Source of the DNA: a bacterium
GTDB taxonomy: Bacteria > Patescibacteriota > Minisyncoccia > Phycocordibacterales > UBA6899
NCBI GenBank assembly: GCA_043743715.1
Contig: JAYTWK010000055.1
Span: forward strand, 10,242 to 74,241
Direction of reading: 5' to 3'
Length of the DNA: 64,000 bases
Part shown: in pieces, positions 1 to 64,000 of the stretch
Position numbering within the stretch: the first letter of the stretch is position 1
Layout: each line of letters begins with the position of its first letter
Made by a program: the position numbers and the translations under genes
Notes under the pieces: generated by a model
The model's input: only the letters and a program-made list of their open reading frames with translations
What the model was told of the DNA's origin: nothing
The model's database searches: none

Positions 1-240
1 TCGTCTCAGGTGACCTGTACAAAGCATTGCGTGAAAAAGTCAGCGGTGATGGCTTTCTTGAATTCCTTCTCGGGAGTAAGCACATCTCAACGCATACGGG
101 ATATCTTCTCCCTGAGGTTACAGGGCAAGGGCTTGAGATTAAAGACAGCCTAAGTTCAAATAAAAAACTACATGGAGGTATTTGGCAATTTTATCGCCGT
201 GTTCGATTCTTACTGAAGCGGATACTTAAAAAGTGACAGG

Positions 241-2244
241 CTAAGGCAATAGAAGAATAGTGCGTAATCCTTTGAGTAGCGCGAGATATTTTTCCTTCTT
301 CTGTGGAGTAAGAGCCTGATATGCGGCAAGCTCGCGCAATTCTTTTGCGATTTTCCAGAGGCAATAATTTGTCAACGTTTCTTTATCTATATACATACCG
401 CTTTTCCCTTCGATCGATTGCTCGTTATAGACCAAAAAGATCTTCGTAGTCCATGACCCATCGGTATCAGTCGTGTAAAAATCGATACTGTCGAATACAC
501 GGCAAGAATGCTCTCGGTAATTCGTCCAATCAATAAAAAATAGAGAGTGCCCGTCGGTTAAAACATTCCCAAGGTGGAGGTCACCGTGAATGGGTGATGT
601 GACTACTTTTGCCTTATGAAGATAATCAGTCCAAAATGACCCGGCCCCATCCAAACTTTCAAGAAAAGTCTTAAGAGGTGTGTAGTCGAGTGCGTCCGTA
701 AGAGACATGGGTAATTCATGTGTAAGTGTTGCTGCTTTTGCGTCTACAAAAAAAGTTTGAATCCTCTCATCATCATAAGAGACATGGGATAATCTTTGGG
801 TAATTGAGATAGGCCCGATAAAACGATACGATGGGATATATTTGTTGAACACTTGATCATTCGCTGCTTTTTTTAAATTTGCGCGTTCTCGCCTCATCTC
901 ATAGAGCGCGCCGACCGACAATGGAACTTTTATGACTACCCTGGGAAGACAAAAAATGAGTGACTGCATTCGCGTTTTTGAAAATCCTATTACTGATGTC
1001 TCTCCTTTAAGTACGATCGGCTGAAATAAGCGCTCGACAAATCTTTTGTCAGCATAAAGCTCTTTGCGGATCATTCGCGTGACATCACTTCTTTTGTGTA
1101 CAGTACTGTCGATGGTGATCTTTTTGCGCGTAAGCAAGGTTTCAGCAACAGACTTCCACTTCGCGTCTTCACTCACAAGTTCAACTCTTGAGATCTCTTT
1201 TTTTCGCTCCCATATGATATCGAGGTCACCAGTGAAGCGTATGACAAGATCAATCGGTGGAATAACGGCTTGATATATATATCTCAACATGTGCCCTCCA
1301 AGAAAAGGAAATCCCGGGACTCTATCGATGAGAAAAAGGCGATAACGGCCATCCCCCTTTTTTTGTGCTACGCGGCAAAAAAGATCGAGCGGGTAAAACA
1401 CGTAAGTTAAGCACTTTCTCAAAACTCTTCCATTGTGCCCGTGATAGAGACGACCAATCAACTCCGAATACCAGTGCTTTTCTCCAAGATAAAGCAGTGA
1501 TGTTTTTATATCAAATTCCTCACAAAGGTCTACAATCGCTGTTGACTTCCCTGCTCCATCCGGGCCTAAGAATAACACGGTGTATCCGAAGCCTGAATGA
1601 AAGTTTTTCTTTGCCGGATATGTTGCAGCTACTTGAGTGAATCTCCGATATATCACTTCTTTGGGAAGCACTCCGCTTACGCCGTCCTTTTTGAGAAGTC
1701 CCGACTCATAAAACGCACGAAGGGTTTCCCAATCTTCAGCATCTGTTGGGGTTTTTATTTCTCCCCTGTATCGAAGGAGATAATCTGAAAACTCATCAAG
1801 ATGTCGATCGGATATGTTCTTTTTCTCAAGCGTAATATGGAGCAGATATATAAGAAGTGCGTAAGTTCCGCTCGGTCGGAATTGCCCCATGCTATTCTTT
1901 ACACCTTGATCAAAAACGTCCTTTGGTTCGTTGGCGACGAGTAGGTTACCGCTCGTATCACGAAATTCAATCCGAAACTTCACATCAAGTGACACGGGCG
2001 CATCCCCATTCGTTGGCAAGAAATAAAAGAATGCATGAATCAGATCTTCAGCCGGCTCACGTCGCATAAGCCAACCAATCTCGCTGAGAAGTTTCAAAAA
2101 GTCTGACTTACTTTCCTCCTCGACAAAAAGATCAATGTCTCCAGCATCATGTGAGCCGTTCTCAAAATGCGACGCCAAAATTGAGCGAATGCCTTTTCGT
2201 TCAAGACTTTGAAACAAGTGGCGGATGGCTGCTGTTCGCGTCAT
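241..2244 (-). CDS. Multi-domain protein with an N-terminal nucleotidyltransferase-like region, a central P-loop NTPase/kinase region and a C-terminal APH/choline-kinase-like phosphotransferase domain.
   Basis: One continuous 667-aa ORF. The N-terminus has GSHDAGDIDLF (GS...DxD nucleotidyltransferase-like). The middle has a Walker A motif GPDGAGKST. The C-terminus has HGDLHLGNVLTDG and FIDWTNY, typical of Brenner-type APH/ChoK kinases. Its stop overlaps the next gene by 4 bp. Confidence 0.5.
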   Translation of the reverse strand: MTRTAAIRHLFQSLERKGIRSILASHFENGSHDAGDIDLFVEEESKSDFLKLLSEIGWLMRREPAEDLIHAFFYFLPTNGDAPVSLDVKFRIEFRDTSGNLLVANEPKDVFDQGVKNSMGQFRPSGTYALLIYLLHITLEKKNISDRHLDEFSDYLLRYRGEIKTPTDAEDWETLRAFYESGLLKKDGVSGVLPKEVIYRRFTQVAATYPAKKNFHSGFGYTVLFLGPDGAGKSTAIVDLCEEFDIKTSLLYLGEKHWYSELIGRLYHGHNGRVLRKCLTYVFYPLDLFCRVAQKKGDGRYRLFLIDRVPGFPFLGGHMLRYIYQAVIPPIDLVIRFTGDLDIIWERKKEISRVELVSEDAKWKSVAETLLTRKKITIDSTVHKRSDVTRMIRKELYADKRFVERLFQPIVLKGETSVIGFSKTRMQSLIFCLPRVVIKVPLSVGALYEMRRERANLKKAANDQVFNKYIPSYRFIGPISITQRLSHVSYDDERIQTFFVDAKAATLTHELPMSLTDALDYTPLKTFLESLDGAGSFWTDYLHKAKVVTSPIHGDLHLGNVLTDGHSLFFIDWTNYREHSCRVFDSIDFYTTDTDGSWTTKIFLVYNEQSIEGKSGMYIDKETLTNYCLWKIAKELRELAAYQALTPQKKEKYLALLKGLRTILLLP

Positions 2245-3761
2245 ACGTGTGAAGACAGAGATCGTTTCGCCTCTTTGACAAATTCATCCAAAAGACCAGG
2301 TAATTCTTTTGTATCCCCTTCTTCCCAGACACGGACATAGTCACACGCAAAGCTGGTATCATACGCTGCAGCAACAAAGTTCTCGAGTCTCCGTTCATAC
2401 TCCGGTGTATGCAAGTTTACCTTCAATAGCTCATTAATTTTTTCTCCCAAGGTTGTCATGTCGGTATGCTTTGTAACATTGGGGAGCTTGAGTGTTGTCC
2501 CAGAGTCACCCATTTGGATTGCAGGCTTATTGAGAAATGCTGCTTCCGCGATGGTACTACTATTGGGACTCACGACTAAGGCAGCACGATCAAGCACGTG
2601 TGCTGAAGGGATTCGGTAATCGATAAAAGCAACATTCACCGTTCGTGCAATTTTCTCGATATACGATGGTGGTCGCATGCCGACCATGGCTGGATGTTCT
2701 TTCACTACCAAGACATAGTCATCGGGTAATGACTGAGCAATGAGTCGCGCAACTTCAATTTGATTGTTAAAAAATGGCGAAGTGACATCAATACTCGCTT
2801 CGGGTTGTACTTGGAGTGGAAAATACACAAAATTTTTGATGGTATCAAATGCATCGTACGAAAAATGATCCATGAATTTTTGATATCGGTCAGCACAAAA
2901 ATGATCACGAAAAATGATACGTGGTGGCCGATAATCGGTAGTGATGCCGAGCCGCTTTACGTAATTTTTTTTCGGATCCATAACCCAACGCAAGCTCTGG
3001 TGGAATGGTGAAAGGATGTGGCGGATCTTTTTAATTAGAGGTCGGCTCTTTTTTAATTTTTGGAAAGGTGTTTCTATCTGTGCCCGCATTCCTCTGCGTA
3101 CTCCGGAAATATATGTTTTTGCCTTATGGCGATTGGCTGACTCAGCACTGCGGTCGAGTTCATCAATACGATCCCAGAAGGGTCCCGCATTATCTTGATA
3201 GCTGTGGGTAAATATCCAACTTCCCTTTATCTTATTGTCAGTAATGGCAAACATAGGCACACCATGGGCTTTGGCATAGAGGCTAAATACAATATGTGGA
3301 AAAGAAACAAAATTGGGAGCAATGATAAGGTCAGGCTTAAATTCGGTGAACATCTTTTTCGTGAGTGCATACATCGCAAGAATGTATTCAACGGTTTCCT
3401 TGTCTGAAACGTTTTGCTTAAAACCATAATAATACTTATCTTTATATGAACGCACGAAACTCCGAAGAGCCCCAACAATCGGCCAGATTGAAACAATCTT
3501 GAGTTCACGACAAACTTCAGTGAGATCGAGTGATGGATCGATATTGTAATCCAAAGGATGCTCGATGACATCGTCGTTACTTTCGATCATTTCGTAAACA
3601 ACCTCTTTCTGGCTACGAATAAACTTATCGCTCGATGGCTTGAAGGTAAGTGCAGCTAAATTGCACCCTTCGCTTTGAAGACGCTTGGCAAGTGGATGGC
3701 CTATTGCAATTGCCCAATTGCGCTGCTGAAAAATGAGAATGCGCTTTCCTGTGAGATTCAT
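2241..3761 (-). CDS. Capsule polysaccharide biosynthesis protein of the KpsC/KpsS/LpsZ (Capsule_synth) family, a putative beta-Kdo or nonulosonate transferase.
   Basis: 506 aa. VVKEHPAMVG... matches the K-x-HP motif region of the KpsC/KpsS family, and the overall length fits. It is translationally coupled to the kinase-fusion ORF. Confidence 0.4.
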   Translation of the reverse strand: MNLTGKRILIFQQRNWAIAIGHPLAKRLQSEGCNLAALTFKPSSDKFIRSQKEVVYEMIESNDDVIEHPLDYNIDPSLDLTEVCRELKIVSIWPIVGALRSFVRSYKDKYYYGFKQNVSDKETVEYILAMYALTKKMFTEFKPDLIIAPNFVSFPHIVFSLYAKAHGVPMFAITDNKIKGSWIFTHSYQDNAGPFWDRIDELDRSAESANRHKAKTYISGVRRGMRAQIETPFQKLKKSRPLIKKIRHILSPFHQSLRWVMDPKKNYVKRLGITTDYRPPRIIFRDHFCADRYQKFMDHFSYDAFDTIKNFVYFPLQVQPEASIDVTSPFFNNQIEVARLIAQSLPDDYVLVVKEHPAMVGMRPPSYIEKIARTVNVAFIDYRIPSAHVLDRAALVVSPNSSTIAEAAFLNKPAIQMGDSGTTLKLPNVTKHTDMTTLGEKINELLKVNLHTPEYERRLENFVAAAYDTSFACDYVRVWEEGDTKELPGLLDEFVKEAKRSLSSHV

Positions 3762-3828
3762 ATTCGACGAAATAAGGTAAGAAATAACATGAATAGTCTA
3801 TCATGATGGCCCCTCTTCGCAACGAGAA

Positions 3829-4602
3829 ATGTGGCTCACAATTGACCATGTTTTCGAGCTAGGCTATCATTCGACCATGATAACAAACGCTGAATTCGAT
3901 AAGTTGTATGAGGCACACGGCTTTGCATCTCAGCGCAAATACCCGAACGAACAACTTATTCAATTTCTCGCAGCAAACTTTTTTGCAATACCAAAAAATG
4001 AACGTGCGGAACACAAGATTCTTGAGCTTGGCTGTGGTAGTGGCGCGAATCTCTGGATGATTGCCAAAGAAGGTTTCGACGCACATGGAACTGATCACTC
4101 TCCTTCGGGCATAGAATTATGTAAACAACTTCTTGATTTCTATAGCGTTACAGCAAAACTTGCCGTTGGCGACTTCCGCAAGCTCGAATATCCCGACAAT
4201 TATTTTGACGCGATTGTTGACATTGTCTCACTTCAGCATACTGACCTACAAGGTCATATTGAGTCATATAAAGAGATCGTGCGATGCCTCAAACCTGGTG
4301 GTAAGTTTTTCTCTTGGCATCTCGGCGATAAAAGCATCTCTTTCCAAAGTCACAAGGGGATATTTCTTGATTCACAGACAATTGACAATATCGGCGTCGG
4401 CTTGCCACTTTCTGGAAATGGACCGACATGTTTCCTTAACCCTGAAATAGCCAAAAAATTGCTCTCGAACGCAGATTTCCAAGCAGTTGAGATAGAACTG
4501 GTAGTTCGAACCTACAGAGAAATGACGCAGTCTGTTGAATACCTTGCAATCTCAGCCACAAAATCTATTACTACTCCTGGACGGTTGAAGTCTCTTTCGT
4601 AG
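3829..4602 (+). CDS. Class I SAM-dependent methyltransferase.
   Basis: Motif I ILELGCGSGANLWMIA and an acidic residue after beta-2 (DAHGTD). Length is 257 aa. It is one of the few plus-strand genes. Confidence 0.7.
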   Translation: MWLTIDHVFELGYHSTMITNAEFDKLYEAHGFASQRKYPNEQLIQFLAANFFAIPKNERAEHKILELGCGSGANLWMIAKEGFDAHGTDHSPSGIELCKQLLDFYSVTAKLAVGDFRKLEYPDNYFDAIVDIVSLQHTDLQGHIESYKEIVRCLKPGGKFFSWHLGDKSISFQSHKGIFLDSQTIDNIGVGLPLSGNGPTCFLNPEIAKKLLSNADFQAVEIELVVRTYREMTQSVEYLAISATKSITTPGRLKSLS

Positions 4603-5803
4603 CACGCATAAAATACAGAAGCAGATCTGCAAAATATTTTGCCGCCCAGTTGAGTGATTGGTAGGATTGATATTCTCCTGAGATTGGCCAACTCCCCCAC
4701 ATTGCACCAATGCCTCCGCCAAGTTTTTCATCAAAATTATTTTGGCAGGTCTTGAGAAATTCTTTTGCCCGTGAGGCTTTTTCCTTGTAAGAGCTTTCGC
4801 CCGACCTCTGATATACCTTCATTGCGGTCACACCAACCTGTGCAATCCCGGTTAAGCACTCAAAGTGAGCAGCTGCCTTCCAATCGCGGTCAAGTCGCCC
4901 TGGAATGTGTCCGTCTGCATCCATCTGTTCGAGTACTCCATCGAGCGCAAGCTTCGCACCATTTACAAACTTTTCTTCACCAAGCAATACTCCAATGTCG
5001 AAGAGGCCATCGATGGTATACCCAATCGTATGAAGGAGTGGACGTTCTGCCTCCCAGAAATCAGAATTATTGAACCATCCATTCTCTTCTTGCACAGCCA
5101 TAGTTGCAAGAGCCGAACGTCGAGCCAGAGCGATCCATTCTTTGTTGCTGAGCGCGACACCCCATGCTCCGACCGGTGCGAGCGCATAGACCATATAGGT
5201 CGTCATGTATTGATCGACAGACGAAGGGTTACCGGTAATGTAGCGACCCTCTTTGTGGTGTTCTTGCTTGGCAATCCACGATATAGCACGCGTAGCCGCA
5301 TGTTTGTAGCGCTCGTCCTTGGTTTCTTTGTATAACGCAAGATACCCGCGTAACACTTGCCCGGTATCGAACACTGCAGGCGCTGCAGGCTTGCCAATGT
5401 TTCCTGCATGAACTGCACCGTCATCACGTTGAATAGCAAGCTCCCACTCACCCATACGTTTTGCCCGATCAAGAAATGTCTCATCACCCGCATATGCTGC
5501 GACATCCATCATTGTAGGAATGATATATCCGGTTGTTTCTGGATATGAAGGCTGCCAACCATCTGCATTTGATTTAGATGAGGGAAGAAGATCATTTCCT
5601 CGACTTACACCATCATCGGGTGTTGCATCTTGAGCACGAGCTATCCATGCTACCGTTCTCTCAAGATGCACTTCGTCGGTTCCGATAAACTTTTGGTTTT
5701 CAGCTGAAAATTTTTTTATCGTGGAGCGTGCGCAAAGTTTTGCACGAAGCATCGCAAGGCGAGCACGCATCTCTTTGTGGTGTGTTTCTTTAAATTCCTT
5801 CAT
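4571..5803 (-). CDS. Predicted (alpha/alpha)6-barrel protein resembling N-acylglucosamine 2-epimerase or six-hairpin glycosidase-like enzymes. Function uncertain.
   Basis: 410 aa, helix-rich with Trp/Gly-rich repeats (DGWQPSYPETTGY, GAWGVAL, ENGWFNNSDFWE) typical of six-hairpin toroid enzymes. No catalytic motif could be confirmed by eye. Confidence 0.3.
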   Translation of the reverse strand: MKEFKETHHKEMRARLAMLRAKLCARSTIKKFSAENQKFIGTDEVHLERTVAWIARAQDATPDDGVSRGNDLLPSSKSNADGWQPSYPETTGYIIPTMMDVAAYAGDETFLDRAKRMGEWELAIQRDDGAVHAGNIGKPAAPAVFDTGQVLRGYLALYKETKDERYKHAATRAISWIAKQEHHKEGRYITGNPSSVDQYMTTYMVYALAPVGAWGVALSNKEWIALARRSALATMAVQEENGWFNNSDFWEAERPLLHTIGYTIDGLFDIGVLLGEEKFVNGAKLALDGVLEQMDADGHIPGRLDRDWKAAAHFECLTGIAQVGVTAMKVYQRSGESSYKEKASRAKEFLKTCQNNFDEKLGGGIGAMWGSWPISGEYQSYQSLNWAAKYFADLLLYFMRATKETSTVQE

Positions 5804-6056
5804 TATAGTGTACCCTCTGATAACAAAAAAACGGCTAAAAAGTTGTATGGGAGCTGCTTTTGCGGCGAACTCTGAGTGTGTCTAGTATACAGAGGACCAC
5901 ACGTATTTCAAATCACTAATACGCTATAACAAAACATAAGCAAAACGACGCAGCACACGAGTATTTCTACTATCGTATCATGACAAGGCAATCAGGATGC
6001 GGTGACTCACTCCATCCCTGGGCTGACGCCATGGGGTATTTGTGTGTGAATAAATA

Positions 6057-6515
6057 TCAAGATTTTAGGCGTGCTATTTTTCTACTGAGTCGATAGTAGA
6101 GCACATCATCTTGTTCTTTTTCAAGAACAAAGCCGACCGACTCTGCCATACTCATCGACGCCTTATTCTCACTCTTTACCTGTGCAGTAAGATTGCCTTC
6201 AAGTGTCTCACATGCCGCTCTCAGCATTGCTTTTCCTATGCCTTTGCCGCGCATAAGAGGGGCAACAGTCCATGAAATTTCATATGAACCGTCGGTATCT
6301 TTATCTGCACGAATAGTCCCTGCAGGAACTCCCTCATGTTCTGCAACAAAAAGAATGCGATCGGGATTCGTGATTACCCCGGCGAGCCATGTGAGGTGGT
6401 TTTCGAGAGGAACGATATCCGTATTGAATGATTGCCTGCGGGTCTCTGGATCATTGCGCCATGTGAGGAGTGCTGCCGCATCATCCATGGTTGCTTTACG
6501 TAAAGTGATCTGCAT
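6057..6515 (-). CDS. GNAT-family N-acetyltransferase, PseH-like candidate.
   Basis: 152 aa. N-terminal LTWRNDPETRR motif as in PseH/WecD-type sugar N-acetyltransferases. GNAT motif A region RGKGIGKAMLRAA. Confidence 0.6.
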   Translation of the reverse strand: MQITLRKATMDDAAALLTWRNDPETRRQSFNTDIVPLENHLTWLAGVITNPDRILFVAEHEGVPAGTIRADKDTDGSYEISWTVAPLMRGKGIGKAMLRAACETLEGNLTAQVKSENKASMSMAESVGFVLEKEQDDVLYYRLSRKIARLKS

Positions 6516-6524
6516 AATAATTTC

Positions 6525-7151
6525 TTATCTGAACTTATAAGTACCCTCTAAGATCTGTTGCCTTCCCTTCTCCTCGATTTCAGCAAGTTGCTTCATCCAA
6601 TCGCTCGCATATGCCGTTTCAATAACGTCACTCCAGAGTGAAGGATCGTTCTCGAGAAGCACGTCTTCCGCTGCGACGAACTCCACCTTTGCATGCTCGA
6701 TAAGTGAGGGAAATTTGAACTCAAGTATTGTCTGCGTGCGCGGTATATGCCAGCGATTGGTCACTACGGAAAATGTCTTCCCGGGATGTTCTTCAGTAAA
6801 TCTGCTGAGCTCGATGAATTCCTGATAAGTATTATTTGACTCCTCTTCGAGTATGATTTTTTCAAGAGGAACTCCGGCATCAGAAAGCTCATCGCGCAAT
6901 ATGTGAGCAAGAAGCGGTCGCGCTTCGGTCGTACCCGAGGGAACGCCATAACCTTTGCCTCCGCCGGTGAAGATCATTGTCTGTGAATGACGGGTTGCAA
7001 GCAATGCGCTTGCCAGGACGCGTAGCTTGCCGCCGGGTGCACCGAAACGCGTCATGTCTTCTCCTGACAGATCAGTACTGATCCATCTGCCTCTACTATC
7101 TTGCTTGATTCCCCCGCAAAGCAGGTGGATATAGTCAAAAGTATTATGCAT
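6525..7151 (-). CDS. DUF218/YdcF-ElyC-SanA-like protein.
   Basis: 208 aa. A central GGG motif (MIFTGGGKGYG) and an overall pattern like DUF218 envelope-biogenesis proteins. Weak call. Confidence 0.35.
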   Translation of the reverse strand: MHNTFDYIHLLCGGIKQDSRGRWISTDLSGEDMTRFGAPGGKLRVLASALLATRHSQTMIFTGGGKGYGVPSGTTEARPLLAHILRDELSDAGVPLEKIILEEESNNTYQEFIELSRFTEEHPGKTFSVVTNRWHIPRTQTILEFKFPSLIEHAKVEFVAAEDVLLENDPSLWSDVIETAYASDWMKQLAEIEEKGRQQILEGTYKFR

Positions 7152-7196
7152 TGCAAATATGACTAGTGCTGAAATGACCAGAATAGTTAAGAATAG

Positions 7197-8273
7197 TTAA
7201 GACTTTTTATCGATCAAATCCCATGATAATGGAGTGCCCATCTCAATGTCTTCTGTAGCGGTCTTGCCGAGTACTTCATCGATATACTTGGTCTCAAGTC
7301 CGTCGCCGGGACGGATCGAGCGGACATTCTTTTCGGTGAATTTTTCGCCTTTTTTGATATCGGCAGAAACAAAGAGTGACCGGCGATAGCGCTTATTCTG
7401 TTCCTCATCCTTGGTGCGTGGTCCATATGTCGGTTTGCCCATCATCATCTCCTGCTCGCGAATCTGGTTCACCATCTCGGTGAACTCCGCTGGATCAAGC
7501 GAGAAACGATCATCAAGGACCGCAGGGTCGTGCTTTACAACCAGGTGTTTTTCAATGATTGATGCCCCGACAGCCGCTGCAAGCACAGGTGCTTTTACTC
7601 CACCCATGTTGTCGGAGAAACCGACTACGACGTCGAACTCGTCCTTCAGATGGTGCATCGTACGCAGATGGGTCTCTTCACGTCGCTCCTTATCTGCATA
7701 TGAAGTAGTACAGTGAAGCACCGCAATATCCCGCGCTCCGGCATCACGCAGCGTCTTTACTGCTTGCGCGACCTCGCCGAGTGTCGCGAAACCCACAGAG
7801 ACGATCACCGGTTTTCCGGTCTTAGCGACTTTGCGCAAAAGAGGAATGTCGGTCGACTCGTATGCAGCAATCTTGAACAACGGCACATCGAGCGAAAGAA
7901 GGAACTCAACTGCCGTGGCATCGAACGGCGATGAGAAGAACTCGAGCCCAAGCTCATGTGCGAGTTTCTGCAGCTTTGGATGCCATTCCCATGGCGTATA
8001 GGCCTCTTTGTAGAGATCGTAAAATGTCTTACCTTTCCAATTGTCCGGATTGCTATCACCATCGACCCTAAACCACTTCTTGGTCGAATTGAGAGTCATG
8101 GTGTCCGGTGTATAGGTCTGGAGTTTCACCGCATCAGCGCCGGCCTTTGCAGCAGCGCGCACGATCGCTTCCGCTTGCGCATAATCCTGCTGATGATTGC
8201 ATGATACTTCGGCGACAATGAATGCCGGCTGACCATAGCCCACTACGCGATTTCCTACATTGAATGTTTTCAT
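7197..8273 (-). CDS. Nonulosonic acid synthase (NeuB/PseI/LegI family).
   Basis: 358 aa. N-terminus GYGQPAFIVAEVSCNHQQDYAQAEAIVRAAAKAGADAVKLQTY is the canonical NeuB TIM-barrel start. A C-terminal SAF/antifreeze-like domain is present (...RSIRPGDGL...). Confidence 0.85.
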   Translation of the reverse strand: MKTFNVGNRVVGYGQPAFIVAEVSCNHQQDYAQAEAIVRAAAKAGADAVKLQTYTPDTMTLNSTKKWFRVDGDSNPDNWKGKTFYDLYKEAYTPWEWHPKLQKLAHELGLEFFSSPFDATAVEFLLSLDVPLFKIAAYESTDIPLLRKVAKTGKPVIVSVGFATLGEVAQAVKTLRDAGARDIAVLHCTTSYADKERREETHLRTMHHLKDEFDVVVGFSDNMGGVKAPVLAAAVGASIIEKHLVVKHDPAVLDDRFSLDPAEFTEMVNQIREQEMMMGKPTYGPRTKDEEQNKRYRRSLFVSADIKKGEKFTEKNVRSIRPGDGLETKYIDEVLGKTATEDIEMGTPLSWDLIDKKS

Positions 8274-8280
8274 AAAAGAA

Positions 8281-9057
8281 TTATTGCTTTATCTTCGTAT
8301 TGTTCGCGATCGACTTCGCGAGCCCTTCATTGCGCTTACTCTTGGTATTTTTCTCTCTTACTTCGGGATGTGCATCGAGCGCAGCAATGTACTCGAGATA
8401 CCCGGCATCCGGTGCAGTATGCTCAATCAAAAAACTGATTACCTCAAAATCCTCGGGCGTGTCCACCGTCAGACGATACGCTGAAGTGTCCGTATCTGCC
8501 GATACCCCTCCCTGACGAAATTCGGGATGATTGCGGATGTACGGGGTCACATGTTCGAGTTCTGAAAAGAGCGTCGCTTTTTCCCCAGCTTCCATGAGCG
8601 CAGCGCGGGAGAACACTTCGACATCCATTCCGTCGGGATAAGTCTCTCCTCCAGAGGGGACGTTGCTCACATAATCAAACTCTGGCTGTTTGAAAAAAGT
8701 GACGACCTTATCAACCACCAGCGGATCGATCAAGGGGCAATCCCCAGTCACCCGCACAATGATATCATATCCGGGAAATTTATTTGCGCTCTCAATATAG
8801 CGTGACAACACATCATCAAGTGAACCTCTCACACACGAGAAATTTATTTTTCGGCACAATCTCTCAATCACGTCATCATCACTCGTGGTACTCGTGGCGA
8901 CCACGATCTTATCAATCGTCATACATCGCGACAAACGCTCAAGTTCATACTGTAGCATCGGTATACCCCCCACATCTTTTAGCACCTTACCTGGAAGCCT
9001 AGTCGAGGACATTCTCGCCTGCATGATCGCCAGAACCTTGTGTGGAGCGTTGTTCAT
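8281..9057 (-). CDS. Acylneuraminate/pseudaminate cytidylyltransferase-like (SpsF/PseF family).
   Basis: 258 aa. N-terminal VLAIMQARMSSTRLPGKVL matches SpsF/PseF-type CMP-sugar synthetases. It overlaps the upstream kinase gene by 4 bp. Confidence 0.75.
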   Translation of the reverse strand: MNNAPHKVLAIMQARMSSTRLPGKVLKDVGGIPMLQYELERLSRCMTIDKIVVATSTTSDDDVIERLCRKINFSCVRGSLDDVLSRYIESANKFPGYDIIVRVTGDCPLIDPLVVDKVVTFFKQPEFDYVSNVPSGGETYPDGMDVEVFSRAALMEAGEKATLFSELEHVTPYIRNHPEFRQGGVSADTDTSAYRLTVDTPEDFEVISFLIEHTAPDAGYLEYIAALDAHPEVREKNTKSKRNEGLAKSIANNTKIKQ

Positions 9058-10151
9058 AGTTCAAAATACTTCGCTTCGGCGATGGTCGCGGTCTGTTTAT
9101 CAAGATCACCCTTCCACGCCGGATTACCATTGAAGTAATAGTCCTTCATTGCATAGGAGAGGCGTGAGAGCGCTTCGTTCCTGATGAAATATGGGATTGA
9201 CTCAAGCTCCCCGCTCGTAAGTGGCTTCACTTCCGAATACGCATCGAGGAAGGCTCGTGTCGCCTCCTTGGTGGCATTATCGATGTCTTCGGGTGCCATA
9301 TGCACAATATATTGGCGAACAAGGCGATGGAGAGAAAATGCGACTGCGCGCATAGGCTCAAGCATACGCAGTGAATCAAGATCGATGATCGCGAGAAGCT
9401 CCGTACCGTCGGTCAGTATGTTGTGCGGGTGAAGGTCAAAATGCACGAGTGAACGTTCAGTATCTGCATACATATCAGGTGCGGTACTCATAAGCGCATC
9501 ACGCAGAAGACCTTCGTGCGAAAGAAGCCGTGCATCAAACTCGGCATCTCCACGTGCGGTATCCGTCTGTTTTGCGGCTAAAAAAATACGCTCCCAAATA
9601 TCCTCATCGTATATGCGCAGATCGAGAGTCGCCTGTGGAAATGCCACTGCCTTGCCAAGTGCTTCTTTGTTCGGAACATCGACAAGGGAGTCATGGAGTT
9701 TTGCAAGCTCATGAGCGACCGATGCTATTTCCGGGAGTGTCCCACGATAATGATTGCCGTCAAGAAATTCAAATGCAGTATATGTGTATGCCCCTTCCCG
9801 CTCAAATGTATTCTCTTCGTTCGAACGTAATATTTTCGGGGCCCGTACTCGCTTTGCTTGTAAATGATCGAGCACGGAGGCCGTCGCTTCAAGGAGTGCC
9901 TTATCGCGTTTCTCGCCGTACCTGCGGATCAATATTACGCGATTCATACCTGCACGTACGAACGTCACCTTGAAATTATTGCTATTGATTTCGGTTTCAT
10001 CTACCTGTTCTACGGAGAGTATCCGATCTCCTTGTTCTCCGTAATGCTTCAGAAATACCTCTATAATCTCCTGATTTACCTCAGGTGCAACCTCTCGATA
10101 GGCAATCTGCCATTTGCTGTGATTATTGGGGAGAAAAATCTGTGATTGCAT
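9054..10151 (-). CDS. APH/choline-kinase-family phosphotransferase.
   Basis: 365 aa. Brenner motif HFDLHPHNILTD and IIDLDSL. Length and glycine-loop region fit the small-molecule kinase fold. Confidence 0.65.
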   Translation of the reverse strand: MQSQIFLPNNHSKWQIAYREVAPEVNQEIIEVFLKHYGEQGDRILSVEQVDETEINSNNFKVTFVRAGMNRVILIRRYGEKRDKALLEATASVLDHLQAKRVRAPKILRSNEENTFEREGAYTYTAFEFLDGNHYRGTLPEIASVAHELAKLHDSLVDVPNKEALGKAVAFPQATLDLRIYDEDIWERIFLAAKQTDTARGDAEFDARLLSHEGLLRDALMSTAPDMYADTERSLVHFDLHPHNILTDGTELLAIIDLDSLRMLEPMRAVAFSLHRLVRQYIVHMAPEDIDNATKEATRAFLDAYSEVKPLTSGELESIPYFIRNEALSRLSYAMKDYYFNGNPAWKGDLDKQTATIAEAKYFEL

Positions 10152-10970
10152 ATTGATATGCTATTGATTAGTATTGAGTACGATAGCATGGACACAAACG
10201 ATGTAAAGGATCCCACAATTACCCAGGATGAAACTGAACGAACTTCAGGGCCCTCACCAGTGAGTCATGGTTCTCATTCAATGGGATCTTTGTCTTTGTC
10301 GTCACTCGGCCAAAGTACAAGTGAGGACACTTCCACTTCTTCCTCGTTAGACAAAGTAAAGCAGATAAAAACGGTAATATTCGACTGGGCCGGAATCTTC
10401 TGTAATCCCGGCGAACCGTTCGCGCACCCTGATCTTATCGCGCAAACCGGACTTACGGTGGACGAAATGGGTGCAGCAACAAAGGAGCTTTCGAACCTAT
10501 ACTACCGCGGGAAAATGACCACCTACGAATTCTGGAAAGGGGTCATACAGCAGTTCGGTCTCAATGACCTTACCTCAGGCGCCCTTGGTGACGCATATCT
10601 CTCATCGTATACCCTCTACCCCGGCATGCTCGAGTTTGCGAGTGGACTGCGTCCGCGCTACCGCGTGGTGCTGCTTTCGAATCTGACCGACCTCATGATG
10701 CGCGACATCATGGAGACGCATCATATCGAACGCTATTTCGATCATCTGGTGTTCTCCAATACGATTGGCATCATGAAGCCTGAGTTCGGAGCATATGAAG
10801 CCGCGCTTGCTGTTGCCGAGTCTACTCCAAGGGAGACACTGTTCATCGATGACTCTTTGAAGAATGTCGAGGCGGCAAAGTCACACGGCCTGTCTGCCTT
10901 TCAATTCGAGGGCGGCTCGGTTCCTAGAATGAAAGAGTGCATGAAGGAATTCGGGATTGTCACCGACTAA
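10146..10970 (+). CDS. HAD-superfamily hydrolase/phosphatase with an N-terminal Ser/Thr-rich low-complexity segment.
   Basis: 274 aa. Motif I VIFDWAGIF (DxA/D-like) and a C-terminal LFIDDSLKNVEAAKSHG motif IV. It is divergent from the kinase gene. Confidence 0.6.
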   Translation: MHIDMLLISIEYDSMDTNDVKDPTITQDETERTSGPSPVSHGSHSMGSLSLSSLGQSTSEDTSTSSSLDKVKQIKTVIFDWAGIFCNPGEPFAHPDLIAQTGLTVDEMGAATKELSNLYYRGKMTTYEFWKGVIQQFGLNDLTSGALGDAYLSSYTLYPGMLEFASGLRPRYRVVLLSNLTDLMMRDIMETHHIERYFDHLVFSNTIGIMKPEFGAYEAALAVAESTPRETLFIDDSLKNVEAAKSHGLSAFQFEGGSVPRMKECMKEFGIVTD

Positions 10971-10984
10971 CGCAAGCAAGAAAC

Positions 10985-12325
10985 CTACGCGGAAGGCTTA
11001 TTGCGGGGACGTACCGCCTCTCCTTCGAGCGCTTCACGTACTCTCCCCTCAGCAATTGCTTTCGCCATCACTGCGAACACCTTATCGAGCCGCTTCGCAA
11101 CCTCGAGTACGTCTTTCACTTCAAGCGAGTAGTTGGTGAGATTTGAACAACCGCTAAGGATCCCGTTTTTTGCCGCCTCCTGGATGAAAAGACTTTTCAT
11201 GATCAGATCATCTTTACCGTTCGCATCTTTGAAATTGAACATTGGGTGCGGGCCGATGCCTTCTCCTTGAGTCGGAATGCCATGTTTTTTTGCCAGTTTG
11301 TTGTAATGCGAGAGCAGTAACTCTCCGGTTTTCCATAATTTCTTCTGCACATCATGAGTGCGCATGAATTTGAGGTTTGCTATCGCCGCAGCAATGCTCG
11401 GCAGATATCCGGCCGAAGTCATTGAGAAAAATACGTCCTGACCTGCGAGCACGTCCATGATCTCTTTCTTTCCGCCGAGGACCGAGAGCGGCTCGCCGTT
11501 CGATATCGCTTTGCCGTAAGTCACAAGGTCCGGGGTGACGCCGAAATATTCCGCTGCCCCTCCTTTTGCAAGCCGGAATCCGGTGACCAGCTCATCGAAC
11601 ATGAGTACTGCACCGTGCTTATGTGTGAGGTCTTTTACCGCCTGAAGGAATCCATCTTTCGGAAGTACGGTTGAAACTGCTTCCATTGTGACTATTGCTA
11701 TCTGTCCGGGGTACTCCTCGAAAATCTTCTCAAGTGTTTCTATCTTGTTGTACGCAAATTCATGAGTGAGGTCTTTGACTGCCTGCGGCACTCCGACACT
11801 ACGCATCGGATGCGTCGCTATAGTCCAGTCGGTCCAGCCGTGATATCCGCATTTTGCAATATGGTCTCTTCCGGTATATGCACGCGCGACACGTACCGCA
11901 GCACTCGTCACATCAGCACCGTTCATCGCAAACCGTACCGACTCAACGAACGGAATCATGCGTTTGATTTCTTCTGCGAGTTCTACTTCGATGTCTCCTG
12001 GGAGTGTGAAGATGGCGCCGCGTTTGCGCTGAGCGAGCACGGCTTTCTCTATCAGCGGGTACTGATGCCCCAGAACGATGGCACCGAGCGAAGAGCCAAG
12101 ATCGATATATTCATTACCGTCGACATCCCACACGCGGCAGCCCTTCCCTTTCGCGATAGCATAGGGAGAAACCCCGCGCACGAACTGATCCGGCGCTTTT
12201 GATAGCGTCTGAGAAGCACGTGGAATGATCTGTTCTGCACGTGCAAGCAGTTTTTTTGATTTTTCAACGCTGCGTTTTTTGGTTTTCATACTGATATGAT
12301 TACTTATTAATCTTCTTCCCTGCAC
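10985..12325 (-). CDS. Class-III (HemL/glutamate-1-semialdehyde aminomutase-like) PLP-dependent aminotransferase.
   Basis: 446 aa. Motifs GCRVWDVDGNEYIDLGSSLGAIVLGH, FDELVTGFR and the PLP-lysine context TYGKAISNG. Confidence 0.8.
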   Translation of the reverse strand: MQGRRLISNHISMKTKKRSVEKSKKLLARAEQIIPRASQTLSKAPDQFVRGVSPYAIAKGKGCRVWDVDGNEYIDLGSSLGAIVLGHQYPLIEKAVLAQRKRGAIFTLPGDIEVELAEEIKRMIPFVESVRFAMNGADVTSAAVRVARAYTGRDHIAKCGYHGWTDWTIATHPMRSVGVPQAVKDLTHEFAYNKIETLEKIFEEYPGQIAIVTMEAVSTVLPKDGFLQAVKDLTHKHGAVLMFDELVTGFRLAKGGAAEYFGVTPDLVTYGKAISNGEPLSVLGGKKEIMDVLAGQDVFFSMTSAGYLPSIAAAIANLKFMRTHDVQKKLWKTGELLLSHYNKLAKKHGIPTQGEGIGPHPMFNFKDANGKDDLIMKSLFIQEAAKNGILSGCSNLTNYSLEVKDVLEVAKRLDKVFAVMAKAIAEGRVREALEGEAVRPRNKPSA

Positions 12326-13322
12326 GCTTTAACGCGAGAAGCATATTCACTACCTCGGAGCCATGTGCGATATCTGAAATCGCGGGTTTCTTTTTTTGGA
12401 TAACCTCAAAAAAGTATTTTAACTCACGGAGATACATGTCATTACGCGCCTCATCTTTACTTTTGCCTTGATAACATACTTTGCGCTCCATGCTACCCTT
12501 CTTCGGGTCATACCACTCGACAGTATTCGTAGGAAAATCCCATGACACAATGCCTTTCTCACATTGAATTTCTACCAAGTGACGCTTGGGAATGCTGAAG
12601 TAATCAAGTGAGACTGATGCCTCTACCCGGGATGTAAAGCGCGCTGAGATAGACGCATAATCTTCCGCATTCATCGGATGCGGTCCGACATTTCCATATA
12701 CTGCAGAAGCATGCGTGACCTTCCCAAATAGCACGGTGAGATAATCAAATACGTGTGAGCCAGAATCGAGGATCACACCGCCGCCGAGTTTTTTGTTCGC
12801 AGCATAGGTCTTGCGATAATCTACTCCCTTACGTGAACCGGCAATGTCGTGCCCAACCACAACTCGTACGGACAAAACCTTTCCGAGTTTATTCGACTGA
12901 AGTATGTCACTCATAAACACGAATCCCTGATTGAAACGATAGTTGCAGGCAACCATGACCGTACGCTTCGACTTTTTTGCAGCTTGCTTCAGTTCAATTA
13001 TCCCTTCATTTGTATGTGAGAGTGGTTTCTCGATGAATATGTGGCAACCTGCCGCGAGTGCCACGCGCGCAGTTTTCACATGCAGGTTCGTTGGATTGCA
13101 AACAAATACAACCGCGAATGCCAAAAGTGTTTTTGCGTCTGGCGACGAAACTGTCAACACTCCTGCATCACGGAGTTTCTTCTCGTCGACGTCATAGACC
13201 GAGACATTCTTGTATCCGAGCGACAGCAGATTGTGATAGTGGCGCTGACCAATCGAGCCGAAGCCGATGACAAGTATCGGACTCTGTTTTGTGACTTCGC
13301 TGTGTGTGTTGCGTCTCGCCAT
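12300..13322 (-). CDS. Gfo/Idh/MocA-family NAD(P)-dependent sugar oxidoreductase (WbpB-like).
   Basis: 340 aa. Rossmann N-terminus ILVIGFGSIGQRHYHNL. The alpha/beta C-terminal domain is typical of the family. Confidence 0.7.
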   Translation of the reverse strand: MARRNTHSEVTKQSPILVIGFGSIGQRHYHNLLSLGYKNVSVYDVDEKKLRDAGVLTVSSPDAKTLLAFAVVFVCNPTNLHVKTARVALAAGCHIFIEKPLSHTNEGIIELKQAAKKSKRTVMVACNYRFNQGFVFMSDILQSNKLGKVLSVRVVVGHDIAGSRKGVDYRKTYAANKKLGGGVILDSGSHVFDYLTVLFGKVTHASAVYGNVGPHPMNAEDYASISARFTSRVEASVSLDYFSIPKRHLVEIQCEKGIVSWDFPTNTVEWYDPKKGSMERKVCYQGKSKDEARNDMYLRELKYFFEVIQKKKPAISDIAHGSEVVNMLLALKRAGKKINK

Positions 13323-13323
13323 A

Positions 13324-14433
13324 TTATTTTGAAAAATACGCTTTTATCGTACGGGCAATATATCCGACTTCATCCTTCGTAAGGTCTTGGAACAGCGGGA
13401 TGGTGATGGCGGTCTCATGATATTCATCCATCACGCTCAAGCTGGTCTTTTTGTATCCATGCTTTCGGTAATAAGGATGACTGTATACCGCAGGATAATG
13501 GAAGTTGACTCCGATATTGTGTTCTTTCAGAAAATTGTACAGCGGCAGCCTGTCTTTTGGCGAGCGCGTGCGGATCATATAGAGGTGCCAGGCGCTCTTC
13601 GCTCCCTTCGTCTCTTTCGGAAGTACGATCTCGGGGATTCCTGCGAGGGCCTTTTCGTACCATGCGACCACACGATTGCGCCTTGCAATGAATTCCTTAA
13701 GGCGAACTATCTGCGATGCGCCAAGCGCCGCATTGATGTCAGGAAGACGATAGTTGTACCCGAGCAGGGTCATGACATTGAATCCTTTTGCGTCTTTCTC
13801 GATGCCATGACTGCGTAAGCGCAATAGTTTTTCATAAAAGGCTTTGTTGCTCGTGAGTACTGCCCCACCCTCACCCGTAGTGATAGATTTGACCGGATGA
13901 AAACTGAACGTCACCAAGTCGCCTCTTGCGCCAATCATATTTTTGCCATACGACGCGCCAAGTGCCTGCGCGCCGTCTTCAATCACCAGCAATTTGTACT
14001 TGTTGGCGAGCGCATAAATCTTCTTCATTTCCGGAGGATTGCCCGCGAAGTGTACTGGTACGATGGCGCGTGTCTTCTTGGTGATAAGTTTTTCTATCTT
14101 TGATTCGTCGATGTTATACGTATCTTTTCTAATATCGCAGAATACCGGTTTTGCACCGACCGCGAGCAGCATGTTGGTGGTCGCAACAAATGTGTTCGGG
14201 CTGGTAATGACTTCATCTCCTTTCTTAAGACCTGCGACAAGGTATGCGAGATGGAGCGCGGCAGTACCGTTCGAAACTGCGACCGCATACTTCGCGCCCG
14301 TCACTCTCACGAGTGCATCCTCAAATTCCCTCACCTTCGGACCTTGTGTCAGCCAGTCTGAATGAAGTGTGTCGGTTACTGCTTTGATATCTTTCTGATT
14401 GATATTCTGATGCCCGTAGGGAATAAATTTCAT
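13324..14433 (-). CDS. DegT/DnrJ/EryC1/StrS-family sugar aminotransferase (PseC/WbpE-like).
   Basis: 369 aa. N-terminal IPYGHQNINQKDIKAV..., VSNGTAALHLA and PLP-lysine context SFHPVKSITTGEGG. Confidence 0.85.
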   Translation of the reverse strand: MKFIPYGHQNINQKDIKAVTDTLHSDWLTQGPKVREFEDALVRVTGAKYAVAVSNGTAALHLAYLVAGLKKGDEVITSPNTFVATTNMLLAVGAKPVFCDIRKDTYNIDESKIEKLITKKTRAIVPVHFAGNPPEMKKIYALANKYKLLVIEDGAQALGASYGKNMIGARGDLVTFSFHPVKSITTGEGGAVLTSNKAFYEKLLRLRSHGIEKDAKGFNVMTLLGYNYRLPDINAALGASQIVRLKEFIARRNRVVAWYEKALAGIPEIVLPKETKGAKSAWHLYMIRTRSPKDRLPLYNFLKEHNIGVNFHYPAVYSHPYYRKHGYKKTSLSVMDEYHETAITIPLFQDLTKDEVGYIARTIKAYFSK

Positions 14434-14511
14434 GATGGGTTATTGCAAATGATAACGGCCAGAAAGCTGTAATGTAGCAAATTATAACATATATCCTGCG
14501 CCTACCTTTAC

Positions 14512-14540
14512 TTGACATCTATAATAAGTAATGCTAAATT
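14512..14540 (+). promoter_or_regulatory. Sigma70-like promoter candidate for the plus-strand membrane-protein gene.
   Basis: TTGACA (14512-14517), a 17-nt spacer, then TAAATT (14535-14540), about 45 nt upstream of the ATG at 14586, in a divergent intergenic region. Confidence 0.3.
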
Positions 14541-14585
14541 AATGTACGGAAATTCACTCGTCCCTCTACAACCTGAAAGGCAGTC

Positions 14586-15644
14586 ATGGACATCAAACGC
14601 CTCTGGCACTTCATCGCCATCCCATCCCTCCTCTTCCTCTTCTGGTTCGCGTACCAGAGCTGGTCTGGCGCTATACGTGTGCACTTCTACGCTCCGCTGT
14701 GGCTTTACCTCCTGATCGCCTTCCTTCCAGTGAAGTGGGCTTCCAAGCAGGTATCGGGTCAACACTCGAGAACCAAGCGATTCCTCATTCAATACTCCTT
14801 CGCAATATGTTTTGCGCTGGCCTTCCATCTATGGAGCGACGGCTTCACTTGGGACCGTCGCAGCTCTCTCGTGTACATGATCGGCATGATCGAGGCGGCT
14901 GGGACCTTCGCGATGTGGAAGGCAACCGAGATATCCCTTGCAAAAGTGTCGCTGTTCTCGTTCATGGATGACCTCATCCCAATGATGATCTCCGCGCTCG
15001 TGTTGAACGAACTTGCGAAGATCTCTCCTCTCACAGGCTTTGGCGTGATCATCTGCCTCTCTGTTGTCGGCTACTTCATCTCTTCTGGAAAGAAAGAGAA
15101 GCGACAACTCGAACTGGAGAAGCGTAAAAAGGATGGCATGAGCGACGAGCACATAGCCGATCTCGATCGGCTTTCGCGGAGTGGGACATTTTTCAAGTAT
15201 GTTGCAATGTACAGCATCGCTTGGGGCGTCTCGATGTTCTTCGCACGCTATCTGTCGTTCAACCAGCTCACTCCCGGAAATTTTGCGATCGGTAAATACT
15301 CGGGTGCATTCACCACCGCGCTCTTGATCTTTTTCTTCTACAAGGACAGCTCGGCAAGCCAGCAGGTCGGGAAGGCCTCGCTTTCCGTGCGAGATTTTGT
15401 ATTCATGTTGTACTACTCGTCCGCGATCGTGCTGTGCGCCATGCTCAGCTATGCGGTCGCACGCACGACCGAGCAGAATGTCTATCAACCGCTCGTCATG
15501 ATTGGTGAAGCGGTCGGCGGGACATGGATCGGCTGGAAGTTCTTCGGTGAAGGAAGGCAGTTCAACAAGAGCGAACGCATCGCAGTCAGCATCGGCCTCC
15601 TCGGCATCGCAGTGATCGGCCTAGCGACCTACCTCAAGGCCTGA
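14586..15644 (+). CDS. Polytopic integral membrane protein of unknown function.
   Basis: 352 aa with about 9-10 hydrophobic helices. No recognisable motif. It is followed by a rho-independent terminator. Confidence 0.4.
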   Translation: MDIKRLWHFIAIPSLLFLFWFAYQSWSGAIRVHFYAPLWLYLLIAFLPVKWASKQVSGQHSRTKRFLIQYSFAICFALAFHLWSDGFTWDRRSSLVYMIGMIEAAGTFAMWKATEISLAKVSLFSFMDDLIPMMISALVLNELAKISPLTGFGVIICLSVVGYFISSGKKEKRQLELEKRKKDGMSDEHIADLDRLSRSGTFFKYVAMYSIAWGVSMFFARYLSFNQLTPGNFAIGKYSGAFTTALLIFFFYKDSSASQQVGKASLSVRDFVFMLYYSSAIVLCAMLSYAVARTTEQNVYQPLVMIGEAVGGTWIGWKFFGEGRQFNKSERIAVSIGLLGIAVIGLATYLKA

Positions 15645-15654
15645 ACGCTACCAA

Positions 15655-15691
15655 CCCCGTATCGGGTCATCGATACGGGGTTTCTTTTTTT
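15655..15691 (+). terminator. Rho-independent terminator.
   Basis: Stem CCCCGTATCG / CGATACGGGG with loop GGTCAT, followed by TTTCTTTTTTT, 11 nt after the stop of the plus-strand gene. Confidence 0.7.
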
Positions 15692-16872
15692 CATATGATC
15701 TGCTTCTGTTCTTGTTCATCAGCCAAACGCATTTCTCTCAATATCAGCATGATTCCGGGAATAGCGAGTAACGAGAGAACAGCACCGATACGAAAACACC
15801 AAATGGGATCAAGCAGAAGATTCATACCGATGCCGAGCACCACGCTTCCGGTAGTCCAAACATAATATCCTGATATGACCCCGAGGAGCCCTTCAGCCGG
15901 ATAAGAACGCCGGAGTGTACTCATGGTGAGTGGCTGTATCAGCGCCGCTGATGCACCCAAACACAGCGCAGTGAGAAGCGACGCAGTGAGTCCGATAGAG
16001 GTGGAGAACATATACGCTGATAGTGCCATGACGCAAAGCGCAATGATAAGGAGAGTGGGATACCGTCTTGGTGAAACATTAAATGTCGCAAACATGATAC
16101 CAAACACCGATCCGAGCTTCAGCACTGCGCCAATCGGACCTACCCAAATGACCCCAAACATGTCGGCAAGTCGTAGCGAGAGCGAAGTGAAACCTATCGC
16201 CGCCAGAAAACTTGCCGCCATAATGGCAAGAATGGAATAGCGAAGCGCTCCCTCTCTCCATATCTCTGCACGATGAGATACCGCCGTCTTTGGAAGCTCA
16301 ACATCAAGGACCCGCAGGAGGAGGAGTGTACCGCACGCAGTCACAAGCGCCATGATAAGGAAGAACGCCTGCTCACCCCATGCAGCAGCAATGAAACCGC
16401 CGGAGAATATTCCCGCTGCGCTTCCTCCGAGTGCACCGGAGACCTCGAGCCCATACCCTCGTCCGATATTATCACTTGAGACATGTGCGATGATTCTGTC
16501 TGCAGATACCCAAAGCAAACTCGCTCCAACACCGATAAGTGCAGAGCAGATGATGATAATGGGAGGAGAACTGAGCGCCGCACCTACAGGAAATATTGCA
16601 TAGGTCGCAGCTCCGACAATGAGCGAGCGACGCGGACTTCCGAACCATGCAATAATGGTCGGTGCATAACTATTCACCGCAAGGTAGACAGAATATAAAA
16701 GAAGAAGTGAGACTATCCCTAATGTCTTAAATCCCGCATGTTTCAAAAACACGGAAAGGAACTGCTGAGCCCCACCGAACCCGAAGAATACAAAAAAGAA
16801 CCCAATCCCTATAGCAACAGGATTGTACATCGTTTCAAGTGATTTCACTTTGCTCTGCATGATACGTATCAC
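15691..16872 (-). CDS. MFS-family transporter.
   Basis: 393 aa, about 12 TM helices, glycine-rich helices typical of MFS. Overlaps the downstream lyase gene by 4 bp. Confidence 0.6.
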   Translation of the reverse strand: MIRIMQSKVKSLETMYNPVAIGIGFFFVFFGFGGAQQFLSVFLKHAGFKTLGIVSLLLLYSVYLAVNSYAPTIIAWFGSPRRSLIVGAATYAIFPVGAALSSPPIIIICSALIGVGASLLWVSADRIIAHVSSDNIGRGYGLEVSGALGGSAAGIFSGGFIAAAWGEQAFFLIMALVTACGTLLLLRVLDVELPKTAVSHRAEIWREGALRYSILAIMAASFLAAIGFTSLSLRLADMFGVIWVGPIGAVLKLGSVFGIMFATFNVSPRRYPTLLIIALCVMALSAYMFSTSIGLTASLLTALCLGASAALIQPLTMSTLRRSYPAEGLLGVISGYYVWTTGSVVLGIGMNLLLDPIWCFRIGAVLSLLAIPGIMLILREMRLADEQEQKQII

Positions 16873-17564
16873 TCTTCAAGCCGCCAGTAGCCGTTCTTCT
16901 GCATCTTCTCCTCTATCGCATGCGCACCCATGCCTGCAACGCGACTAAATACAAAGAGCGCTTTTGCCGCAGCAGGGTCCATCCCAAGTGCGAGTACTCC
17001 AGCAGCAAATGCCCCATCGATATTGAGGGGAAGTTTCTTCCCTTTTTGTTTTTCAAGCAGCTGCTCAATAGCATAAGCTTTCTCAAATGCCACAAGTGGT
17101 ACTTTCCCTTCTTTTGCTTTCGAATAAATAATGGTCGCACGCGGGTCTTCGTCTTTGTATACCTTATGTCCGAATCCGGGAATAAACTTCGCTTCTTTTT
17201 CAAAACGAGTGACTATCTCCTCTGCACTTTCGTCTGATGCGAGCACTCTTCCTGATGCTTCGCCTGCTCCACCATGCGCCTCTCCTATTGCAAGGATTCC
17301 TGCCGCCATCCCAATATGGACTGAATTGCCAGAAGCGACCGATACGCGAGGTACATAGAGTGACGGCGCCTCAATGCCGTGTTCAGCAGAAGCGACCAGC
17401 ATCGCATCGAGAAGTATGCGTTCTCCGTCTGATGGAAGTTTCCCGGTATAAAGCAGAAATACCGTATCAACAAATGAATGTTGCTTCATAAGCTCGGTCA
17501 CCTTGTGCCCGTAGATCTCATGCTCTCCTCCTTCGGTTTTACTAATGTTTGTTTCGTGCTTCAT
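16869..17564 (-). CDS. Citrate-synthase-fold short protein, citryl-CoA lyase (CCL/AclA C-terminal-like).
   Basis: 231 aa. Contains the citrate synthase signature PGFGHKVYKDEDPRATI and LVASAEHG. Much shorter than a true citrate synthase, as in CCL. Confidence 0.65.
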   Translation of the reverse strand: MKHETNISKTEGGEHEIYGHKVTELMKQHSFVDTVFLLYTGKLPSDGERILLDAMLVASAEHGIEAPSLYVPRVSVASGNSVHIGMAAGILAIGEAHGGAGEASGRVLASDESAEEIVTRFEKEAKFIPGFGHKVYKDEDPRATIIYSKAKEGKVPLVAFEKAYAIEQLLEKQKGKKLPLNIDGAFAAGVLALGMDPAAAKALFVFSRVAGMGAHAIEEKMQKNGYWRLEE

Positions 17565-17598
17565 ATTTTTATTTGTGAATTTTACTACGCTCTACGAA

Positions 17599-18507
17599 CT
17601 ACGTACTACCTACTAGTTTCTTAAGTATAACAACGATCTCTTCCGGGGTCTCGGCAATGTACGCACCGGCGGCCCGAAGCTGAGCTTTCTTAACCGATGC
17701 CTTGCCGTTGTCTCCCTCGACGATAGCTCCCGCATGTCCGAGCATGGTACCCGCAGGAAGAGTCTCTCCGAACACACCGGCAATTATTGCGACAACCGGT
17801 TTTTTAATCTTTTTGTCCTTTATTGCTTGTGCGAGACGATTCTCATATGTGCCGCCAAGTTCACCGAACACAACTATTGCCCTGGTGTCCGGATCCTTCT
17901 CAAACAACAATGCAATATCAAGCAGATCGGAACCAATCAATGGGTCTCCGCCGATACCGAGTGCGGTCGACTGACCGATACCCGCTTCAGTGAGGATGCG
18001 CGATATCTCCGAAGTCATACCTCCACTCTTTGAAATGACTCCGATATTCCCGGCCATGAACACACGCTCCGCAAGCCCTCCCGAACCGATGCTGCCAAGT
18101 TTCACTTTGCCGGGAGTAATGACCCCGACCGATGAAGGTCCAATGACCATCGCGTGTTTCTTTTTTGCAAGCGCATACATACGCGCAACATCGAGTACTG
18201 GGACTTTCTCACTTAGGATGTTCACAATTGAAATACCCGCGTTGAGTGCTTCTTCGCACGCCTTTCCGACAAGTTTTCCTGGGATAACGATGAGTGAGGT
18301 GTTTATCTCGGGAAATGCATTTATCGCCTCAGCAACGCTTTCGAATACCGGAACACCCTCCGCTGTGGTTGTTCCGCCCTTCCCCGGAGAAACTCCCGCG
18401 CAAACCACGGTACCGTACGTTGCCATTTCCTTGGCCGCACGCCCACCCTCTTTGCCGGTAATCCCTTGGACAAGAACTCGTGTATATTCGTCGATTAAAA
18501 TACTCAT
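17599..18507 (-). CDS. Succinyl-CoA synthetase alpha-like subunit (CoA-binding plus phosphohistidine domain), candidate citryl-CoA synthetase small subunit.
   Basis: 302 aa. Motifs VLVQGITGKEGG and MLGHAGAIV (phospho-His loop). Confidence 0.8.
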   Translation of the reverse strand: MSILIDEYTRVLVQGITGKEGGRAAKEMATYGTVVCAGVSPGKGGTTTAEGVPVFESVAEAINAFPEINTSLIVIPGKLVGKACEEALNAGISIVNILSEKVPVLDVARMYALAKKKHAMVIGPSSVGVITPGKVKLGSIGSGGLAERVFMAGNIGVISKSGGMTSEISRILTEAGIGQSTALGIGGDPLIGSDLLDIALLFEKDPDTRAIVVFGELGGTYENRLAQAIKDKKIKKPVVAIIAGVFGETLPAGTMLGHAGAIVEGDNGKASVKKAQLRAAGAYIAETPEEIVVILKKLVGST

Positions 18508-18622
18508 CCCGTTAGAAGTAGGCCGCGAACAGTAGTGTTCGCATGCTGACTTTATTAGTATTGATAATATAATTTTGACTCATGGAATTGTGATATGTGT
18601 CGTGTCCGCGACTTCTAACGGG
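18508..18622. repeat. 115-bp intergenic element with 12-bp terminal inverted repeats (copy 1 of 3).
   Basis: CCCGTTAGAAGT ... ACTTCTAACGGG. It abuts the start codon (18505-18507) of the minus-strand gene. An internal palindrome GCGAACAGTAGTGTTCGC is present. Matching copies are at 54647-54764 and 61012-61132. Confidence 0.7.
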
Positions 18623-18624
18623 AC

Positions 18625-19683
18625 TCATGATCTTTTCATTAATTCGACTATTCTCTTGGCAGAATCAGACATCGAAAGTTCCGGGCCATATACCTCAATA
18701 TTGAAACCTTCTTCTTTTGCGAATTTTTCTAGCATGGCTTTCGCTTCAGGCTGACGCGGACCGTCTCTTCGAATGACAATGGGGTACAGAGGTTTCGGGG
18801 TCACTTTTCTTAATCCGGCAACAAATCCAAGTAGAGTTTCATAGATATCTGTAAAATTTGCCGTGCCTCCTATCACCCATGCACCCCTTAGACCCGGGCG
18901 CGAAAGTACCCGGAGAGTCAGTCCTTCGACCACTGATGCAAGTGGGTTTCCTGAATATTCGACATAATTTGCCGGTCTTCCCTTTTCATTCACTAATATA
19001 TCGATGTTGAGCATCGATGCGCCGCCGCCTGAAGCGATGACAGCAATGTCGCCATCGAGATCAACGTACGGACGCTCCTGTGAAAATGCATCGTCGATCA
19101 CCATCTTCGCGTCCCCTGCTATTACCTTTCCTTCCTTGGTAATGAATAGCGGATTAATCTCCGCAAGGACAAGGTGTTCTTCGCAAAAAAGTTTCCATAA
19201 TGCAGAAATAACAGCAGATAATTCAGGAGACGGTGAGATACCGGCGATGCGAAGCGCGGCATTCACGAATACCTCATCTACACCGACAAGCACATCTATT
19301 GCGGTAATCGATGCACTGCCGACACCGGTGCCGCCTTTTTTATTGAGTGAAAGAATTGGAGCGCGATGCTCGCTCGAGTACGAGATGCTGAGATACAGCT
19401 CATCGGTATACGCGATAAGTTCTTCAGCAAGGAGTACTTCGGGCTTCATCCCGTCGATTGTGAGTGTAAAGAGTTTCGGTAATACAATCTTCAATTCTGT
19501 TTCATCCTTCACTATGATGATTCCTCCTTTCTTCATGCGGTCGCCGGTAGCAACCTGTGATTTCAGAACCATCGGATAAGAAAGTTTCGGGAGTGCGGCG
19601 GAGTTTAGAAGCAGTTCGAATTGCGGCGTTGCTATTCCATAATTACGGAATAGTTCTTTTCCTTCATGTTCAAGCAACTTCAT
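18625..19683 (-). CDS. Succinyl-CoA synthetase beta-like ATP-grasp subunit, candidate citryl-CoA synthetase large subunit.
   Basis: 352 aa. ATP-grasp N-terminus MKLLEHEGKELFRNYGIATPQ and a C-terminal CoA-ligase domain. Confidence 0.75.
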   Translation of the reverse strand: MKLLEHEGKELFRNYGIATPQFELLLNSAALPKLSYPMVLKSQVATGDRMKKGGIIIVKDETELKIVLPKLFTLTIDGMKPEVLLAEELIAYTDELYLSISYSSEHRAPILSLNKKGGTGVGSASITAIDVLVGVDEVFVNAALRIAGISPSPELSAVISALWKLFCEEHLVLAEINPLFITKEGKVIAGDAKMVIDDAFSQERPYVDLDGDIAVIASGGGASMLNIDILVNEKGRPANYVEYSGNPLASVVEGLTLRVLSRPGLRGAWVIGGTANFTDIYETLLGFVAGLRKVTPKPLYPIVIRRDGPRQPEAKAMLEKFAKEEGFNIEVYGPELSMSDSAKRIVELMKRS

Positions 19684-19694
19684 ATTATTTTTCT

Positions 19695-20246
19695 TTATTT
19701 TCTTGGGCTCTGATACTCGTCACGCAAAAGTCCGTACTTGAACATATCTTTCCACTCACCGTTCTTGTACATCTCATGGCGAAACCTTCCTTCCTCTTTA
19801 CATCCGAGTGCGAGCGCAAGCTTCTGCATGCCGACATTATCCTCTGACGTGCCGAGATAGATGCGGTGGAGGTTCAGCTGGTCAAATCCGTGCTCGACGA
19901 TGAGCGTCATCGCTTCTTTCCCGACGCCTTTACCCCAAAAGCTTTTGTCGCCGATAAGGATAGCAAATTCTGCCGATTGATTGGTCTTGTCAATATTCTG
20001 TAGACTGATGTTCCCGATATGCACATCGGTCGCTTTGTCACAAATAGCGAGGATGAGATTGTCGTGTGAAGCGATAGTACTCTCGTAATACGCGAGCATA
20101 TCTTCGTCGTACTGCGGGAAGCGATGGTGCGAATTAAATTCACAAATCTCCACATCATTGAACCAATCGCGATACTTCTCAGTAAGATCCTCCTTTCCGA
20201 TAGTTCGTAGGTAGATATTCGTACCTGAGAGAAATGGTTTTTTCAT
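19695..20246 (-). CDS. GNAT-family N-acetyltransferase (RimL/PseH-like).
   Basis: 183 aa. GNAT motif A GKGVGKEAMTLIVEHGF. Sits immediately downstream of pseB. Confidence 0.65.
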   Translation of the reverse strand: MKKPFLSGTNIYLRTIGKEDLTEKYRDWFNDVEICEFNSHHRFPQYDEDMLAYYESTIASHDNLILAICDKATDVHIGNISLQNIDKTNQSAEFAILIGDKSFWGKGVGKEAMTLIVEHGFDQLNLHRIYLGTSEDNVGMQKLALALGCKEEGRFRHEMYKNGEWKDMFKYGLLRDEYQSPRK

Positions 20247-20257
20247 GATGGGAAGAA

Positions 20258-21274
20258 TTACTTAGAGCCCTTCATCAATTCTTCCATGCGGTCAATGATG
20301 CGCAGCAGTTCTTCTTTTGGCATCGCATTCACTTCGCTATCACTTGAAAAATGGAAGTCAGGCGCGAGTTCTCTTCCTTTATCAAGAAATTTCTGGGCCT
20401 TCGTCCTGCTAAACAGATTAGTATTCTCCGGCAGTACCACATAATAATCACCGAAATCCACCGAATGGCGTGCTTCTTCGCGCGTGAGAAGTATTTCATG
20501 TACTTTCTCGCCCGGACGTATGCCAATGATATTGCGTTTTGCTTTGGGTGCAATAATATCGAACAGATCGGCGAGCTTCATTGTCGCCGCTTTCGGGATG
20601 AAGATCTCGCCTCCCTCCATATTCGTCAGCGCGAACAGCACTATTTCGAATGCCTTATCAAGATCAATCCAAAAACGTGTCATGCGCTCGTCGGTGATAT
20701 GCACGGTATGCGCACCCTTGTTCTGTATCAGTTTCTCAACGATGCTGCCGCGACTACCGACGACATTGCCGTAGCGCACAACACTAAAACGCGTTTGCCC
20801 GCCTCCATATGCATTGCCTGCAATAAATAGTTTTTCTGCGCAAAGTTTCGTAGAGCCGTAGAGATTTGCGGGCATCGCAGCTTTATCAGTCGATACCAGT
20901 ACTGCACGCTCTACACCCTGGTCGATAGCCGCTTCAATCACATTCTGACTGCCAAGGATATTGGTCTTCACCGCCTCGAACGGATTGTATTCAAGTGCGG
21001 GGACTTGCTTTAATGCTGCCGCATGCACCACAATGTCGACACCGTGGAACGCGCGCTGTAGTCGCGGTAGGTCGCGTACATCGCCCAAGAAGAAGCGCAA
21101 ACGCTCATCGGGAATCTCTGCCTCCATGACCGATTGCTTAAGTTCGTCGCGCGAAAACACGATGACCTTCTTGGGATCGCCATTCGCAAGGATATGCTTG
21201 ATGAAATTCTTTCCGAATGATCCTGTGCCGCCGGTGACGAGTACTGTCTTTCCTTTTACAATTTCTAAATCCAT
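20258..21274 (-). CDS. pseB: UDP-N-acetylglucosamine 4,6-dehydratase (inverting), PseB/FlaA1 type.
   Basis: 338 aa. Very close match to the H. pylori FlaA1 / C. jejuni PseB pattern: KTVLVTGGTGSFGK, IVFSRDELKQ, VVRYGNVVGSRGS, LYGSTKLCAEK, TRFWI. Confidence 0.85.
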   Translation of the reverse strand: MDLEIVKGKTVLVTGGTGSFGKNFIKHILANGDPKKVIVFSRDELKQSVMEAEIPDERLRFFLGDVRDLPRLQRAFHGVDIVVHAAALKQVPALEYNPFEAVKTNILGSQNVIEAAIDQGVERAVLVSTDKAAMPANLYGSTKLCAEKLFIAGNAYGGGQTRFSVVRYGNVVGSRGSIVEKLIQNKGAHTVHITDERMTRFWIDLDKAFEIVLFALTNMEGGEIFIPKAATMKLADLFDIIAPKAKRNIIGIRPGEKVHEILLTREEARHSVDFGDYYVVLPENTNLFSRTKAQKFLDKGRELAPDFHFSSDSEVNAMPKEELLRIIDRMEELMKGSK

Positions 21275-21303
21275 AGTGTTCCCATATTACTGACGAATAA
21301 TCC

Positions 21304-22314
21304 TTAAATCAAGCGCGCTGCGCTTTTGGCATTTCTTACACGGATGATGTCTTCGAACGGCAGCGGGGCCTTTTGTTTCCCCAGGAGTGTAATGCTGATG
21401 GTCCGGATCCCACAGAGTACCGAAAGCACCATCGCAACGGTCTCAGTACCGATAACTACCTTTGCAGAAAGAAAGTCGCGGACGATATCTTTTTCTTTTG
21501 ATTTCTCGATAATGACCGTGCGAGCATAATGTTTGATTAAGTCATCGTAGCGCGTGTGGTCATCAGCTGGGTGGAAACGAAGCCGTATGTGATGAGGGGC
21601 TTTTTGTCGAGGAAGATTTGCCAGTAGTTCTCCAAATATCTCCTCCATGCCAGCTACCGCGTCGCTTAAAAACAGTACACCATGGGGACGAGCCGACCCT
21701 AACTTCTCTTTTGTATATCGTTCCTTGACCGCCCTAAAATACTGATTCGGCATGTAGCGAACACTTATCTTCGGAAAGAATTTTTTTGCCAGGAGAAGTG
21801 CGGGGCGATCCCCCACCCAGATTTGATCAGGTAGTCTATCTCTCCAGTTTTTTTCAGGATAACCGAATCGTTCGCGAAAATTTGACCATGACTCGAGGTA
21901 CACCACACTCTTTAGCCCCTTCATTCGAGCCAGAAGAAGTGCTGTAGATTCAATCTTCGTCATCCAGCCACTCCCAAAGAGTGCATAAGAAACGTCGAGA
22001 TGCTGGTCAATCACCAATGCGATCACTCGTCGCTCTTTTGTGACGCGTGAAATAGTTATTCCCTCACGCTGGAATATCTTTACTGCGGGTCCAGCAGCAT
22101 ATACATGAAACTCATTTTTGTCTCTTCGTGCTCGTATGTGGGCAGCAATGATCTCAGCTCCTCCCGCATCATGGGCGATGACAAGAACCTGCGGCAAAAG
22201 TGAAGCAGGTTTCGCGCTTGGATGTCGCGATCCTATGTGAAGTGATTTCTCTTTTTTCATATCTCGCGTGTATGCAGAATGAACATTAGCGTTCAAAATG
22301 TATCTCCTCACCAC
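21304..22314 (-). CDS. GT-B-like protein of uncertain function, possibly a PseG-like UDP-sugar hydrolase or glycosyltransferase.
   Basis: 336 aa. Two-Rossmann-like layout with an N-terminal VLVIAHDAGGAEIIAA. No secure family assignment from sequence alone. Confidence 0.3.
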   Translation of the reverse strand: MVRRYILNANVHSAYTRDMKKEKSLHIGSRHPSAKPASLLPQVLVIAHDAGGAEIIAAHIRARRDKNEFHVYAAGPAVKIFQREGITISRVTKERRVIALVIDQHLDVSYALFGSGWMTKIESTALLLARMKGLKSVVYLESWSNFRERFGYPEKNWRDRLPDQIWVGDRPALLLAKKFFPKISVRYMPNQYFRAVKERYTKEKLGSARPHGVLFLSDAVAGMEEIFGELLANLPRQKAPHHIRLRFHPADDHTRYDDLIKHYARTVIIEKSKEKDIVRDFLSAKVVIGTETVAMVLSVLCGIRTISITLLGKQKAPLPFEDIIRVRNAKSAARLI

Positions 22315-22954
22315 TCACTCCCTTACTCTCGAGCTGTGACCGCATTGCGCCGACAAACTCCGTCCCTCCACAAATATAGAATCCCGCTTGACTATCTCCG
22401 CATCCGGAAAGAAATTTTGTACTCTCCTCTTCATCAGTAACAATATTGTATTTAAAATGTGGGTGCAAATCTGCAAGTCCACGTAGCTCCTCGAGCAATT
22501 CGTCGTAACCTTCAGGCTCTTTGTAGAAGAGTAGCTGCACTGGCTCTTCGGTGGTACGTTTTTTTAGAAGTTCAAGAATCATGGGAATGATCGGTGCGAT
22601 TCCCGCACCCGCACAGATGAACACCGCTGGCTGTTCTTTCTCTTCAAGCACGAAATTTCCCTTTGGCATACTTCCTCGTATCTTCTCATTGAGAGCAACT
22701 CTCGAGAAAAAATTAGAAGCAAGACCTCCGGCACGCATCTTAATGATGACGTCGATGACTCCTTTTTCAGGATGAGAGGCAATAGAAAATGAGCGTTCTT
22801 TAATTTCCTTTCCATCTGGAATGAGCAGTGTGAGGTACTGCCCTGGATGAAAATCAAAATTAATCCCATCAACAAGGATAAGCTCACACAAGAGTACATC
22901 TTTCGCGATCATGCGTTTCTGTGCAACTCGTAGTACTAAAGGGAAATCTTTCAT
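22286..22954 (-). CDS. FNR-like FAD/NAD(P)-binding oxidoreductase (ferredoxin-NADP reductase module).
   Basis: 222 aa. FAD-binding R-x-F-S motif RSFSIAS after HPGQYLTL. NAD-binding GAGIAP in VFICAGAGIAPIIPM. Confidence 0.6.
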   Translation of the reverse strand: MKDFPLVLRVAQKRMIAKDVLLCELILVDGINFDFHPGQYLTLLIPDGKEIKERSFSIASHPEKGVIDVIIKMRAGGLASNFFSRVALNEKIRGSMPKGNFVLEEKEQPAVFICAGAGIAPIIPMILELLKKRTTEEPVQLLFYKEPEGYDELLEELRGLADLHPHFKYNIVTDEEESTKFLSGCGDSQAGFYICGGTEFVGAMRSQLESKGVSGEEIHFER

Positions 22955-22958
22955 GTTG

Positions 22959-23831
22959 CTATCTGAGGTTATTTTTCCACTCTACAAGGAATGGAAATCT
23001 TCTTTTAATCTCATTCTTCAACATCTCTTTGCCTTTGAGTAATCCTACTGCACCAGAAGGTGGCTGGGTATGATTCCCGCAGATGATATTGCCTTGATTA
23101 TCTACCTGTCCAAAATACGAAACCAGGATATGCCCTGGGTGTTGGATGGTCATACCCCCGTGTCCTTCAGTTTTCTTCAAGAATTCGATCCCTTCTTGCC
23201 CAAAGTGTCCACCAATACTGAGCGAAGCACAACCGAACGGTGGAATTTTAAAGGGCTTGCCAACAAGTATATCTCCAGAGAGATTGCTGAGCTTCGGAAC
23301 AAGCTCGACTGAATCTTCATAGGACATGTCTGAGGAGTGATTGATAATAATGTTGAAGGTATCAAGTTCCCCCCCCTTCACCACGACCGGACAGAACATA
23401 AAAAAATTCTTCTTTGATCTGTCTGGTCCTGCATTGACCTCATTAAATGGCCCAATCGCAAACAGTGTCCCACCTGAAGCTGAGTTCCAGTGGAGTGCGA
23501 GATCCTTTGAAGTGAGCGTCTTTTTATTGAATTTTTCACCGCTCACACAAAGTAATATCGTACCCTCTACGATCGCGTCACTAAAACGCTTCTCAATTTC
23601 ATCAGTATCGAGCACAAGCGACTCACTCGGCATAAGTGTTCTTTGGATAATCTGGTGCTTTCTCGTCATGATCCCTTCGGGCGGGAATATGACTGCAGAT
23701 ATCTCTTCGACTCCAGACGAATCATTCTGATAGATAAATAAGCTCTTCGTCTTATCTTTCGGTATACGAAAATATCCAGAGAAGAAAAAATTCGATGGTG
23801 GGATGGTGAGCTCAGGTTTCATAAGCATCAA
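22959..23831 (-). CDS. Hypothetical protein, apparently beta-rich, with no recognisable family.
   Basis: 290 aa. Consistent coding frame. Its start overlaps the upstream hypothetical gene by 4 bp (ATGA). Confidence 0.4.
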   Translation of the reverse strand: MMLMKPELTIPPSNFFFSGYFRIPKDKTKSLFIYQNDSSGVEEISAVIFPPEGIMTRKHQIIQRTLMPSESLVLDTDEIEKRFSDAIVEGTILLCVSGEKFNKKTLTSKDLALHWNSASGGTLFAIGPFNEVNAGPDRSKKNFFMFCPVVVKGGELDTFNIIINHSSDMSYEDSVELVPKLSNLSGDILVGKPFKIPPFGCASLSIGGHFGQEGIEFLKKTEGHGGMTIQHPGHILVSYFGQVDNQGNIICGNHTQPPSGAVGLLKGKEMLKNEIKRRFPFLVEWKNNLR

Positions 23832-24628
23832 AGGTGGTCCCCCTTAAAGGTCTCGGCGCCTTCCATAATGATCAGCGGTTTTCCGAGAATATTTGTTCCA
23901 CTCATCCGAATGCTAAATGGCTCATTGCCAATATGAGCGCCAAGGTGAGGTTCAATGTCAAAGAGGTTAACTTTGTTAGCACCAAGCGAGGTTTCAATGT
24001 TGGGAAGAGTAAGCGAGAGCGACTCACGTTTTGCATTGATGACTGCGAGCGACATGGACGCACTACTTCCTCTCAATTGTGAACCATTCGCATAAAGAAG
24101 ATTTGGAGTACTGTCTTCCGGAAGCATGAGACCGGTCGAAGTCCGGTCATACTCATAAAAACTCGCGGTGGGAAAACCGAGACTATGCATCAGTATCTTG
24201 TGTGTCCTCCCTTTGGTCCTTCTGGTAAGTTCAGTGAAGAAAATCGTTCCAAACGGCTTACTTGCGGTGTACTCTTTGTCATCAAATGCAATCTTCACCC
24301 ACAGTATACCGAATGCGCCATATTTCTTTTCATCAGAGAGCGTGATAACCGCGCCAGCACTTCCATGGAGTGTTCCTGTTTTTGTTTCGATCTTGTTTCC
24401 ACTTGCACTAAAAATATCAACCGACCACTTTGCTCCGGCGTCACTCGAATCGGTAAGCAATGGGAAATAGTTCTGTATGTATATCCGAGTCTCAAACGCT
24501 GTACCGCAAACGAAATACGAAATAGCCCCAACTGGATTAAAAAAAATCTTCGGCAAAAGAACATCAGTCAGTTTCTTTTTTCTGACATGCTGACGAAAGA
24601 TGAAATGCGCGTTTTTGCCTATGTTCAT
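23828..24628 (-). CDS. Hypothetical protein with no recognisable family.
   Basis: The frame is open to 24766, but the upstream 46 codons overlap the C-terminus of the previous gene. An internal Met (MNIGKNAHF...) at 24628 is the more plausible start, giving 267 aa. Confidence 0.35.
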   Translation of the reverse strand: MNIGKNAHFIFRQHVRKKKLTDVLLPKIFFNPVGAISYFVCGTAFETRIYIQNYFPLLTDSSDAGAKWSVDIFSASGNKIETKTGTLHGSAGAVITLSDEKKYGAFGILWVKIAFDDKEYTASKPFGTIFFTELTRRTKGRTHKILMHSLGFPTASFYEYDRTSTGLMLPEDSTPNLLYANGSQLRGSSASMSLAVINAKRESLSLTLPNIETSLGANKVNLFDIEPHLGAHIGNEPFSIRMSGTNILGKPLIIMEGAETFKGDHL

Positions 24629-24647
24629 AGCATAATTATTCCGTTCT

Positions 24648-25451
24648 TTACTTCTTAAGTTGGAACACAAGCCTCGTCTTGCGCCCAGGAGTATGATCGA
24701 CATCATCTCTCCAGAATACATGACCGACTTGCTCGCCGAACAGTGACAGCACACCAGCGATATCACACACCGTGCCTGTACTGTATCCCACCTCCTCGGT
24801 GTATGTCAGTGAACAAGCAATCAGCGCTCCCGGTTTCGATACGCGCACAATCTCTTTGATAGCTTTCGGAAGATCGTAGGCGTAGCGCAGTACCCATGCA
24901 CAGTTGACGGTGTCGAACGTATTGTCATGAAAGGTCATCTCGTGGAGATCCATGATCAGAATACTCGGGCAATAGGTGAAGAGATCGATGCCGACAACAT
25001 CTTTGAATCCGTGCGCCTTAAAGAGAAGTAGTTCGCCTTCGTTCTTCGGTCCAATTGAAAGGGTCTTTCCATTCTTGTTTGCATGAGCTGAAATCAAGAG
25101 ATAGAGAAGTGACTCAGCGCGACGGGAAAACCGGAACACATCGAACTTATTCCAAAAATTGTGATCAATGACGTTGACGTTGTGCTTTGACTGCTCAGTC
25201 ACGGAAATGACGTCAAACACGAAACCGCGACGCGCAAGGAAATACATCGCTCGTAGACCGTACACCGCCTGCAGAACCATTCTCCCCTGCATGAGGTATT
25301 CACGGAAAGAACCTATAAACAGGGGGCGCTCGGGGTAGACGAGCATCTTTATCATCAATTTCAGTCCGCCTTTTCCTGCGAGCCGGAGCGCCTCATGTAG
25401 CGTCACTTTCATCGGAAGCATACTCTCCTCCTTCTTATTGATTGTTTCCAT
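24648..25451 (-). CDS. Divergent class I methyltransferase-like protein.
   Basis: 267 aa. Motif I-like LSIGPKNEGE, an acidic motif II VVGIDL, motif post-I MDLHEMTFHDNTFDTV and ...VSKPGALIA. Confidence 0.45.
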   Translation of the reverse strand: METINKKEESMLPMKVTLHEALRLAGKGGLKLMIKMLVYPERPLFIGSFREYLMQGRMVLQAVYGLRAMYFLARRGFVFDVISVTEQSKHNVNVIDHNFWNKFDVFRFSRRAESLLYLLISAHANKNGKTLSIGPKNEGELLLFKAHGFKDVVGIDLFTYCPSILIMDLHEMTFHDNTFDTVNCAWVLRYAYDLPKAIKEIVRVSKPGALIACSLTYTEEVGYSTGTVCDIAGVLSLFGEQVGHVFWRDDVDHTPGRKTRLVFQLKK

Positions 25452-25520
25452 GTAGAGAACATGTTACCCTAGCCAAATATTCTAAGCAAATGGGCGTTGT
25501 GGCGAAATTATTCATCCAAA

Positions 25521-26840
25521 TTACTTAATTTCAGTGCGCCCTCGATAGACCTTGTGAAAGGCAGAGACTACGTCATCAAGATCACCTTTGGTCATTCCGG
25601 GGCGCATCAGTTCGTGCAGAAATAATTCCGTATAGTGCATCCGCTCAGTGACCGGACACATGCCTTTTTCGTACTTCGCTACGCCTTTATAGAATTCCGA
25701 GCGGAACGGAAAACCCTTTGAACCAAATGCAATCTGTTTCTGAAATATCGGTTGAAGGTAGAGCGGTTTTACATAACCACCGGAGATGAGCGGTCCGTCT
25801 GATTCACGCAAGAGAGACGCAGGGAGTTCTGCGCGTACCGCCTCGAGGAATTTATCGCGCGGAACCCCAACGACCTTTTCATCGTAATGAAATGCCTGCA
25901 CATAATATGCATGGGTTGCACTGTCGCGTACTTTTGCCGGTCTGATACCGGGCATATCTGAAAGTTTCTCAGCGAAATATGCCGCGTTCTTCTGGCGCTC
26001 GGTGATGAGCCCGTCGAGTTTCTTCAGCTGTTCACGACCTATTGCCGCATGAATCTCAGTCATACGATAATTCTGTCCGACCATGTTCACAAGATTGGTA
26101 ACACCCTTATCTTCAACCACAGCTTCAGCATGATTACGGATAAGCTGAAGCCGCTCGGCAAACAGTTCATTGTCGGTGACCACCACAGTCCCCTCTCCGG
26201 TGTGAATATGTTTGTGATAGTTGAGCGAGTACACGCCGATGTCCGCGAGGGTGCCGGCAAACTTCCCTTTGTACATTGCACCCGGTGCCTGAGCACAATC
26301 TTCGATGACGATGAGGTTATGCTTCTTGGCGATGGCATTTATTGTCTCGGCATCATATGGCTGACCCAAGATATCGACCACCAAGATGGCTTTGGTGCGG
26401 GGTGTGATTGCATTCTCGACCGATACCGGGTCAAGGCAAAAATATTCAGGTTCGATATCAGCGAAGACCGGTACTGCTCCGTAAAAGAGTGCGGCGGTCG
26501 CAGACGCTATCATGGTGTACGGCGAAACGATCACCTCATCCCCCGGCTCGATTCCTGCAGCTCCTATGGCGGCAATAAGTCCCGAGGTTGCAGAATTCAT
26601 CGATACAGCGTACTTGGCGCCAAATTTTTCCGCCCACTCTTTCTCGAACGCCTGTACTTCACTGCCTCCATAGAAATCGGGGTCCCAGCATCCGAGATAC
26701 TTCGAGAGTACTCCCGAGTCGAGGACACGCACGGCAGCCTCTTTTTCTTCCTTGCCGATGGTATTGTAGCCTGGGAAGAGTTTATCTTTGCTGCGCACCG
26801 GAGTGCCGCCGTTTATTGCAAGTTCTGACGTGTCTGACAT
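25521..26840 (-). CDS. DegT/DnrJ/EryC1-family PLP-dependent sugar aminotransferase (long form).
   Basis: 439 aa. AVSMNSATSGLIAAI, DEVIVSPYTM and PLP-lysine context YSLNYHKHIHTGEG. Confidence 0.8.
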   Translation of the reverse strand: MSDTSELAINGGTPVRSKDKLFPGYNTIGKEEKEAAVRVLDSGVLSKYLGCWDPDFYGGSEVQAFEKEWAEKFGAKYAVSMNSATSGLIAAIGAAGIEPGDEVIVSPYTMIASATAALFYGAVPVFADIEPEYFCLDPVSVENAITPRTKAILVVDILGQPYDAETINAIAKKHNLIVIEDCAQAPGAMYKGKFAGTLADIGVYSLNYHKHIHTGEGTVVVTDNELFAERLQLIRNHAEAVVEDKGVTNLVNMVGQNYRMTEIHAAIGREQLKKLDGLITERQKNAAYFAEKLSDMPGIRPAKVRDSATHAYYVQAFHYDEKVVGVPRDKFLEAVRAELPASLLRESDGPLISGGYVKPLYLQPIFQKQIAFGSKGFPFRSEFYKGVAKYEKGMCPVTERMHYTELFLHELMRPGMTKGDLDDVVSAFHKVYRGRTEIK

Positions 26841-26851
26841 GATAATGAGAG

Positions 26852-27856
26852 TTATTTAGCTGAGGCGAGTAATCTGAGTGATGTCTGCTGCGTTTGTATT
26901 GCTTCAGAAAGTGTAGACATGGGCTTTACTTTCTTATCGAGGAGGAGTGCCGCATGGGTATAGAGGTGTTCAAACATATGATCAAGCCCTGTTTTCATTG
27001 TGACCGGTTTTGCGAGTGCACGAAATCCTTTGTACATCGGATCAGGTACTACATCCTGCATTGTTACCTCAAAACCAAAGTTGGTGAAGTGGATACGTTT
27101 TTTTTCCGTGTATATCTCAAGCTCAAACACCGAATATGCCTTTTCGTCTCCGGTCATTATTGAGAACTGAGGACAATGTTCAAACGTCGCAAATCCTGAA
27201 ACACTGGGAGCTGTTTTGGAATGATCAAGGGTTTTTGAAAGTCCCTTGATGCTTTTGAGTTTGCCGAAGAAGAAATGAGCTAAATCGAAGAGATGCGGGC
27301 CATTGTGCAGTATGCCGTTGGTATAGATGCCGTTCGCAGATATCACATTGCCGTATGTACCCTTACGAAGCGCACCCTGCACCTCGTGCACAACAGGGTC
27401 GAAGTGGCGAGAAAAATTGACCAGAGTCGGAATTTTCATCGGCATCACTCTCTCGGTGAGGCGCTTAAGTTCCTGTGTCGACATTCCAACAGGTTTTTCG
27501 CAAATGATAAGCTTTGGTCTTTCGAGTGAAACTTCCTCAAGCAGTTTCGCATGCGTATCATCAGGAGTTGTAATCACAACGATATCCGGACGCTCTGCGA
27601 GCATGCTCTTCAAATCAGGATAGAACTTGGTTTTCCATTTATCTGCCTCGTGCTTCCCGGCAGTTTTGTCGACCTGGTTTGTCATGCCGATAAGCCTCAC
27701 GCGGGGATGGACGGTAAGTGCATGTGCATGCGTAAGTATCGCTTTCGACTTCGGATCATCAAACGTCGACGCTATTCTCCCGCTGCCGATAATAGCTGCG
27801 GTATAGATTTTAAAGTGTTTAGAGTTCATATGCTTTTTTTTGCTTGGTTTCTGCAT
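26852..27856 (-). CDS. Gfo/Idh/MocA-family oxidoreductase.
   Basis: 334 aa. N-terminal KIYTAAIIGSGRIAS. Family-typical length. Confidence 0.7.
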   Translation of the reverse strand: MQKPSKKKHMNSKHFKIYTAAIIGSGRIASTFDDPKSKAILTHAHALTVHPRVRLIGMTNQVDKTAGKHEADKWKTKFYPDLKSMLAERPDIVVITTPDDTHAKLLEEVSLERPKLIICEKPVGMSTQELKRLTERVMPMKIPTLVNFSRHFDPVVHEVQGALRKGTYGNVISANGIYTNGILHNGPHLFDLAHFFFGKLKSIKGLSKTLDHSKTAPSVSGFATFEHCPQFSIMTGDEKAYSVFELEIYTEKKRIHFTNFGFEVTMQDVVPDPMYKGFRALAKPVTMKTGLDHMFEHLYTHAALLLDKKVKPMSTLSEAIQTQQTSLRLLASAK

Positions 27857-28586
27857 TGATGGCGACGACCTCGGGATGATTCCGTAAATACTTTACGATA
27901 GCAGTTGCTGAGAAGTATGGATCCTGCGGCAGTAATGCATCGGCGACCGCGCATAGTGCTTTGTAGTCATTCTCCTCATCGAGCGTCATGCGTAGGTCAG
28001 GACCATACGTGTCTTGGTCAGCTTCAAAATTGTAGCAGCGGAAACGGTCCTTGTGGGTGTAAATATAGTATGAAACATGCGTGCGGTCTACTGGGTCTTT
28101 TGTAAGTGTGTCGACCTCAGCAAGTGCCTTAGTCGAAAACACCTGTACATCGAATCCGTTGGCGAATGTCTGATGGTCGGGCTCGGTTGTGTTGCCAACA
28201 TAATCCACCTCATGTTCGAAGTATTCCGATATCCCCCGGTCAACGATTTCCGCGTCCATAAACGGGCAGTCAGAAGTAATTTCGACGATCACATCTGCAT
28301 GTGCATATGTAGCTGCACCAAGTACACGTCCGAGTACGTCTTCTTCACTGCCGCGGAATACTGAAACACCGAGATGCTCTCCGAGCATGACTATCGGCTC
28401 GTCGGCGGCATTCACGGTGGTTGCAATACATATACCGTCGAGGTATCTGCTCTGCCTTAGGCGCATGATGAGCATCTCAAGCGCAGGCATTCCCGCAATG
28501 GGGCGCAGCACCTTCCCCGGCAAGCGCGATGAGGTCATGCGCGCTTCGATGGTCGCAATGATGCGTTCATTCTGTTTCTTGTACAT
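27819..28586 (-). CDS. SpsF/PseF-type cytidylyltransferase, paralog of 8281-9057.
   Basis: 255 aa. RIIATIEARMTSSRLPGKVL. Confidence 0.7.
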   Translation of the reverse strand: MYKKQNERIIATIEARMTSSRLPGKVLRPIAGMPALEMLIMRLRQSRYLDGICIATTVNAADEPIVMLGEHLGVSVFRGSEEDVLGRVLGAATYAHADVIVEITSDCPFMDAEIVDRGISEYFEHEVDYVGNTTEPDHQTFANGFDVQVFSTKALAEVDTLTKDPVDRTHVSYYIYTHKDRFRCYNFEADQDTYGPDLRMTLDEENDYKALCAVADALLPQDPYFSATAIVKYLRNHPEVVAINAETKQKKAYEL

Positions 28587-29646
28587 GGTCGTTTTGATCT
28601 ATAACTTTTATATAACCGTCTCTGAACGCCTCTGTTTCTTTGAGAAAAAGTGCTTTGCTGTAATACCTCACTCCGCGCGATTCATCGACAAATGTCCCGC
28701 CGAAGCCGCGTTTGAAGCGGGCGATGTTCTTGATCTTATCGTCAGTAATATATCCGAACTGTGCTGAAGGATTAGCAGGCTGTCCGACATCTATCCATTT
28801 CACTCCCTTGTTTTGAAAATATTCCATCGCACTCCACATGAGGATGTGATAGAGCGGGAGATGAGTCATCTCTGGGTCAGCTGCGGCGGATGCATAAACC
28901 GCCTTATCCTCGTACATCTCATAGTATGCATAGGCGATAACTTTCCCTTTGTATCTGACCCCACAGAGTATCGCATTGCCGTCGGTGAGTTTTTTGTATT
29001 GTGAGTCGAACGAATCTTTTGAGCGAGTCACACGACCAGCGTCAATACGATGCAGTTCACGGTATTCTTCGTGCAGGTCATAATCCGAATGCATCTTATC
29101 GACAACAAACCGCACGTAGTCAGGATTTTTGAGTACGGTTTTAATATCCGAACGGTGTCCCCTTCGGGAGTGCCTAAGGAGATCGCCCGGGAGTGTAAGG
29201 TCGATGAGATAGGTGAGGAATGAATCATCAAGGTAATCGTGCGCGAGCAAGAAGTTGTACGGATACGATGCTTTGAGGAGCGGATCGATAACGAACATAG
29301 TCTTGGCTACGTTTTGCGTGCGGGCTACTTTGTCTATATAACCCATCAACTCTTTACGTGCAAAGTCACTGGTGAAGAGCGGTGCCATGGTATGTCTTCC
29401 ACTGAAACTGATGCTGCGCACTCCGTCTTTTTCTTCTATTGGTAAGAATACCGCGCCGACCGGTTCGTTGTTTTGAATAACTACTGCACTTTCATCAACT
29501 TTCAGTAATTCGCGGCTTTCCGACATCTCGATAAAATTCCGTATCGCGCTCTGCATGTATCTGGGGCCTGCTGATGTGCGCAGGACGAGTGTATCCCAAT
29601 GCTTCCAGAATATTTCCTCCTGCTCTTTCTTTTTTATGAGTTCCAT
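28567..29646 (-). CDS. FemAB-like/GNAT-fold acyltransferase family protein.
   Basis: The ORF is open to 29715, but the likely start is MELIKKK at 29646. The C-terminal half (AILCGVRYKGKVIAYAYYEMYEDKAVYASAAADPEM...LYHILMWSAMEYFQNKGVKWIDVGQ) resembles FemAB/BioF2-like acyltransferase domains. Confidence 0.4.
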   Translation of the reverse strand: MELIKKKEQEEIFWKHWDTLVLRTSAGPRYMQSAIRNFIEMSESRELLKVDESAVVIQNNEPVGAVFLPIEEKDGVRSISFSGRHTMAPLFTSDFARKELMGYIDKVARTQNVAKTMFVIDPLLKASYPYNFLLAHDYLDDSFLTYLIDLTLPGDLLRHSRRGHRSDIKTVLKNPDYVRFVVDKMHSDYDLHEEYRELHRIDAGRVTRSKDSFDSQYKKLTDGNAILCGVRYKGKVIAYAYYEMYEDKAVYASAAADPEMTHLPLYHILMWSAMEYFQNKGVKWIDVGQPANPSAQFGYITDDKIKNIARFKRGFGGTFVDESRGVRYYSKALFLKETEAFRDGYIKVIDQNDHVQETE

Positions 29647-29662
29647 ATGATTATGCGTTTGG

Positions 29663-31453
29663 TTATCCGTGAGTGATCTGCTGCATCTTTGCCAAATATG
29701 AATCGGGACGGGCAAGCAATGCTTTAGGATTACCCTCTTCGAGTACCTTACCGCCGCCTAAGGTGATGATACGATCAGCATCAAGCACCGTCGAGATTCG
29801 ATGCGCGATTGCAAGTACGGTTACTTTTCCTCTCATATTTTCCATCGCCTCTTTCACTTGAGCCTCAGATTCATTATCAAGCGCACTGGTCGCTTCGTCA
29901 AAAATAACGATCTCTGGTTTTCGGGCAAGCGCCATAGCGATACCGATACGCTGCTTCTGCCCACCCGAAAGCATCACGCCTCGTTCGCCGACCTCTGTGT
30001 CCCATTTTTCGGGAAGCTCCTCGATAAAATCATAGATATTAGCGAGTTTTGCTGCCTCCTTCATTGCATCATCGGTAACTGACTCGTCATAAAATCTGAT
30101 ATTTTCTCGGATACTCCCGTTCAAGAGGAACACTTCCTGTGGAACATAACCGATATGCGTGTGCCATTCTTTCTGAATAATCTGACTACTCTCAACTCCA
30201 TCGAGGAATATTCCCCCACTGCGAGTTTGAAACAGTCGCAGCAAGAGGTCAACGAGAGTTGTCTTGCCTGCGCCCGAAGAACCGACGATACCGACCAACT
30301 CTCCTTTTTTTATAGAGAAAGATAATCCATTGAATATTTCTTTTCCATTTTCATACGCAAAATGTACGTCACGAAACTCGAGTTTACTATTGAATACAAA
30401 TGGTGCTGTTCCAATCTGCAGATCCTTGTTCTTTTTTGCGATATCGCTATAGTGCAGCACCATACGAGCATACGGAGCGTACTCGCGCACTGAAAAGACG
30501 TAACTTTGAACTTGAATGAGGTAAGAAAATATCTGTTTAATGACGTATATGATTGCCGCAAGCGATGCCAGATTGAAACCTGGGATCTTGCGTGCAAATA
30601 AAAGTACAGCGACCACAAGTGCTACAGAAATTGGTTCAAGCATCGCACCAGGAACGGCGATACTCATGCGAATTTTTAAACTCTCACGAGTAACGTTTTC
30701 AAAAAGCGGCCTTGCCCGTTGGGCCACATCGCTTTCGACACCTCGTGCTTTGATGATCTTCATTGCGAGAATACTCTCATTGATATGGTGCGCGATCTCG
30801 CGATAAATCTCCTCAACCCGCATCGAAAGGCGCTCTACCTTCCTTGGAAACATCCGCATGAGTCCAAATGCAACAACAACAGTCGCAAGTATCGAGAGAG
30901 TGATCCTTGAGGAAATATTAAATGCGATGATGCTATATGCGATGATGGTCGTGATGGTCATGAGCGCAGCGCTTGTCTGTTCAAGCAGCATTCCTGTTTT
31001 TTCAATATTTTTAACCATGACTGTTTCAACGTGCCCAAGCTTTTGCGTCAGCAAATACTGCCAATTCGACATGAGTACGTCTTTAAGCAGTGCGAGACGG
31101 GTCCTTTCCTGATACAGGAGCGTCGCACGATAATTCACATATGTTGCCAGTAATGTCGATAAAGTTTTTAGTATGAACAAGGAAAGGATAAAAAAAATCA
31201 CATAGCGAAAGGTAAAAGGAATCCCAAAAAATGAGAAGAACTGCATGAGATGGACTGAGATGATGTCTGTCCCAGGAGTACCACTCCCTGTCATGAATGA
31301 GAAGAGAGGTATGACCGTTGATACGCCGATACCGCCCAATAGTCCATTTACGAAACCGAGTACGGTAAGCAGCGCGATCTGTCGCTTATACGAGCCAAAC
31401 GAGCGCGAAAAGATGGAAAAAAAATCCCTAAGTGATATTGCCTGTGACTCCAT
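29663..31453 (-). CDS. ABC transporter, fused permease and ATPase (MsbA/exporter type).
   Basis: 596 aa. Six N-terminal TM helices. Walker A GSSGAGKTT, signature LSGGQKQRIGIAMAL, Walker B IVIFDEATSALD. Confidence 0.85.
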   Translation of the reverse strand: MESQAISLRDFFSIFSRSFGSYKRQIALLTVLGFVNGLLGGIGVSTVIPLFSFMTGSGTPGTDIISVHLMQFFSFFGIPFTFRYVIFFILSLFILKTLSTLLATYVNYRATLLYQERTRLALLKDVLMSNWQYLLTQKLGHVETVMVKNIEKTGMLLEQTSAALMTITTIIAYSIIAFNISSRITLSILATVVVAFGLMRMFPRKVERLSMRVEEIYREIAHHINESILAMKIIKARGVESDVAQRARPLFENVTRESLKIRMSIAVPGAMLEPISVALVVAVLLFARKIPGFNLASLAAIIYVIKQIFSYLIQVQSYVFSVREYAPYARMVLHYSDIAKKNKDLQIGTAPFVFNSKLEFRDVHFAYENGKEIFNGLSFSIKKGELVGIVGSSGAGKTTLVDLLLRLFQTRSGGIFLDGVESSQIIQKEWHTHIGYVPQEVFLLNGSIRENIRFYDESVTDDAMKEAAKLANIYDFIEELPEKWDTEVGERGVMLSGGQKQRIGIAMALARKPEIVIFDEATSALDNESEAQVKEAMENMRGKVTVLAIAHRISTVLDADRIITLGGGKVLEEGNPKALLARPDSYLAKMQQITHG

Positions 31454-31496
31454 AGACTCTAGTATAACCTGATATGGAGGCGAAAAGTCTCACCGT

Positions 31497-32114
31497 TTAT
31501 GGCTTTTGTAAAAAGTATATTTCTATATCTAAAGATCCTGACCTTTTTGATATACTAAAGAGCTTATTCCATTTTTCACAAATCCTCTGCATTTCTCTTT
31601 CAGATATTTTGAGATTTTTCCTTCTCCTTATGACATCGCCTATCCTTTCCTTCAGAGTGATCCTATGTGCCCTTACTGAAATCACCGCAATTCCATTTTT
31701 ATTGAGTAGTGAAAATATTTTATCGATATTTTTTTGACTAGGGCGATCATACATTCCTGTGACAAAATCAATGATCACATCAAAGGTTTTTTGAGACTGG
31801 AAATCTTCAAAAAGGACAGCAGTAAACTCGTGCTCAGGATTCAGTTTCCTTGCCACGTTCACCATTTTCTCACTCCAATCAATGCCGGTGAAATGATCGA
31901 GGTTTTTTAGGAGTTTGAGATACCCAGCTGTACCACAACCGATCTCGAGAAGATTATATTTTTCCAAAAGTCCATCTATGACCAAGTACGGCAAATGACT
32001 TTCCCTATAATCAAATCCTGCTGAAAGATGAGACTTTGTGTAGTATGCAACCCACTCATCTTCACTTTGGAATTGGGATGGAATCAGTTTTTGTTCAGCG
32101 TGATGTTCATTCAT
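31497..32114 (-). CDS. Class I SAM-dependent methyltransferase.
   Basis: 205 aa. LLEIGCGTAGYLKLL. Confidence 0.6.
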   Translation of the reverse strand: MNEHHAEQKLIPSQFQSEDEWVAYYTKSHLSAGFDYRESHLPYLVIDGLLEKYNLLEIGCGTAGYLKLLKNLDHFTGIDWSEKMVNVARKLNPEHEFTAVLFEDFQSQKTFDVIIDFVTGMYDRPSQKNIDKIFSLLNKNGIAVISVRAHRITLKERIGDVIRRRKNLKISEREMQRICEKWNKLFSISKRSGSLDIEIYFLQKP

Positions 32115-32197
32115 GTGCGGAATGTTTTTTACACTTGCATAGTAGCAAGTAAGTACCCTCGGAGCAAGCGAAGCACGACACTACGCAGACAAATAGA

Positions 32198-33958
32198 TCA
32201 TTTCGGTTGAGTGGCGTAGATGTAGACACCACTCAAAATTGTCGCAGGAGAAATGTCCGACAACTCCTTGAGAACTGTACCTGTCAACTCAGTTGAGGAA
32301 AATATATAATCCACGCGATACTCCTTCAATTGGGTCTCAAGATCGCTTTTCAAAAATTCTTTATACTGGCGACTTACATCTTCCAAATGTCCTGTGAGCC
32401 ATGCATCTCTTGTGATACTAAATGCCTGTGTCCAATTCTCGGAATACATTGAGCGTACTTCCCCGTCATGAGTATCAAGAAACTTATCGATTCCCTCTGC
32501 GGTCACCCCATTCATGCGAAGACTAAGTAGGTAATTGTGGAGTAGTCGATCTTCGGGTATGCCATAAAATGCATAGCCCGAGGAGTAGACGTCGCATCGC
32601 GTATAAGCCGGGATGAGACGCTCGAGCGTTTTGTCGAAGTCGGTTACGAGTACGACACAATCTTTTTGAGGCAAGTGATTGAGAAATGCGAGCGCAGGAG
32701 CTGATTGTTGTAATTTTTTAAAATCTGAAATGCGATACATATAACTTCCTGCTGAGCTCACTCCTGAATACAGAGCAATGAGACTGATGAGTAGCACTCC
32801 ATATATCCATAACCGTGGAAAAAGATTTCTCCACACAAGATATGAGGTGGTGAAGAACATTATAAAACAGAACGGGATTGTGTACTGAACAAAATGATAC
32901 GGCCAAATTTCACGACCAGTGATCACTTGCTCATTAAATACCATCCATGATGCGAGCATAAGCGTGAAGATGAAAGACCAGGCATGCACATGTGGAGAAA
33001 AGATTTCTTTCTTTTTCTTGAATACATATGCGTAGAAAAAACTGAATACCACAAAGATTGAGGTCGCGATCAATAGTTTGTTCCACATTGGAGCATGAGT
33101 AAAAAACATACCATTGCGCCCTTCAAGCTTTCTTCCCGCCTCCCCTCCGAGCGCATGTAGAGTTTGATACCAATATGGTGCTTGGAGGAGGAGCGTGATG
33201 AAGAGTACTGAGAGAACCCGCTTTGCCTCTGTCCACTTTTTTTGAAATAAAAAGACTACGATGCATGCAGCAAGAAGTGAGAGCGAAATCGCAAGACTGA
33301 AGAAATAACCGACCGTACCTGCAGCAAGTATCCCCGCGAGCACAATATCGCTTTTGCGTCCTTTTTCTACGACATTCCAAAGAGAGACAAGCAAGCCAAA
33401 CACCAGTAAACTACCGGTAATAGGGTTCACCAACCGCGTCCAAAGTATCAAGTGTGTTGTATGAATGCTGCCCGAAAGAAGTCCTTTCAGGTAATGAATG
33501 TCTATCAGCTCCATCCCAAGCGTCACCATAAGTCCAATAGCAATGGCATTTGCAATAGCAGCATAACCTTCTCCTCCTGTGAGTTTTCGTATAAAAAGAT
33601 AGACTAGGAAAAACAGTAGCGCTGGAAATAAAAATTTACTCGCGATAATTACACAGGCAAGCCCGAAAACAAGCGCGGGTATCGCATAAAAATAATCTCC
33701 GATCGGATAGACAATCGCCGGTGAATCTTTGTACTCGTAGAGATGCGGAGAAGTTACCATTGGGTGTCCGTCGAGTACTTCGTGTATGAGTGAACGATAG
33801 GTCAGCTCGTCATCGATGTACAGAAATTCAAGACCCTTATAGCCCCCTCCGAGCGCAAGCGGTGCAAGGAATTGCGGAAGGACACAGAGTGTTCCGACAA
33901 CAATCGAACATGCAAGTGCGATCCCGTGCCGTGATACATATCTTCGCAATCGTTCCAT
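32198..33958 (-). CDS. Large polytopic membrane protein, GT-C-fold glycosyltransferase-like. Paralog of 39992-41779.
   Basis: 586 aa. More than 10 TM helices then a ~200-aa soluble C-terminal domain. The first extracytoplasmic loop carries FLYIDDELTYRSLIHEVLDGHP...YPIGDYFYAIP, alignable with the YIDD loop of the other large membrane protein. Confidence 0.4.
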   Translation of the reverse strand: MERLRRYVSRHGIALACSIVVGTLCVLPQFLAPLALGGGYKGLEFLYIDDELTYRSLIHEVLDGHPMVTSPHLYEYKDSPAIVYPIGDYFYAIPALVFGLACVIIASKFLFPALLFFLVYLFIRKLTGGEGYAAIANAIAIGLMVTLGMELIDIHYLKGLLSGSIHTTHLILWTRLVNPITGSLLVFGLLVSLWNVVEKGRKSDIVLAGILAAGTVGYFFSLAISLSLLAACIVVFLFQKKWTEAKRVLSVLFITLLLQAPYWYQTLHALGGEAGRKLEGRNGMFFTHAPMWNKLLIATSIFVVFSFFYAYVFKKKKEIFSPHVHAWSFIFTLMLASWMVFNEQVITGREIWPYHFVQYTIPFCFIMFFTTSYLVWRNLFPRLWIYGVLLISLIALYSGVSSAGSYMYRISDFKKLQQSAPALAFLNHLPQKDCVVLVTDFDKTLERLIPAYTRCDVYSSGYAFYGIPEDRLLHNYLLSLRMNGVTAEGIDKFLDTHDGEVRSMYSENWTQAFSITRDAWLTGHLEDVSRQYKEFLKSDLETQLKEYRVDYIFSSTELTGTVLKELSDISPATILSGVYIYATQPK

Positions 33959-33959
33959 A

Positions 33960-34721
33960 CTATTTCTTTTTTACAACACAATAAAGTAACGCAGCAACAG
34001 TATCACTTTCTGGCCAATGATTGAAAATGATGTCGGGTAATTTTATTGGAAAGGTCAGGAACATGACAAGATTAAGTAGAAGTGAATAGAGTTGTGGCGA
34101 GCCAAAAGAGAAGATGGCAGCAAACATATGATTTAGATGTGCATTGAGAGCAGAGAAAGGACCAGCACGCACTCCGATCTCAATCACTTCAAAATCTGCG
34201 AAAAGTTCAAGTGCTCCTTGTTTTGAAAAACGAAAATAATCTGATGGAGAAGAGTGGAATGGATAGAGAAATGGCATTACAACATATGCAGTACCCCCAC
34301 TCTTAAGTAGACGGTACATTTCTTTTACTGCAACACGTGGGTCGCGCAAATGTTCCAGAACCGTGTCGGAAATGATGAGTGAAACACTTCCATCAGAAAG
34401 TGGTATCGAGTGTACATCAGCAACGATCTTTACTCCTTTGTATGGATGAATATCAACATTGACCACATCAGGACGAACAAGTTTTGGGCCTGAGCCAATA
34501 TTCAGTATCATTCCATCTTGTTGATACTTATCAAGATACGATCTTGCAGATAGACCTCCAAAAAAAAGAGGGCCAAAAGTGACACCGATGAAATAATAGA
34601 ACTTCGGCCAACGCTTGAAGAAATCGCGAATATCTTCGGTTTGAGTTTCTCGATCACTATTCATATCAAGATTTAATGGCCCTAAGGATCCACCCGGAAT
34701 TGTTCGGCGGAGGATTGACAC
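33960..34721 (-). CDS. Class I SAM-dependent methyltransferase.
   Basis: 253 aa. ILNIGSGPK...VNVDIHP...DTVLEHLRDP. Confidence 0.65.
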   Translation of the reverse strand: MSILRRTIPGGSLGPLNLDMNSDRETQTEDIRDFFKRWPKFYYFIGVTFGPLFFGGLSARSYLDKYQQDGMILNIGSGPKLVRPDVVNVDIHPYKGVKIVADVHSIPLSDGSVSLIISDTVLEHLRDPRVAVKEMYRLLKSGGTAYVVMPFLYPFHSSPSDYFRFSKQGALELFADFEVIEIGVRAGPFSALNAHLNHMFAAIFSFGSPQLYSLLLNLVMFLTFPIKLPDIIFNHWPESDTVAALLYCVVKKK

Positions 34722-35433
34722 TTATATCGCTAAGTGGGAGACCTTGAGTAAGTGCAGCCACTTCTTCTTTTTTCCAATAATTCGCTACATCAGGAATGAG
34801 CTGATCAAACACGATACTATGAATATGCCAAAAATCGAACGTGGAAAGTTGTTTGAGGTATTCACTAGGTCCACGGAACATCTTTACAAAGAGAAAAAGT
34901 GGGATCGAACAAAAATACGATAAGAAATGTACGACTGAAGGTGGTAGTTTTGAAGTGATATGAAGCCGAACAGGATCTACGTACTTCACGATCCATTCAT
35001 TCCCCTCGTAACCGTACACCCAAAGGAGGAGCTTCCCTCCCGGCTTAAGAGCATTCACCATGTTCTTCACCGCAAGTTTAGGATCCTTTAAGTGGTGAAT
35101 AACGCCTATGGAGAAAGCAATATCGAATTCGTACTTCCAGTCTATTTCGTAAACACTTTTGAACAGCACCTGCGAAGCTGGAAAGTCCTTGAGTGTTTCC
35201 TTGGCACGTGCGACCGAACGTTCATCGTAGTCGAATGCGATACCGGATGCAGCGCCCCATTTCATCGGCCAAAGACTATTACGCCCCATGCCGCAGCCAA
35301 CATCGAGAATGCGCTTCCCTTTCCAGTCATCCGGGGTCATGGGACTGGTCCAGTTGCGGAACTGCCCTTCATAGTTCTCATCGACCCATGAATATTTGTC
35401 CCATTCATAGCCAAAACGGTTTTGCGAAGACAT
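34666..35433 (-). CDS. Class I SAM-dependent methyltransferase.
   Basis: 255 aa. RILDVGCGMGRNSLW, AFDYDERSV. Confidence 0.65.
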   Translation of the reverse strand: MSSQNRFGYEWDKYSWVDENYEGQFRNWTSPMTPDDWKGKRILDVGCGMGRNSLWPMKWGAASGIAFDYDERSVARAKETLKDFPASQVLFKSVYEIDWKYEFDIAFSIGVIHHLKDPKLAVKNMVNALKPGGKLLLWVYGYEGNEWIVKYVDPVRLHITSKLPPSVVHFLSYFCSIPLFLFVKMFRGPSEYLKQLSTFDFWHIHSIVFDQLIPDVANYWKKEEVAALTQGLPLSDISVNPPPNNSGWILRAIKS

Positions 35434-35537
35434 AAGTTCACCTAGTGTATCAGCACGATTTGGCTAAAACAAGCCGAAAAAATATTAGACAAACGGTAGG
35501 ATTTTGCCCCGCGCATGCATTCTGATAGACTCTGAGA

Positions 35538-36263
35538 GTGAAAAGTGTCCATTATGAAACCCTCTACAGCCACGAAGTGAAGCACTGGTGGTATGCCGTC
35601 AGGCGCTGCTTGGTGCACAATCTCATTCGTACCTATACCAATGGGTCTGATCTCGCAATTCTCGACATCGGCTGCGGCACCGGGGCGCTTACCAAAGAAC
35701 TCGAACGCTACGGCACTGCGACTGGCATTGATTTCTCGCAGCAAGCGGTCGATTTTTGTAAGTCACGCGGGGTGAAGGACGTGCGCCTTGGCAGTGTGGA
35801 GGAGACAGGCTGTCCTCCCGATTCATTCGATGCGGTGCTTTGTCTTGATGTACTCGAACACCTGCCGGACGACGAGACCGGCATGACTGAGATCTATCGT
35901 GTACTCAAACCGGGCGGGACAGCGATTATCTTTGTACCGACATTCCAGTCACTATGGAGCGTGACCGATAATGTGAGTCAGCACTATCGACGCTATCGGC
36001 TACCGATACTCGTCGAGAAATTTGAGCGACTGGGTTTCACTACCCTACGCAGAAGTTACTTCAATACGTTTCTCTTCCCGCTCATTGCACTTGTACGCAT
36101 CAGCGTGAGACTACTTGGTATCAAAATGGAATCTGAGGCAGAGACCGGAGACGGCCTGGTCAATAAAATATTATTTGTGATATTCGATCTTGAACGCAGA
36201 TGTCTCAAATTTATGAACTTCCCATTCGGAGTTTCAGGAATGATTATTGCCAAAAAGAAATAG
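35538..36263 (+). CDS. Class I SAM-dependent methyltransferase.
   Basis: 241 aa. ILDIGCGTGALTKEL, GIDFSQQAV, LDVLEHLPDD. Confidence 0.7.
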   Translation: MKSVHYETLYSHEVKHWWYAVRRCLVHNLIRTYTNGSDLAILDIGCGTGALTKELERYGTATGIDFSQQAVDFCKSRGVKDVRLGSVEETGCPPDSFDAVLCLDVLEHLPDDETGMTEIYRVLKPGGTAIIFVPTFQSLWSVTDNVSQHYRRYRLPILVEKFERLGFTTLRRSYFNTFLFPLIALVRISVRLLGIKMESEAETGDGLVNKILFVIFDLERRCLKFMNFPFGVSGMIIAKKK

Positions 36264-36305
36264 GCAGGTTGCTCTTAACTCTGTCCCCCGTTTATTCTTT
36301 TCATC

Positions 36306-36343
36306 ATATTCGCTAATTTGTGCGATAGAACAAATTAGCGAAT
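36306..36343. promoter_or_regulatory. Palindromic operator-like site 1 (a possible bidirectional hairpin).
   Basis: TATTCGCTAATTTGT-gcgataga-ACAAATTAGCGAATA, a perfect 15-bp inverted repeat. It is near-identical to the site at 36997-37035. Confidence 0.5.
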
Positions 36344-36396
36344 ATGAGTTCAGATTTTATTTTGGGCACATTTCTTACGGAATTCGCATCATTCAC

Positions 36397-36888
36397 TCAG
36401 TCTTCCAAACGGAAGTGTCTCCTGAGCCATTTATCATTCTCAAGTGTATCGACGACCAAATACAACACTTCCTTCCCGATCTTAAAATCTGCCTTAAGTG
36501 TTGCGAGCAGACTTTCGCATGGATACGGATACACCCACACGCTTTTCTGAATTGGGGTGAAATCGAAATACTCAAGAGCATCTCGAAGCTCTCTGCGCAT
36601 GCGCTTTCTGTCTTCCTTGATATCGTAGATTACTACGCGCCACTTTCCATCCCAATGCTTTGGCTTTGTAATTTGACTCATTTCGTACTTCATGCGCGAG
36701 AGAGCATCCTCGCCCATTGTGGTGAGAGCAAGTACCTCATCACCCTTTCTCATTACAATTTTTATGTATCCCTTTTCAATGAGACGGCGCGTTCCGCGAG
36801 AGATATCATAACGCGGATTTGATTTTCGCGAACTACTCAAAGTAGCCCCGAAGTATTTTATAGCACTTGAAGTAATCTGCTCAAGCAC
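36397..36888 (-). CDS. PaaX-like family transcriptional regulator (short form: wHTH plus PaaX_C-like domain).
   Basis: 163 aa. The N-terminal winged-helix-like RRLIEKGYIKIVMRKGDEVLALTTMGEDAL and the C-terminal HWDGKWRVVIYDIKEDRKRMRRELRDALEYFDFTPIQKSVWVYPYP match the PaaX pattern (WdG.W..v.y..pe..R..R..l...L...GF..L..svWv.P). Confidence 0.5.
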   Translation of the reverse strand: MLEQITSSAIKYFGATLSSSRKSNPRYDISRGTRRLIEKGYIKIVMRKGDEVLALTTMGEDALSRMKYEMSQITKPKHWDGKWRVVIYDIKEDRKRMRRELRDALEYFDFTPIQKSVWVYPYPCESLLATLKADFKIGKEVLYLVVDTLENDKWLRRHFRLED

Positions 36889-36996
36889 AACGACTCCAGT
36901 TTGCGCAATGGTCTTTAGGATTATTCCCTGGATATCATTTGTTTCTGTTTGCCCCGTTTGTAATACAACATTTTTCGAATATAAAACGAGTCTATA

Positions 36997-37035
36997 TTAT
37001 TTGCTAATCTGTCCTATCGGACAAATTAGCAAATA
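36997..37035. promoter_or_regulatory. Palindromic operator-like site 2, upstream of the PaaX-like regulator gene.
   Basis: TATTTGCTAATCTGTCC-tatc-GGACAAATTAGCAAATA. It shares the core GCTAAT(T/C)TGT ... ACAAATTAGC with site 1. A T-run follows (GAGTTTTTTTATTTG). Confidence 0.5.
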
Positions 37036-37107
37036 ATATAGACGCTGAGTTTTTTTATTTGCGGACAGGGGTTCAGAAAACGAAAGAGGGCTATATTACA
37101 GGAAATC

Positions 37108-38976
37108 TTAATAACGCTTCCCCCACTCAAGTAGCGTCAGAAGATTCCAGAGTTTTTTACGGTGGTCACGTGCTCCCGACTGGTGTTCGTCCCATAAGTC
37201 GCGAACATAGATCGACGAGAATAATTCATTGCGCATCGGGTTCTCATCCAGCAGAAGTGACTCGGCCCACTGCTTGAGGGGCCCTCGCAGCCAGGCGCCC
37301 ACCGGAATACCGAAGCCTTTCTTTTTGCGATGTATGATATGGTTCGGAAGTTTACCTTCCATCAGCTTTTTGAGGAGGTACTTTCCGGTCATGCCATGCA
37401 ATTTCATTGCGTACGGGAGACGATTCACAAATTCAACCAGTTCATAGTCAAGAAACGGCGCGCGAGCCTCGAGACTGGCGAACATGCTCGCACGGTCCAC
37501 CTTCACCATCACCTGATCCATCATGTAGCTGCGCTGGTAGGCATACAGGAGCCTATTGTGGTCATCATGCGACTCGGACTCCTTGAAATAGCGTTTCGCT
37601 TCGCTGTATGGATCATTTTCTTTCAAATGCTCATGGATCGCCTTCGTGTACAATTGTGAACGGTCACTCGTGTTAAATGTCCCAAGCCAGCGCATGTGGC
37701 GGCCGACAATATCTTTCTCTCCAATTCCGTCGAGGTATTTTTCAAGTTTAAACTTCAGATTAAAGTTGGAGTATGAGGTTGGAAGCTTCTCGTGCAACTT
37801 ACGAGGAAGGCCTTCGCGGATAGCATGCGGAACATGCTGCAACATGGAGTACAAACGCTCGGCTTGAAATGTCGGATATCCTGCCAAAAGTTCGTCTCCA
37901 CCGTCGCCACCGAGTGCCACTGTGACGTGTTCTTTCGTATAGCGTGAGAGGAGGTAAGTAGGGATGATAGAGGCGTCCGCCATCGGTTCATCAAGAAGGA
38001 AGAACACCTGAGGGAGAGCGGCGAGCGAATCCTCACCGCTCAATATCTTGTGATGATGAATGCTCCTGATATGCGCGGCAACCTCTTTCGCATACATAGA
38101 TTCGTCGAAACTTTTTTCTTCAAAACCAATCGAGAATGTATGGATGGGTTCGTCTTTGAGTCTTGTCGCATAATACGCGACACTCGAGCTGTCGAGTCCG
38201 CCGGAGAGAAATATTCCGAGCGGGACATCGGATATCAAGCGACCTTCGATAGCAGAGACGAATTTTTCTTCAAAAGTGTGCGTCGCCTCTTCGAGCGAGA
38301 GGTCGAGGGAATCCCAAGCAGGATTCCAGAATTTTTTTATTTCAATCTTACCGTCGTGAAATGTGAGGTATGCCCCCGGCTCAAGCTTCTTGATCCCCTT
38401 GTAGATACTCATCGGTGTTGGGACATAGTCGAGTGCAAGATACGCATCGAGCGCGGTGTAATCGAGCGAGCGGGTTACCGACGGATGACAGAGCAACGTT
38501 TTGGGTTCCGAACCAAAGACAAGTGTGTCACCAAAGTGCCCGTAGTAGAGCGGCTTCTTCCCCATCCTATCGCGTGCAAGTAGCAGTTTTTTTGCCTTCT
38601 TGTCATACAGTGCAATACCAAACATGCCGGAGAGTTTTTCAAAACACGCCTCACCGTACTGCTCATACAGCGCAATGATAACTTCGGTGTCCGAGGTGCT
38701 CCGGAATTTGTATCCGTTTGATACGAGCTGCTTCTTGAGTTCACGATAATTGTATATCTCGCCATTGAACACGATACCGACTGAATTGCTTGCATTCCAC
38801 ATCGGCTGATGCCCTGAAGGTGTGAGGTCGAGGATAGCGAGTCTCCTGAATCCGAGACCGATTCCGCGTTCGAAGTATTTTCCCTCATCGTCGGGGCCGC
38901 GATAGCGGACGGTATCGACCATGAGCTCAAGGTCTGCAACCGTTCCCTTCCCGCTGAATCCTGCGATGCCACACAT
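37108..38976 (-). CDS. Asparagine synthetase B-family glutamine amidotransferase (WbpS/PseA-like sugar amidotransferase candidate).
   Basis: 622 aa. N-terminal MCGIAGF (Ntn Cys2) and the PP-loop SGGLDSS. Confidence 0.85.
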   Translation of the reverse strand: MCGIAGFSGKGTVADLELMVDTVRYRGPDDEGKYFERGIGLGFRRLAILDLTPSGHQPMWNASNSVGIVFNGEIYNYRELKKQLVSNGYKFRSTSDTEVIIALYEQYGEACFEKLSGMFGIALYDKKAKKLLLARDRMGKKPLYYGHFGDTLVFGSEPKTLLCHPSVTRSLDYTALDAYLALDYVPTPMSIYKGIKKLEPGAYLTFHDGKIEIKKFWNPAWDSLDLSLEEATHTFEEKFVSAIEGRLISDVPLGIFLSGGLDSSSVAYYATRLKDEPIHTFSIGFEEKSFDESMYAKEVAAHIRSIHHHKILSGEDSLAALPQVFFLLDEPMADASIIPTYLLSRYTKEHVTVALGGDGGDELLAGYPTFQAERLYSMLQHVPHAIREGLPRKLHEKLPTSYSNFNLKFKLEKYLDGIGEKDIVGRHMRWLGTFNTSDRSQLYTKAIHEHLKENDPYSEAKRYFKESESHDDHNRLLYAYQRSYMMDQVMVKVDRASMFASLEARAPFLDYELVEFVNRLPYAMKLHGMTGKYLLKKLMEGKLPNHIIHRKKKGFGIPVGAWLRGPLKQWAESLLLDENPMRNELFSSIYVRDLWDEHQSGARDHRKKLWNLLTLLEWGKRY

Positions 38977-38981
38977 ACTGG

Positions 38982-39950
38982 TTACAGCAAAGGCTGCTCA
39001 AGATTTATGGTCTTTTTGATAGCGTAGGGACGTTTACCTTGCGATTCGTAGTAAGTGCGCATCATCATCTCGGCGATGATACCCATGAGGAAGAACTGTG
39101 TACCGATGATGAGGAGTACTCCTGAAAGTGTCGGCAGTGGGGTCTGAATCAGATCTATCTTGAGTGCGAAGCGCAAAACGATTGCAGCGACAAGTATGAC
39201 AAAGGAGAAGAAGAACGACCAGAAGCCGGCATACGCAAAGAAATGCATTGGGCGGTTCATGAATTTCTCAAGGAATTTGAGAAGCAGGAGATCCGGCAAG
39301 ACACGCAGGACCCGGGAAAATCCATAATTACTCTTGCCATGGATACGCGGAGTGAACCTCACCTCGACTTCACCAATGCGCGCTCCGTGACGCTTTGCGT
39401 ATGCGGGAATAAAGCGGTGCATCTCACCGTAGAGGGTGATGTTCTTAATAATGTCTCTACGGTAACCCTTCAAGGTACAGCCAAAGTCATTGAGCTTCAC
39501 GCCGGTCACTTTTGAGATGAGTGAATTCGCGGCGAGTGACGGTATCTTTCGAGTGACGAATTCCCCTTTCCATCTATTCTTCCTCCAGCCGGACACAACG
39601 TCGTACCCCTCGTCCATCATGTCGACGATAGTTTTGATATCCTCGGGATCATTCTCTAAATCACTGTCGATAAGAATAACGATGTCACCAGAAGACACTT
39701 CGATGCCGGCGGCGATTGCGGCGGTCTGTCCGAAGTTATGTCTGAAATGGATGACTTTTATCCTGGAATCTTTTTGTGCTATTTCGGTAAGCGCGGCGAA
39801 GCTACTGTCCTTCGAACCGTCGTCAATACAAATAACCTCGTATGGGTTACCCATGCGCGTCAGCACGAGAGTCAAACGCTCATATAACAAAGGGATATTC
39901 AGGGCTTCGTTGTAGATAGGAACTACAATGGAGAGCGATTCATTAGTCAT
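38982..39950 (-). CDS. GT2 polyprenyl-phosphate sugar synthase (GtrB/ArnC/DPM1-like, with C-terminal TM helices).
   Basis: 322 aa. LSIVVPIYNEALNI, EVICIDDGSKDSS, DSDLENDPE (DxD). Two C-terminal hydrophobic helices. Confidence 0.8.
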   Translation of the reverse strand: MTNESLSIVVPIYNEALNIPLLYERLTLVLTRMGNPYEVICIDDGSKDSSFAALTEIAQKDSRIKVIHFRHNFGQTAAIAAGIEVSSGDIVILIDSDLENDPEDIKTIVDMMDEGYDVVSGWRKNRWKGEFVTRKIPSLAANSLISKVTGVKLNDFGCTLKGYRRDIIKNITLYGEMHRFIPAYAKRHGARIGEVEVRFTPRIHGKSNYGFSRVLRVLPDLLLLKFLEKFMNRPMHFFAYAGFWSFFFSFVILVAAIVLRFALKIDLIQTPLPTLSGVLLIIGTQFFLMGIIAEMMMRTYYESQGKRPYAIKKTINLEQPLL

Positions 39951-39991
39951 GAAGCAATCATAACAACCGACCCCAGAACAGGCAATGTTGC

Positions 39992-41779
39992 CTACTCTGG
40001 CAGTACCTTGTAGATGACGAAACGGCTATCTTCGTAGACTTTCGTAATGCTCGACAATTTTTCCGGATGAAATGCGGTGTCGAGTTCTTTGTCTTTCATA
40101 ATGTATGAGACATGGTATTTGACCACCATGCCCGGAAGGTTCTTCATGATTGTATCTTGATATGCTCGGTACATATCTACTGCCATGGGGGTATTCATGG
40201 TTACCGAATTTGTCAGTTCACCGCACACATAACCGAGCATGGAGAGATGGAAAATGCGACAAAGCTTCACTCCTCGATTATGGGTATTGGCGAGATGGTG
40301 CGCTTTTGAAACTCCGGCGAAGTTGCCCGAATCTTTTGCAATGCTCGAAACGGTTATCTGTGGCTCACTCAGTGTGTTCGCAAGGAGATATCGTTCTTTG
40401 AGTTCATCGTTGGACGCCAGCTGAAGGACACCAACACCACTGAAAAGGACATAGTGCTTTGTGTATATTGGAAGCGTACCACTAAGTGTCGAGTGGGGAT
40501 CTACCCATATTACTTGGGGTTCGCTTTCGGCAGCATCAAGCCACTTGTATGCCGGGATATACTCCTGAGCGCGGGTCATCGCCGCAATACGTTCTGCCGG
40601 ATGAAGGAATGTGCCAAGATCACCTGCATACGAAGCATTCCCCATAAGCACGATAAAAGAAAGTATGGCGAGCGTCGCCTTCTGCCTGAAGTGGAGGCGC
40701 AAAATCTGCGGTCTTGCTTTCATCAATTGATACACGAGCACGATGGTGCCGACGATAAGCCAGAGAATAATAAATCTACCGACATGCTGCGCAATCTCGA
40801 GTTCTTTGCCTGTAATGAGATTACTCAGCGACACGATGCTCATCGAGATACCGAGTGACACATAGAGTAGTACGAAGCGTCGATATATTGCATCATTACG
40901 CAGCACAGAAACCCAGTGCGAAGAAAAGAAGAGGCAGAGGCATAGCGCAATCACCCACAGTGCTGTTTGAAACGCGAGTGCGGTCGGAAGATGAGTATAT
41001 ACGAGTCCAGTTCGCTCCATAGTTTGCCAGTAGAACGGATGGTGTATCTGCTTGAGAGTAAATGAGATGAATGGTATGAGAAAAATCCCCGTCAGTGCCG
41101 AAGCTTTCGCGAGTGAAATAAAACGCATCCGTTCTTTTTTAAAGAGTGTAATGCAAAAAAGCAGCACCATCACTACACCGACTATCTGCCATAGGTATCC
41201 GTAGTCATAAAATGTTGCTGCGGCGGTCGCGGCAAGAAAAAGCACGCTGCTTTTCTTTGCCGGAGCTTTATCCCAAATAAATAGTGCGAGCACAAACAAT
41301 AAGTAGAACGGGAAAACTATCTGCATCGACACAGGCCTAAGAATGAGGAGATACACCTGCGTGAATGTAATGAGCGCACCGATTGTACTCCATCGCTTTG
41401 AGAGACCGAACATGGTGAGGCTGACATAGACCAAGAGTCCGAACACCAGTGACCAAAATGAGAAATCAATACTCATAGTGGCAAACAAAGGTAGTCCCAC
41501 GAGCATGGGAAGCGCGTACATCCAATCCGGAAAGACGAATGCAGGCGCAATATCTGCGCGATGTTCAATAAAATAGGGATTGCCGAGCCACGGATAACCG
41601 TCGACTACCTCCTTCATGCGTACATAATAATAATTATCGTCGATGTATGACGGTGGCACTCCTTGAAACTTGTCCCCAAGATAGTGCACTACCTCATACA
41701 CAGGAAGAAGCGACAAAAGAACTATTGCCGCCGCAAGCAGGGTGAGATACTTTTTATGTGTTTGGAAAAATTGACTCAT
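39992..41779 (-). CDS. Large polytopic membrane protein, GT-C-fold glycosyltransferase-like. Paralog of 32198-33958.
   Basis: 595 aa. More than 10 TM helices plus a C-terminal soluble domain. The first loop has PSYIDDNYYYVRMKEVVDGYPWLGNPYF...FPDWMYALP. Confidence 0.4.
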   Translation of the reverse strand: MSQFFQTHKKYLTLLAAAIVLLSLLPVYEVVHYLGDKFQGVPPSYIDDNYYYVRMKEVVDGYPWLGNPYFIEHRADIAPAFVFPDWMYALPMLVGLPLFATMSIDFSFWSLVFGLLVYVSLTMFGLSKRWSTIGALITFTQVYLLILRPVSMQIVFPFYLLFVLALFIWDKAPAKKSSVLFLAATAAATFYDYGYLWQIVGVVMVLLFCITLFKKERMRFISLAKASALTGIFLIPFISFTLKQIHHPFYWQTMERTGLVYTHLPTALAFQTALWVIALCLCLFFSSHWVSVLRNDAIYRRFVLLYVSLGISMSIVSLSNLITGKELEIAQHVGRFIILWLIVGTIVLVYQLMKARPQILRLHFRQKATLAILSFIVLMGNASYAGDLGTFLHPAERIAAMTRAQEYIPAYKWLDAAESEPQVIWVDPHSTLSGTLPIYTKHYVLFSGVGVLQLASNDELKERYLLANTLSEPQITVSSIAKDSGNFAGVSKAHHLANTHNRGVKLCRIFHLSMLGYVCGELTNSVTMNTPMAVDMYRAYQDTIMKNLPGMVVKYHVSYIMKDKELDTAFHPEKLSSITKVYEDSRFVIYKVLPE

Positions 41780-41781
41780 GA

Positions 41782-42399
41782 CTACTTAATCAGAAACACA
41801 TCATATCCGCCGACTTGATTACTCGTGAGCTTCCCTGTCGCTTTATCAATCAGATATGCAAGGTCGCACATGAGCGCGCTACGACCCAAGGGCGAGACAC
41901 GTATCCATGCTTCGGTCGCGGCGCGCACTGATTGCATTTCCATCGTTGCAAAAGGCTTCGAGAGATATTCGAGGATATCTTTGGTGAAACGCCAGTAGTC
42001 TTTATAGTAGCCGCGCTCGGCATGATAGTAGTAGAGGAATGGCACATAGATGAAGCAGTAACCGCCAGGTTTCAAAACGCGATACATTTCTTTGAATGCT
42101 TTCGTTGGGTCTTCCACATGCTCAAGGACTGAGATACAGATGATTGCGTCGACTGAATTATCGGGAAACGGCAGGTTGTGAATATCGCCCACCAAGTCGG
42201 GATGGTAATCAGGGACCGGGTCCATTACTTTATAGTCGACCTTATCGGCGAGCGGAATGAGCCATGCGCGCTTCGGGTCATAGCGATTATTCTTCTCCTT
42301 CGCGATGCGAAGCCCGCCGCCGATGTCGATAACGGTTTTACTGTCTTCGAAGATTTGTTTCATCTTCTGTTTAAAAAAAGTATCCCAGGGCTTTTGCAT
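41782..42399 (-). CDS. Class I SAM-dependent methyltransferase.
   Basis: 205 aa. VIDIGGGLR, ICISVLEHVEDP, VLKPGGYCFIYVP. Confidence 0.65.
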   Translation of the reverse strand: MQKPWDTFFKQKMKQIFEDSKTVIDIGGGLRIAKEKNNRYDPKRAWLIPLADKVDYKVMDPVPDYHPDLVGDIHNLPFPDNSVDAIICISVLEHVEDPTKAFKEMYRVLKPGGYCFIYVPFLYYYHAERGYYKDYWRFTKDILEYLSKPFATMEMQSVRAATEAWIRVSPLGRSALMCDLAYLIDKATGKLTSNQVGGYDVFLIK

Positions 42400-42435
42400 T
42401 TGTACTCACCATTAGAGCGACTTTCGGTCAAAACA

Positions 42436-43590
42436 TCAAGTTCCTCTCGGAAACACATCCCTGAGGATTGACTGTGCGCGTTTTTCCCAAGAATATCCCT
42501 CTACCCTCTTCTTTGCGTTTGCACTGTGAAATTGTGCCCGCTCCGGAGACATGAGTATCCCCTCGATCCCCTTCGCAAGTGCGAGCGGATTGTCAGCTTC
42601 GACAAGTGTTGCAGTGTCTTCATCGAGAATTTCTCTCAAGCTCGGGAGGTCGGACGCAACGATGGGAATCCCCGCGGCCATGTATGCAAAGAGTTTCAGC
42701 GGTGATGTGAAACTAATCGAAATCTCATTCTTGCCATTACTCGGGAGTATCAGCACGTCTGCGGCGCGCAGATTGCGCGCGAGTTCTCTGTATGGACGGT
42801 AACCAAGGAACAGGACTTTGGGATGCTTCACCTTCAGTGCTTCGAGCTCATAATCTTCACCGCCAATAACCACGGGAGTGATTCCTTCGGGAAGAAAGCG
42901 CGATGAAGAAAAAAGCGTATCGACACCTTTCCAGCCGTCGAGCCTACCAACATACAGCGCGACTTGCCTGTCCTTTGGAATACCAAGATACTCACGCGCT
43001 TCATGCTTTGAAATGGGCACCGCAAAATGAGCAAGGTCGACACCGTCATGGGCAACTAATATCTTTTCTCTTGCGACACCATGCTTCTGATAAAAGTCTT
43101 TGAGTCCTTGTGAGATTGCGATAATTTGCGTGGATCGAACCGCCATCTTCCTGGCAAAATAATTCCATGCGCCGGTATGGGTCTCCCATACGACTCTGCG
43201 TATAGGGAGGAATGAGAGTGGGTAAAGGATGCTTTCGTCCCGTCCAAAAATTGCATCAGCGTACTTTCCTCTCACGTGGAAGTATGCGGAAACAGCGAAT
43301 GAGATCGTCTCAAGCAGAAATCCCAGCTTTCCCCATTTGACTGAATCGATGACCCAGAGCTTAGTGATGATAAAATTTTCCTTTACTCCGTAATATGTGA
43401 ACGCATCACTTCCAATGTGTGTGTGTCGATTTGGAACAACGAGCTCGACTACTGCGCCGGCACGTGCGAATGCTTCGCACATCTTCATGATCTGTACTCC
43501 ATGCGCCTTCTCAGTCGGCAATCGAACATTCGCGACATACATAATCTTCTTCATATGTTTATTTCTTGATAGCGGAAACCATATATCCAA
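42436..43590 (-). CDS. GT4-family (GT-B) glycosyltransferase.
   Basis: 384 aa. N-terminal EKAHGVQIMKMCEAFARAG and a C-terminal EX7E-like region LPSNGKNEISISFTSPLKLFAYMAAGIPIVASD. Confidence 0.75.
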   Translation of the reverse strand: MDIWFPLSRNKHMKKIMYVANVRLPTEKAHGVQIMKMCEAFARAGAVVELVVPNRHTHIGSDAFTYYGVKENFIITKLWVIDSVKWGKLGFLLETISFAVSAYFHVRGKYADAIFGRDESILYPLSFLPIRRVVWETHTGAWNYFARKMAVRSTQIIAISQGLKDFYQKHGVAREKILVAHDGVDLAHFAVPISKHEAREYLGIPKDRQVALYVGRLDGWKGVDTLFSSSRFLPEGITPVVIGGEDYELEALKVKHPKVLFLGYRPYRELARNLRAADVLILPSNGKNEISISFTSPLKLFAYMAAGIPIVASDLPSLREILDEDTATLVEADNPLALAKGIEGILMSPERAQFHSANAKKRVEGYSWEKRAQSILRDVFPRGT

Positions 43591-44221
43591 TAGGTGAAGG
43601 ATGTGCTTTCACTAACGTAGTCGGCAAGAGTCTATCAATCAGGAGTCCGAGTGTGAAGAACGGCAGCCGGATAATATTGAAAAGGAATACCGGATGCAGC
43701 AAATACATCGCCGCGCTTCCCCTTTCTCCATATGGAGTAATTGAGATATCACTCCACTCCGTCATGATAAGTTCTTTCATAAGCCCTTCACTGGTGAGAC
43801 GTACATAATCGTGGGGTTCACGCATTTCATTGGTGATAAACGGTGACGAGAAAATAAATTTACCTCCTTGTTTCAGTACCCGTTTCGCTTCAGTAAAGAA
43901 TGCCACTCTGTCTTCGAGTATGTAGAGTGCATTCATGCACAAGAGTGCCTGTTCACTTGCATCAGGAAACGGCAGTGGCTTGTTGAGGTCAACTACCACA
44001 TCGACGCCCGGACGCATGACATAGTCGGTGACTACGAGCGTCACTCCTTTGGGAAGATACTTCCTATAACTATGTCCACCTCCCGCAAGGTCGATCACCC
44101 GGCCGGAAAGTGAGCGCGTACTTTCTCTTAGCGCTCTGTTAAACAGAATACGGCCGAGCGACTTTCCTGCAAACACTTGTGAAATAAAATTCTTCATGCG
44201 CGTTTGAGTTTTTGATACCAA
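43559..44221 (-). CDS. Class I SAM-dependent methyltransferase.
   Basis: 220 aa. VIDLAGGGHSYRKYL, VLKQGGKFIFSSP. Confidence 0.55.
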   Translation of the reverse strand: MVSKTQTRMKNFISQVFAGKSLGRILFNRALRESTRSLSGRVIDLAGGGHSYRKYLPKGVTLVVTDYVMRPGVDVVVDLNKPLPFPDASEQALLCMNALYILEDRVAFFTEAKRVLKQGGKFIFSSPFITNEMREPHDYVRLTSEGLMKELIMTEWSDISITPYGERGSAAMYLLHPVFLFNIIRLPFFTLGLLIDRLLPTTLVKAHPSPIGYMVSAIKK

Positions 44222-44958
44222 TCAACTGAACGGGAAATCTTGCCGAGGAATTGCGTGAGAGTGGTAAGTTTATCTATTGAGTTGCGTCGCAAGCGCAGGA
44301 GGTCGGCACCACTTGAGACACTGCCTTCTCTCACGGTGACTGCGGCCTTGAATCCTATTTCGCTCACGATTTCTACTGTCTCATCAGTATGATTGCCGTA
44401 TGGATAAGCGAACAGGTCACAGGATTTATTCAAGAGTGTTTCAAGGTACTCTTTTGATTCAACAATCTCTTTTTTTGCAAGCGCCCTATCAAGCTTCGCG
44501 AGTTTCGGATGTGATACCGAATGCGGCTCAAAATCAATCAGTCCCGATGCATGCATCACATGCATGTCGTCTGTGGTAAGCATGTCATCATTATGCTCAC
44601 CACACTTGCCGATAAGTCCGGTGGTGATAAAGATTGTCGCAGGAAATTCGTATTCCTGAAGTATCGGGAACGCATCGATAAAATTATCTCGATACCCGTC
44701 ATCAAAGGTGATGACTACTTCGCCACCGCGTAGCGTGTGCTCCTGCATACGCGAAAGCAATTCGGCGAAAGTAATAACCTCCCTATGCTCTTTATTCAGA
44801 AATTCCATTTGTGCGCGAAATTTGTCGGGACTGACAACAAAAAAATGTTCACTGTTTTTTTTGACCGAGTGGTACATAAGGATGCTGGCCTTCCCATCCA
44901 GCTCTTGCGGAAAAAGTGCTGCACACCGAAAAAAAATATTTTTGAGTGTCTGTTTCAT
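44194..44958 (-). CDS. Polysaccharide deacetylase (NodB/CE4 family).
   Basis: 254 aa. VVITFDDGYRDNF (TFDDG motif), ATIFITTG, FEPHSVSHP. Confidence 0.8.
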   Translation of the reverse strand: MKQTLKNIFFRCAALFPQELDGKASILMYHSVKKNSEHFFVVSPDKFRAQMEFLNKEHREVITFAELLSRMQEHTLRGGEVVITFDDGYRDNFIDAFPILQEYEFPATIFITTGLIGKCGEHNDDMLTTDDMHVMHASGLIDFEPHSVSHPKLAKLDRALAKKEIVESKEYLETLLNKSCDLFAYPYGNHTDETVEIVSEIGFKAAVTVREGSVSSGADLLRLRRNSIDKLTTLTQFLGKISRSVDWYQKLKRA

Positions 44959-45581
44959 GATCGTTTCGAGAGTACGAAGAAATGATGGTACTGATTCTCA
45001 TGTGGAACGAATTCCTTCTCGAGAGTGAAATGCTTTGCGAGCACCTTACGAATGACGTTTAGTTCATAGCCCTTTTTCCCTATCTCAAAGTAGTGTTCAC
45101 CGCCAAATACATGGGTTGGGTGATATGGCAGTTTCCAGGCGAGTTTGAGTTCTTTGATGAACGGCAGTTTCAGGGAGAATCGTATCGACGGTCCGAAATG
45201 CGGGAGACTGATGATGACATGCTCCTTCCCGACACGTGAAAGTTCGAGAAGTGCGCTTTCAAATCGCTCAAACGGCAAATGTTCGAGGACTTCAAATGCA
45301 ACGACCATATCGACATCATTATCCGGAAGCGGGATATGCTCAACCTCACCGACGATATCCGGATGGAGGTCTGCCGCAATATCGAGCGAGCGATACGAAG
45401 TCTTCGTATTCTCCCGCAAATAATGCCCTATGACACCGTCTCCCTTCCCTACCTCGAGCACACTATGAGGCGTGAGTGCGAGTATCTCGCGCAGCTGATA
45501 ATGATAACTCGACCAGCGGTCGAGTCCGCAGTATTTTTCGAATCTATATGCCTTTTTGTCGACTTGAACTTCCATATGCAT
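44955..45581 (-). CDS. Class I SAM-dependent methyltransferase.
   Basis: 208 aa. VLEVGKGDGVIGHYL, FEVLEHLPFE. Confidence 0.55.
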   Translation of the reverse strand: MHMEVQVDKKAYRFEKYCGLDRWSSYHYQLREILALTPHSVLEVGKGDGVIGHYLRENTKTSYRSLDIAADLHPDIVGEVEHIPLPDNDVDMVVAFEVLEHLPFERFESALLELSRVGKEHVIISLPHFGPSIRFSLKLPFIKELKLAWKLPYHPTHVFGGEHYFEIGKKGYELNVIRKVLAKHFTLEKEFVPHENQYHHFFVLSKRS

Positions 45582-45986
45582 TTATGGGTTGCGCTCTTTG
45601 AAGATCACGTGCTGATACACGAAGTATGAAAGAAATGCGATGAGTCCCTGTGAGATGATTTGCCCGAACAAATAATGCAGTCCTACGTATTCCACAAAGA
45701 TATACAGGAGTGCGGTACCGATAAGGATATTCACTCCGGCGGTACCAAGATACATCAGCATCTGTTTCTTAATCAGCGTATGAGTCTGCTCTTTGAATGT
45801 CCAGTATTTCTGAAGCAGAAAACTGACGAAGAATGCGGCGATAAATGCATAGACCGAGGCGAGCACATACCACATCTTCACATAGTCTGTGAGAATATAG
45901 AGGATACCAAGATTCACTACCGCGGCACTACCTCCGGCAATGAGGAACCTGATCATTTTTGCGAATCGCTTGATGGTATGTTTCAT
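45582..45986 (-). CDS. GtrA-family small membrane protein (polyprenyl-phosphate-sugar flippase-like).
   Basis: 134 aa. RFLIAGGSAAVVNLGILYILT...QKYWTFK. Four TM helices. Confidence 0.7.
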   Translation of the reverse strand: MKHTIKRFAKMIRFLIAGGSAAVVNLGILYILTDYVKMWYVLASVYAFIAAFFVSFLLQKYWTFKEQTHTLIKKQMLMYLGTAGVNILIGTALLYIFVEYVGLHYLFGQIISQGLIAFLSYFVYQHVIFKERNP

Positions 45987-45990
45987 GCTG

Positions 45991-46908
45991 TTATGCTCGT
46001 GAATTCCGTTCTATTGTGATTTCCCCAGTCTTCTTGGCGAGCACAAATACATTGTCGCGCAGATTTATCGGAAGCGCGAGTTTACGCAGAAGCGGTGTGT
46101 CCGATACGCGCGCCAGAGTTTCCCAGAATGCGAGTTCCTGCCAAGCCGCGAGGGTCTTGAACACATATGCCGGAGAGAATTTCTTGCCAATCTTCTTCAC
46201 CTCAAGCACCTCAAATCCGGTGTCACGCAAGAGCATGGTGAGATTGCCCGGAGCATAATAGTAGAGATGCTCGGGCGGGACAATGAGATGCCATCGCTTT
46301 CCGAGCACCCTGGCCCACAGACTGGACCTATCGACCGTGTTTATTGCGAGCATACCGCCGGTGGGGAGCATACGGTTGAGCGCGAGGAGATATGCGCGAG
46401 GATCATCCACATGCTCGAGCACATCCCACAGTGTCGCGGCGTCAACTTGCACATTCATTTCCCCGGTAATACTCCCTTCGGTCATCTCGTGTCCGCGTGA
46501 ACGAGCGACGCGCGCAGCATAAGGTGATATCTCACTGCCGTACGTCTTCCAGCCTTCGCGCTTTGCGATATCAAGAAAATATCCGGTCGCCGCACCGACG
46601 TCGAATACACGCTTGCCGGGCGCAAGTGCTTCAAGCTTCTTCAGGTACAACTCGAATACTTCGCGCATCGGCTCTTTGTCTTTATCGTAGTCAGTGTAAC
46701 CGGCGCTTCGCTTTTCTTTGTCAGTGCCATCATTTTTAAAATAATTCTCACCGTATATGCTTGCGAGATCTTTCGGGATAGGATGCACAAAGGTAAAATC
46801 GCACTGCGTACAGTCATAGAGCTTGTGTCCGTTCTTCTCGCAAAAAAATCCGGTCTCACTGGAGCCGCAGATATGGCATACCGGCAAGTCCACAGGTGTT
46901 TCTTCCAT
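45991..46908 (-). CDS. Class I SAM methyltransferase with an N-terminal zinc-ribbon domain.
   Basis: 305 aa. CHICGSS...CTQCDF (4-Cys ribbon), RVFDVGAATGYFLD, WDVLEHVDDP. Confidence 0.65.
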   Translation of the reverse strand: MEETPVDLPVCHICGSSETGFFCEKNGHKLYDCTQCDFTFVHPIPKDLASIYGENYFKNDGTDKEKRSAGYTDYDKDKEPMREVFELYLKKLEALAPGKRVFDVGAATGYFLDIAKREGWKTYGSEISPYAARVARSRGHEMTEGSITGEMNVQVDAATLWDVLEHVDDPRAYLLALNRMLPTGGMLAINTVDRSSLWARVLGKRWHLIVPPEHLYYYAPGNLTMLLRDTGFEVLEVKKIGKKFSPAYVFKTLAAWQELAFWETLARVSDTPLLRKLALPINLRDNVFVLAKKTGEITIERNSRA

Positions 46909-46911
46909 ATA

Positions 46912-47631
46912 TTACTTTTTATAACCGAGACGCTGAGCGAATAGTCGTAGTGGTGTCTTCAGGCCCTCGCGCACGATATGATGCGAGATCTTCGACTCTC
47001 CTTCGCGGCGACTTTTGAAGATGATGGGGACCTCTTTGGTGCGTGCATGCGCATGATGTACCGCATGGAATTTAAACTCAATCTGATATGCATAGCCCGA
47101 TGAACCAAGCTCGTCGAATCGCATATTGCGCAATGTATCAGTACGCACACCGATGAATCCTGCGGTCAAATCATTAATACCACTCGCGGTGAAGAATCGC
47201 GCATACATATTGCCGTACTTACTCAGCATATATCGCCACTTTTCCCAGTTCTCGACTCCCCCACCCGTCACATAGCGCGAACCGACGACGAGGTCATGCT
47301 CGTCGAGTGCTTCGAGCATGGGAGCGAGATACGACGGATCATGCGAACCGTCCGCGTCCATCGTGAAGACATAGTCATAGTCGCCATGTTTCAAGACTTC
47401 ACGTATCGCGTGCTTATATGCGACACCAAGTCCTTGCTTGCCGGGGCGCTTCAGAATTGCGAGTTGCGGATAGCGAGTGACCATCTCGTCAACCACCTCA
47501 CCTGTTCCGTCCGGAGAATTATCATCGATCACCAATATCTGCGCTTCAGGAAGCACGTCGAAAATCTCGGGAATGATATCCTGCACATTCTCACGTTCAT
47601 TATAGGTCGGCAGGAGTACGATATAGCGCAT
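46912..47631 (-). CDS. GT2 polyprenyl-phosphate mannosyl/glycosyl transferase (DPM1-like, soluble form).
   Basis: 239 aa. RYIVLLPTYNERENV, LVIDDNSPDGT, FTMDADGSHDP. Confidence 0.8.
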   Translation of the reverse strand: MRYIVLLPTYNERENVQDIIPEIFDVLPEAQILVIDDNSPDGTGEVVDEMVTRYPQLAILKRPGKQGLGVAYKHAIREVLKHGDYDYVFTMDADGSHDPSYLAPMLEALDEHDLVVGSRYVTGGGVENWEKWRYMLSKYGNMYARFFTASGINDLTAGFIGVRTDTLRNMRFDELGSSGYAYQIEFKFHAVHHAHARTKEVPIIFKSRREGESKISHHIVREGLKTPLRLFAQRLGYKK

Positions 47632-47655
47632 ATGCTTCGCCCACTATAGCAAAAA
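47621..47655. repeat. 35-bp direct repeat, copy 1 (the start codon and 5-prime UTR of the GT2 gene).
   Basis: ATATAGCGCATATGCTTCGCCCACTATAGCAAAAA is identical to 48649-48683. It covers codons M-R-Y-I and the upstream leader on the minus strand. Confidence 0.75.
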
Positions 47656-47747
47656 TGAGGCTGGAGAGAAAATGAACGGAAATTTGAAATGCACTTCGAA
47701 GAAATGCTGGGGGGTTATCTGAGATTAACTATTATGGGCGTGACAAT

Positions 47748-48263
47748 CTACTGAGGAGAAGTTGAAGCTATCGCTTGGGCCAAGTTCGCGCACGGCGACA
47801 AATCCCGTTGACCAAAGCCGACCAAAATATCGTAAAACGCACGAATAGATTGATGTCGGGTAGCTGTGTTCGCAGTCAGGTCACCGGTGTTGAAATTAAG
47901 AAGAGCGCGGGTTGCATTCCTGGTCGCACAATACTGTCTCGACATCAATGTGAGGGCGCTGCTTCTGTTTGCTGGCGTTGGTGACGCGACCATGATCTGA
48001 AATATCTGTGCGTTTGCCATTGCCAGCGGAAAATCTGATGTGCCGCCGAACTGCTTCGCAAGCACCCGCTCCACATCATCTCGCACGCCATTATTATTTG
48101 AATCCACTCCAGCTAGTGTTGCGTCATTCAACGCTGAGGGTGGTTCAGGTGGGACAGCAACTCCATTTATCATAGTGGTATTACTCATTGTGTTTGCAAC
48201 AATAAAAACAGCAAGTGCAGTGACTGCAGCACCCACAACTAACCACGGAACGATCTTATTCAT
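47748..48263 (-). CDS. Signal-anchored secreted or periplasmic protein of unknown function.
   Basis: 171 aa. N-terminus MNKIVPWLVVGAAVTALAVFIV, near-identical to the N-terminus of 48749-50266. Confidence 0.4.
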   Translation of the reverse strand: MNKIVPWLVVGAAVTALAVFIVANTMSNTTMINGVAVPPEPPSALNDATLAGVDSNNNGVRDDVERVLAKQFGGTSDFPLAMANAQIFQIMVASPTPANRSSALTLMSRQYCATRNATRALLNFNTGDLTANTATRHQSIRAFYDILVGFGQRDLSPCANLAQAIASTSPQ

Positions 48264-48645
48264 CCTAAAATTCTATCACATTAGAACCAAACGCTATAGT
48301 ATGTCCATTTTCCAATGTACGTTTTAATTGCTATAGCGGATAAAACGTACATTCTACTTTTTCGCGGACTTCAGTTTTTTGGAATTCTTTTTGAGCCAAG
48401 CAGCGATAGGGGCGAGTTCGAGCTTGTCAGTAACGACCGAAAGGACAAATTGCTCTACGTCAGGATTTGTTGCAGTAAACACATACCCATTCGTCTCCAA
48501 GAAACGCCCCGCAAGTGCGAAGCTGGTGCGCTTATTGCCGTCGACGAACACATGATACTTCGCAGTACTTTCTAAGTAGCAAGCGGCTTTCATGAATACA
48601 TCGGGATACACATCCTTGCCTCCAAAGGCAGTCTTTGGACGCTCG
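48225..48645. repeat. ~420-bp direct repeat, copy A (5-prime end of the secreted-protein gene, the intergenic region and the Doc toxin core).
   Basis: About 85% identical to 50228-50642, including the block TATAGTATGTCCATTTTCCAATGTACGTTTTAATTGCTATAGCGGATAAA(A)CGTACATTCTACTTTTTCG. Confidence 0.7.
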
Positions 48646-48659
48646 ATGATATAGCGCAT
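48354..48659 (-). CDS. Doc (death-on-curing) Fic-family toxin with an intact core but a replaced N-terminus.
   Basis: 101 aa. Fic/Doc motif HVFVDGNKRTSFALAGRFLETNGY. The first 4 codons and the upstream 30 nt are identical to the start of the GT2 gene (the 35-bp repeat). No adjacent antitoxin. Confidence 0.7.
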   Translation of the reverse strand: MRYIIERPKTAFGGKDVYPDVFMKAACYLESTAKYHVFVDGNKRTSFALAGRFLETNGYVFTATNPDVEQFVLSVVTDKLELAPIAAWLKKNSKKLKSAKK

Positions 48660-48683
48660 ATGCTTCGCCCACTATAGCAAAAA
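48649..48683. repeat. 35-bp direct repeat, copy 2 (fused to the Doc core).
   Basis: Identical to 47621-47655. Confidence 0.75.
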
Positions 48684-48748
48684 CCGAACGGAAGCGAAAA
48701 TTGGGTGCCGTAGTGGATGGATTTCGAAACTGCTTGGTGGGCAAATGA

Positions 48749-50266
48749 CTATTTGAGACTGAGTTTATATATCGAAACAAGGGTTGAAGATCCTACTTCC
48801 TTTGAAGTTTCAAAATACAGGATGCCAGAGGTTGATTTGTCCTCAACGAAGTTCCTTACATCATACTCTCCACTTATTTTTTGCCCATCGTAAATGAGAC
48901 TACCTTTTGCGGTTGGTTGCGGTTGGTCAAGGGTGATGTATGCAAGTTTCCCATTAACAGCTTTTAGAGAGAAGGGATTTATGATACCTGTTAGTTCTTT
49001 CTGATCATAAAAGGTGTGATATTCTCTGGCCGCACTGTCATATATTGAATATTCAAGCTTCCCAGCAATTTCACTAAATTGAGGATGGCTATCCATCTTT
49101 GTCTTCACGACTAATCGATTCCCGAGGAAAAGTCGTGTCTCTTTGGAAGCATAGTCCGTTACGAGGTAGGCTGGCTTCCCTATGACCTCAGTCAGTTTTT
49201 CAATACTGTTACCGGATTGAATCATGTTGCCATCAAAGTAAAGTTGCTGAGAATCCTCTGCTGTTTTACCACTAATGTAAGCGAGCTTCCCCGAAATTTT
49301 TCTTATCTCAATATTATATGAGCCGTCAGCAGTAATTTTTTTTCCATCTTCAAAAAGTGTTTGAGTGGTAGGATATTCGCTTCCTATAAATCCGCCAATA
49401 TCCTTAGGTGGGGTTTTATCGACATAGTTGAAAGTGGTATACGCAAGCTTACCATTATCCTCCTCTACGTAGTCTGGTATTTCAGTGGCAGAGATGACTG
49501 CTCCCCCATTGTAAAAAAGAGTATCAATATCAGCAGAAAAATCATGAATAATATACGAAATCCCTTTGCTGGTCTTTTGAAAGTTCTTTATGTCTTGCCC
49601 AGTTACAATTTTCTTTCCATCAAAGAGTAATGTCTTCTGTTTTGACGTTTTATCATAGACGGTATAAGCAAGTTTCCCGTCTACTTCTTTAATGTCAAAC
49701 ATATCAGTCAAACTTGTAACAGGAGCGGTCGCGAGCATCTCTGTACCATAATAAAGTGAGTGGGCTAAGGATTTTGTGTCATTACTGATATACATAAGTT
49801 TCCCAGCCAATTCCTGCATAATAAAAACATTTTCAGCAATCTTTGCCTCGTTCAAGAATAAAGAATTACCAAGATTATGTTTTATGGTGTATGCAATGTC
49901 ACCAGATGGAAGGAGGACGGATTCACCGAGATAAGTACCGGTACGGTCATTTGATTCCGCGAGTGTTTTAGCAACCTTTGCGTTGATAGTTAGTGTCTTT
50001 ACTAAAATTGGCTTCGACGATTGAGGGATACCCGCGACTGGATCAGCTGTACTTGTGCTACTACGATCAGTTGAGGTTGACACGGACGAACCCGCAAGAC
50101 TCTGCGTAACTGCTATAGTCCCTGATGCTTCTGGTTCAAGAAGTGAGCTCGAAGCAATATTACTCACAATAATGGTGGGATGATTTGTTAACAGATATCC
50201 TCCGACAAATACTGCGAGCACCAGCACCGCACCCCCGGTCACCAGCCATGAAACGATTTTATTCAT
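48749..50266 (-). CDS. Signal-anchored secreted protein with about 8 tandem ~38-aa repeats (beta-propeller-like).
   Basis: 505 aa. N-terminus MNKIVSWLVTGGAVLVLAVFV. Recurring units L(F/Y)(F/Y)DG-K-I...(D/N)GKLAY(T/I), e.g. DGKLAYTVYD, NGKLAYTTFN, SGKLAYISGK, GKPAYLVTDY, AGKLEYSIYD, NGKLAYITLD. Confidence 0.5.
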   Translation of the reverse strand: MNKIVSWLVTGGAVLVLAVFVGGYLLTNHPTIIVSNIASSSLLEPEASGTIAVTQSLAGSSVSTSTDRSSTSTADPVAGIPQSSKPILVKTLTINAKVAKTLAESNDRTGTYLGESVLLPSGDIAYTIKHNLGNSLFLNEAKIAENVFIMQELAGKLMYISNDTKSLAHSLYYGTEMLATAPVTSLTDMFDIKEVDGKLAYTVYDKTSKQKTLLFDGKKIVTGQDIKNFQKTSKGISYIIHDFSADIDTLFYNGGAVISATEIPDYVEEDNGKLAYTTFNYVDKTPPKDIGGFIGSEYPTTQTLFEDGKKITADGSYNIEIRKISGKLAYISGKTAEDSQQLYFDGNMIQSGNSIEKLTEVIGKPAYLVTDYASKETRLFLGNRLVVKTKMDSHPQFSEIAGKLEYSIYDSAAREYHTFYDQKELTGIINPFSLKAVNGKLAYITLDQPQPTAKGSLIYDGQKISGEYDVRNFVEDKSTSGILYFETSKEVGSSTLVSIYKLSLK

Positions 50267-50642
50267 CCTAAAATTCTACCACGTTAGAGCCGAACGCTAT
50301 AGTATGTCCATTTTCCAATGTACGTTTTAATTGCTATAGCGGATAAACGTACATTCTACTTTTTCGAAGACTTCAGTTTTTTGGAATTCTTCTTCAGCCA
50401 GGCGGCGATGGCGGGAAGTTCGAGCTTGTCAGTAACGACCGAAAGAACGAAGCATTCAACTTCATCGTTTGTTGCCTCAAAAATATATCCGTTGGTTTCC
50501 AAAAAACGCACCGCCGGCGTAAACTTGTGGGCATATTTTCGTCCACGAACACATGGTACTTCGCAGTACTTTCTAAATAGCAGGCTGCTTTTATAAAGAC
50601 ATCGGGATACTTGTCTCTCCCTCTCCAAAGGCGGTCTTTGGA
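50228..50642. repeat. ~420-bp direct repeat, copy B.
   Basis: See copy A. Contains the degraded Doc copy. Confidence 0.7.
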
Positions 50643-50760
50643 CGCTCTATGATGGAGCGCAGGAGTTCGATCTCGCGCACGCCATGCGCGCCGCTTGTGG
50701 CGTCGACAATGCGCGCATGGATTACCAGCACTTCCGTTTCTGTCAGATATCGAAAGGTCA
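50356..50760 (-). pseudogene. Doc-toxin pseudogene with a frameshift and a destroyed Fic motif.
   Basis: The N-terminal 39 codons (MTFRYLTETEVLVIHARIVDATSGAHGVREIELLRSIIE) are intact at 50644-50760. A 1-nt deletion then turns HVFVDGNKRT into HVFVDENMPT and shifts frame. The C-terminal part is readable in another frame (ORF 50356-50628: ...RFLETNGYIFEATNDEVECFVLSVVTDKLELPAIAAWLKKN). Confidence 0.6.
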
Positions 50761-50766
50761 TCGCTG

Positions 50767-51009
50767 TTATTTTTTTGAAAGCGCGTCGGGTGCGGGGCGG
50801 TAGCGCCTGATGAAGCTATCGGTCCAATCTACAACCTCACGATCAATATCATCGCCAGAAACTGCCTCAATCACCATACGTTTCGACTTCTTATCGACTA
50901 TCACATTCACCTGGTCGCCAATAGCAAGACCAAGCTCCTTGAGAGAGCCTTTTGGAATATTGACCGCAGCGGACGAACCGACTTTGAGTACTTTTTGAGT
51001 CATGCTCAT
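50767..51009 (-). CDS. AbrB/MazE/SpoVT-type antitoxin (Phd-like partner of Doc).
   Basis: 80 aa. Swapped-hairpin motif KVLKVGSSAAVNIPKGSLKELGLAIGDQVNVIVD. Sits immediately upstream of the Doc pseudogene. Confidence 0.65.
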   Translation of the reverse strand: MSMTQKVLKVGSSAAVNIPKGSLKELGLAIGDQVNVIVDKKSKRMVIEAVSGDDIDREVVDWTDSFIRRYRPAPDALSKK

Positions 51010-51044
51010 ATATAATATGGGTCACGTGCCATGGTTCCCGAGAA

Positions 51045-51102
51045 CCGAACACACATCTCATGTTTGTTGTCGTACGACAACAAACATGAGATGTGTGTTC
51101 GG
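51045..51102. repeat. 58-bp perfect palindrome.
   Basis: CCGAACACACATCTCATGTTTGTTGTCGTACGACAACAAACATGAGATGTGTGTTCGG. Fully self-complementary, with no T-run after it on either strand. Lies between the Elp3 gene end and the antitoxin gene start. Confidence 0.8.
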
Positions 51103-51124
51103 CAAACTTTATTAAATGCAAACA

Positions 51125-52777
51125 TCACAGCCCCTTCACCATATACGTACCCTCAAGATGGTAGCCGAGATTGCGGTAGTATTGCCTCACACCGATACCG
51201 GAAATGACTGCGATTTTTTTATAACCTTTTTCTTTTGCTATGTTTTCTGCTTCTAACAAGAGTCGTCGCCCGAAGCCGACATGCTGACCCTGACTACCGT
51301 CCGCACCAACCTTGGTGTGCCTGCCGTAGGTATGGAGTTCGCGTATGAGCGCGGCACCTCTTAAGGTCGGAAGCGGCGCATCCTCTCCCCCGTTGTCGGG
51401 GAGGCGCAGACGAGTGAATGAGACAAGCTGTTGCTTATCTTTATTCTCATAACTCAGGAACATCTCGGTGCCCGAAGGCGTGCGATAGGTAATACTCGAA
51501 AGCGTGAAGTCGTCCGCGTTCACGACCGCCTCGCGCACTTCTCTGCAGCGGATACAGCGGCAGCGCCAGCCATTCATTTCCATATCCTTATCCATCACCT
51601 GACGCAGATTCGAGACTGTACTACCTGCTTTGATGTATGACGCGGGAATATCGCGATATACGCGCAAGATTCGTACATACGGCGGGACCAGCTTCTTTTC
51701 TTCGCGCATCACCTCGATGAGTTCCGGGTCGGTATATGCTTTGAATCCTCCTTGCTTCCAGGTTTCGTATAGTTCGCTGTGTTCAAGCACCATGCACGGA
51801 TAAATCTTGAGCATGTCGGGATGAAAATCTTCGCCTGAAAACAGTTCGGCGAACATACTGATGTCGCGCTCCTTAGTCGAACCGGGAAGATTTGGCATCA
51901 TGTGATAGACCATCTTAAATCCGGCATTTCGCAGGAGCTCGGTCGCGCGCTTTACTCGCTCTATCTTCATGTCGCGCTTCGTGAGTTTGAGTACGTCGTC
52001 ATCTAAATGCTGCACACCTATCTCGACCTTGGTCACACCAAATGTGCGCAGTCGTTCTATCTCAAACTGCGTGATGTAGTCAGGTCGCGTCTCGATTGAG
52101 AGTCCGATCATGCGACACTTCGCGCTCTCATTCTCATCCTGCAGTTTGAGGATATAGGCCAGTCTATCTTTGTATTCCTCGGTGCGTGAATCTTTGCCTG
52201 TACCGTAATCATTGCATGCGCGATAGCTGCCGATGAGAAACTCTTCTTGATACGATGGGTGATAGAAACTCCAGGTGCCGCCAATCACAATCATTTCAAT
52301 CTTGTCTGTCGGATGTCCGTTCATCTCGAGCGCCTTGAGTCGATTCGTGATCTGCATGTACGGATCGAAATCGTTCATCAGCGCACGCGCAGCTGCCGGC
52401 TCCTTGGCGAGATAACTCTTCGGCATTGAGACATCGGTCGGACAATAGGTGCACCGGCCCGGACATGCGAACGGTTTCGTGAGGAGTGAGACGACCGCGA
52501 CCCCGGAATTCGACTTCGTCTTTATCTTGCGCAAGAGGAGCAGCACTTCTTCGTCGCGCCCTTCGCTGCCCTCAGCAATCATTTCTTTATAGAGCGCGAT
52601 GAGCTCGGCCTGTGATGGCAGGTCACTTTTTCTTGCGGCAGCATGACGTACACCGTCTTTCGGGTAATGCATCTTGCTGCGGACATGCGTGAGGCGCGCC
52701 AGAAGCACATCATCCTTGATGATCTGCTTCCTCAGGCGATCAACGTCCTTATCGGTTTTGAGGGCTGCAAATAACAC
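51125..52777 (-). CDS. Elp3-family radical-SAM plus GNAT enzyme (tRNA wobble-uridine modification-like).
   Basis: 550 aa. Radical SAM cluster motif CPGRCTYCP (CxxxCxxC-like, C-x3-C-x2-C). C-terminal GNAT domain GFGRRLLLEAENIAKEKGYKKIAVISGIGVRQYYRNLGY. Length matches Elp3. Confidence 0.7.
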   Translation of the reverse strand: MLFAALKTDKDVDRLRKQIIKDDVLLARLTHVRSKMHYPKDGVRHAAARKSDLPSQAELIALYKEMIAEGSEGRDEEVLLLLRKIKTKSNSGVAVVSLLTKPFACPGRCTYCPTDVSMPKSYLAKEPAAARALMNDFDPYMQITNRLKALEMNGHPTDKIEMIVIGGTWSFYHPSYQEEFLIGSYRACNDYGTGKDSRTEEYKDRLAYILKLQDENESAKCRMIGLSIETRPDYITQFEIERLRTFGVTKVEIGVQHLDDDVLKLTKRDMKIERVKRATELLRNAGFKMVYHMMPNLPGSTKERDISMFAELFSGEDFHPDMLKIYPCMVLEHSELYETWKQGGFKAYTDPELIEVMREEKKLVPPYVRILRVYRDIPASYIKAGSTVSNLRQVMDKDMEMNGWRCRCIRCREVREAVVNADDFTLSSITYRTPSGTEMFLSYENKDKQQLVSFTRLRLPDNGGEDAPLPTLRGAALIRELHTYGRHTKVGADGSQGQHVGFGRRLLLEAENIAKEKGYKKIAVISGIGVRQYYRNLGYHLEGTYMVKGL

Positions 52778-52832
52778 TTGCCAAGATTAGCAAATTGTTT
52801 GATTACTGGTAATTGACAACATGCATTATTAA

Positions 52833-53585
52833 TTGAACTGTGCAGCTTGTTTTTCTTTTTGTGCACGATACACTCAAGGAATGCGAGCTAATACTTCTAA
52901 AAAAATCCTTACCCAAAACCGAGAATCGTATGACAGGATGGCGAAAGAATTTTCCGGGACACGAAACACATTCTGGGAAGAGCTGGTATTCCTCAAGGAA
53001 CATGCGAACCCGGACATGCGGGTCTTGGATATCGGCTGCGGCAACGGCAGATTTTATCCGCTGGTGAAAGAGCGCACGGTACAGTATACCGGCGTCGATA
53101 ATTCACGAGGGCTATTAGATGAAGCGCACAGGAAATTCCCCGATGCAAATTTTGTACAGGGTGACGCGACAGCACTTCCCTTTCCCGACAATACGTTTGA
53201 TATTGCTTACTCGTTCGCGGTCGTGCATCACATCCCGGGACGCGAATTACAGAAAAAATTTTTTAGCGAGGCAGCGCGCGTGCTCTCCCCCGGAGGTACG
53301 CTCATCATCACTTCCTGGCAGCTCTGGCGCCCGCGTTATCTTTCACGACTACTTCCACAGCTACTCCGAAGTATTTTCTTTCTATCGCCGCTTGATGTTG
53401 GCGACATGATGCATACCTTTGGAAAGAATAAACATGTGCGATACCTACACGCATTCACCCACAAAGGACTTCTCCGTCTTATAGAAAGAAACGGCTTTGA
53501 TATCGTCGGCAGCGAGATAGTCGGTCGCGCGAGTGGCTCAGGCGAAAAAAATATTCTTGTCATCGCGACGAAAAGAATCGCATAG
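52833..53585 (+). CDS. Class I SAM-dependent methyltransferase.
   Basis: 250 aa. RVLDIGCGNGRFY, GVDNSRGLL, FAVVHHIPG, VLSPGGTLIITSW. Confidence 0.7.
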   Translation: MNCAACFSFCARYTQGMRANTSKKILTQNRESYDRMAKEFSGTRNTFWEELVFLKEHANPDMRVLDIGCGNGRFYPLVKERTVQYTGVDNSRGLLDEAHRKFPDANFVQGDATALPFPDNTFDIAYSFAVVHHIPGRELQKKFFSEAARVLSPGGTLIITSWQLWRPRYLSRLLPQLLRSIFFLSPLDVGDMMHTFGKNKHVRYLHAFTHKGLLRLIERNGFDIVGSEIVGRASGSGEKNILVIATKRIA

Positions 53586-53593
53586 GATCCCGA

Positions 53594-54646
53594 TCATGCC
53601 TTCCCGAGAAGGGCGAGAATGTTGGTGATGAGTTGCTCAAGTCTTGAACGCTCTGATACTTGTCGCAATAGAAATGCATTGAGTGCTGCCTTATCGCCAA
53701 GTTTGATATAACGCTCGATTTTGTTTGCGCAGTCTTCCGGGTCGCGCAACTTGAAAACCAGTTCGTCCGCATGCGCTCCGAAGTATCCACGGAACGCTTC
53801 GTTTGAAACAATGGCAGGAATACCTGCGGCCATTGATTCAAGAACCGCCTTATCCATGCCGCCTGTCGGACACAGATTGAGTGAGAGGTCACTCTTCCAA
53901 TAATAGTTCGCAATTTCTCTATTTGGCACATTGCCGACAAAAACGACGTCCTCCTCGAGTTGGAGTTCCGAGATCAGTTCGTGGAGCATCTTTTCGTACG
54001 CGATATCCCCTTCCATCACCGCTTCACCGATCAGCATCACTTGAAGCTTGTGTCCGCGGTCGAGAAGAACACGGGTCGCGCGGATAAGGGTATCGAGATT
54101 CTTGATCGGAGTGATGCGACCGACTGAAACGATGGTAAACATGTCGTCATCTCTTTTACTATTTGTCGGTTTGGCAAATTTCGCAAGGTCGACCGCCTGA
54201 CCCATGAAGTTGCGCTTTTTGCTTTCGATGCGGAAGCTCTCTGGGGTTGAGGTATATGCGACATCAATCAATTTCTCCGCGACGCGCAGCTTGAGGTCGA
54301 CATTGCGGTGGATATACCACAGCGCAATCTTCTTTCTCAGGAGTTTCCACAAAGGCGCGCCCAGGATTACGTACGGCGGATTCATGTGGCAGAACACATG
54401 TGTATAATCATTGCGATATTTCCAAGAGTACCAGTAAAAACGCCTGACATATTTAAAAAGCGAACGACCATTCTCTTTGCCGAGCGAGAGTACTCGGACA
54501 TTGGGCGGAAGATTGTATGTTCCGGTCTCAAGAGAAATGACCGTGAGTTGTTCGCACTTCTGTGAGAACAGCACCAGCCAGTCGTGGAAGAAGCCGAAAT
54601 ACCCGTCGTCCTTATTGACCTTTTGAGTGATAACGAGAAGTTTCAT
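53594..54646 (-). CDS. GT4-like (GT-B) glycosyltransferase.
   Basis: 350 aa. C-terminal region ISVGRITPIKNLDTLIRA and CPTGGMDKAVLESMAAGIPAIVSN (EX7E-like). Confidence 0.65.
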   Translation of the reverse strand: MKLLVITQKVNKDDGYFGFFHDWLVLFSQKCEQLTVISLETGTYNLPPNVRVLSLGKENGRSLFKYVRRFYWYSWKYRNDYTHVFCHMNPPYVILGAPLWKLLRKKIALWYIHRNVDLKLRVAEKLIDVAYTSTPESFRIESKKRNFMGQAVDLAKFAKPTNSKRDDDMFTIVSVGRITPIKNLDTLIRATRVLLDRGHKLQVMLIGEAVMEGDIAYEKMLHELISELQLEEDVVFVGNVPNREIANYYWKSDLSLNLCPTGGMDKAVLESMAAGIPAIVSNEAFRGYFGAHADELVFKLRDPEDCANKIERYIKLGDKAALNAFLLRQVSERSRLEQLITNILALLGKA

Positions 54647-54764
54647 CCCGTTAGAGGTAGGAAGTGCTGCACTTCCGTAGTTTATTGTTAAATATCATAT
54701 GCAGATTTTTTGTAATATTTTCATCATATCTCGCGTAGCACCCAAACCGCGCACCTCTAACGGG
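54647..54764. repeat. 118-bp intergenic element with 12-bp terminal inverted repeats (copy 2 of 3).
   Basis: CCCGTTAGAGGT ... ACCTCTAACGGG. An internal perfect 17-bp palindrome GGAAGTGCTGCACTTCC at 54660-54676. Abuts the start codon of the GT4 gene. Confidence 0.7.
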
Positions 54765-54800
54765 ATTCATTATTCATATAAGCGATTATAACAGAATGCG

Positions 54801-55649
54801 CTACTCGTCGCCGTAGACCTCACGCAGGACTTGCAGGCTTTTTCCAGTATCACGAAGCATCTTATTGTTCTTCCGAACAATCGCATCAAGAAGCGCGATT
54901 CCTTCTGTGTCATCCGGTAGACGTTCCACATATGATTCAACCATTGCAGCAAAATCCTTTATGAAACAACTACCTCCTGCACCGCGCCCATCTTTGTGGA
55001 TCGGATCAAGATATTTCTCGGGAAACCAGGGATTGTGCAGGATAGCTTCCTTCACCGACTCCCACTTAACGCCATGCGCATGCGCGAGATCGTACAGAAG
55101 ATTGGTGTAGACAATCATCATCACCCCCATGGTGTTATGTGTATATTTGATGAACTCGGCGTCGACGGCAGAAACCTTCATGACGTGTTTCGCTTTTGGG
55201 AATATCTCTTCGACGAGCTGTGCTGCTTCATGATGAGCGCGGGTATCGCCTGCAAGCCCGATAATATTGCGTGAGGGCCGATCGACATCCTCGCGCGCAT
55301 ATGCCTCACGTAGGAATTCCGGGACATGAAGGATGGTGAGGTGCGGATGCTCTTCCTGGAGCCGAGCCGTCGTTCCCTTCTGCACGGTAGATTTGATCAC
55401 CACCGTCTGTCCTTTCGAAAGAATAGTGAGCGCATCACGCACATAACTGTCGTCAAACGCACCGTCTACCGATGGGGTTGGTACCGCAATGATCACCAGA
55501 TCCGATTCCTGGATCCTCGATTTATTTTCGATATGCATAGGGTCAAGACTGTAGCGAATGACTTTGAAACCGCGGTCCTCAAAATTGTCGGCATAATTCT
55601 TTCCGACATACCCCTGACCGATGACACCGATGACAGGTTTAGTGTTCAT
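54801..55649 (-). CDS. UDP-glucose/GDP-mannose dehydrogenase-family protein lacking the C-terminal UDP-binding domain (paralog 1).
   Basis: The ORF is open to 55685. The likely start is MNTKPVIGVIGQGYVGK at 55649, overlapping the upstream paralog by 4 bp. Motifs IIAVPTP, VPEFLREAYAREDVDRPSRNIIG and the catalytic-Cys motif GAGGSCFIKD. Only ~35 aa follow the Cys motif. Confidence 0.55.
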   Translation of the reverse strand: MNTKPVIGVIGQGYVGKNYADNFEDRGFKVIRYSLDPMHIENKSRIQESDLVIIAVPTPSVDGAFDDSYVRDALTILSKGQTVVIKSTVQKGTTARLQEEHPHLTILHVPEFLREAYAREDVDRPSRNIIGLAGDTRAHHEAAQLVEEIFPKAKHVMKVSAVDAEFIKYTHNTMGVMMIVYTNLLYDLAHAHGVKWESVKEAILHNPWFPEKYLDPIHKDGRGAGGSCFIKDFAAMVESYVERLPDDTEGIALLDAIVRKNNKMLRDTGKSLQVLREVYGDE

Positions 55650-56656
55650 GATGATACGGTTTCTTGCGACATCTTGCACACACAAGTGGCTCCCTTGTCG
55701 TTCACCTTACACACACAGAGTACTTCATCACCGTAGACACTCTCAAGAAGGTCGAGGTCTTTGTGGGTGGAGCGCAGCAGGTAATTGTTTGTCGCTTCAA
55801 ACGAGCGCAGTAAGGAATGCGCATGCGTATCCTCCGGGAACACTTCTTCATAATGAAGACGCAACGCCGCGAAGTCCTTGATGAAGCAGTGCCCACCCGC
55901 GCCCCGCCCCGCGATCTTCCCCATATGCGTATGCTGATGCACCGGAAGCATGTGCGAAGCACCGATGCGCGAGTCGGCGCTCATGTTCCTTGCAATGATA
56001 TCCCAGTTTGCTCCGTGGTGCCGCGCGAGGTCATAGAGCGTGTTCATGTATACCACTTTCATATAGAGAAAATTGTTGCCGCCGTACTTGGTGAGCTCGG
56101 CCTCAGGCGCGCTGCAGATTACCTTGTACGGTGCGGGCGGAAGCACCGAGAGCACCTCCTCTGCGCGCGCTCTCCACTTAAGATCGTCGACGTACTTGCT
56201 CGGAATGCCGATAATATTACGCTCAGGCTCTGCAATATCCTTCTTGACCGAAGTCTCGCGCAAAAATTCCGGAGCATGCATGACGAATACTCCCGGATTC
56301 TCCGCTGCAATACGGTCAGTGGTACCGGGAATGATAGTCGATTTAATCACCACCGTCTGTCCGGGGCTCGTGTGCTTCATCGCCTGACGCAGGATGCTAT
56401 CATCGAAGCCTTCGGGTGTGGTCGGGGTCGGGACCGCAACGAAAATGATGTCTGCTTCTTTGAGCAACTCTTTGTTTTTGTTGTATGGCTCCTCATGCGC
56501 AAAGCGGATAGTAGAATGACCGCGCTCTTCGAAGTTGTCCGCAAGGTTTTTGCCGATCCATCCCTGTCCAATGAACCCAAGAGACAGTTTCTTGCTTGTA
56601 TTCATAGTATCCATAACTGCACATGCTCTCAAATTGTCGCACAACCCTCTATGCAT
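55646..56656 (-). CDS. UDP-glucose/GDP-mannose dehydrogenase-family protein lacking the C-terminal UDP-binding domain (paralog 2), with a Cys-rich tail.
   Basis: 336 aa. LGFIGQGWIGKN, FVAVPTPT, APEFLRETSVKKDIAEPERNIIG, GAGGHCFIKD. C-terminal tail CVCKVNDKGATCVCK. Confidence 0.55.
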   Translation of the reverse strand: MHRGLCDNLRACAVMDTMNTSKKLSLGFIGQGWIGKNLADNFEERGHSTIRFAHEEPYNKNKELLKEADIIFVAVPTPTTPEGFDDSILRQAMKHTSPGQTVVIKSTIIPGTTDRIAAENPGVFVMHAPEFLRETSVKKDIAEPERNIIGIPSKYVDDLKWRARAEEVLSVLPPAPYKVICSAPEAELTKYGGNNFLYMKVVYMNTLYDLARHHGANWDIIARNMSADSRIGASHMLPVHQHTHMGKIAGRGAGGHCFIKDFAALRLHYEEVFPEDTHAHSLLRSFEATNNYLLRSTHKDLDLLESVYGDEVLCVCKVNDKGATCVCKMSQETVSS

Positions 56657-57608
56657 CGTGCTTTTTCAGATGTGGCAAAAGATGCTCGACATGCCACTTG
56701 TATTGTTCGGCCAGCCCGTCTTCGAGTGATACTTTCGGAGTGAAGTCGAGAAGCAGCTGGGCTTTATCGATGATTGCCTCGGTCTCCTTTTGGTCGCCGT
56801 AACGTGGAGGACTCTTCACCAAGGGTGCCTTTTCGCCGACGATGCGTTCAATTATAGCGATGCCCTCGCCGGTGGTGTGCAGTTCGCGTGAACCGATATT
56901 GATAATCTCGCCTTGCGCTTTGTCTATTCTATCTAGCGCGCGAATGGTTGCATCAACGATGTCACTAACATAGGTAAAGCTACGCAGGTGTTTTTCGCTG
57001 CCTTCATGCAGCGGGAAGGTTTTCCCCGTCTTCATCGCATGGATGAGTTTATGGTACAGCTTCTCAGGCCTCTCGCGCGGGCCGAATACGGAGAACAGTC
57101 GTAATGCGGTGACCGGCAATTTATTGCTACGATATTTGGAAAGTGCGAGCTGCTCTGCCGCAAGCTTGGTCACCCCGTAGGGTGAGGTCGGCTTCGGGGC
57201 TACCTCTTCACTACCGCGCGCTGAAACTCCGTACACTGACGAAGTCGAGATGTGAACGAATGCAGAGAGCTTCGGGAGCGTGAGCGCATACGTGAGGAGT
57301 GCGTGTGTGGCAGAAATATTATTCTGCACATAGTGATCGAATTTGGTGCCCTGTGAGATGCCTGGCTGCGCCGCGAAGTGGAGGATCGCGTCAACATCCC
57401 CGAAGGTAGCAAAGTCGTGTGTATTGATGTCACTGATGACAACTGCGCCACCCTTCGCCTTCACATCACTCAAATTCAATTCTTTGATGCGAGGGTCGTA
57501 GTACGGGTCGAGATTGTCGATACCAATAACCTTATCGCCGCGAAGTAAAAGCGCCTCCGCAACATGAGAGCCGATTGCCCCACCGATACCTGTAATGAGC
57601 ACTTTCAT
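56649..57608 (-). CDS. NAD-dependent epimerase/dehydratase (extended SDR), e.g. UDP-hexose or UDP-uronate 4-epimerase.
   Basis: 319 aa. MKVLITGIGGAIGSHVAE. Catalytic YGVTKLAAE (YxxxK). Confidence 0.8.
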   Translation of the reverse strand: MKVLITGIGGAIGSHVAEALLLRGDKVIGIDNLDPYYDPRIKELNLSDVKAKGGAVVISDINTHDFATFGDVDAILHFAAQPGISQGTKFDHYVQNNISATHALLTYALTLPKLSAFVHISTSSVYGVSARGSEEVAPKPTSPYGVTKLAAEQLALSKYRSNKLPVTALRLFSVFGPRERPEKLYHKLIHAMKTGKTFPLHEGSEKHLRSFTYVSDIVDATIRALDRIDKAQGEIINIGSRELHTTGEGIAIIERIVGEKAPLVKSPPRYGDQKETEAIIDKAQLLLDFTPKVSLEDGLAEQYKWHVEHLLPHLKKHDA

Positions 57609-57615
57609 AGATGTA

Positions 57616-58662
57616 TCATCCTAAGAGCTGGAGTATCGTTTTAGCTAATTTTTCAGAGTCGTGGCGGATGAGGGTGCGGCGTAGGAGGTCAACCTTTGGG
57701 ACATTGGCGAGACCGTCAGAAAGCAAGTTCGTACCGATGAGCTCAAAATCACCCTTCAGACACTCAGCGCTGCAGACGACCGGCTCCCCTTCATCGGCAT
57801 ACTTGTGAATGAGCCGTGACGGAGCTTTCTTATTGTTGTAGATGACGACATCAAACACGCCCGTCGTATTTTTCCTCTTATCTTTTCCTTTGGGTCGGCC
57901 TATATATTTCTCCAGTACTTTTACATAATCCGAAACGACGAAATTGTCGGTATGACCCTGCTGACTCATGAGATTGGTGACGTATACTTTCTTGGCTTTT
58001 GAAGCAATGAATGCCTTCCCAACCCCTCTGACCAAGAAGTTTGGCAGGACTGATGTGTAGAGCTTGCCGGGACCAACGACGATGAGGTCGGCTTCTTTTA
58101 TCGCCCGCAGCGCTTTCGGATTTGCTTTGGCCTTCGGAGTAAGAAAAATTTTCTTAATGCCATATTTCGAAACCAATTGGTAATCCATGAAAGCGCTTTC
58201 ACCCAAGAGAACTTTACCGTTCTTGAGCTCGGCATTCAAGGCTATCTTATCGAGCGTCACCGGTATAACGCGCCCGCGAATATTCAAAATTTTGGAAGCG
58301 ACGTCGAGCGCGCTATCAAGGTTTCCGGTCACTTGCTCGAGGGTCGAGATGAAGATATTGCCGAAACTGTGGCCCTTCAAGTCGCCGCGGTCGAAGCGGT
58401 GGTTAAACAACTGGCGCATCACCATATCGGCATCGGAAAGCGCCACAAGACACTGACGCAGATCCCCCGGCGGAAGCACCCCGAATTCGTCGCGCAAGCG
58501 GCCGGTCGAGCCACCGTCGTCCGCCATGGTAACGATTGCTGTGAGGTCCAGAGGGTAATGCTTGAGCCCAGAGAGGACGGTAAAGGTACCAGTGCCTCCG
58601 CCGATCACGACGACCTTTTTATGTTTTTCTCCGGGATCCTTTTCGGGGTGTATTTGTTCCAT
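57616..58662 (-). CDS. CofD/YvcK (UPF0052, gluconeogenesis-factor/LPPG transferase-like) family protein.
   Basis: 348 aa. N-terminal KKVVVIGGGTGTFTVLSGLK and TAIVTMADDGGSTGRLR. Confidence 0.75.
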   Translation of the reverse strand: MEQIHPEKDPGEKHKKVVVIGGGTGTFTVLSGLKHYPLDLTAIVTMADDGGSTGRLRDEFGVLPPGDLRQCLVALSDADMVMRQLFNHRFDRGDLKGHSFGNIFISTLEQVTGNLDSALDVASKILNIRGRVIPVTLDKIALNAELKNGKVLLGESAFMDYQLVSKYGIKKIFLTPKAKANPKALRAIKEADLIVVGPGKLYTSVLPNFLVRGVGKAFIASKAKKVYVTNLMSQQGHTDNFVVSDYVKVLEKYIGRPKGKDKRKNTTGVFDVVIYNNKKAPSRLIHKYADEGEPVVCSAECLKGDFELIGTNLLSDGLANVPKVDLLRRTLIRHDSEKLAKTILQLLG

Positions 58663-59893
58663 GTTTTTGTTTTACGGTCTTATTTGCTTTTTCTGTATGT
58701 TGCTCTGCCTGTTCTTCGTTTGGTTGCGTGCGTACTTCCATTACTTGGGCTGTCGGCACAACATGCGCGGCATATTCCCAGCTTTTCTTATATAACGCAA
58801 GGGTTTCTACTTTGGTCGCAAGCTGCCGGACGGCATCTTTCGCTTTCTCGCCGAGGCTCGCCCGTAGCACATCATCAGAAAGAAGTCTGAGCATCGCGCT
58901 CGCAAGGGTCTTTTCGTCCGTCGAGGGAACTACCACTCCACACTCACCATCGTGGAGTACCTCCCCCGCGAGTCCGACGTCCGTCATAATAACAGGAAGT
59001 CCTGAGGCCATCGCTTCGACCACCGCCATCCCCCATCCCTCGTACAAGGACGGCTGCACGTACAGGTCAGCATTCTTATAGTACGAAGCGACATCTCTCG
59101 CCCACGGCAGGAGTACCACCACGTCTTTAAGATCCAAAGAGTTCACAAGCGAAAGCAATCGCTCACGTTCGGGACCGGAGCCGATGATAAGCAGCATCGC
59201 GTCCGCCTTCGCACGATGCACCTCTCTGAACGCGCGGATCAGCTTGTTGTAATTTTTTTCCGGCACAAGCCTGCCGAGCGAAAGAATAATGCGCGGATAG
59301 AGCGGATACGACTTATGGAGATCAAATGAGGGCTTGGCAGTAATGAAATGTTCTACATCAACAAAAATGGGGATAACGGCTATCTTCTCCGGCGGCACAC
59401 CAAGCGCAAGCACGTTCCTTTTCACTCTCTCTGAGACCACACGAATGCCGTCTGCGCGGGTAAGTAGAAATGATGCGATGAAAAATTCGAGCTTGTTACG
59501 CAAGCGCTCGCTTTGCCATGCGGCGCTCCACGGATCGGTATGCAATTGTAGCTGGAGCGGAAGCGCAAATTTTTTCGCCAGCAGATATCCAATCGCACCA
59601 ACGAGGAACGGGTCTTGCGCGCTCACGAGCCACGTATCGTTCAGATGTCTTTCTGCTAAGATCCTCTTCCCGAGTGCATAAGCATCGGGAAGGTATGCAA
59701 ACTTATTTTTCGAACTTGTCGAGTGAAGCGTGAGCGATGGACTCACCTCTTGCAGAGTAAAAGCACTACCCGAAGGAGCAAGTACAATGACGTGTATATG
59801 GTTAACGAGTGCCGCCTGCTCGATGAGGCGGGTACGTACAGGCGAATCGGCTTCGAACAGTGCCCTGTCGGTTGAGAACATCAGTAGTTTCAT
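58619..59893 (-). CDS. GT4-family glycosyltransferase with a Lys/Glu-rich C-terminal tail.
   Basis: 424 aa. GRLVPEKNYNKLIRAF, EGWGMAVVEAMASGLPVIMTD. Tail ...EQAEQHTEKANKTVKQKHGTNTPRKGSRRKT. Confidence 0.75.
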   Translation of the reverse strand: MKLLMFSTDRALFEADSPVRTRLIEQAALVNHIHVIVLAPSGSAFTLQEVSPSLTLHSTSSKNKFAYLPDAYALGKRILAERHLNDTWLVSAQDPFLVGAIGYLLAKKFALPLQLQLHTDPWSAAWQSERLRNKLEFFIASFLLTRADGIRVVSERVKRNVLALGVPPEKIAVIPIFVDVEHFITAKPSFDLHKSYPLYPRIILSLGRLVPEKNYNKLIRAFREVHRAKADAMLLIIGSGPERERLLSLVNSLDLKDVVVLLPWARDVASYYKNADLYVQPSLYEGWGMAVVEAMASGLPVIMTDVGLAGEVLHDGECGVVVPSTDEKTLASAMLRLLSDDVLRASLGEKAKDAVRQLATKVETLALYKKSWEYAAHVVPTAQVMEVRTQPNEEQAEQHTEKANKTVKQKHGTNTPRKGSRRKT

Positions 59894-61011
59894 GAGATGA
59901 CTTGCTTTAGTTCTTTTACAATATTGGTGATCATGCGTTCTTCGGTGAATGAAGAGACGAAGAAACCCGCTTCTTTTGCCATGTGCTGTGCAGCCTTGCT
60001 GTCCGAAAGCACCAGGAGAAGTCCTGCGGCAAGTGCAGCCTTGTCATTGTAGGCTGTAAGGATTCCCCGCTTACTTACTTGTTTATTTACCTCGAAAAGT
60101 TCAGTGTTTCCACCAACGGCGGTCGTCACCACCGGCGTCTCGAGCGCCATCGCTTCGAGAAGGAGGTGCGAGAGGCCTTCGTATCCGGTATTGAGCGCAA
60201 AACAGTCCGCCGCGCGGATGCGCTTCATGAGCGTGTCATGCTTCACCAAACCCAGGAACTTCACGAAGTTATATTCATGATTATTCGCGTACGCTACGTA
60301 TTCCGAATCATCCCCGCTTCCTGCTATCTCAAGTTGTACATCAGGAATATCTTTTTGAATAAGGGCAACGGCATCCATGAGTTTCTTAAATCCCTTCCAC
60401 GGTACGAATCTGCCAACCGAGATAATGGTCGGTCGGTCGATTCCCAACTCATGCCGCAAGTCCTTTTTCTCTTCCTTCGGAAGATTCGCTTTGAATGAAT
60501 TATAGACCACGACTATTTTTTTTGGTTCTATGCCCCAACTACTCACGATACCCTTTAGGTAATAACTTGGAGTAACCACCTTCGCAGAGTGACGCGCGAC
60601 TGCAGTTTGTAAAAATCGAAATAGCTTTACGAGCCATGGATAATCTTTGCGCTTTACGAATTCATCGAGATTTTCTTTGACTCCCGCACGTTGCGTGCCC
60701 TGCTCCCATGCGTAATCACCAACCATCTTCAGCACCAGGGGTTTTCCGGAAAGTTTCGAGACGATGTATGCGGGAACTCCGGCAGATACGAGATCGAGCG
60801 TGTAAATAAGATCAACGTCCTTCGCGAGCCGCCACAATGCAACAGTGTATCGCAAATGACTCACTATCTTCGGGTAATGTCTGAATTTACTGAACGAAAG
60901 AAGTGACACCTCGATTCCGGCTGATGGAAGTGCAATTTCAAGCGCCCGCGCATATGTCGCCGGTCCTCCATCGTCCGGCGGATATAGTGGGGTTGCAATG
61001 AGAATCTTCAT
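59890..61011 (-). CDS. GT4-family glycosyltransferase.
   Basis: 373 aa. N-terminal MKILIATPLYPPDDGGPATYA. C-terminal EGLSHLLLEAMALETPVVTTAVGG. Confidence 0.75.
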   Translation of the reverse strand: MKILIATPLYPPDDGGPATYARALEIALPSAGIEVSLLSFSKFRHYPKIVSHLRYTVALWRLAKDVDLIYTLDLVSAGVPAYIVSKLSGKPLVLKMVGDYAWEQGTQRAGVKENLDEFVKRKDYPWLVKLFRFLQTAVARHSAKVVTPSYYLKGIVSSWGIEPKKIVVVYNSFKANLPKEEKKDLRHELGIDRPTIISVGRFVPWKGFKKLMDAVALIQKDIPDVQLEIAGSGDDSEYVAYANNHEYNFVKFLGLVKHDTLMKRIRAADCFALNTGYEGLSHLLLEAMALETPVVTTAVGGNTELFEVNKQVSKRGILTAYNDKAALAAGLLLVLSDSKAAQHMAKEAGFFVSSFTEERMITNIVKELKQVIS

Positions 61012-61132
61012 CCCGTTAGAGATTAAGCAAATTAATAATGCTCATGGGGTAGCTCTTCATATTCACAGAAAAGGTGTTCATAGTGGTGGGTGTGCCGCGG
61101 AAGGGTGCTGCACACTTCCTATCTCTAACGGG
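61012..61132. repeat. 121-bp intergenic element with 12-bp terminal inverted repeats (copy 3 of 3).
   Basis: CCCGTTAGAGAT ... ATCTCTAACGGG. Contains GGAAGGGTGCTGCACACTTCC. Abuts the start codon of the GT4 gene (61009-61011). Confidence 0.7.
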
Positions 61133-61295
61133 ATTCATACGAATACCCACAGTCTAGCGCACCAAAAGGTGTCAGGAAAGGCTTGAAAACATGCTCAGGA
61201 ATGACGTCGTCGCTAATTTGACTTTTTAATAGAATGATGCTATTATGTATGTAGAGTCGCCGAATGTCTCGGTGAACTTAGCAAGGAGCATTTGA

Positions 61296-61892
61296 ATGAA
61301 AACGTTCCATGAAAATCCGACCACGAAGCTTTCGTGTGTCTTCATCAAGCCGGAAGAACTCTCTCTGGCATTCGATCGGCTCGTGTCGGTCTGCACCGAT
61401 GTCATCTTCGTCGACCAAGCCGGTCGCTTTGTCCTGGCCTATCGCAAGATTCACTCGGCCTACGGCTGGTGGTGGAAGGGCGGCTCGAAGCGCAAGGGTG
61501 AGACGGACGCGGAGTCACTCTCGCGTCTCATGAAGCGGGAAATCGGCTTCGTTCCCGAAAACATTTTCCCGCTCGACGTTGTCGACCACTATTGGGAGAC
61601 GCGCCAAGAAGCGCCCCAGGAGCACGGCAAGCATGATGAACTCCACGTCAACTACGTCGAGGTCGACGAAGAGACGATTGCGAAGATCAAGCTCGACCCG
61701 TCGGAGTACGATGCAGAGCGCGGCTTCATGCGCTACGACGGCAGTCAGGATGTGCGCTCAGTCATCACCGAGATGTTCCGTCGCTACCACGCGCTCAAGC
61801 AGCCTGAGGTGCGCACCGCACTTGAAATTGCGAACCAGACGCTCGCGAAATTCGGCCTCACTGCCACGCCTTTCGGCCTGACCTCGAACTGA
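61296..61892 (+). CDS. Hypothetical protein, possibly a degenerate Nudix-fold hydrolase (paralog 1).
   Basis: 198 aa. ...VLAYRKIHSAYGWWWKGGSKRKGETDAESLSRLMKREIGF loosely fits the Nudix box G-x5-E-x7-R...E.GF, with unusual Trp residues. A paralog lies immediately downstream. Confidence 0.35.
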   Translation: MKTFHENPTTKLSCVFIKPEELSLAFDRLVSVCTDVIFVDQAGRFVLAYRKIHSAYGWWWKGGSKRKGETDAESLSRLMKREIGFVPENIFPLDVVDHYWETRQEAPQEHGKHDELHVNYVEVDEETIAKIKLDPSEYDAERGFMRYDGSQDVRSVITEMFRRYHALKQPEVRTALEIANQTLAKFGLTATPFGLTSN

Positions 61893-61912
61893 AGGGACAT
61901 TCGGAAGCACAC

Positions 61913-61940
61913 AAGGGCTCGCCATGCGCGAGCCCTTTTT
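61913..61940 (+). terminator. Rho-independent terminator between the two Nudix-like paralogs.
   Basis: AAGGGCTCGC-catg-GCGAGCCCTT followed by TTTTT, 20 nt after the stop at 61892. Confidence 0.7.
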
Positions 61941-61968
61941 CATATAATTTTTTTGCTATACTAGAGAG

Positions 61969-62526
61969 ATGAACCCTGGATCACACGATGAACTTGAAGT
62001 GATACCTCACTTGGGAACGTTTCACGAAGATCCTCATCATCACATTGAACCTATCCGGCTCACCGACCACGAATACGCGCTCGCGACTCAGGCGCTGCTT
62101 GTCGTCTGTACTGATGTCGTTCTGGTTGATGAGGAGGGACGCTATGTCCTCGCCTACCGCAGGCATCCCGCTGCAGAAGGCTGGTGGTGGAAGGGTGGTT
62201 CATGGAAAGCTCAAGATACTCGCTCGGAATCGATTGCTCGGATACTCGAGCGTGAACTTGGATATGCTCCACGGAAAGTTGTCATGCTTGCGGTCTTTGA
62301 TCATTTCTGGAGCTTGCGTGGCGAAGTCCCTCATGATGCAGGGCGACATGATATTATCTTTCTTCACTACGTCGTTGTTGACGAGGCAACTATTGCAAAT
62401 ATGAAACTGGATGAACGCGAATATGAATCCGAGCGCGGCTTCATGCGCTACGACGGCTCACAGGAAGTGCGGCCGGTGGTGAAGGCGGCATACGAGCTCT
62501 ATATGAGTACGCGCAATGGGCACTAA
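61969..62526 (+). CDS. Hypothetical protein, Nudix-like (paralog 2).
   Basis: 185 aa. VLAYRRHPAAEGWWWKGGSWKAQD... and a shared C-terminal ERGFMRYDGSQ(D/E)VR block with paralog 1. Confidence 0.35.
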   Translation: MNPGSHDELEVIPHLGTFHEDPHHHIEPIRLTDHEYALATQALLVVCTDVVLVDEEGRYVLAYRRHPAAEGWWWKGGSWKAQDTRSESIARILERELGYAPRKVVMLAVFDHFWSLRGEVPHDAGRHDIIFLHYVVVDEATIANMKLDEREYESERGFMRYDGSQEVRPVVKAAYELYMSTRNGH

Positions 62527-62544
62527 ATCACAGTACCGAGGATA

Positions 62545-63540
62545 TTATTTACCAGTCCTTCGTCCCTTGATCCACTCTGCCGTTGGACCCAGTCCATTCT
62601 CAAGTGTGGTCTTTGGGGTCCAACCGATGAGCGCTGTAATCTTTGTGATATCAACCTCACGCCGGAGTGAGGTGTTGGCAGAAGTTTCGATCACCGTATG
62701 CGAGAACTCACGATCATCACCGAAGTGTTCCCAGATCAACTCGCCCAGCTCAAGGATGGAGTGGTGTGTTGCGTTGCCAATATTAAAGTCTTCATTGAGT
62801 ACACTTTCATCACCCTCGGCAGAGCGGATGACTATCTCGACAGTTGCCTCGACCGCATCATCGACATAGACGAATGCTCGGGTCGCTTCGGGGTCACCGA
62901 GAAATTCAAGTGGATATTGCCCGCTGAATACTTTTTCCAGCAGTGCGGGAATCACGTGAATGTCGCCGGGTGACGATCCCTTGGAATCCTCACCAGGTCC
63001 GTAGATATTGTGATAACGAATGATGGTGAACGGAAGTCCGTATTGCACCGCAAATGAACTACAGAAATATTCGCCAACGAGTTTTGAGAAAAAATATACA
63101 TTGGTGGGAGGTTTGATATCGGGGATATCTTTTTCGGTGTATGGAAATTTTGGCGGGTGCTGGAATACTCCTGAACTTGAAGAATATATGACCGAACCGA
63201 TTCCATTTTTGACCATTGCCGGATAGACCGCAGAATCGATGAGTGAGTTATTGGTAATGATGTCTGCCTGATGTTCATGCATGTAATTGAGCGGGCCAAT
63301 ATCTGCTGCCAAATGCAGGACGGTGTCGGCACCCCCGAGTGCGATCTCTGCCTCTTTAGGAATGCGCAGGTCATGGCATCGAAATTCCAGACCCGGCGGG
63401 AACGACATTCCGCGCTCTTCAGGACTTACGATATCAACGACAATGACTGGGTAGCCTCTCTTCTTAAGAGCAAGCGCGACACGGCTTCCTACATAGCCGG
63501 TACCGCCAGTGATGAGTATTGTTTTCTTTTGCGGGTTCAT
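62545..63540 (-). CDS. NAD-dependent epimerase/dehydratase (extended SDR), a candidate UDP-glucuronate 4-epimerase or decarboxylase.
   Basis: 331 aa. KTILITGGTGYVGSRV. Catalytic YFFSKLVGE (YxxxK). Overlaps the upstream UGDH gene by 4 bp. Confidence 0.8.
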   Translation of the reverse strand: MNPQKKTILITGGTGYVGSRVALALKKRGYPVIVVDIVSPEERGMSFPPGLEFRCHDLRIPKEAEIALGGADTVLHLAADIGPLNYMHEHQADIITNNSLIDSAVYPAMVKNGIGSVIYSSSSGVFQHPPKFPYTEKDIPDIKPPTNVYFFSKLVGEYFCSSFAVQYGLPFTIIRYHNIYGPGEDSKGSSPGDIHVIPALLEKVFSGQYPLEFLGDPEATRAFVYVDDAVEATVEIVIRSAEGDESVLNEDFNIGNATHHSILELGELIWEHFGDDREFSHTVIETSANTSLRREVDITKITALIGWTPKTTLENGLGPTAEWIKGRRTGK

Positions 63541-63995
63541 GTTGTTTTGAAAATGGAAGAATACCCAAGATTTGCATACGCGATACCTTCTCCTTCGATC
63601 ATCTCACGACGGTAATTATACATACCCCACGGGTCGATGAGCGCCTTATCCGGCTTCCCTTTCCAGGATAATGCGAGGTCGATGTTTTCGTAACGCGCAT
63701 TGCGGTGCATCAGAATGACGATATCTCCGTTTTCGGGAACCTCATGGAGTTCCTCTATCCTGCCAATCTTCCACTCGTCGAATACATCCGGAGCAACATG
63801 CGGATCATATCCACTGATACTCTCGTAGCCGCGTGACTGCAAAAGCTCTATGACATCATGTGATGGCGAACTGCGGACATCTGAGGTCGCCGGCCTCCCC
63901 TTGAATGCGAGACCCGCTACTACAATGTGCGGCTTGTCGGCATTTCCCGATTTGCGATGCATGGCATCAACGATATCTGCGACATGTGAGGGCAT
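63537..63995 (-). CDS. UDP-glucose/UDP-sugar 6-dehydrogenase, C-terminal (UDP-binding) part. The gene continues beyond the window edge.
   Basis: VAGLAFKGRPATSDVRSSPSHDVIELL matches the UDPG_MGDP_dh C-terminal motif (GLAFKxxTDDxRESP). The reading frame stays open upstream of the first Met through position 64000. Confidence 0.65.
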   Translation of the reverse strand: MPSHVADIVDAMHRKSGNADKPHIVVAGLAFKGRPATSDVRSSPSHDVIELLQSRGYESISGYDPHVAPDVFDEWKIGRIEELHEVPENGDIVILMHRNARYENIDLALSWKGKPDKALIDPWGMYNYRREMIEGEGIAYANLGYSSIFKTT

Positions 63996-64000
63996 CAGGT

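Follow-up and report, generated by a model that had tools for sequence, protein, structure and literature searches.

A predicted citryl-CoA synthetase/citryl-CoA lyase cassette beside pseudaminic-acid-type and other amino-sugar genes of CPR bacteria

Introduction

The closest described relatives of the genes reported here are citryl-CoA synthetase (CCS, CcsAB) and citryl-CoA lyase (CCL, Ccl) of Hydrogenobacter thermophilus (PDB 6hxq and 6hxp), which are three separate polypeptides. ATP-citrate lyase (ACL), represented by Chlorobium AclAB, Methanothrix ACLY-A/B, and eukaryotic ACLY, has the same overall chemistry and homologous modules. To our knowledge, CPR genomes have no TCA cycle, and we know of no acetyl-CoA-generating genes in the classical pseudaminic acid clusters of Campylobacter and Helicobacter. 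For a Gracilibacterium, a two-subunit, archaeal-like ACL was predicted to form acetyl-CoA and oxaloacetate from citrate of external origin; this ACL was described as "rarely detected in CPR" with no sugar-gene link reported (Sieber et al. 2019, PMC6851277).

In this study, we analyzed a 64,000-nt stretch of the genome of an ultra-small bacterium of the Patescibacteria (CPR), hereafter the window, which carries a glycan-biosynthesis island of >45 kb with a predicted CCS/CCL gene trio. The island encodes several acetyl-CoA users, including GNATs at 19695-20246 and 6057-6515. Its tailoring genes encode an amidotransferase-type AsnB, several methyltransferases, and a FemAB-like Acetyltransf_6 protein.

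Results

Gene organization of the trio locus

Six ORFs were located on the minus strand at 15691-21274, with one repeat element among them:

20258-21274, minus strand: PseB, UDP-GlcNAc 4,6-dehydratase (inverting); TIGR03589 426.8 bits (cutoff 407.75), PF02719 301.6 bits
19695-20246, minus strand: GNAT N-acetyltransferase, candidate for the PseH step and acetyl-CoA consumer; PF13302 82.6 bits
18625-19683, minus strand: CCS large (SucC-like) subunit; ATP-grasp domain and ACL-type citrate-binding domain
18508-18622: MITE-like insertion, 115 nt; 11-12-nt terminal inverted repeats, TGAG duplication
17599-18507, minus strand: CCS small (SucD-like) subunit; PF02629 (CoA_binding) and PF00549 (Ligase_CoA), phospho-histidine loop GHAGA
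16869-17564, minus strand: CCL, short citrate-synthase-fold protein of 231 aa; NF004869, 6hxp
15691-16872, minus strand: UNC-93-like MFS transporter; PF07690 (MFS_1) 60.7 bits, PF05978 (UNC-93) 37.4 bits

This order and strand had been given by an earlier reading of the letters alone (the sequence-only reading), and all six ORFs were confirmed. Pfam and NCBIfam profiles agreed with its family assignments for all six proteins, and both motifs that it had named were found, GHAGA in the SucD-like protein and, in the 231-aa protein, GFGHKVYKDEDPRA (residues 130-143). The tight spacing also held: the distances from PseB to MFS were 11, 11, 117, and 34 nt, followed by a 4-nt overlap. The MFS gene is the last gene of the predicted transcription unit; its start was taken as GTG 16872, and an independent gene call placed it at ATG 16860 (389 aa), which turns the last junction into an 8-nt gap.

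The exceptional 117-nt gap lies between the two CCS genes and is occupied by the MITE-like element, two further copies of which were found elsewhere in the window. The insertion splits an ancestral ATGA stop/start overlap of the CCS genes, and the empty site, ATGAGTATT, was found in the relatives L082 and L002.

The following features of the cluster surround these ORFs:

21304-22314, minus strand: GT-B-fold protein, PseG/NeuC-like candidate; 318 aa from ATG 22260, directly upstream of PseB
15653-15682: terminator-like GC-rich hairpin with a 13-bp stem and T-run, at the convergent junction of the MFS (minus) and membrane-protein (plus) genes
14586-15644, plus strand: multi-pass membrane protein, 352 aa; no Pfam or NCBIfam family match
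13324-14433, minus strand: PseC aminotransferase; TIGR03588 426.2 bits (cutoff 423.5)
8281-9057, minus strand: CMP-sugar synthetase (CTP_transf_3; KdsB/PseF-like)
7197-8273, minus strand: PseI, pseudaminic acid synthase; TIGR03586 418.6 bits (cutoff 340.25)

The GNAT at 19695-20246 scored 31.8 bits against the PseH model (cutoff 93). Its best solved relatives were aminoglycoside 6'-N- and spermidine N-acetyltransferases, and its family also occurs in Pse-type clusters of other CPR. The protein at 21304-22314 had no Pfam or NCBIfam match; its 186 homologues were all unnamed CPR proteins, and it adjoins PseB in all sampled clusters. Foldseek searches with its AlphaFold model (pLDDT 91.4) retrieved MurG, UDP-GlcNAc 2-epimerases including the hydrolysing NeuC, and C. 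jejuni PseG (3hbm). Its modelled fold makes it a PseG/NeuC-like candidate for UDP-sugar hydrolysis in nonulosonate synthesis. The membrane-protein gene at 14586-15644 interrupts the minus-strand run between the MFS gene and PseC; it occupies the same place in L004 and is absent in L082, where CCL is directly followed by PseC.

Family placement and residue conservation of the trio

The large subunit matched ATP-grasp_2 (PF08442) with 67.8 bits, and its C-terminal half matched PF16114 (ATP-citrate-lyase citrate-binding, Citrate_bind; 68.2 bits) and not the Ligase_CoA domain of succinyl-CoA synthetase (SCS). The best PDB match was the H. thermophilus CCS large subunit (6hxq_B, 128.7 bits), followed among solved relatives by Chlorobium AclB and then SCS beta. 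Human ACLY contacts citrate at positions 280-281, 307-310, 343-348, and 379 (PMC11365397). These align to S218-G219, Y243-S244-G245, A275-N276-F277-T278, and R306 of the large subunit, which were nearly invariant in an alignment of 52 CPR sequences.

In the small subunit, the GHAGA phospho-His loop (residues 257-261) was invariant or near-invariant across 54 sequences. For this subunit, SCS alpha gave a higher score than CCS/ACL alpha did; its best PDB match was the Aeropyrum SCS alpha 2yv2 (256 bits), and the CCS small subunit 6hxq_A gave 176 bits.

The PF00285 match of the 231-aa protein was confined to the C-terminal half. The citryl-CoA-lyase models of NCBIfam scored 151-201 bits, including NF004869 at 200.6 bits, just under its cutoff of 212, whereas no citrate-synthase model exceeded 89 bits (cutoffs >330). 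Likewise, the best PDB match was H. thermophilus CCL (6hxp, 143.5 bits, E 8e-41), and citrate synthases reached at most 86 bits. The His/His/Asp of citrate synthase was conserved; H97, H133, R142, and D183 were invariant in 68 sequences, and position 62, His in the window protein, was His or Asn (Asn in 14 of 68).

Some GenBank annotations name such proteins as an ordinary SCS and a citrate synthase, here truncated, and the closeness of the alpha subunit to SCS alpha agrees with these names. We consider this assignment extremely improbable. The SCS beta model gave only 136 bits (cutoff 376) and covered the ATP-grasp half only, the SCS alpha model gave 274 bits (cutoff 336), the citrate-synthase scores fell far below their cutoffs, and the beta C-terminal domain bears the ACL motifs EYSG, ANFT, and RRDG.

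On the basis of the best PDB matches, PF16114, the citrate-contact residues, the phospho-His loop, and the His/His/Asp, the trio is, as judged from sequence, a compact three-polypeptide CCS/CCL, the split form of ACL. These searches therefore uphold the CCS/CCL identity that the sequence-only reading had given. That reading had also offered an alternative, in which the substrate of the alpha/beta pair is not citrate but another carboxylate, and the system supplies a non-acetyl acyl-CoA for a novel N-acyl nonulosonate. The SCS-alpha-like small subunit, the many tailoring enzymes of the cluster, and a CCL score slightly below the curated cutoff could fit it. However, the ACLY citrate-contact residues are kept, a lyase with intact catalytic residues is always co-encoded and would serve no purpose in a simple acyl-CoA synthetase, and the same trio adjoins GlmU-type enzymes, whose known donor is acetyl-CoA. 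With citrate pocket and lyase both conserved, a non-acetyl donor is unlikely.

Neighbourhoods of the trio in CPR and DPANN

Trio loci were fetched from a one-genome-per-species GTDB set. The order CCSb-CCSa-CCL and the shared strand were constant in 55 of them, which were used for the context counts and came from Lloyd-, Wildermuth-, Andersen-, Sung-, Kaiser-, Nomura-, Uhr-, Magasanik-, and Colwellbacteria and from DPANN archaea. Within the CPR bacteria and the DPANN archaea, the three genes act as a portable cassette.

Of the 55 loci, 41 had a family of the amino-sugar pathway or of acetyltransferases within 10 kb, and 38 had one within three genes (GlmS, YvcK, GlmU-type, GNAT, MBOAT, or Pse genes), counts taken over loci that are not phylogenetically independent. 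The commonest neighbours were UDP-GlcNAc genes (glmS, yvcK, and glmU-type acetyltransferases): with the same non-independence, GlmS was counted 20 times, YvcK 18, small GNAT 11, GlmU-type 9, nucleotidyltransferase 8, GNAT3 6, MBOAT 4, and LbH acetyltransferase 3. Pfam and NCBIfam supported these identities (GlmS 811 bits, YvcK 331, archaeal-type GlmU 276; also MBOAT, MurB, and BacA), and the associations occurred in at least five different gene orders. None of the tested families was found in 14 of the 55 loci, many of which were short contigs, DPANN, or Colwellbacteria. The proposal that the trio supplies acetyl-CoA for sugar N-acylation gains independent comparative support, since in other CPR lineages it adjoins GlmS, YvcK, GlmU-type acetyltransferases, small GNATs, and MBOATs.

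The chemistry of ACL and CCS/CCL is reversible in principle and the genes are treated as rTCA markers in the literature, so the trio could instead run towards citrate and yield ATP (acetyl-CoA + oxaloacetate + ADP + Pi to citrate + ATP) or belong to a TCA or rTCA pathway. However, neither the 64-kb window nor the 55 loci contained a TCA or rTCA gene besides the trio, save malic enzyme in three of the loci, and the neighbours consume acetyl-CoA and do not produce oxaloacetate. We regard this direction as very unlikely.

Linkage to Pse-type clusters and the MFS transporter

The linkage to pse genes, on which the sequence-only reading had leaned, recurs in related genomes (L002, L003, L004, L012, L028, L033, L082, L083, and L084). 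In close relatives, the trio lies between PseB and PseC or NeuB. In the distant L028 and L033 (CCL identity 47% and 42%), it stands beside the same GNAT/WbuX/amidase/PseB set in another arrangement. Comparison of L083 with L089 revealed a precise insertion of the trio between PseB and NeuB, the cluster being otherwise syntenic. Six CPR Pse-type clusters, sampled independently through another marker, had no trio within 10 kb. The trio is therefore an optional inserted cassette, the Pse pathway needs no adjacent trio, and to call it dedicated to the nonulosonate pathway, as had been suggested, is an overstatement.

The MFS protein had been proposed as the carboxylate importer of the trio, which was not borne out. 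UNC-93-type homologues recur in Pse-type clusters without the trio (L086, 29% identity, E 2e-36, and another), and the MFS was absent from all other trio loci except the nearest relative. Only four close homologues and no PDB relative were found. The transporter probably belongs to the glycan cluster and not to the trio, and is probably not a citrate importer.

Discussion

From the genes present, their family placement, the conserved residues, and the neighbourhood statistics, we infer that the trio would use citrate, ATP, and CoA to form acetyl-CoA, would be co-transcribed with genes that consume this product, and would feed the neighbouring acetyltransferases. By homology, ATP would phosphorylate His258 of the small subunit; citrate, bound by the large subunit in its ACL-type pocket, would then receive the phosphate, which CoA would displace to give citryl-CoA. 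The trio stands beside different acetyl-CoA-consuming amino-sugar genes in different lineages. In the clade of the window organism, a pseudaminic-acid-type cluster provides the neighbours, PseB/GNAT and PseC/PseI; here the consumers would be the adjacent GNAT (PseH step) and GlmU elsewhere in the genome. The role that we find most probable is thus to turn scavenged citrate into acetyl-CoA with which envelope sugars would be N-acetylated, and it suggests that CPR cells would split scavenged citrate for the acetyl-CoA needed in building their envelope.

A genuine CCS/CCL could also have a general housekeeping role in providing acetyl-CoA and oxaloacetate, and its location could then reflect genome compactness and inherited synteny rather than functional coupling. 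This is possible, though doubtful. It accords with the six trio-less clusters, with the order LeuRS-GlmS-trio-YvcK-GlmU-Sua5-SHMT-FolD, which includes unrelated housekeeping genes, and with the finding that no genome had two trio loci among the best 80, as if a single copy served all acetyl-CoA needs. Against it stand the multiple gene orders with four acetyltransferase classes (GlmU-type LbH, GNAT3, small GNAT, and MBOAT), the low identity (34-57%) of the CCLs of the associated lineages to the window CCL, the precise insertion in L083, and the gathering of other acetyl-CoA-forming enzymes at the same places: L020, L045, and L055 carry Tdh with Kbl (glycine C-acetyltransferase, 580 bits), and L048 and L063 carry an acetylating acetaldehyde dehydrogenase (DmpF). 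Within the envelope-supply role, the single trio locus per genome among those best 80 makes a general acetyl-CoA source of the cell, parked in a glycan operon, more likely than one dedicated to nonulosonate.

The window trio resembles the H. thermophilus enzymes in domain content, phospho-His loop, ACL-type citrate pocket, and citrate-synthase-type His/His/Asp. Its chains are shorter (352, 302, and 231 aa, against 429, 353, and 268 residues in the solved chains), its small subunit is nearer to SCS alpha than to CcsB, and its genes form a tight cassette in sugar operons with no visible rTCA context, which suggests anabolic acetyl-CoA supply rather than carbon fixation. With SucCD it shares a superfamily, as seen in the alpha-subunit match to Aeropyrum and in the ATP-grasp half of the beta subunit; however, neither subunit reaches its NCBIfam SCS cutoff, the C-terminal domain of beta is of the ACL citrate-binding type, and a lyase gene always follows the pair.

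Compared with ACL, in which the SucD-like and CCL parts are fused (all three in eukaryotes), the window ORFs are separate with a 34-nt gap, and they scored lower against ACL chains than against CCS/CCL chains. The citrate-contact residues are common to human ACLY and the window large subunit, and the physiological logic, in which imported citrate would yield acetyl-CoA for biosynthesis, is that of eukaryotic ACLY. Unlike the two-subunit ACL of the Gracilibacterium, the three-gene form is found across many CPR lineages, set within amino-sugar loci. As in the PseBCHGIF pathway of Campylobacter and Helicobacter, PseB, PseC, and PseI pass their equivalog cutoffs, and the GNAT, the GT-B-fold protein, and the CMP-sugar synthetase could serve in the H, G, and F steps; unlike in that pathway, these three candidates miss the family models, and many extra tailoring genes accompany them.

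Organization of the pseudaminic-acid-type gene cluster

The window was almost wholly occupied by one minus-strand run of sugar-biosynthesis genes, and tRNA and Rfam scans of its whole length returned no matches. Six genes that the sequence-only reading had placed next to each other, from PseB to an MFS transporter, were confirmed in their positions. The spacers between them were 11, 11, 117 and 34 nt, followed by a 4-nt overlap, which becomes an 8-nt gap if the MFS gene starts at the ATG of an independent gene call. The features discussed here are as follows.

15691-16872, minus strand, MFS transporter
16869-17564, minus strand, predicted citryl-CoA lyase (CCL), 231 aa
17599-18507, minus strand, small (SucD-like) subunit of the predicted citryl-CoA synthetase (CCS)
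18625-19683, minus strand, large (SucC-like) subunit of the predicted CCS
19695-20246, minus strand, GNAT acetyltransferase
20258-21274, minus strand, PseB
21304-22314, minus strand, protein without a Pfam match, upstream of PseB

The cutoffs of the equivalog models were passed by PseB (TIGR03589, 426.8 vs 407.75 bits), PseC at 13324-14433 (TIGR03588, 426.2 vs 423.5 bits) and PseI at 7197-8273 (TIGR03586, 418.6 vs 340.25 bits), and the name pseudaminic-acid-type (Pse-type) cluster is therefore justified. The genes around the six encode a CMP-sugar synthetase, a kinase, a HAD phosphatase, two GFO-type oxidoreductases, a class-III aminotransferase, a second DegT aminotransferase with a cytidylyltransferase, further GNAT-type proteins, an AsnB-type amidotransferase, a polysaccharide deacetylase, many methyltransferases and glycosyltransferases, and an ABC exporter. 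An FAD/NAD-binding reductase (22286-22954) and a FemAB-like Acetyltransf_6 protein (28567-29715) also lie among the sugar genes, and ORFs of 290, 312, 586 and 595 aa without a Pfam match were found in this glycan island (22959-24766, 32198-33958 and 39992-41779, all minus strand).

The PseH, PseG and PseF steps are represented by candidates only. The GNAT scored 31.8 bits against the PseH equivalog (cutoff 93.1), the CMP-transferase scored 28.4 bits against the PseF equivalog (cutoff 205.7), and the PseG model had no match in the cluster. The family of the GNAT at 19695-20246 travels with Pse-type clusters of CPR bacteria (Patescibacteria), and its solved relatives are acetyl-CoA-dependent amine N-acetyltransferases; its position makes it the candidate for the PseH step. 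The protein at 21304-22314 belongs to a CPR family of about 300 aa with 186 homologues, all annotated as hypothetical, and it always adjoins PseB. Its AlphaFold model (pLDDT 91.4) has a GT-B fold that matched MurG, UDP-GlcNAc 2-epimerases including the hydrolysing NeuC, and Campylobacter jejuni PseG. This predicted fold makes it a candidate for the UDP-sugar hydrolase (PseG) step.

Identity of the three proteins between the GNAT and the MFS transporter

The three proteins were placed in families by bit-score ranking and motifs. When the lyase was compared with NCBIfam, the first five matches were all citryl-CoA lyase models, the top one (NF004869) at 200.6 bits, just below its cutoff of 212, whereas the best citrate-synthase model reached 88.9 bits against a cutoff of 421. 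With 231 aa, the protein has the length of a short citrate-synthase fold (about 230-270 aa) that lacks the N-terminal part of citrate synthase, and its alignment with PF00285 was confined to positions 169-355 of 357, the C-terminal half of the citrate-synthase profile. The best solved relative was the CCL of Hydrogenobacter thermophilus (6hxp, 143.5 bits), with which residues 5-223 align over residues 7-229 (E = 8e-41); citrate synthases reached at most 86 bits, and the CCL module of ATP-citrate lyase (ACL) about 61. The protein has the active-site residues that a citrate-synthase fold predicts: H62, H97, H133 (in GFGH), R142, D183 (in NIDG) and R208. H97, H133, R142 and D183 are invariant across 68 family members; at position 62, where the window protein has His, 52 of the 68 have His and 14 have Asn.

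The large subunit contains an ATP-grasp domain (PF08442, 67.8 bits) followed by the citrate-binding domain of ATP-citrate lyase (PF16114, 68.2 bits, cutoff 26.8), and the Pfam search did not find PF00549, the CoA-ligase domain of succinyl-CoA synthetase (SCS). The SCS beta model TIGR01016 matched residues 1-199 only, at 136.3 bits against a cutoff of 375.6, and among solved structures the large CCS subunit of H. thermophilus (6hxq_B) ranked above Chlorobium AclB, which ranked above SCS beta. In crystal structures of human ATP-citrate lyase (ACLY), citrate is contacted by residues 280-281, 307-310, 343-348 and 379 (PMC11365397). These contacts align with S218-G219, Y243-S244-G245 (N246), (G273-T274) A275-N276-F277-T278 and R306 of the large subunit, and the aligned residues are near-invariant in 52 CPR homologues. 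For this alignment, the N-terminal ACLY sequence was checked against the published numbering at N346, F347, T348 and R379, with which it agrees.

The small subunit carries the phospho-histidine loop GHAGA at residues 257-261; across 54 sequences its G, H and A are invariant and the loop as a whole is near-invariant or better. Judged by bit score, this subunit does not group with CCS and ACL over SCS alpha: in the PDB search SCS alpha (2yv2) reached 255.9 bits, CcsB (6hxq_A) 175.7 and AclA (6hxj_B) 149.6. It also stayed below the cutoff of the SCS alpha model NF004230 (274.5 vs 336 bits), and it is the least diagnostic of the three proteins.

On these sequence grounds, the trio is a split ATP-citrate lyase of the compact, unfused CCS/CCL type, and its proteins are new members of the known CCS/CCL family. 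The best PDB matches of the lyase and the large subunit, PF16114, the citrate contacts, the phospho-histidine loop and the lyase residues all agree with the split CCS/CCL assignment of the sequence-only reading. The alternative of a housekeeping SCS next to a truncated citrate synthase was rejected, as the model cutoffs were missed and the ACL motifs are present. From homology, the trio is predicted to convert citrate, ATP and CoA to citryl-CoA, and this to acetyl-CoA and oxaloacetate. The SucD-like and CCL modules are separated by a stop codon and the 34-nt gap, and they are separate in all 55 related trio loci as well.

Distribution of the cassette in CPR bacteria and DPANN archaea

A GTDB scan with one genome per species gave 371 loci encoding a relative of the lyase. 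Among the best 80 of these, each from a different assembly, 55 carry the genes for the large subunit, small subunit and lyase in the same order and on the same strand; one copy per genome was observed among these 80. The 55 include Lloyd-, Wildermuth-, Andersen-, Sung-, Yanofsky-, Kaiser-, Nomura-, Lipton-, Uhr-, Magasanik-, Colwell- and Daviesbacteria and others, together with DPANN archaea. The rest of the best 80, chiefly loci of Zixibacteria, Ignavibacteria, Calditrichaeota and groups of this kind, have a lyase-like gene that no synthetase gene adjoins. When 1.84 billion cluster representatives were searched in full with HMMER, 38 matched at E <= 1e-30, and proteins of about 230-270 aa predominated among the best hits. 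Of the named relatives, a Candidatus Lloydbacteria MAG is the nearest, with 87% identity for the lyase and 73-93% for the neighbours, which places the source of the window among the CPR bacteria (Patescibacteria). Metagenome contigs of up to 76.7 kb carry an identical copy of the window. At two loci of Magasanikbacteria type (L057 and L078), the cassette is interrupted by unrelated genes between those of the large and small subunits, encoding an AdoMet decarboxylase, LemA and a TPM-domain protein.

Linkage of the cassette to pse genes

The linkage of the trio to pse genes, whose absence from related genomes would have counted against the sequence-only reading, was present in close relatives and also at distant loci. 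The close relative L082 has the order PseB-[trio]-PseC-GFO-aminotransferase-CMP-transferase, L083 has GNAT-WbuX-amidase-GFO-DegT-orf-PseB-[trio]-NeuB-DUF218, and L084 has DegT-[trio]; in L002, L003, L004 (the nearest relative) and L012 the trio lies within a Pse-type cluster in a similar arrangement. At the distant loci L028 and L033 (a complete Kaiserbacteria chromosome), with lyase identities of 47% and 42%, respectively, the trio divergently adjoins a GNAT/WbuX-amidotransferase/amidase/PseB set.

In the reverse direction, the Pfam-less protein at 21304-22314 was used as the marker. It led to six further CPR clusters, and in all six the trio was absent within 10 kb. These share the core CMP-transferase-GFO-DegT-GNAT-orf-PseB-NeuB-DUF218. 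One of them, L089, has the distal flank Wzy-MurB-SecA in common with L083, and what sets the two apart is the three-gene insertion between PseB and NeuB. The trio is thus an optional cassette, inserted into the Pse-type cluster of some lineages; in the window it is positioned after the GNAT.

Neighbours of the cassette in other genomes

ORFs were called at all loci and clustered, recurrent clusters were named with Pfam and NCBIfam, and cluster HMMs were searched against all ORFs. With 10 kb fetched on either side, 41 of the 55 trio loci had a family of an amino-sugar pathway or an acetyltransferase family in range, and 38 had one within three genes of the trio. As a rough expectation, not a formal null, chance would place a single-copy gene that close to any one point of a genome of about 1,000 genes with a probability on the order of 1%.

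Families recurring near the trio (loci of 55; HMM score and usual position where available)
GlmS: 20; 811 bits; mostly directly upstream
YvcK, UDP-GlcNAc-binding protein: 18; 331 bits; mostly directly downstream
Small GNAT: 11
Archaeal-type bifunctional GlmU: 9; 276 bits
Separate nucleotidyltransferase: 8
GNAT3, the family of the window's GNAT: 6
MBOAT O-acyltransferase: 4
Stand-alone LbH acetyltransferase half: 3

Genes of MurB, BacA/UppP and Wzy type also occur near the trio. The gene orders include LeuRS-GlmS-[trio]-YvcK-GlmU-Sua5-SHMT-FolD; GlmS-[trio] with BacA upstream; NTP-transferase-GlmS-YvcK-GNAT-[trio]; TrmB-GlmS-LbH-[trio]-Tdh-Kbl-YvcK; the trio followed by GlmS on the opposite strand; and MBOAT immediately before or after the trio. 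Because these orders vary by lineage, the association with amino-sugar genes is not a single inherited block.

Other acetyl-CoA-forming enzymes cluster at trio loci. Threonine dehydrogenase and glycine C-acetyltransferase (Kbl, 580 bits, cutoff 460) are encoded immediately downstream of the lyase at L020, L045 and L055, and an acetylating acetaldehyde dehydrogenase, a DmpG-type aldolase and a TPP enzyme upstream of the large subunit at L048 and L063. A malic enzyme gene two to three genes downstream of the lyase at three loci (L059, L067 and L079) may provide an oxaloacetate sink.

MFS transporter and end of the unit

The MFS gene adjoins the trio only in the window and in L004. A word-based homologue search found four near-identical proteins, a PDB search gave no match at E <= 1, and the comparison with NCBIfam gave only a weak match to a 'multidrug' superfamily. 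Two of the six Pse-type clusters without the trio had UNC-93-type MFS genes, namely L086 (16761-17894, minus strand) and the cluster on a contig of ERZ27297570; the L086 protein is 29% identical to that of the window over 361 residues (E = 2e-36). The occurrence of such genes in trio-less clusters ties the transporter to the glycan cluster and not to citrate cleavage, and does not support the proposal that it imports a carboxylate for the trio. The 352-aa membrane protein next to the MFS transporter had no family match and showed no relationship to the protein encoded after the MFS gene of L086.

A promoter and terminator scan of 14400-22500 found fewer promoter-like sites than in shuffled sequence. 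The only convincing hairpin in this region, a strong one with a T-run at 15653-15682, lies at the junction of the MFS and membrane-protein genes and is the convergent end of the unit.

The 115-nt element and other repeats

The 117-nt gap between the CCS genes holds a 115-nt element (18508-18622) with terminal inverted repeats of 11-12 nt and a TGAG duplication. In L082 and L002, both close relatives, the junction is uninterrupted (ATGAGTATT), and the stop of the first CCS gene overlaps the start of the next. The window copy is inserted into this ATGA stop/start overlap, and the start codon is rebuilt from the last A of the element and the duplicated TG.

The element is MITE-like, about 115-120 nt long, and has further copies at 54647-54764 and 61012-61132. 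The three copies have the inverted repeats (A)TCCCGTTAGAR ... YTCTAACGGGA(T) and 4-nt direct duplications (TGAG, TGAA and TGAA), and the end of each coincides with the ATG of the minus-strand gene downstream. As a 133-nt RNA it has a predicted fold of -36.6 kcal/mol (z = -3.7) and no Rfam match. Elsewhere in the window, a repeat of about 450 nt (48204-48658 and 50207-50661, 2.0 kb apart, 81-90% identity; repeat families D1-D3 and D8) covers the starts and upstream regions of the genes at 47748-48263 and 48749-50266, and a 54-nt stretch at 47620-47673 is repeated at 48648-48701. The plus-strand genes 61296-61892 and 61969-62526 are adjacent paralogues whose internal segments are 72-83% identical at an offset of 715 nt. 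Two intergenic palindromes were also observed, a perfect one at 51045-51102 (29+29 nt, no spacer) and one at 36990-37043 (25+25 nt, 96%, 4-nt spacer).

Proposed role and significance

A large part of microbial diversity belongs to CPR bacteria and DPANN archaea, organisms with tiny genomes that are not known to have a TCA cycle or to synthesize fatty acids. Building their peptidoglycan and decorated surface glycans nevertheless requires acetyl-CoA, whose source is poorly defined. We suggest that the trio would cleave scavenged citrate in the acetyl-CoA-forming direction, that it would be co-transcribed with PseB and the GNAT, and that its acetyl-CoA would feed the neighbouring N-acetyltransferase or, elsewhere, GlmU. 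The sequence-only reading had proposed a module dedicated to the nonulosonate pathway. Since a single copy per genome was observed among the best 80 loci and Pse-type clusters work without the trio, it would be a general acetyl-CoA supply and not private to that pathway; we read it as the cell's general supply, controlled together with envelope-sugar synthesis. We speculate that the oxaloacetate formed might be converted to pyruvate or to PEP, which PseI consumes.

A wider reading is tentative, and on balance we lean somewhat against it: the compact CCS/CCL cassette could be the main, perhaps the only, acetyl-CoA route in many CPR and DPANN organisms, run on host or environmental citrate, coupled genetically to the acetylation of amino sugars of the envelope (UDP-GlcNAc, pseudaminic-acid-type sugars and MBOAT O-acetylation) and moving between glycan operons. 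If this were true, citrate would be a defining metabolic dependency of CPR and DPANN symbionts, and ATP-citrate lyase would serve anabolism in bacteria much as ACLY does in eukaryotes, independently of an rTCA cycle.

The minimal three-gene form, widespread in CPR and DPANN and repeatedly beside glmS/glmU-type, Pse-type and MBOAT genes, offers a testable alternative to rTCA in which acetyl groups for the cell envelope come from citrate cleavage, and it points to citrate as a host-derived nutrient. These very small enzymes should also be useful for biochemical work on the evolution of ACL and citrate synthase.

Comparison with known systems

Bacterial enzymes of the ATP-citrate-lyase type are treated as markers of autotrophic carbon fixation by the rTCA cycle, and CCS/CCL is established biochemically for Hydrogenobacter (structures 6hxp and 6hxq). 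Metagenome surveys count the aclAB or CCS/CCL genes of CPR and DPANN MAGs as rTCA markers or 'carbon fixation', or call them misannotated SCS or citrate synthase. Sequences from these organisms annotated as SCS or citrate synthase were found to group with CCS or CCL (preprint, 10.1101/2022.10.25.513756). For a closed Gracilibacterium genome, the conversion of external citrate to acetyl-CoA and oxaloacetate was predicted via a two-subunit ACL, described as 'rarely detected in CPR' (PMC6851277). Our literature search, which reached few subscription journals, returned passing mentions and the Gracilibacterium prediction, and no published link of CCS/CCL or ACL to GlmS, GlmU, YvcK, Pse or MBOAT genes in CPR. 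A compact three-gene form that is widespread as a cassette in CPR and DPANN and lies in a non-rTCA, envelope-sugar context appears to be new.

An rTCA role was rejected for the trio, as no genes of the cycle were found in any neighbourhood, and CCS/CCL genes in CPR and DPANN genomes should not be scored as rTCA markers. Fused ATP-citrate lyase (AclAB/ACLY) has the SucD-like and CCL modules on one polypeptide, whereas the window encodes them as two ORFs. The trio also differs from SucCD, as both of its synthetase subunits fall below the curated SCS cutoffs.

Follow-up and report, generated by a model that had tools for sequence, protein, structure and literature searches.

The locus lies in a glycan/envelope gene island of the 64-kb stretch of DNA analysed here (the window), among genes for glycosyltransferases, methyltransferases, AsnB and an ABC exporter. 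It comprises the gene of a small PaaX-related protein, which we call mini-PaaX, its predicted promoter and two long palindromes, one on each side of the gene (Table 1). Site 1 lies 49 nt past the mini-PaaX stop codon, between this gene and a convergent methyltransferase gene, and site 2 lies upstream, in the promoter region; this arrangement agrees with an earlier, sequence-only reading of the same DNA. In the window, no RNA family was detected by Rfam at gathering thresholds, no tRNA or tmRNA by ARAGORN, and no tandem or CRISPR-like arrays by TRF.

Table 1. Features of the mini-PaaX locus, in window coordinates
Feature	Position	Strand	Description
Whole cassette	36260..37108	.	From one spacer through site 1, gene, promoter and site 2 to the other spacer; occurs or is missing as a whole (blastn against L109)
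Site 1	36304..36347	.	Downstream palindrome, second putative operator copy; TCATATTCGCTAATTTGT-GCGATAGA-ACAAATTAGCGAATATGA
Mini-PaaX gene	36397..36971	-	wHTH and Cas2-like PaaX_M; frameshifted after codon 11; PF20803, PF09827, homologues, AlphaFold
Lys143 codon	36544..36546	-	191-aa numbering; Q-K-S in the β2-β3 turn, Cas2-like domain; covariation with centre base -2
Invariant Asp codon	36622..36624	-	Y-D-I, end of β1; position of the Cas2/VapD metal-binding Asp
Tyr codon	36808..36810	-	In PRYDIS, directly ahead of the recognition helix of the wHTH; covariation with arm base -17
Frameshift site	36938..36941	-	A-run one A shorter than in orthologues (CAAAAT to CAAAT)
-10 hexamer	36978..36983	-	TATATT; promoter scan; 6 nt before ATG
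Site 2	36990..37043	.	Upstream palindrome, putative promoter operator; GTCTATATTATTTGCTAATCTGTCC-TATC-GGACAAATTAGCAAATAATATAGAC
-35-like hexamer	37002..37007	-	TTAGCA; within the arm of site 2 that is nearer the gene

The intact open reading frame of 163 aa, which starts at GTG 36888, is the remnant of a gene of about 191 aa (relatives are about 190 aa long) with its original ATG at 36971; the N-terminus of the homologues reads MLYYKRGKQKQNDIQG. In a DNA alignment of the window with L001, L002 and L003, a 1-nt deletion in the A-run at 36938-36940 shifts the frame at codon 12, and the same deletion is present in the independent Logan assembly L001. With this 5' frameshift, the gene may be inactive in this genome.

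The window protein contains PaaX_M, the central Cas2-like domain of PaaX (PF20803, E-value of 3.1e-19; score of 69.3 bits, cutoff 24), as do all homologues. The sequence-only reading had described a wHTH/PaaX_C-like protein of 163 aa; PaaX_C, however, has no match at E-values up to 1, and the protein ends about 15 aa past the Cas2-like domain. The Pfam model of the PaaX N-terminus was unmatched in the profile search. An AlphaFold model of the orthologue P0003 comprises a wHTH (helices 12-25, 30-45 and 53-67, and a β-wing) and a β-α-β-β-α-β fold; its top PDB match in Foldseek is E. coli PaaX (entry 8A39, E-value of 2.8e-5), accompanied by many wHTH proteins, and a PDB sequence search returned PaaX-like matches, all weak.

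The ferredoxin-like fold is shared with the CRISPR adaptation subunit Cas2 and the toxin-like RNase/DNase VapD, and the Asp that ends β1 is invariant in 60 of 60 sequences. The Cas2-like half is the more conserved (60% identity across the family, compared with 34% for the wHTH), with invariant residues D117, Y148, C152, Y171 and E178. PF09827 matches the window protein with an E-value of 1.4e-5; the Cas2 Pfam model scores 25.6 against 23.8 while covering only profile positions 2-38 of 74, and TIGR01573 scores 22.6 against 24.5, with 26-32 for some relatives. The Cas2 models match the β1-α1 segment, and several members are named 'Cas2' by NCBI/JGI, within a database nomenclature that varies between 'Cas2', 'PaaX' and 'PadR'. 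Unlike Cas2 and VapD, mini-PaaX is fused to a wHTH, matches only half of the Cas2 profile and seems to recognise a DNA sequence around a dyad (see below); there is no cas1, CRISPR array or other cas gene near it, and no cas family among the neighbour families listed for other loci.

With PaaX of E. coli and Pseudomonas (8A39; TIGR02277, COG3327), the protein shares the order of winged helix and Cas2-like domain, the WDGKW motif, putative autoregulation and a long inverted-repeat operator (about 39 bp in PaaX, a unit of about 38-40 bp in mini-PaaX). It differs in its length (191 aa compared with 316 aa), in the absence of the C-terminal helical (ligand) domain, in having Y/F-D-I where E. coli PaaX has L-S-E, in a score far below the TIGR02277 equivalog cutoff (27.9 bits for the window protein and 33-54 bits for relatives, against 264.55) and in its restriction to Patescibacteria among the recovered loci. 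Its putative operators also differ: they bracket its own gene and are palindromic throughout, with a conserved centre that the Cas2-like domain probably reads. In PaaX, phenylacetyl-CoA binding is assigned to the C-terminal domain, the Cas2-like domain is described only as a dimerisation motif, and the E. coli operator is TGATTC-N27-GAATCA (PMC9493321). Since mini-PaaX has no PaaX_C domain, a response to CoA thioesters, which the sequence-only reading had connected with acyl-CoA genes, has no basis. The literature search found no paper joining PaaX with Cas2 or Cas2-like proteins, and PaaX goes unmentioned in the Patescibacteria/CPR papers found.

The arms of site 1 are perfect (18 nt, separated by an 8-nt spacer in the inverted-repeat search), and those of site 2 are 96% complementary over 25 nt around a 4-nt loop, with a single mismatch that is a G.U pair on the minus strand; both palindromes are longer than first described. 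Their common core, GCTAAT(T/C)TGT-N8-ACAAATTAGC, has an identical N8 spacing in both sites, and the asymmetric spacer CGATAG is common to them as well. The core pattern occurs at these two places only in the 64 kb and at none in 100 dinucleotide-preserving shuffles. Site 1 on the plus strand is closer to the minus strand of site 2 (87% identity) than to its plus strand (82%), so the two copies are inverted relative to each other. No 16-nt half-site with up to two mismatches was found in the window beyond sites 1 and 2, and the regulon search of the 64 kb gave no third site. At site 1, the promoter scan found no sigma-70-like promoter, and no T-run follows it on the strand of the gene.

The predicted core promoter of mini-PaaX overlaps site 2, with the -35-like hexamer inside the palindrome, and the mRNA is apparently leaderless. 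The arrangement TTAGCA-18-TATATT-6/7-ATG is kept in the orthologues L002 and L003/L004 while the intervening sequence diverges, and site 2 is kept at the same place in these loci with a compensatory T-A to C-G change. The centre of site 2 lies 45-46 nt upstream of the ATG, which is the modal distance in the family; members of this class have TATAAT-like hexamers 6-8 nt before the ATG, and the counterpart promoter in L107 is TTGGCA-16-TATAAT. Because site 2 covers the -35 of a promoter with its -10 only 6 nt before the ATG, its occupancy should silence the gene. The overlap therefore fits the autoregulation proposed earlier, although binding around a centre at -45 might, in principle, activate transcription instead.

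Clustered at 50% identity, the family comprises at least 666 clusters with E-values of 1e-30 or below, and it has at least 594 metagenomic loci, and the recovered loci are from Patescibacteria only. Of 85 Patescibacteria loci, 47 have 12 nt or more in common between the flanks on the two sides of the gene, compared with 12 of 300 permuted pairs (4%), and palindromes whose arms match at 11 bases or more are present in 53% of upstream flanks, 52% of downstream flanks and 5% of distant segments. By these sequence comparisons, bracketing by paired palindromes is a family trait. The arms are locus-specific and the centre is conserved as C-K-R|Y-M-G, with C at -3 in 174 of 190 half-sites, K at -2 and R at -1. 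Similarity between the two copies is confined to approximately 19 nt on either side of the centre, a unit as large as the operator of E. coli PaaX. One MAG contains two paralogues with different matched palindrome pairs; the number of upstream copies is occasionally two instead of one (L104), and third copies within 2.5 kb on either side are rare in these partial genomes.

The downstream copy is missing in the orthologue L002 and was not detected at roughly half of the family loci, so it is not essential. No helical phasing between the two copies was found across loci (Rayleigh R of 0.12), and the relative orientation of their asymmetric centres is mixed. Between close relatives, the central asymmetry is flipped. 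Two origins or roles of the downstream copy were tried and rejected. A role as promoter operator of the next gene does not fit the distances to it, which range over 19-247 nt without any peak. Descent from a tandem duplication of the 5' region would predict similarity of the two sides beyond the central unit, and no such extension is consistently present; the window has one further repeat, which is weak.

The palindromes would fold into highly stable hairpins (-24.6 to -38.8 kcal/mol, z of -5 to -11), and site 2 on the minus strand passes a lax terminator scan just past asnB, a scan that site 1 fails. Palindromy also exceeds the part common to both copies (site 2 of the window; the downstream copy of L107). 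These features would suit elements acting in RNA, that is, transcribed hairpins serving as bidirectional terminators or insulators against the co-directional glycan operon, or stabilising mRNA ends, with the similarity of the copies incidental or due to gene conversion. We regard this explanation as very unlikely. Since the promoter is predicted to lie within or beyond site 2, the mRNA of the gene itself would not contain the upstream hairpin. Family-wide, the downstream copies generally lack the G+C-rich stem and the T-run of an intrinsic terminator: their arms have 32% GC, and six or more T in the next 10 nt follow in 1 of 40, so a role of site 1 as a terminator is not supported either. The mixed orientation of the centres, an empty site with overlapping convergent stop codons and no hairpin (described below), and the absence of an Rfam match argue further against it, and covariation between protein and DNA is not expected of hairpins that act independently of the protein.

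Such covariation is found in both domains. At profile position 147, which is Lys143 in the window, acidic residues accompany T at centre base -2 in 17 cases and G in 3, and all 29 non-acidic proteins are paired with G and none with T (Fisher's test, 1.8e-10); the pairing requires 11 parsimony changes on a neighbour-joining (NJ) tree, corresponding to at least 11 independent switches. At the PRYDIS position, Tyr is paired with T at arm base -17 in 14 cases and with A in 1, and Glu with A in 11 cases and with T in none (1.6e-6), a correlation that is partly clade-structured; base -17 is T in both sites of the window. Arm similarity follows the identity of the wHTH, not that of the Cas2-like domain (partial rho of 0.21 compared with 0.04). 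Covariation of residues and bases in both domains supports the view that the encoded protein has its cognate sites in the two palindromes and reads them with both the wHTH and the Cas2-like domain, and it is consistent with autoregulation.

Comparison with a related MAG, L109 (asnB 86% identical), reveals the same glycan cluster without the cassette. In blastn alignments, window positions 38977..37109 correspond to L109 4000..5868 and positions 36259..35434 to L109 5873..6688, whereas the 849 nt between these blocks have no counterpart in L109; there, asnB and the methyltransferase gene are convergent with overlapping stop codons, and no hairpin is present. In L002/L110, a 3' fragment of a methyltransferase gene has the cassette on its opposite side; a simple inversion between the palindromes was considered as the source of the L002 arrangement and rejected, as the gene orientations do not fit. 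Over about 70 loci per side, the neighbours belong to about 95 unrelated housekeeping families. From these comparisons, the cassette behaves as a self-contained unit that is gained or lost as a whole and not as a regulator of the neighbouring glycan genes.

These results bear on the idea that mini-PaaX is a PaaX-type sensor of CoA thioesters with site 1 controlling or terminating glycan-biosynthesis genes. The PaaX_M domain, the closest solved fold and the setting in a glycan island would suit such a role, and it is nevertheless largely refuted by domain content and comparative genomics, which leave it hardly credible. Besides the lack of PaaX_C and the low TIGR02277 score, no paa gene is near the window gene and no paa family is among the top families listed for 142 neighbour genes of other loci; the window holds no further sites, the downstream copies are not placed as promoter operators for downstream genes, and the orthologous glycan cluster exists without the cassette.

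The clean presence or absence of the 849-nt module, its different position in L002/L110, the unrelated neighbours and the paralogues within one MAG could also be those of a selfish or mobile cassette, in which the palindromes are substrates that the Cas2-like domain cuts, resolves or recombines, or of a fused, toxin-antitoxin-like addiction module. Substrate processing or addiction would explain the cassette-like gain and loss. The strong conservation of the Cas2-like half, which retains the Asp that binds metal in Cas2/VapD along with a number of invariant Tyr, Glu and Asp residues, the match of β1-α1 to Cas2 models and the flipped central asymmetry would also be in keeping with it. Possible analogues are TnpA of IS200/IS605 acting on flanking hairpins, and telomere resolvases acting on palindromic junctions. 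TnpA has an RRM/ferredoxin-like fold, and IS200/IS605 and REP-RAYT elements likewise combine a small protein, two similar palindromes bracketing its gene and presence/absence polymorphism. Mini-PaaX differs from them in lacking HUH/Y1 motifs or the corresponding Pfam match, in palindromes that are near-perfect and without fixed strand orientation, and in indel ends that lie elsewhere, 40 and 64 nt outside the palindromes, which are therefore not terminal repeats. Synteny of the flanks holds for all protein pairs of 73% identity or more, although most pairs at 55-72% identity are non-syntenic; there is one gene per locus and per 64-kb window, and no identical multi-copies were found in the partial genomes. 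Pfam, NCBIfam and PADLOC detect no transposase or recombinase domain, no family member was found in a scan of 2.9 M viral contigs, and no target-site duplication was seen. A selfish cassette is thus unlikely. Its specific form, a previously unrecognised minimal class in Patescibacteria in which a Cas2-like dimer, still with the catalytic Asp of Cas2/VapD, would read the dyad and process the palindromes by cleavage, hairpin/cruciform resolution or recombination, thereby driving excision, gain and loss or addiction, we consider quite improbable; if it were true, the family would represent a surviving link that connects Cas2/VapD nucleases with PaaX-type repressors.

We consider it probable that the locus encodes an autoregulated, ligand-less mini-PaaX in an accessory cassette of about 850 bp with paired operators. 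The protein, an N-terminal winged helix joined to a Cas2-like domain, would be dimeric by analogy with PaaX, and the dimer would bind two palindromic operators of about 38-40 bp, one on each side of its own gene. The winged helices would read the locus-specific outer arms (GCTAAT at -15 to -10, out to about -19), while the β2-β3 turns of the Cas2-like dimer would contact the conserved centre at the dyad. Occupancy of site 2 would cover the -35 and turn off transcription of the gene, and site 1 would most likely be a second, cooperative binding site, acting by looping over about 690 bp or, as bound protein, by blocking the transcript that converges from the methyltransferase gene. Matched, conserved sites, their family-wide bracketing of the gene, a fixed promoter geometry and two-domain covariation are the computational observations behind this model, together with the absence of ligand domain and partner genes and the presence/absence polymorphism of the cassette; binding, the sign of regulation, the geometry of the dimer, looping and any cellular output are what we infer. 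Against the model, a regulator with detectable sites only around its own gene has no obvious output, the downstream copy is dispensable and not in helical phase with the upstream one, and the gene is frameshifted here. The arms are also palindromic at many more positions than the expected contacts of a dimer, and beyond the part common to both copies; quasi-palindrome correction, or a function as hairpin or cruciform, may account for this excess.

A similar architecture is found in lambda CI (OL/OR) and in the auxiliary operators of LacI, GalR and DeoR, where two operator sets flank or adjoin the gene of the repressor, with one operator on the promoter and a distal one that is assumed to act by looping. 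Mini-PaaX is unlike these repressors in its unrelated fold, in having a single palindrome of about 40 bp per side (apart from the doubled upstream sites) and in the lack of other evident regulated genes.

For this window, the analysis takes away the connection proposed earlier of the regulator with glycan and acyl-CoA genes, and marks the gene as probably inactivated. For a large unstudied family, it provides a first functional sketch, with a defined operator architecture and promoter geometry, and two candidate specificity determinants, one in the wHTH and the other, unexpectedly, in the Cas2-like domain. The finding suggests how PaaX-type dimers span operators of about 40 bp, and a DNA-reading role for the Cas2 fold. 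It also poses a puzzle, in that genome-reduced Patescibacteria keep and exchange several ligand-less regulators with detectable targets only beside their own genes.

Two long palindromes occur exactly where the sequence-only reading had put them, bracketing a small regulator gene: site 1 between the gene and a convergent methyltransferase gene, and site 2 at the promoter of the regulator. Their common core, GCTAAT(T/C)TGT-N8-ACAAATTAGC, occurs twice in the 64-kb window, at sites 1 and 2, and in 0 of 100 shuffles; no further 16-nt half-site with up to two mismatches was found elsewhere in the window. Because the non-palindromic spacer CGATAG is also shared, the sites are inverted relative to each other (identity of 87% versus 82%). 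A weak direct repeat is present nearby (CTCTGTCCCCCGTTT and CTGTTTGCCCCGTTT), and the stretch just past site 1 is similar to regulator codons 5–9. The repeat may be left over from a duplication of the regulator 5′ end; other loci do not consistently show such an extension.

Features of the mini-PaaX locus and of related loci (window coordinates unless a locus is named)
Feature	Position	Strand	Properties
Site 1	36304-36347		18-nt arms, perfect; spacer 8 nt
Site 2	36990-37043		25-nt arms; loop 4 nt; single mismatch, a G.U pair on the - strand
ORF between the sites	36397-36888	-	163 aa; PaaX_M match
Regulator gene from ATG	36397-36971	-	first 11 codons separated from the rest by a frameshift
Frameshift site	36938-36941	-	A-run 1 nt shorter than in three orthologues
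Weak direct repeat	36279-36293; 36945-36959		
Membrane proteins of ~590 aa	32198-33958; 39992-41779	-	multi-pass; no Pfam match
Methyltransferase 3′ fragment	L002 575-790; L110 4746-4880		from the convergent methyltransferase
Extra gene in L109	3565-3945		126 aa, 23S_rRNA_IVP/bAvd-like; between GT2 and asnB
L104 palindromes	~1770-1805; ~1960-1996; ~2655-2700		two upstream (26 and 216 nt 5′ of ATG), one downstream
L056 extra palindrome	1443-1478		1 kb upstream, ahead of the neighbouring gene

The open reading frame between the sites, previously described as PaaX_C-like, instead matches PaaX_M, the central Cas2-like domain of PaaX (3.1e-19), and the domain search gave no match to PaaX_C. Its β1–α1 segment matches Cas2 (1.4e-5). 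The NCBIfam score of the window protein is far under the PaaX equivalog cutoff (27.9 versus 264.55) and borderline for Cas2 (22.6, cutoff 24.5). In PaaX, phenylacetyl-CoA is bound by the C-terminal domain (PMC9493321, a review of the paa pathway), whereas the window protein has no ligand domain. The AlphaFold model of P0003, an orthologous protein (82% identical; pLDDT 78), comprises a winged helix followed by a β-α-β-β-α-β domain; in the PDB it matches E. coli PaaX (8A39) best and, after that, various winged helix-turn-helix (wHTH) proteins. We class the family with the PaaX-type wHTH/Cas2-like regulators. Database names for the homologues range from ‘CRISPR-associated endonuclease Cas2’ and ‘DNA-binding transcriptional regulator PaaX’ to ‘PadR family regulator’ and hypothetical; the Cas2 name arises from the partial β1–α1 match, which just clears the cutoffs in some members.

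The homologues are approximately 190 aa long, have the N-terminus MLYYKRGKQKQNDIQG and, wherever the source is named, come from Patescibacteria in every case. The window DNA for this N-terminus starts at ATG 36971, and a 1-nt deletion in the A-run at 36938–36940 shifts the frame after codon 11; public gene calls begin at an internal TTG or GTG (147 or 163 aa). The deletion is also present in an independent Logan assembly from this organism, so the window regulator may be a recent pseudogene, or its translation may begin only at the internal GTG and leave out helix 1. This instance is probably inactivated.

The upstream palindrome keeps its position in the related loci L002 (protein identity 82%) and L003/L004 (75%); there a T-A pair has changed to C-G in compensatory fashion, the central tetranucleotide is flipped, and one A·A mismatch is present. 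These loci and the window have in common TTAGCA-18 nt-TATATT-6/7 nt-ATG, with divergent sequence between the hexamers, and a promoter scan picks the same pair. The −35 falls within the gene-proximal arm of site 2, which bears out the earlier placement of this site in the promoter region of the regulator, and the spacing from the −10 to the ATG implies a predicted leaderless mRNA. Close relatives differ by a flip of the asymmetric palindrome centre (GATA versus TATC; gt versus ac), as do the two copies within a single locus, and palindromy often reaches past the part shared by both copies, as in window site 2 and in the downstream copy of L107, which has a GC-rich clamp; together, these observations suggest template-switch ‘quasi-palindrome correction’ or cruciform-related turnover.

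The paired architecture extends across the family, which numbers at least 666 clusters (50% identity, E ≤ 1e-30) and has no members among 2.9 million viral contigs. The loci sampled were 19 from species-representative genomes and 80 of at least 594 metagenome matches, plus five retrieved by looking up four closer relatives. In 47 of 85 loci, the two flanks of the gene, upstream and downstream, have an exact match of 12 nt or longer, versus 12 of 300 permuted pairs. Of the upstream flanks 53%, and of the downstream flanks 52%, contain a palindrome with 11 or more matched arm bases, compared with 5% of distant segments of those loci and 3% of shuffles. The copies are alike inside one locus and different from locus to locus; two paralogues (54% identical) in one metagenome-assembled genome (MAG) have different matched pairs. 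Similarity between copies is limited to approximately ±19 bp about the dyad, equal in size to the E. coli PaaX operator, TGATTC-N27-GAATCA (PMC9493321). Half-sites aligned on the centre have C at −3 (174 of 190), K at −2 and R at −1, counted from the dyad, with arms that are A/T-rich at −11/−12 and otherwise variable; the window centres (GCGA|TAGA and CCTA|TCGG, the bar marking the dyad) agree with this core. Some loci, such as L104 and L056, have a third copy.

The distance from dyad to start codon peaks sharply at 45–46 nt (13 of 57), and in this class TATAAT-like hexamers lie 6–8 nt 5′ of the ATG and the outer arm motif (TTAGCA, TTGGCA or TTAGGT) acts as the −35. Distances cluster at 17–19, 26–29, 35–38, 45–46 and 56–59 nt, roughly one helical turn apart; mis-called start codons may account for part of this.

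Mean pairwise identity is 34% in the wHTH half, with a hypervariable recognition helix, versus 60% in the Cas2-like half. Arm similarity tracks wHTH identity (partial rho of 0.21) and not Cas2-like identity (0.04), each controlled for the other. The variable residue of the otherwise invariant L-Q-x-S-V-W-V-Y-P-Y, in the β2–β3 turn of the Cas2-like domain, co-varies with half-site base −2: acidic residues accompany T in 17 loci and G in 3, and non-acidic residues (N/H/K/Q/R) accompany G in 29 and T in none (Fisher 1.8e-10). On a neighbour-joining tree this residue switches class 11 times or more, which means that the pattern does not come from a single clade, and the chemistry is sensible, with hydrogen-bond donors opposite guanine and a carboxylate opposite the amino group of the T-paired adenine. 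In P-R-Y-D-I-S, the Tyr or Glu that immediately precedes the recognition helix co-varies with arm base −17 (T or A; Fisher 1.6e-6), a signal that is partly clade-structured. Lys and Tyr occupy these positions in the window protein, and its two palindromes mix CG and CT centres and carry T at −17. Taken together, covariation and arm similarity support a dimer in which the Cas2-like core would touch the dyad and the winged helices the outer arms. Neither the family-level architecture nor a DNA-reading role for the Cas2-like domain was found in the searchable literature.

The locus L109, from a MAG with asnB 86% identical, has the gene order of the window (GT1, methyltransferase, 594-aa membrane protein, GT2, asnB, convergent methyltransferase, two more methyltransferases, 589-aa membrane protein). 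At its asnB/methyltransferase junction the stop codons overlap (CTAG), and neither regulator nor palindrome is present. Alignment with blastn places the breakpoints at 37108/37109 and 36259/36260; an 849-nt block with both palindromes was therefore gained or lost as one unit. L109 also has an extra gene between GT2 and asnB, which are only 5 nt apart in the window (38976–38982), and the gaps between genes of this glycan cluster seem prone to gain and loss of small stand-alone genes. In L110 (asnB 92% identical) and L002, the module lies beyond a 113–200-nt 3′ fragment of the methyltransferase that still adjoins asnB, which fits, speculatively, homology-facilitated or Campbell-type acquisition. 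The L002 fragment has an internal tandem duplication of ~65 nt; downstream of the L002 regulator lie HTH_3 and sigma-70 genes, a different neighbourhood, and no second palindrome.

Such gain or loss, a Cas2-like domain predicted to sit on the dyad, its strong conservation and its retained Cas2/VapD Asp would suit a minimal selfish element in which this domain also processes the palindromes. We consider this reading improbable: the palindromes lie 64 and 40 nt inward of the block ends rather than at them, close relatives keep stable synteny (both flanks are kept by protein pairs at least 73% identical, and not by most pairs at 55–72%), no multi-copy identical elements were found, with one copy per locus and per 64-kb window, and a recombinase-type domain is absent.

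The neighbours of ~70 loci per side belong to ~95 different Pfam families on each side, including gyrase, aminoacyl-tRNA synthetases, ribosomal proteins, release factor and RNase III, in mixed orientation. In the window they have glycan or envelope roles, and none is a paa gene. Of the class-I SAM methyltransferase genes in the glycan cluster, which number six or more, almost all are on the - strand; methyltransferase genes follow each of the two ~590-aa membrane protein genes, whose products look like paralogues. Downstream copies were rejected as operators of the next gene, for which their placement does not fit, and as terminators, being AT-rich without T-runs. The orientation of the asymmetric centre, copy versus copy, is mixed across loci, and Rfam gave no match. 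Control or termination of neighbouring glycan genes, as first proposed for the second site, is thus not sustained, and no other targets or partner genes of the regulator are evident. The best-supported interpretation keeps the proposed autoregulation: an autoregulated, ligand-less mini-PaaX cassette with two putative cognate operators, for which we infer binding, the sign of regulation and looping. One operator overlaps the −35 of the predicted leaderless promoter of the regulator, and the second, downstream operator would probably act cooperatively with it, through looping or as a roadblock.

Follow-up and report, generated by a model that had tools for sequence, protein, structure and literature searches.

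Doc toxins phosphorylate EF-Tu and thereby arrest growth, and this arrest is relieved by the antitoxin. In the Phd–Doc system of bacteriophage P1 (PDB 3K33, 3DD7, and 3KH2), the antitoxin gene is located immediately upstream of the toxin gene, and the toxin combines the Doc fold with the catalytic motif HxFx(D/N)(A/G)NKR. Pairing of AbrB with Fic/Doc proteins in type II toxin–antitoxin (TA) modules is over-represented more than three-fold (Makarova, Wolf and Koonin 2009, PMC2701414). For these pairs and for the Phd–Doc system of Enterococcus faecalis (PDB 9VZC, PMC13034048), the C-terminal helix of the antitoxin is predicted to lodge in the concave face of Doc.

The locus described here is a type II module of an AbrB/MazE antitoxin and Doc, a Fic-fold kinase toxin, in the genome of an ultra-small Patescibacteria (CPR) bacterium that has not been cultivated. 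It lies within a 64,000-nucleotide stretch of contig JAYTWK010000055.1 (hereafter the window), and all genes discussed are on the minus strand. Two Doc copies are present, one beside the antitoxin (Doc-B) and one truncated (Doc-A). As in P1 Phd–Doc, the antitoxin gene is immediately upstream of a toxin gene, and the Doc fold and motif are recognizable. Full-length relatives of the window Docs align with residues 2–119 of P1 Doc, and the predicted model of Doc-A superposes on P1 Doc (3K33/3DD7) with TM scores of 0.64–0.75. Unlike in P1, where the antitoxin has the Phd/YefM fold, the window antitoxin has an AbrB/MazE β-barrel DNA-binding domain, the toxin adjacent to it is a pseudogene, and the sole copy with an intact motif has no counterpart to residues 1 to ~33 of P1 Doc.

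We favor the explanation, with a probability of roughly 0.55, that this locus is a TA module rearranged by recombination and now a mosaic in decay, reflecting ordinary gene decay and no new regulatory arrangement. Under this explanation, a segment from a diverged allele or paralogue, and not a recent copy of Doc-B, would have arrived by illegitimate and probably homology-facilitated recombination. A single in-frame illegitimate join would have cut off the N terminus of Doc-A, and inactivation of the toxin beside the antitoxin would have left the antitoxin orphaned.

The antitoxin and the direct repeats

The antitoxin gene (50767–51009) is intact and encodes an 80-aa protein whose residues 7–50 form an N-terminal SpoVT/AbrB-like DNA-binding domain matching PF04014 (MazE_antitoxin) with 32.8 bits (cut-off 24.7), in agreement with the original prediction that an AbrB/MazE-type antitoxin is retained here. 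Its best NCBIfam match is TIGR02609 (doc_partner), which covers profile positions 2–73 of 74 with a score of 33.7 bits, under the 55.9 cut-off. The gene ends 5 nt before the start of Doc-B. The C-terminal tail (YRPAxDALSKK) is common to the closest relatives, loci L001, L002, L022, and L023, and the form YRPALxALxKK also occurs in about a dozen small ORFs upstream of Doc at other loci. About 36 of the 43 Doc loci checked in CPR and other genomes have this operon layout, with a Doc gene of normal length (127–140 aa) directly after a small ORF of ~76–104 aa, and most of these small ORFs are visibly AbrB-like by sequence. Comparison with orthologues yields dN/dS values of 0.03–0.05, indicating strong constraint on the antitoxin overall. 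The window protein also carries lineage-specific changes, including an L>P replacement in its C-terminal toxin-binding tail.

Two direct repeats of ~420 bp and ~85% identity, each joining a Doc core to the 5′ end of an MNKIV gene, had been proposed for this locus. Local alignment of copy A (48243–48658) with copy B (50246–50661) gives 352 identical columns of 411 (85.6%) and confirms these components in both copies, along with a ~90-nt spacer that holds a 13-bp hairpin. The spacers, IG1-B (50267–50355, hairpin 50355–50317) and IG1-A (48264–48353, hairpin 48353–48314), are 94% identical, and IG1-B includes promoter-like/RBS sequence for the gene that follows. A generic scan for sigma-70 promoters and terminators returned fewer matches than it did in shuffled sequence. 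Identity between the copies is uneven, at 78% in the core and 92% across the Doc 3′ end, IG1, and the MNKIV start (Fisher p = 1.8e-4), and the two share identical stretches of 55 nt and 36 nt.

The gene that follows Doc-B (48749–50266) encodes a 505-aa membrane-anchored protein that begins MNKIVSW and contains repeated GKLAY motifs (repeat family D4); Pfam and NCBIfam profile searches with it gave nothing above cut-off. The gene that follows Doc-A (47748–48263) encodes a 171-aa membrane-anchored protein (MNKIVPW), and DNA-level homology between the two genes is confined to approximately the first seven codons. Homologues of the 171-aa protein (47–58% identity) reside in other contexts, for example, beside an SLT_2 transglycosylase, and the contigs with such homologues that were checked for Doc, antitoxin, and glycosyltransferase (GT) genes gave no signal. 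The possibility that this gene is a usual travelling partner of Doc was rejected, since its homologues adjoin other genes. A family-2 GT gene (46912–47631; 239 aa; PF00535, 95.5 bits) adjoins the rearrangement.

The two toxin copies

Doc-B (50356–50761) is the original full-length toxin gene and is now a pseudogene. Its tblastn matches fall in three frames because of a net insertion of 2 nt at ~50616–50622, which produces a stop codon at 50593–50591, plus a 1-nt deletion at ~50516–50520, for a net change of +1 over both indels. The codons of the Fic motif (50555–50529) specify HVFVDENMP instead of HVFVDGNKR, so the catalytic motif is absent, and neither fragment of the gene matches a Pfam profile. 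The original prediction correctly judged this toxin to be dead and identified the 1-nt deletion, which exists but is not the sole indel. The further proposal that this deletion turns the motif into HVFVDENMPT does not hold, because the change from GNKR to ENMP results from three substitutions (GGC>GAA, AAG>ATG, and CGC>CCC), all of which are upstream of the deletion. Even if resequencing were to remove both indels, copy B would still be without the catalytic K and R. A functional type II module, with an intact toxin and antitoxin that are co-transcribed and autoregulated, is therefore not found here, as the adjacent toxin is a pseudogene.

Doc-A (48354–48659) is a clean ORF for 101 aa, comprising MRYI followed by Doc residues from ~36 to the end. 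As originally described, it has a perfect Fic motif (HVFVDGNKR, 48554–48528), which conforms to HxFx(D/N)(A/G)NKR, has lost its N-terminal ~35 residues, and has no adjacent antitoxin. Its start corresponds to residues 32–36 of full-length relatives (132–137 aa). No small ORF is found directly upstream; its upstream neighbors are the duplicated GT promoter and the 505-aa gene, with the antitoxin 2.1 kb upstream, and thus Doc-A is not part of an antitoxin operon. Searches for the fusion of MRYI to Doc elsewhere by exact look-up of the Doc-A protein gave no gene positions; its best matches were 57% identical in GTDB species representatives and 63% in JGI metagenomes, and the 31-mer spanning the junction was absent from viral contigs.

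The strongest alternative, which we consider unlikely, is that Doc-A is an active toxin core neutralized in trans by the orphan antitoxin and that Doc-B was silenced to restore the balance of toxin to antitoxin. Consistent with this possibility, Doc-A exceeds the curated thresholds of the profiles Fic (PF02661, 39.5 bits; cut-off 24) and DOC_P1 (TIGR01550, 50.1 bits; cut-off 38.65), with the latter match spanning profile positions 50–120 of 122 only. In addition to the intact motif, its retained part has 8 of 8 invariant and 15 of 15 near-invariant positions, and the fusion preserves the reading frame from a working start. Substitutions on the Doc-B branch (8 synonymous and 9 non-synonymous) include three of ~9 non-synonymous changes that alter the catalytic residues G, K, and R, as expected from selection against toxicity. 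The intact antitoxin, with its low dN/dS, would likewise be expected if some toxin still needed neutralizing, which is a point against the decay explanation. Also counting against decay are the clean 101-codon ORF with its perfect motif and conserved positions, the inheritance of an in-frame start from a conserved gene, and the mostly synonymous substitutions on the Doc-A branch (12 synonymous and 7 non-synonymous).

Several observations argue against an active Doc-A. The protein lacks the equivalent of residues 1–31 of the full-length relative P0002, which contribute helix α1 (H6–20) and the conserved GGxHGxR loop (G22, G25, and R27). The near-invariant residues L10, H13, G22, G25, R27, and L31 are thereby lost, and the complete six-helix Doc fold is not present. 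With the same alignment, AlphaFold confidence falls from a pLDDT of 95.1 (pTM 0.88) for full-length P0002 to 80.6 (pTM 0.74) for Doc-A, for which the Fic loop and what remains of the N terminus have the lowest values (67–71). Conservation and modeling thus suggest that Doc needs helix α1; the Doc literature searched yielded no experiments on N-terminally deleted Doc. Truncated forms are also rare, as only 2 of 120 homologue clusters, Doc-A and P0037, start at this point. P0037 is a truncated Doc of 94 aa, and it is possibly another frameshifted gene because it is preceded, at a distance of 45 nt, by an ORF fragment of 31 aa.

Moreover, a genuine toxin driven by a GT-type promoter and uncoupled from the antitoxin operon would pose a risk, and the L>P change affects the antitoxin tail that would have to bind it. 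The signal of selection is also older than the truncation. Because purifying selection between copies A and B predates this event, it is uninformative on the truncated form, and we rejected dN/dS as proof of Doc-A maintenance, given that A/B divergence predates the join and the branch counts are too small.

An active Doc-A neutralized in trans is conceivable but unsupported. The more specific proposal that an α1-less protein with about three-quarters of the fold, rewired through in-frame capture of the promoter and start of a housekeeping GT gene, is still an active kinase held in trans by the orphan antitoxin, with the cis toxin silenced, is slightly more doubtful again. No positive evidence emerged for the original view of Doc-A as domesticated or trans-regulated. 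Most likely, Doc-A is a fragment left as a by-product, one that would fold poorly and would be no canonical toxin, and the antitoxin would be an orphan that has yet to decay. If so, annotation of Doc-A as a functional toxin by its motif alone would be unwarranted.

Origin of the truncated copy

The start of Doc-A is an exact copy of the start of the GT gene, a feature that is new relative to the original prediction. The first four codons of Doc-A (MRYI) and the 24 nt upstream (48648–48683), which carry a captured GT promoter/RBS, match the beginning of the GT gene itself, from its promoter/RBS through codon four (47620–47655), at 36 of 36 nt. Up to 48748, the remaining sequence ahead of Doc-A can be aligned with the spacer between the 502-aa gene and the GT gene of L002, and no repeats were found to be shared by the spacers upstream of the antitoxin and of Doc-A. 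Between the 505-aa gene and the GT gene is thus a 1,028-bp segment that contains a 5′-truncated Doc core, a hairpin spacer, the 171-aa membrane-protein gene, and a second GT promoter/start. This segment is absent from L002, where the order is antitoxin, Doc (137 aa, intact), 502-aa gene, and GT. The order at L001 is Elp3, antitoxin, and Doc, whereas L023 has Doc, the hairpin, and the GT promoter with no intervening gene; the duplication is absent from all three of L002, L022, and L023. The arrangements at L002, L001, and L023, without the segment, are taken as ancestral.

At the left junction, GT codon 4 is fused in frame to Doc codon ~36 at the microhomology ATGCGCT..ATC, and therefore Doc-A consists of MRYI and Doc from residue ~36 to the end, preceded by the duplicate GT promoter/RBS. 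Because the N terminus was lost through this single join, decay is the wrong description for copy A, and the earlier notion of reciprocal decay of the two toxins does not stand. The same 36 nt in L002 differ by three substitutions and one indel, so the perfect identity within the window makes the junction appear evolutionarily young, although these 36 nt may be under promoter constraint. A search for a donor locus of the 1,028-bp segment found none.

Doc-A and Doc-B differ with a dS of 0.94 and a dN/dS of 0.11, whereas the flanks of the window and L002 differ with a dS of 0.44 (the 505-aa gene and its 502-aa orthologue) and 0.58 (GT). The dS between Doc-B and the Doc gene of L002 is 1.76, which indicates that the locus is a mosaic. 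By these distances, A and B are to be regarded as old relatives, neither of which is a recent copy of the other. A simple recent tandem duplication was rejected because identity varies along the repeat and dS is high.

An old tandem duplication in situ, running from the Doc core to the GT start, with later replacement of the second membrane-gene body, is a doubtful alternative history that would be compatible with any functional reading. With a duplicated unit running from Doc codon 36 to GT codon 4, it predicts exactly the layout seen, and it fits the 10 derived changes that A and B have in common relative to four outgroups, as well as the high identity of IG1 (94%) and of the promoter copy (100%). 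However, it requires at least three extra events, among them gene conversion to homogenize IG1 and the promoter, and loss of the segment from the L002 lineage via the 36-nt repeats. The A–B dS also exceeds that of the flanks, yet L002, L022, and L023 lack the duplication, and the 171-aa gene is a member of a distinct family that occurs at other sites.

Far less probable is the retention of Doc-A for a non-toxin role, for example, as a retargeted, catalytically competent mini-Fic protein, or by binding the antitoxin as a decoy or co-repressor. The intact ORF and motif and the retained antitoxin would suit such a role, but the searches gave no evidence that the truncated form is conserved in another genome, and the junction is young. 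Least probable of all is an assembly artefact in which two strain variants (Doc-505-GT and Doc-171-GT) were concatenated and the copy B indels are consensus errors: the contig is a single record from a metagenome assembly, related contigs differ from one another at this locus, and the exact 55-nt and 36-nt runs could confuse an assembly graph, but the junction microhomology of only ~7+3 nt is far under assembler k-mer sizes so that reads must span it, the copy B motif is destroyed by substitutions as well as indels, and one error cannot give a net +1 frame change.

Significance and comparison with known systems

If rearrangement and ordinary decay are the correct explanation, the locus illustrates at good resolution the erosion and scrambling of TA loci in CPR genomes, with the toxin inactivated first and the antitoxin retained, and with alleles shuffled where Doc and GT genes flank a variable hotspot of surface-protein genes. 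This outcome would be useful for annotation and unsurprising. If Doc-A were active, helix α1 of Doc would be dispensable and a minimal Doc catalytic core would be defined, and the locus would represent a naturally split TA module whose toxin is uncoupled from the antitoxin operon. Such a result would hold moderate interest for TA and Fic specialists.

The proposed rearrangement resembles homology-facilitated illegitimate recombination, with microhomology-mediated joins, which reportedly takes place in naturally transformable bacteria. In both, one junction is at a short microhomology, homologous sequence (here, the GT promoter/gene) marks the opposite side, and a foreign segment is gained along with a duplicate of resident sequence. 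Unlike in those cases, the mechanism at the window is deduced from sequence alone.

Like the AbrB–Fic/Doc pairs and the Phd–Doc system of E. faecalis, the locus combines a DNA-binding antitoxin of the β-sheet/AbrB type with a Doc toxin. It differs from the AbrB–Fic/Doc pairs in that the module is broken: the adjacent toxin is dead, and a truncated copy with a foreign promoter resides 2 kb downstream. Another parallel is the decayed TA locus L011 from Candidatus Taylorbacteria RIFCSPLOWO2_01_FULL_45_15b, in which the AbrB antitoxin is also intact and Doc is split by a frameshift, with the motif K substituted (GNER). L011 has neither the second, truncated copy nor the promoter capture that distinguish the window, but it shows that toxin decay with antitoxin retention recurs.

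Gene order and damage to the Doc-B copy

Every gene between 45.9 and 52.8 kb of the window resides on the minus strand, and gene identities were confirmed by using Pfam and NCBIfam. The Doc homologues, together with the names of their sources, assign the organism to the Patescibacteria/CPR. Along this strand, the locus carries an Elp3-like radical-SAM gene (52777-51125; 550 amino acids; Radical_SAM and Radical_SAM_C), a perfect 58-bp palindrome (51102-51045), the AbrB/MazE antitoxin gene (51009-50767; 80 amino acids), the Doc pseudogene Doc-B (50761-50356), the hairpin-bearing spacer IG1-B, a gene for a 505-amino-acid membrane-anchored repeat protein (50266-48749), spacer IG2, the truncated Doc gene Doc-A (48659-48354), spacer IG1-A with the same hairpin as IG1-B, a gene for a 171-amino-acid membrane-anchored protein (48263-47748), spacer IG2', a family-2 glycosyltransferase gene (GT; 47631-46912), and a methyltransferase gene (46908-45991). 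At the boundary of the last two genes (46908-46912), a TAA stop separates them, unlike in the related contig L002 (2341-3552), where they form one continuous ORF of more than 404 amino acids (...GYKKKYMEETP...).

The Elp3-like gene lies directly upstream of the toxin-antitoxin (TA) module, a synteny common to the related contig L001. The palindrome between it and the antitoxin gene, which is unique within the window, has 29-nt arms and no spacer (RNA fold of -54.8 kcal/mol, z = -9.1). Because the equivalent spacer in L001 spans only 37 nt, the palindrome is a lineage-specific, presumably young insertion; it might act as a terminator or an insulator, or have arisen by template switching. The 505-amino-acid protein (also L002 734-2242) contains at least six copies of a GKLAY-type repeat and has no Pfam or NCBIfam family. 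Compared with L002, its gene exhibits a dN/dS of 0.64 in the first 100 codons versus 0.08-0.1 in the middle, which suggests a variable surface protein. The 171-amino-acid protein and its homologues (P0122-P0133) are small and either secreted or anchored, and the family that they form lacks annotation. Its conserved motif, INGxxVPPEP...AGVDSNNNGVRDDVER, is similar to a calcium-binding loop of the EF-hand or dockerin-like type. The homologues have unrelated gene neighbours; in contig L005, for instance, one follows an SLT_2 lytic transglycosylase.

The duplicated Doc module of the original prediction is real and was correctly spotted: pairwise alignment yields two direct repeats (48243-48658 and 50246-50661) that are identical at 352 of 411 positions (85.6%). 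That prediction attributed both the frameshift and the motif loss in Doc-B to a 1-nt deletion. The deletion is present (~50516-50520) but is not the sole damage, as a net +2 insertion at ~50616-50622 leads to a stop at 50593-50591, and because of these two indels the homologous reading is spread over three frames. Nor did the deletion alter the motif, which changed from GNKR to ENMP through substitutions (GGC>GAA, AAG>ATG, and CGC>CCC) located upstream of it. Nevertheless, the proposal that this toxin is dead holds; even if both indels stemmed from sequencing error, Doc-B would still be dead, its motif having been destroyed by substitutions.

Origin of the Doc-A segment

Doc-A is a clean ORF of 101 codons that, as predicted, retains a perfect Fic motif (HVFVDGNKR) and is missing its N terminus, starting at the position of residue 32-36 in full-length relatives. 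The ORF cannot extend further because a TAG occurs in frame five codons before the ATG. Nucleotides 48648-48683, which cover codons 1-4 (MRYI) and the preceding 24 nt, duplicate the GT gene start (47620-47655) exactly over 36 nt, and the join occurs at a microhomology (GT side, ATGCGCT(AT)ATC; Doc side, (A/C)TGCG(C/T)TC(C/A)ATC). The supposed N-terminal remodelling is thus a single in-frame illegitimate join, as a result of which the Doc core now follows a second copy of the promoter, RBS, and start codon of GT.

The codons for ERPKTAFG in Doc include a hairpin, (G)TCCAAAG-ACTGC-CTTTGGA, which is roughly 8 nt away from the recombination junction. This 20-mer is found at 48621-48640 and 50624-50643, and also at L003 1848-1867 and L005 3354-3373; an identical 20-mer forms the intergenic hairpin 3' of 171-family genes in contigs L003-L007. 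The coincidence may reflect chance, palindromes being low-complexity, or else DNA at this hairpin may be prone to breakage or recombination.

Orthologues reside on four short ENA contigs (74-82% protein identity), all four of which encode a full-length Doc (132-137 amino acids). Close relatives are contained in ENA assemblies ERZ27313622-ERZ27315426 and ERZ28573511-81. The order is Elp3-antitoxin-Doc in L001 and antitoxin-Doc-502aa-GT in L002. The latter aligns with window positions 50990-48645 and then skips to 47656-46418, and thus it is without the 1,028-bp segment carrying Doc-A and the 171-amino-acid gene. The spacer 5' of Doc-A can be aligned from end to end with the L002 spacer between 502aa and GT, whereas that 5' of the window GT has only the proximal promoter in common with it. 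In contig L022, Doc is followed by a 505-like gene. Contig L023 (807-1068) represents a third structural allele, in which Doc and the GT promoter are separated by a hairpin but by no gene; this 25-bp perfect hairpin (-44.5 kcal/mol) is related to the window IG1 hairpin and precedes the GT promoter by ~190 nt. Given these differing contents, the Doc-GT interval is a polymorphic hotspot.

Doc-A and Doc-B differ over 92 codons by a dS of 0.94 and a dN of 0.10 (dN/dS of 0.11), and they have 10 derived changes in common relative to four outgroups. Between the window and L002, dS is 0.44 for the 505-amino-acid gene, 0.58 for GT, and 0.83 for the antitoxin, versus 1.76 for Doc-B and the L002 Doc; the history of the Doc segment differs from that of its flanks. 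Identity between the repeats is also uneven (78% in the Doc core versus 92% further on, p = 1.8e-4). The 92% stretch comprises the Doc 3' end, IG1, and the first 7 codons of the membrane-protein genes, beyond which identity is at background level. The IG1 sequences of L002 and L022 are unrelated, and the 36-nt promoter repeat is perfect in the window, where L002 has 3 substitutions and an indel. Together, these data speak against a simple tandem duplication of recent date and favour a scenario in which a diverged Doc-171 segment was imported through illegitimate recombination, probably homology-facilitated, and the junction is young. A possible alternative route is an old duplication followed by gene replacement and conversion.

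Prospects for Doc-A function

We consider a recombination-scrambled, decaying TA locus to be the best reading. We give roughly one chance in five to the less likely alternative, in which Doc-A serves as a truncated toxin that is regulated in trans. In favour of activity, neither the ORF nor the motif is disrupted, the retained part of Doc-A keeps each of its 8 invariant and 15 near-invariant positions, synonymous changes predominate on the Doc-A branch, and the antitoxin gene is both intact and under constraint (dN/dS of 0.03-0.05). However, the selection signal between Doc-A and Doc-B is older than the join, Doc-A does not sit behind the TA promoter, and four replacements in the antitoxin are specific to this lineage, among them L>P in the C-terminal tail. 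The 31-35 missing residues include helix alpha1 (H6-20 in the model of the full-length relative P0002), a loop with near-invariant G22, G25, and R27, as well as L10, H13, and L31. With the same 120-sequence alignment, AlphaFold pLDDT and pTM values were 95.1 and 0.88 for P0002 but 80.6 and 0.74 for Doc-A, whose model is weakest in the N-terminal remnant and the Fic loop. A start at the Doc-A position is present in only 2 of 120 homologue clusters, and ~36 of 43 Doc loci from GTDB and JGI have a normal-length Doc (127-140 amino acids) with a small ORF, recognisably AbrB-like in the majority of loci, ending at or just before its start. An assembly error is improbable, since assembler k-mers are much longer than the microhomology at the junction.

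Comparison with known toxin-antitoxin systems

TA modules that pair AbrB with Fic/Doc are already known, and this combination is over-represented (PMC2701414). Doc has a Fic fold in which two core helices are already absent, and the C-terminal helix of Phd substitutes for them (PMC2686095). The Doc-A model matches the P1 Doc structures 3K33 and 3DD7, and its family assignment is secure. Compared with a complete operon-linked Doc toxin, Doc-A lacks two of the features tested, namely a complete fold and an adjacent antitoxin, the latter absence having been anticipated. Toxin decay with antitoxin retention has a second case in Candidatus Taylorbacteria RIFCSPLOWO2_01_FULL_45_15b (L011 2311-2950), where an intact 77-amino-acid AbrB antitoxin accompanies a Doc gene that is split by a frameshift into ORFs of 45 and 86 amino acids and in which the motif K is replaced (HVFIDGNER).
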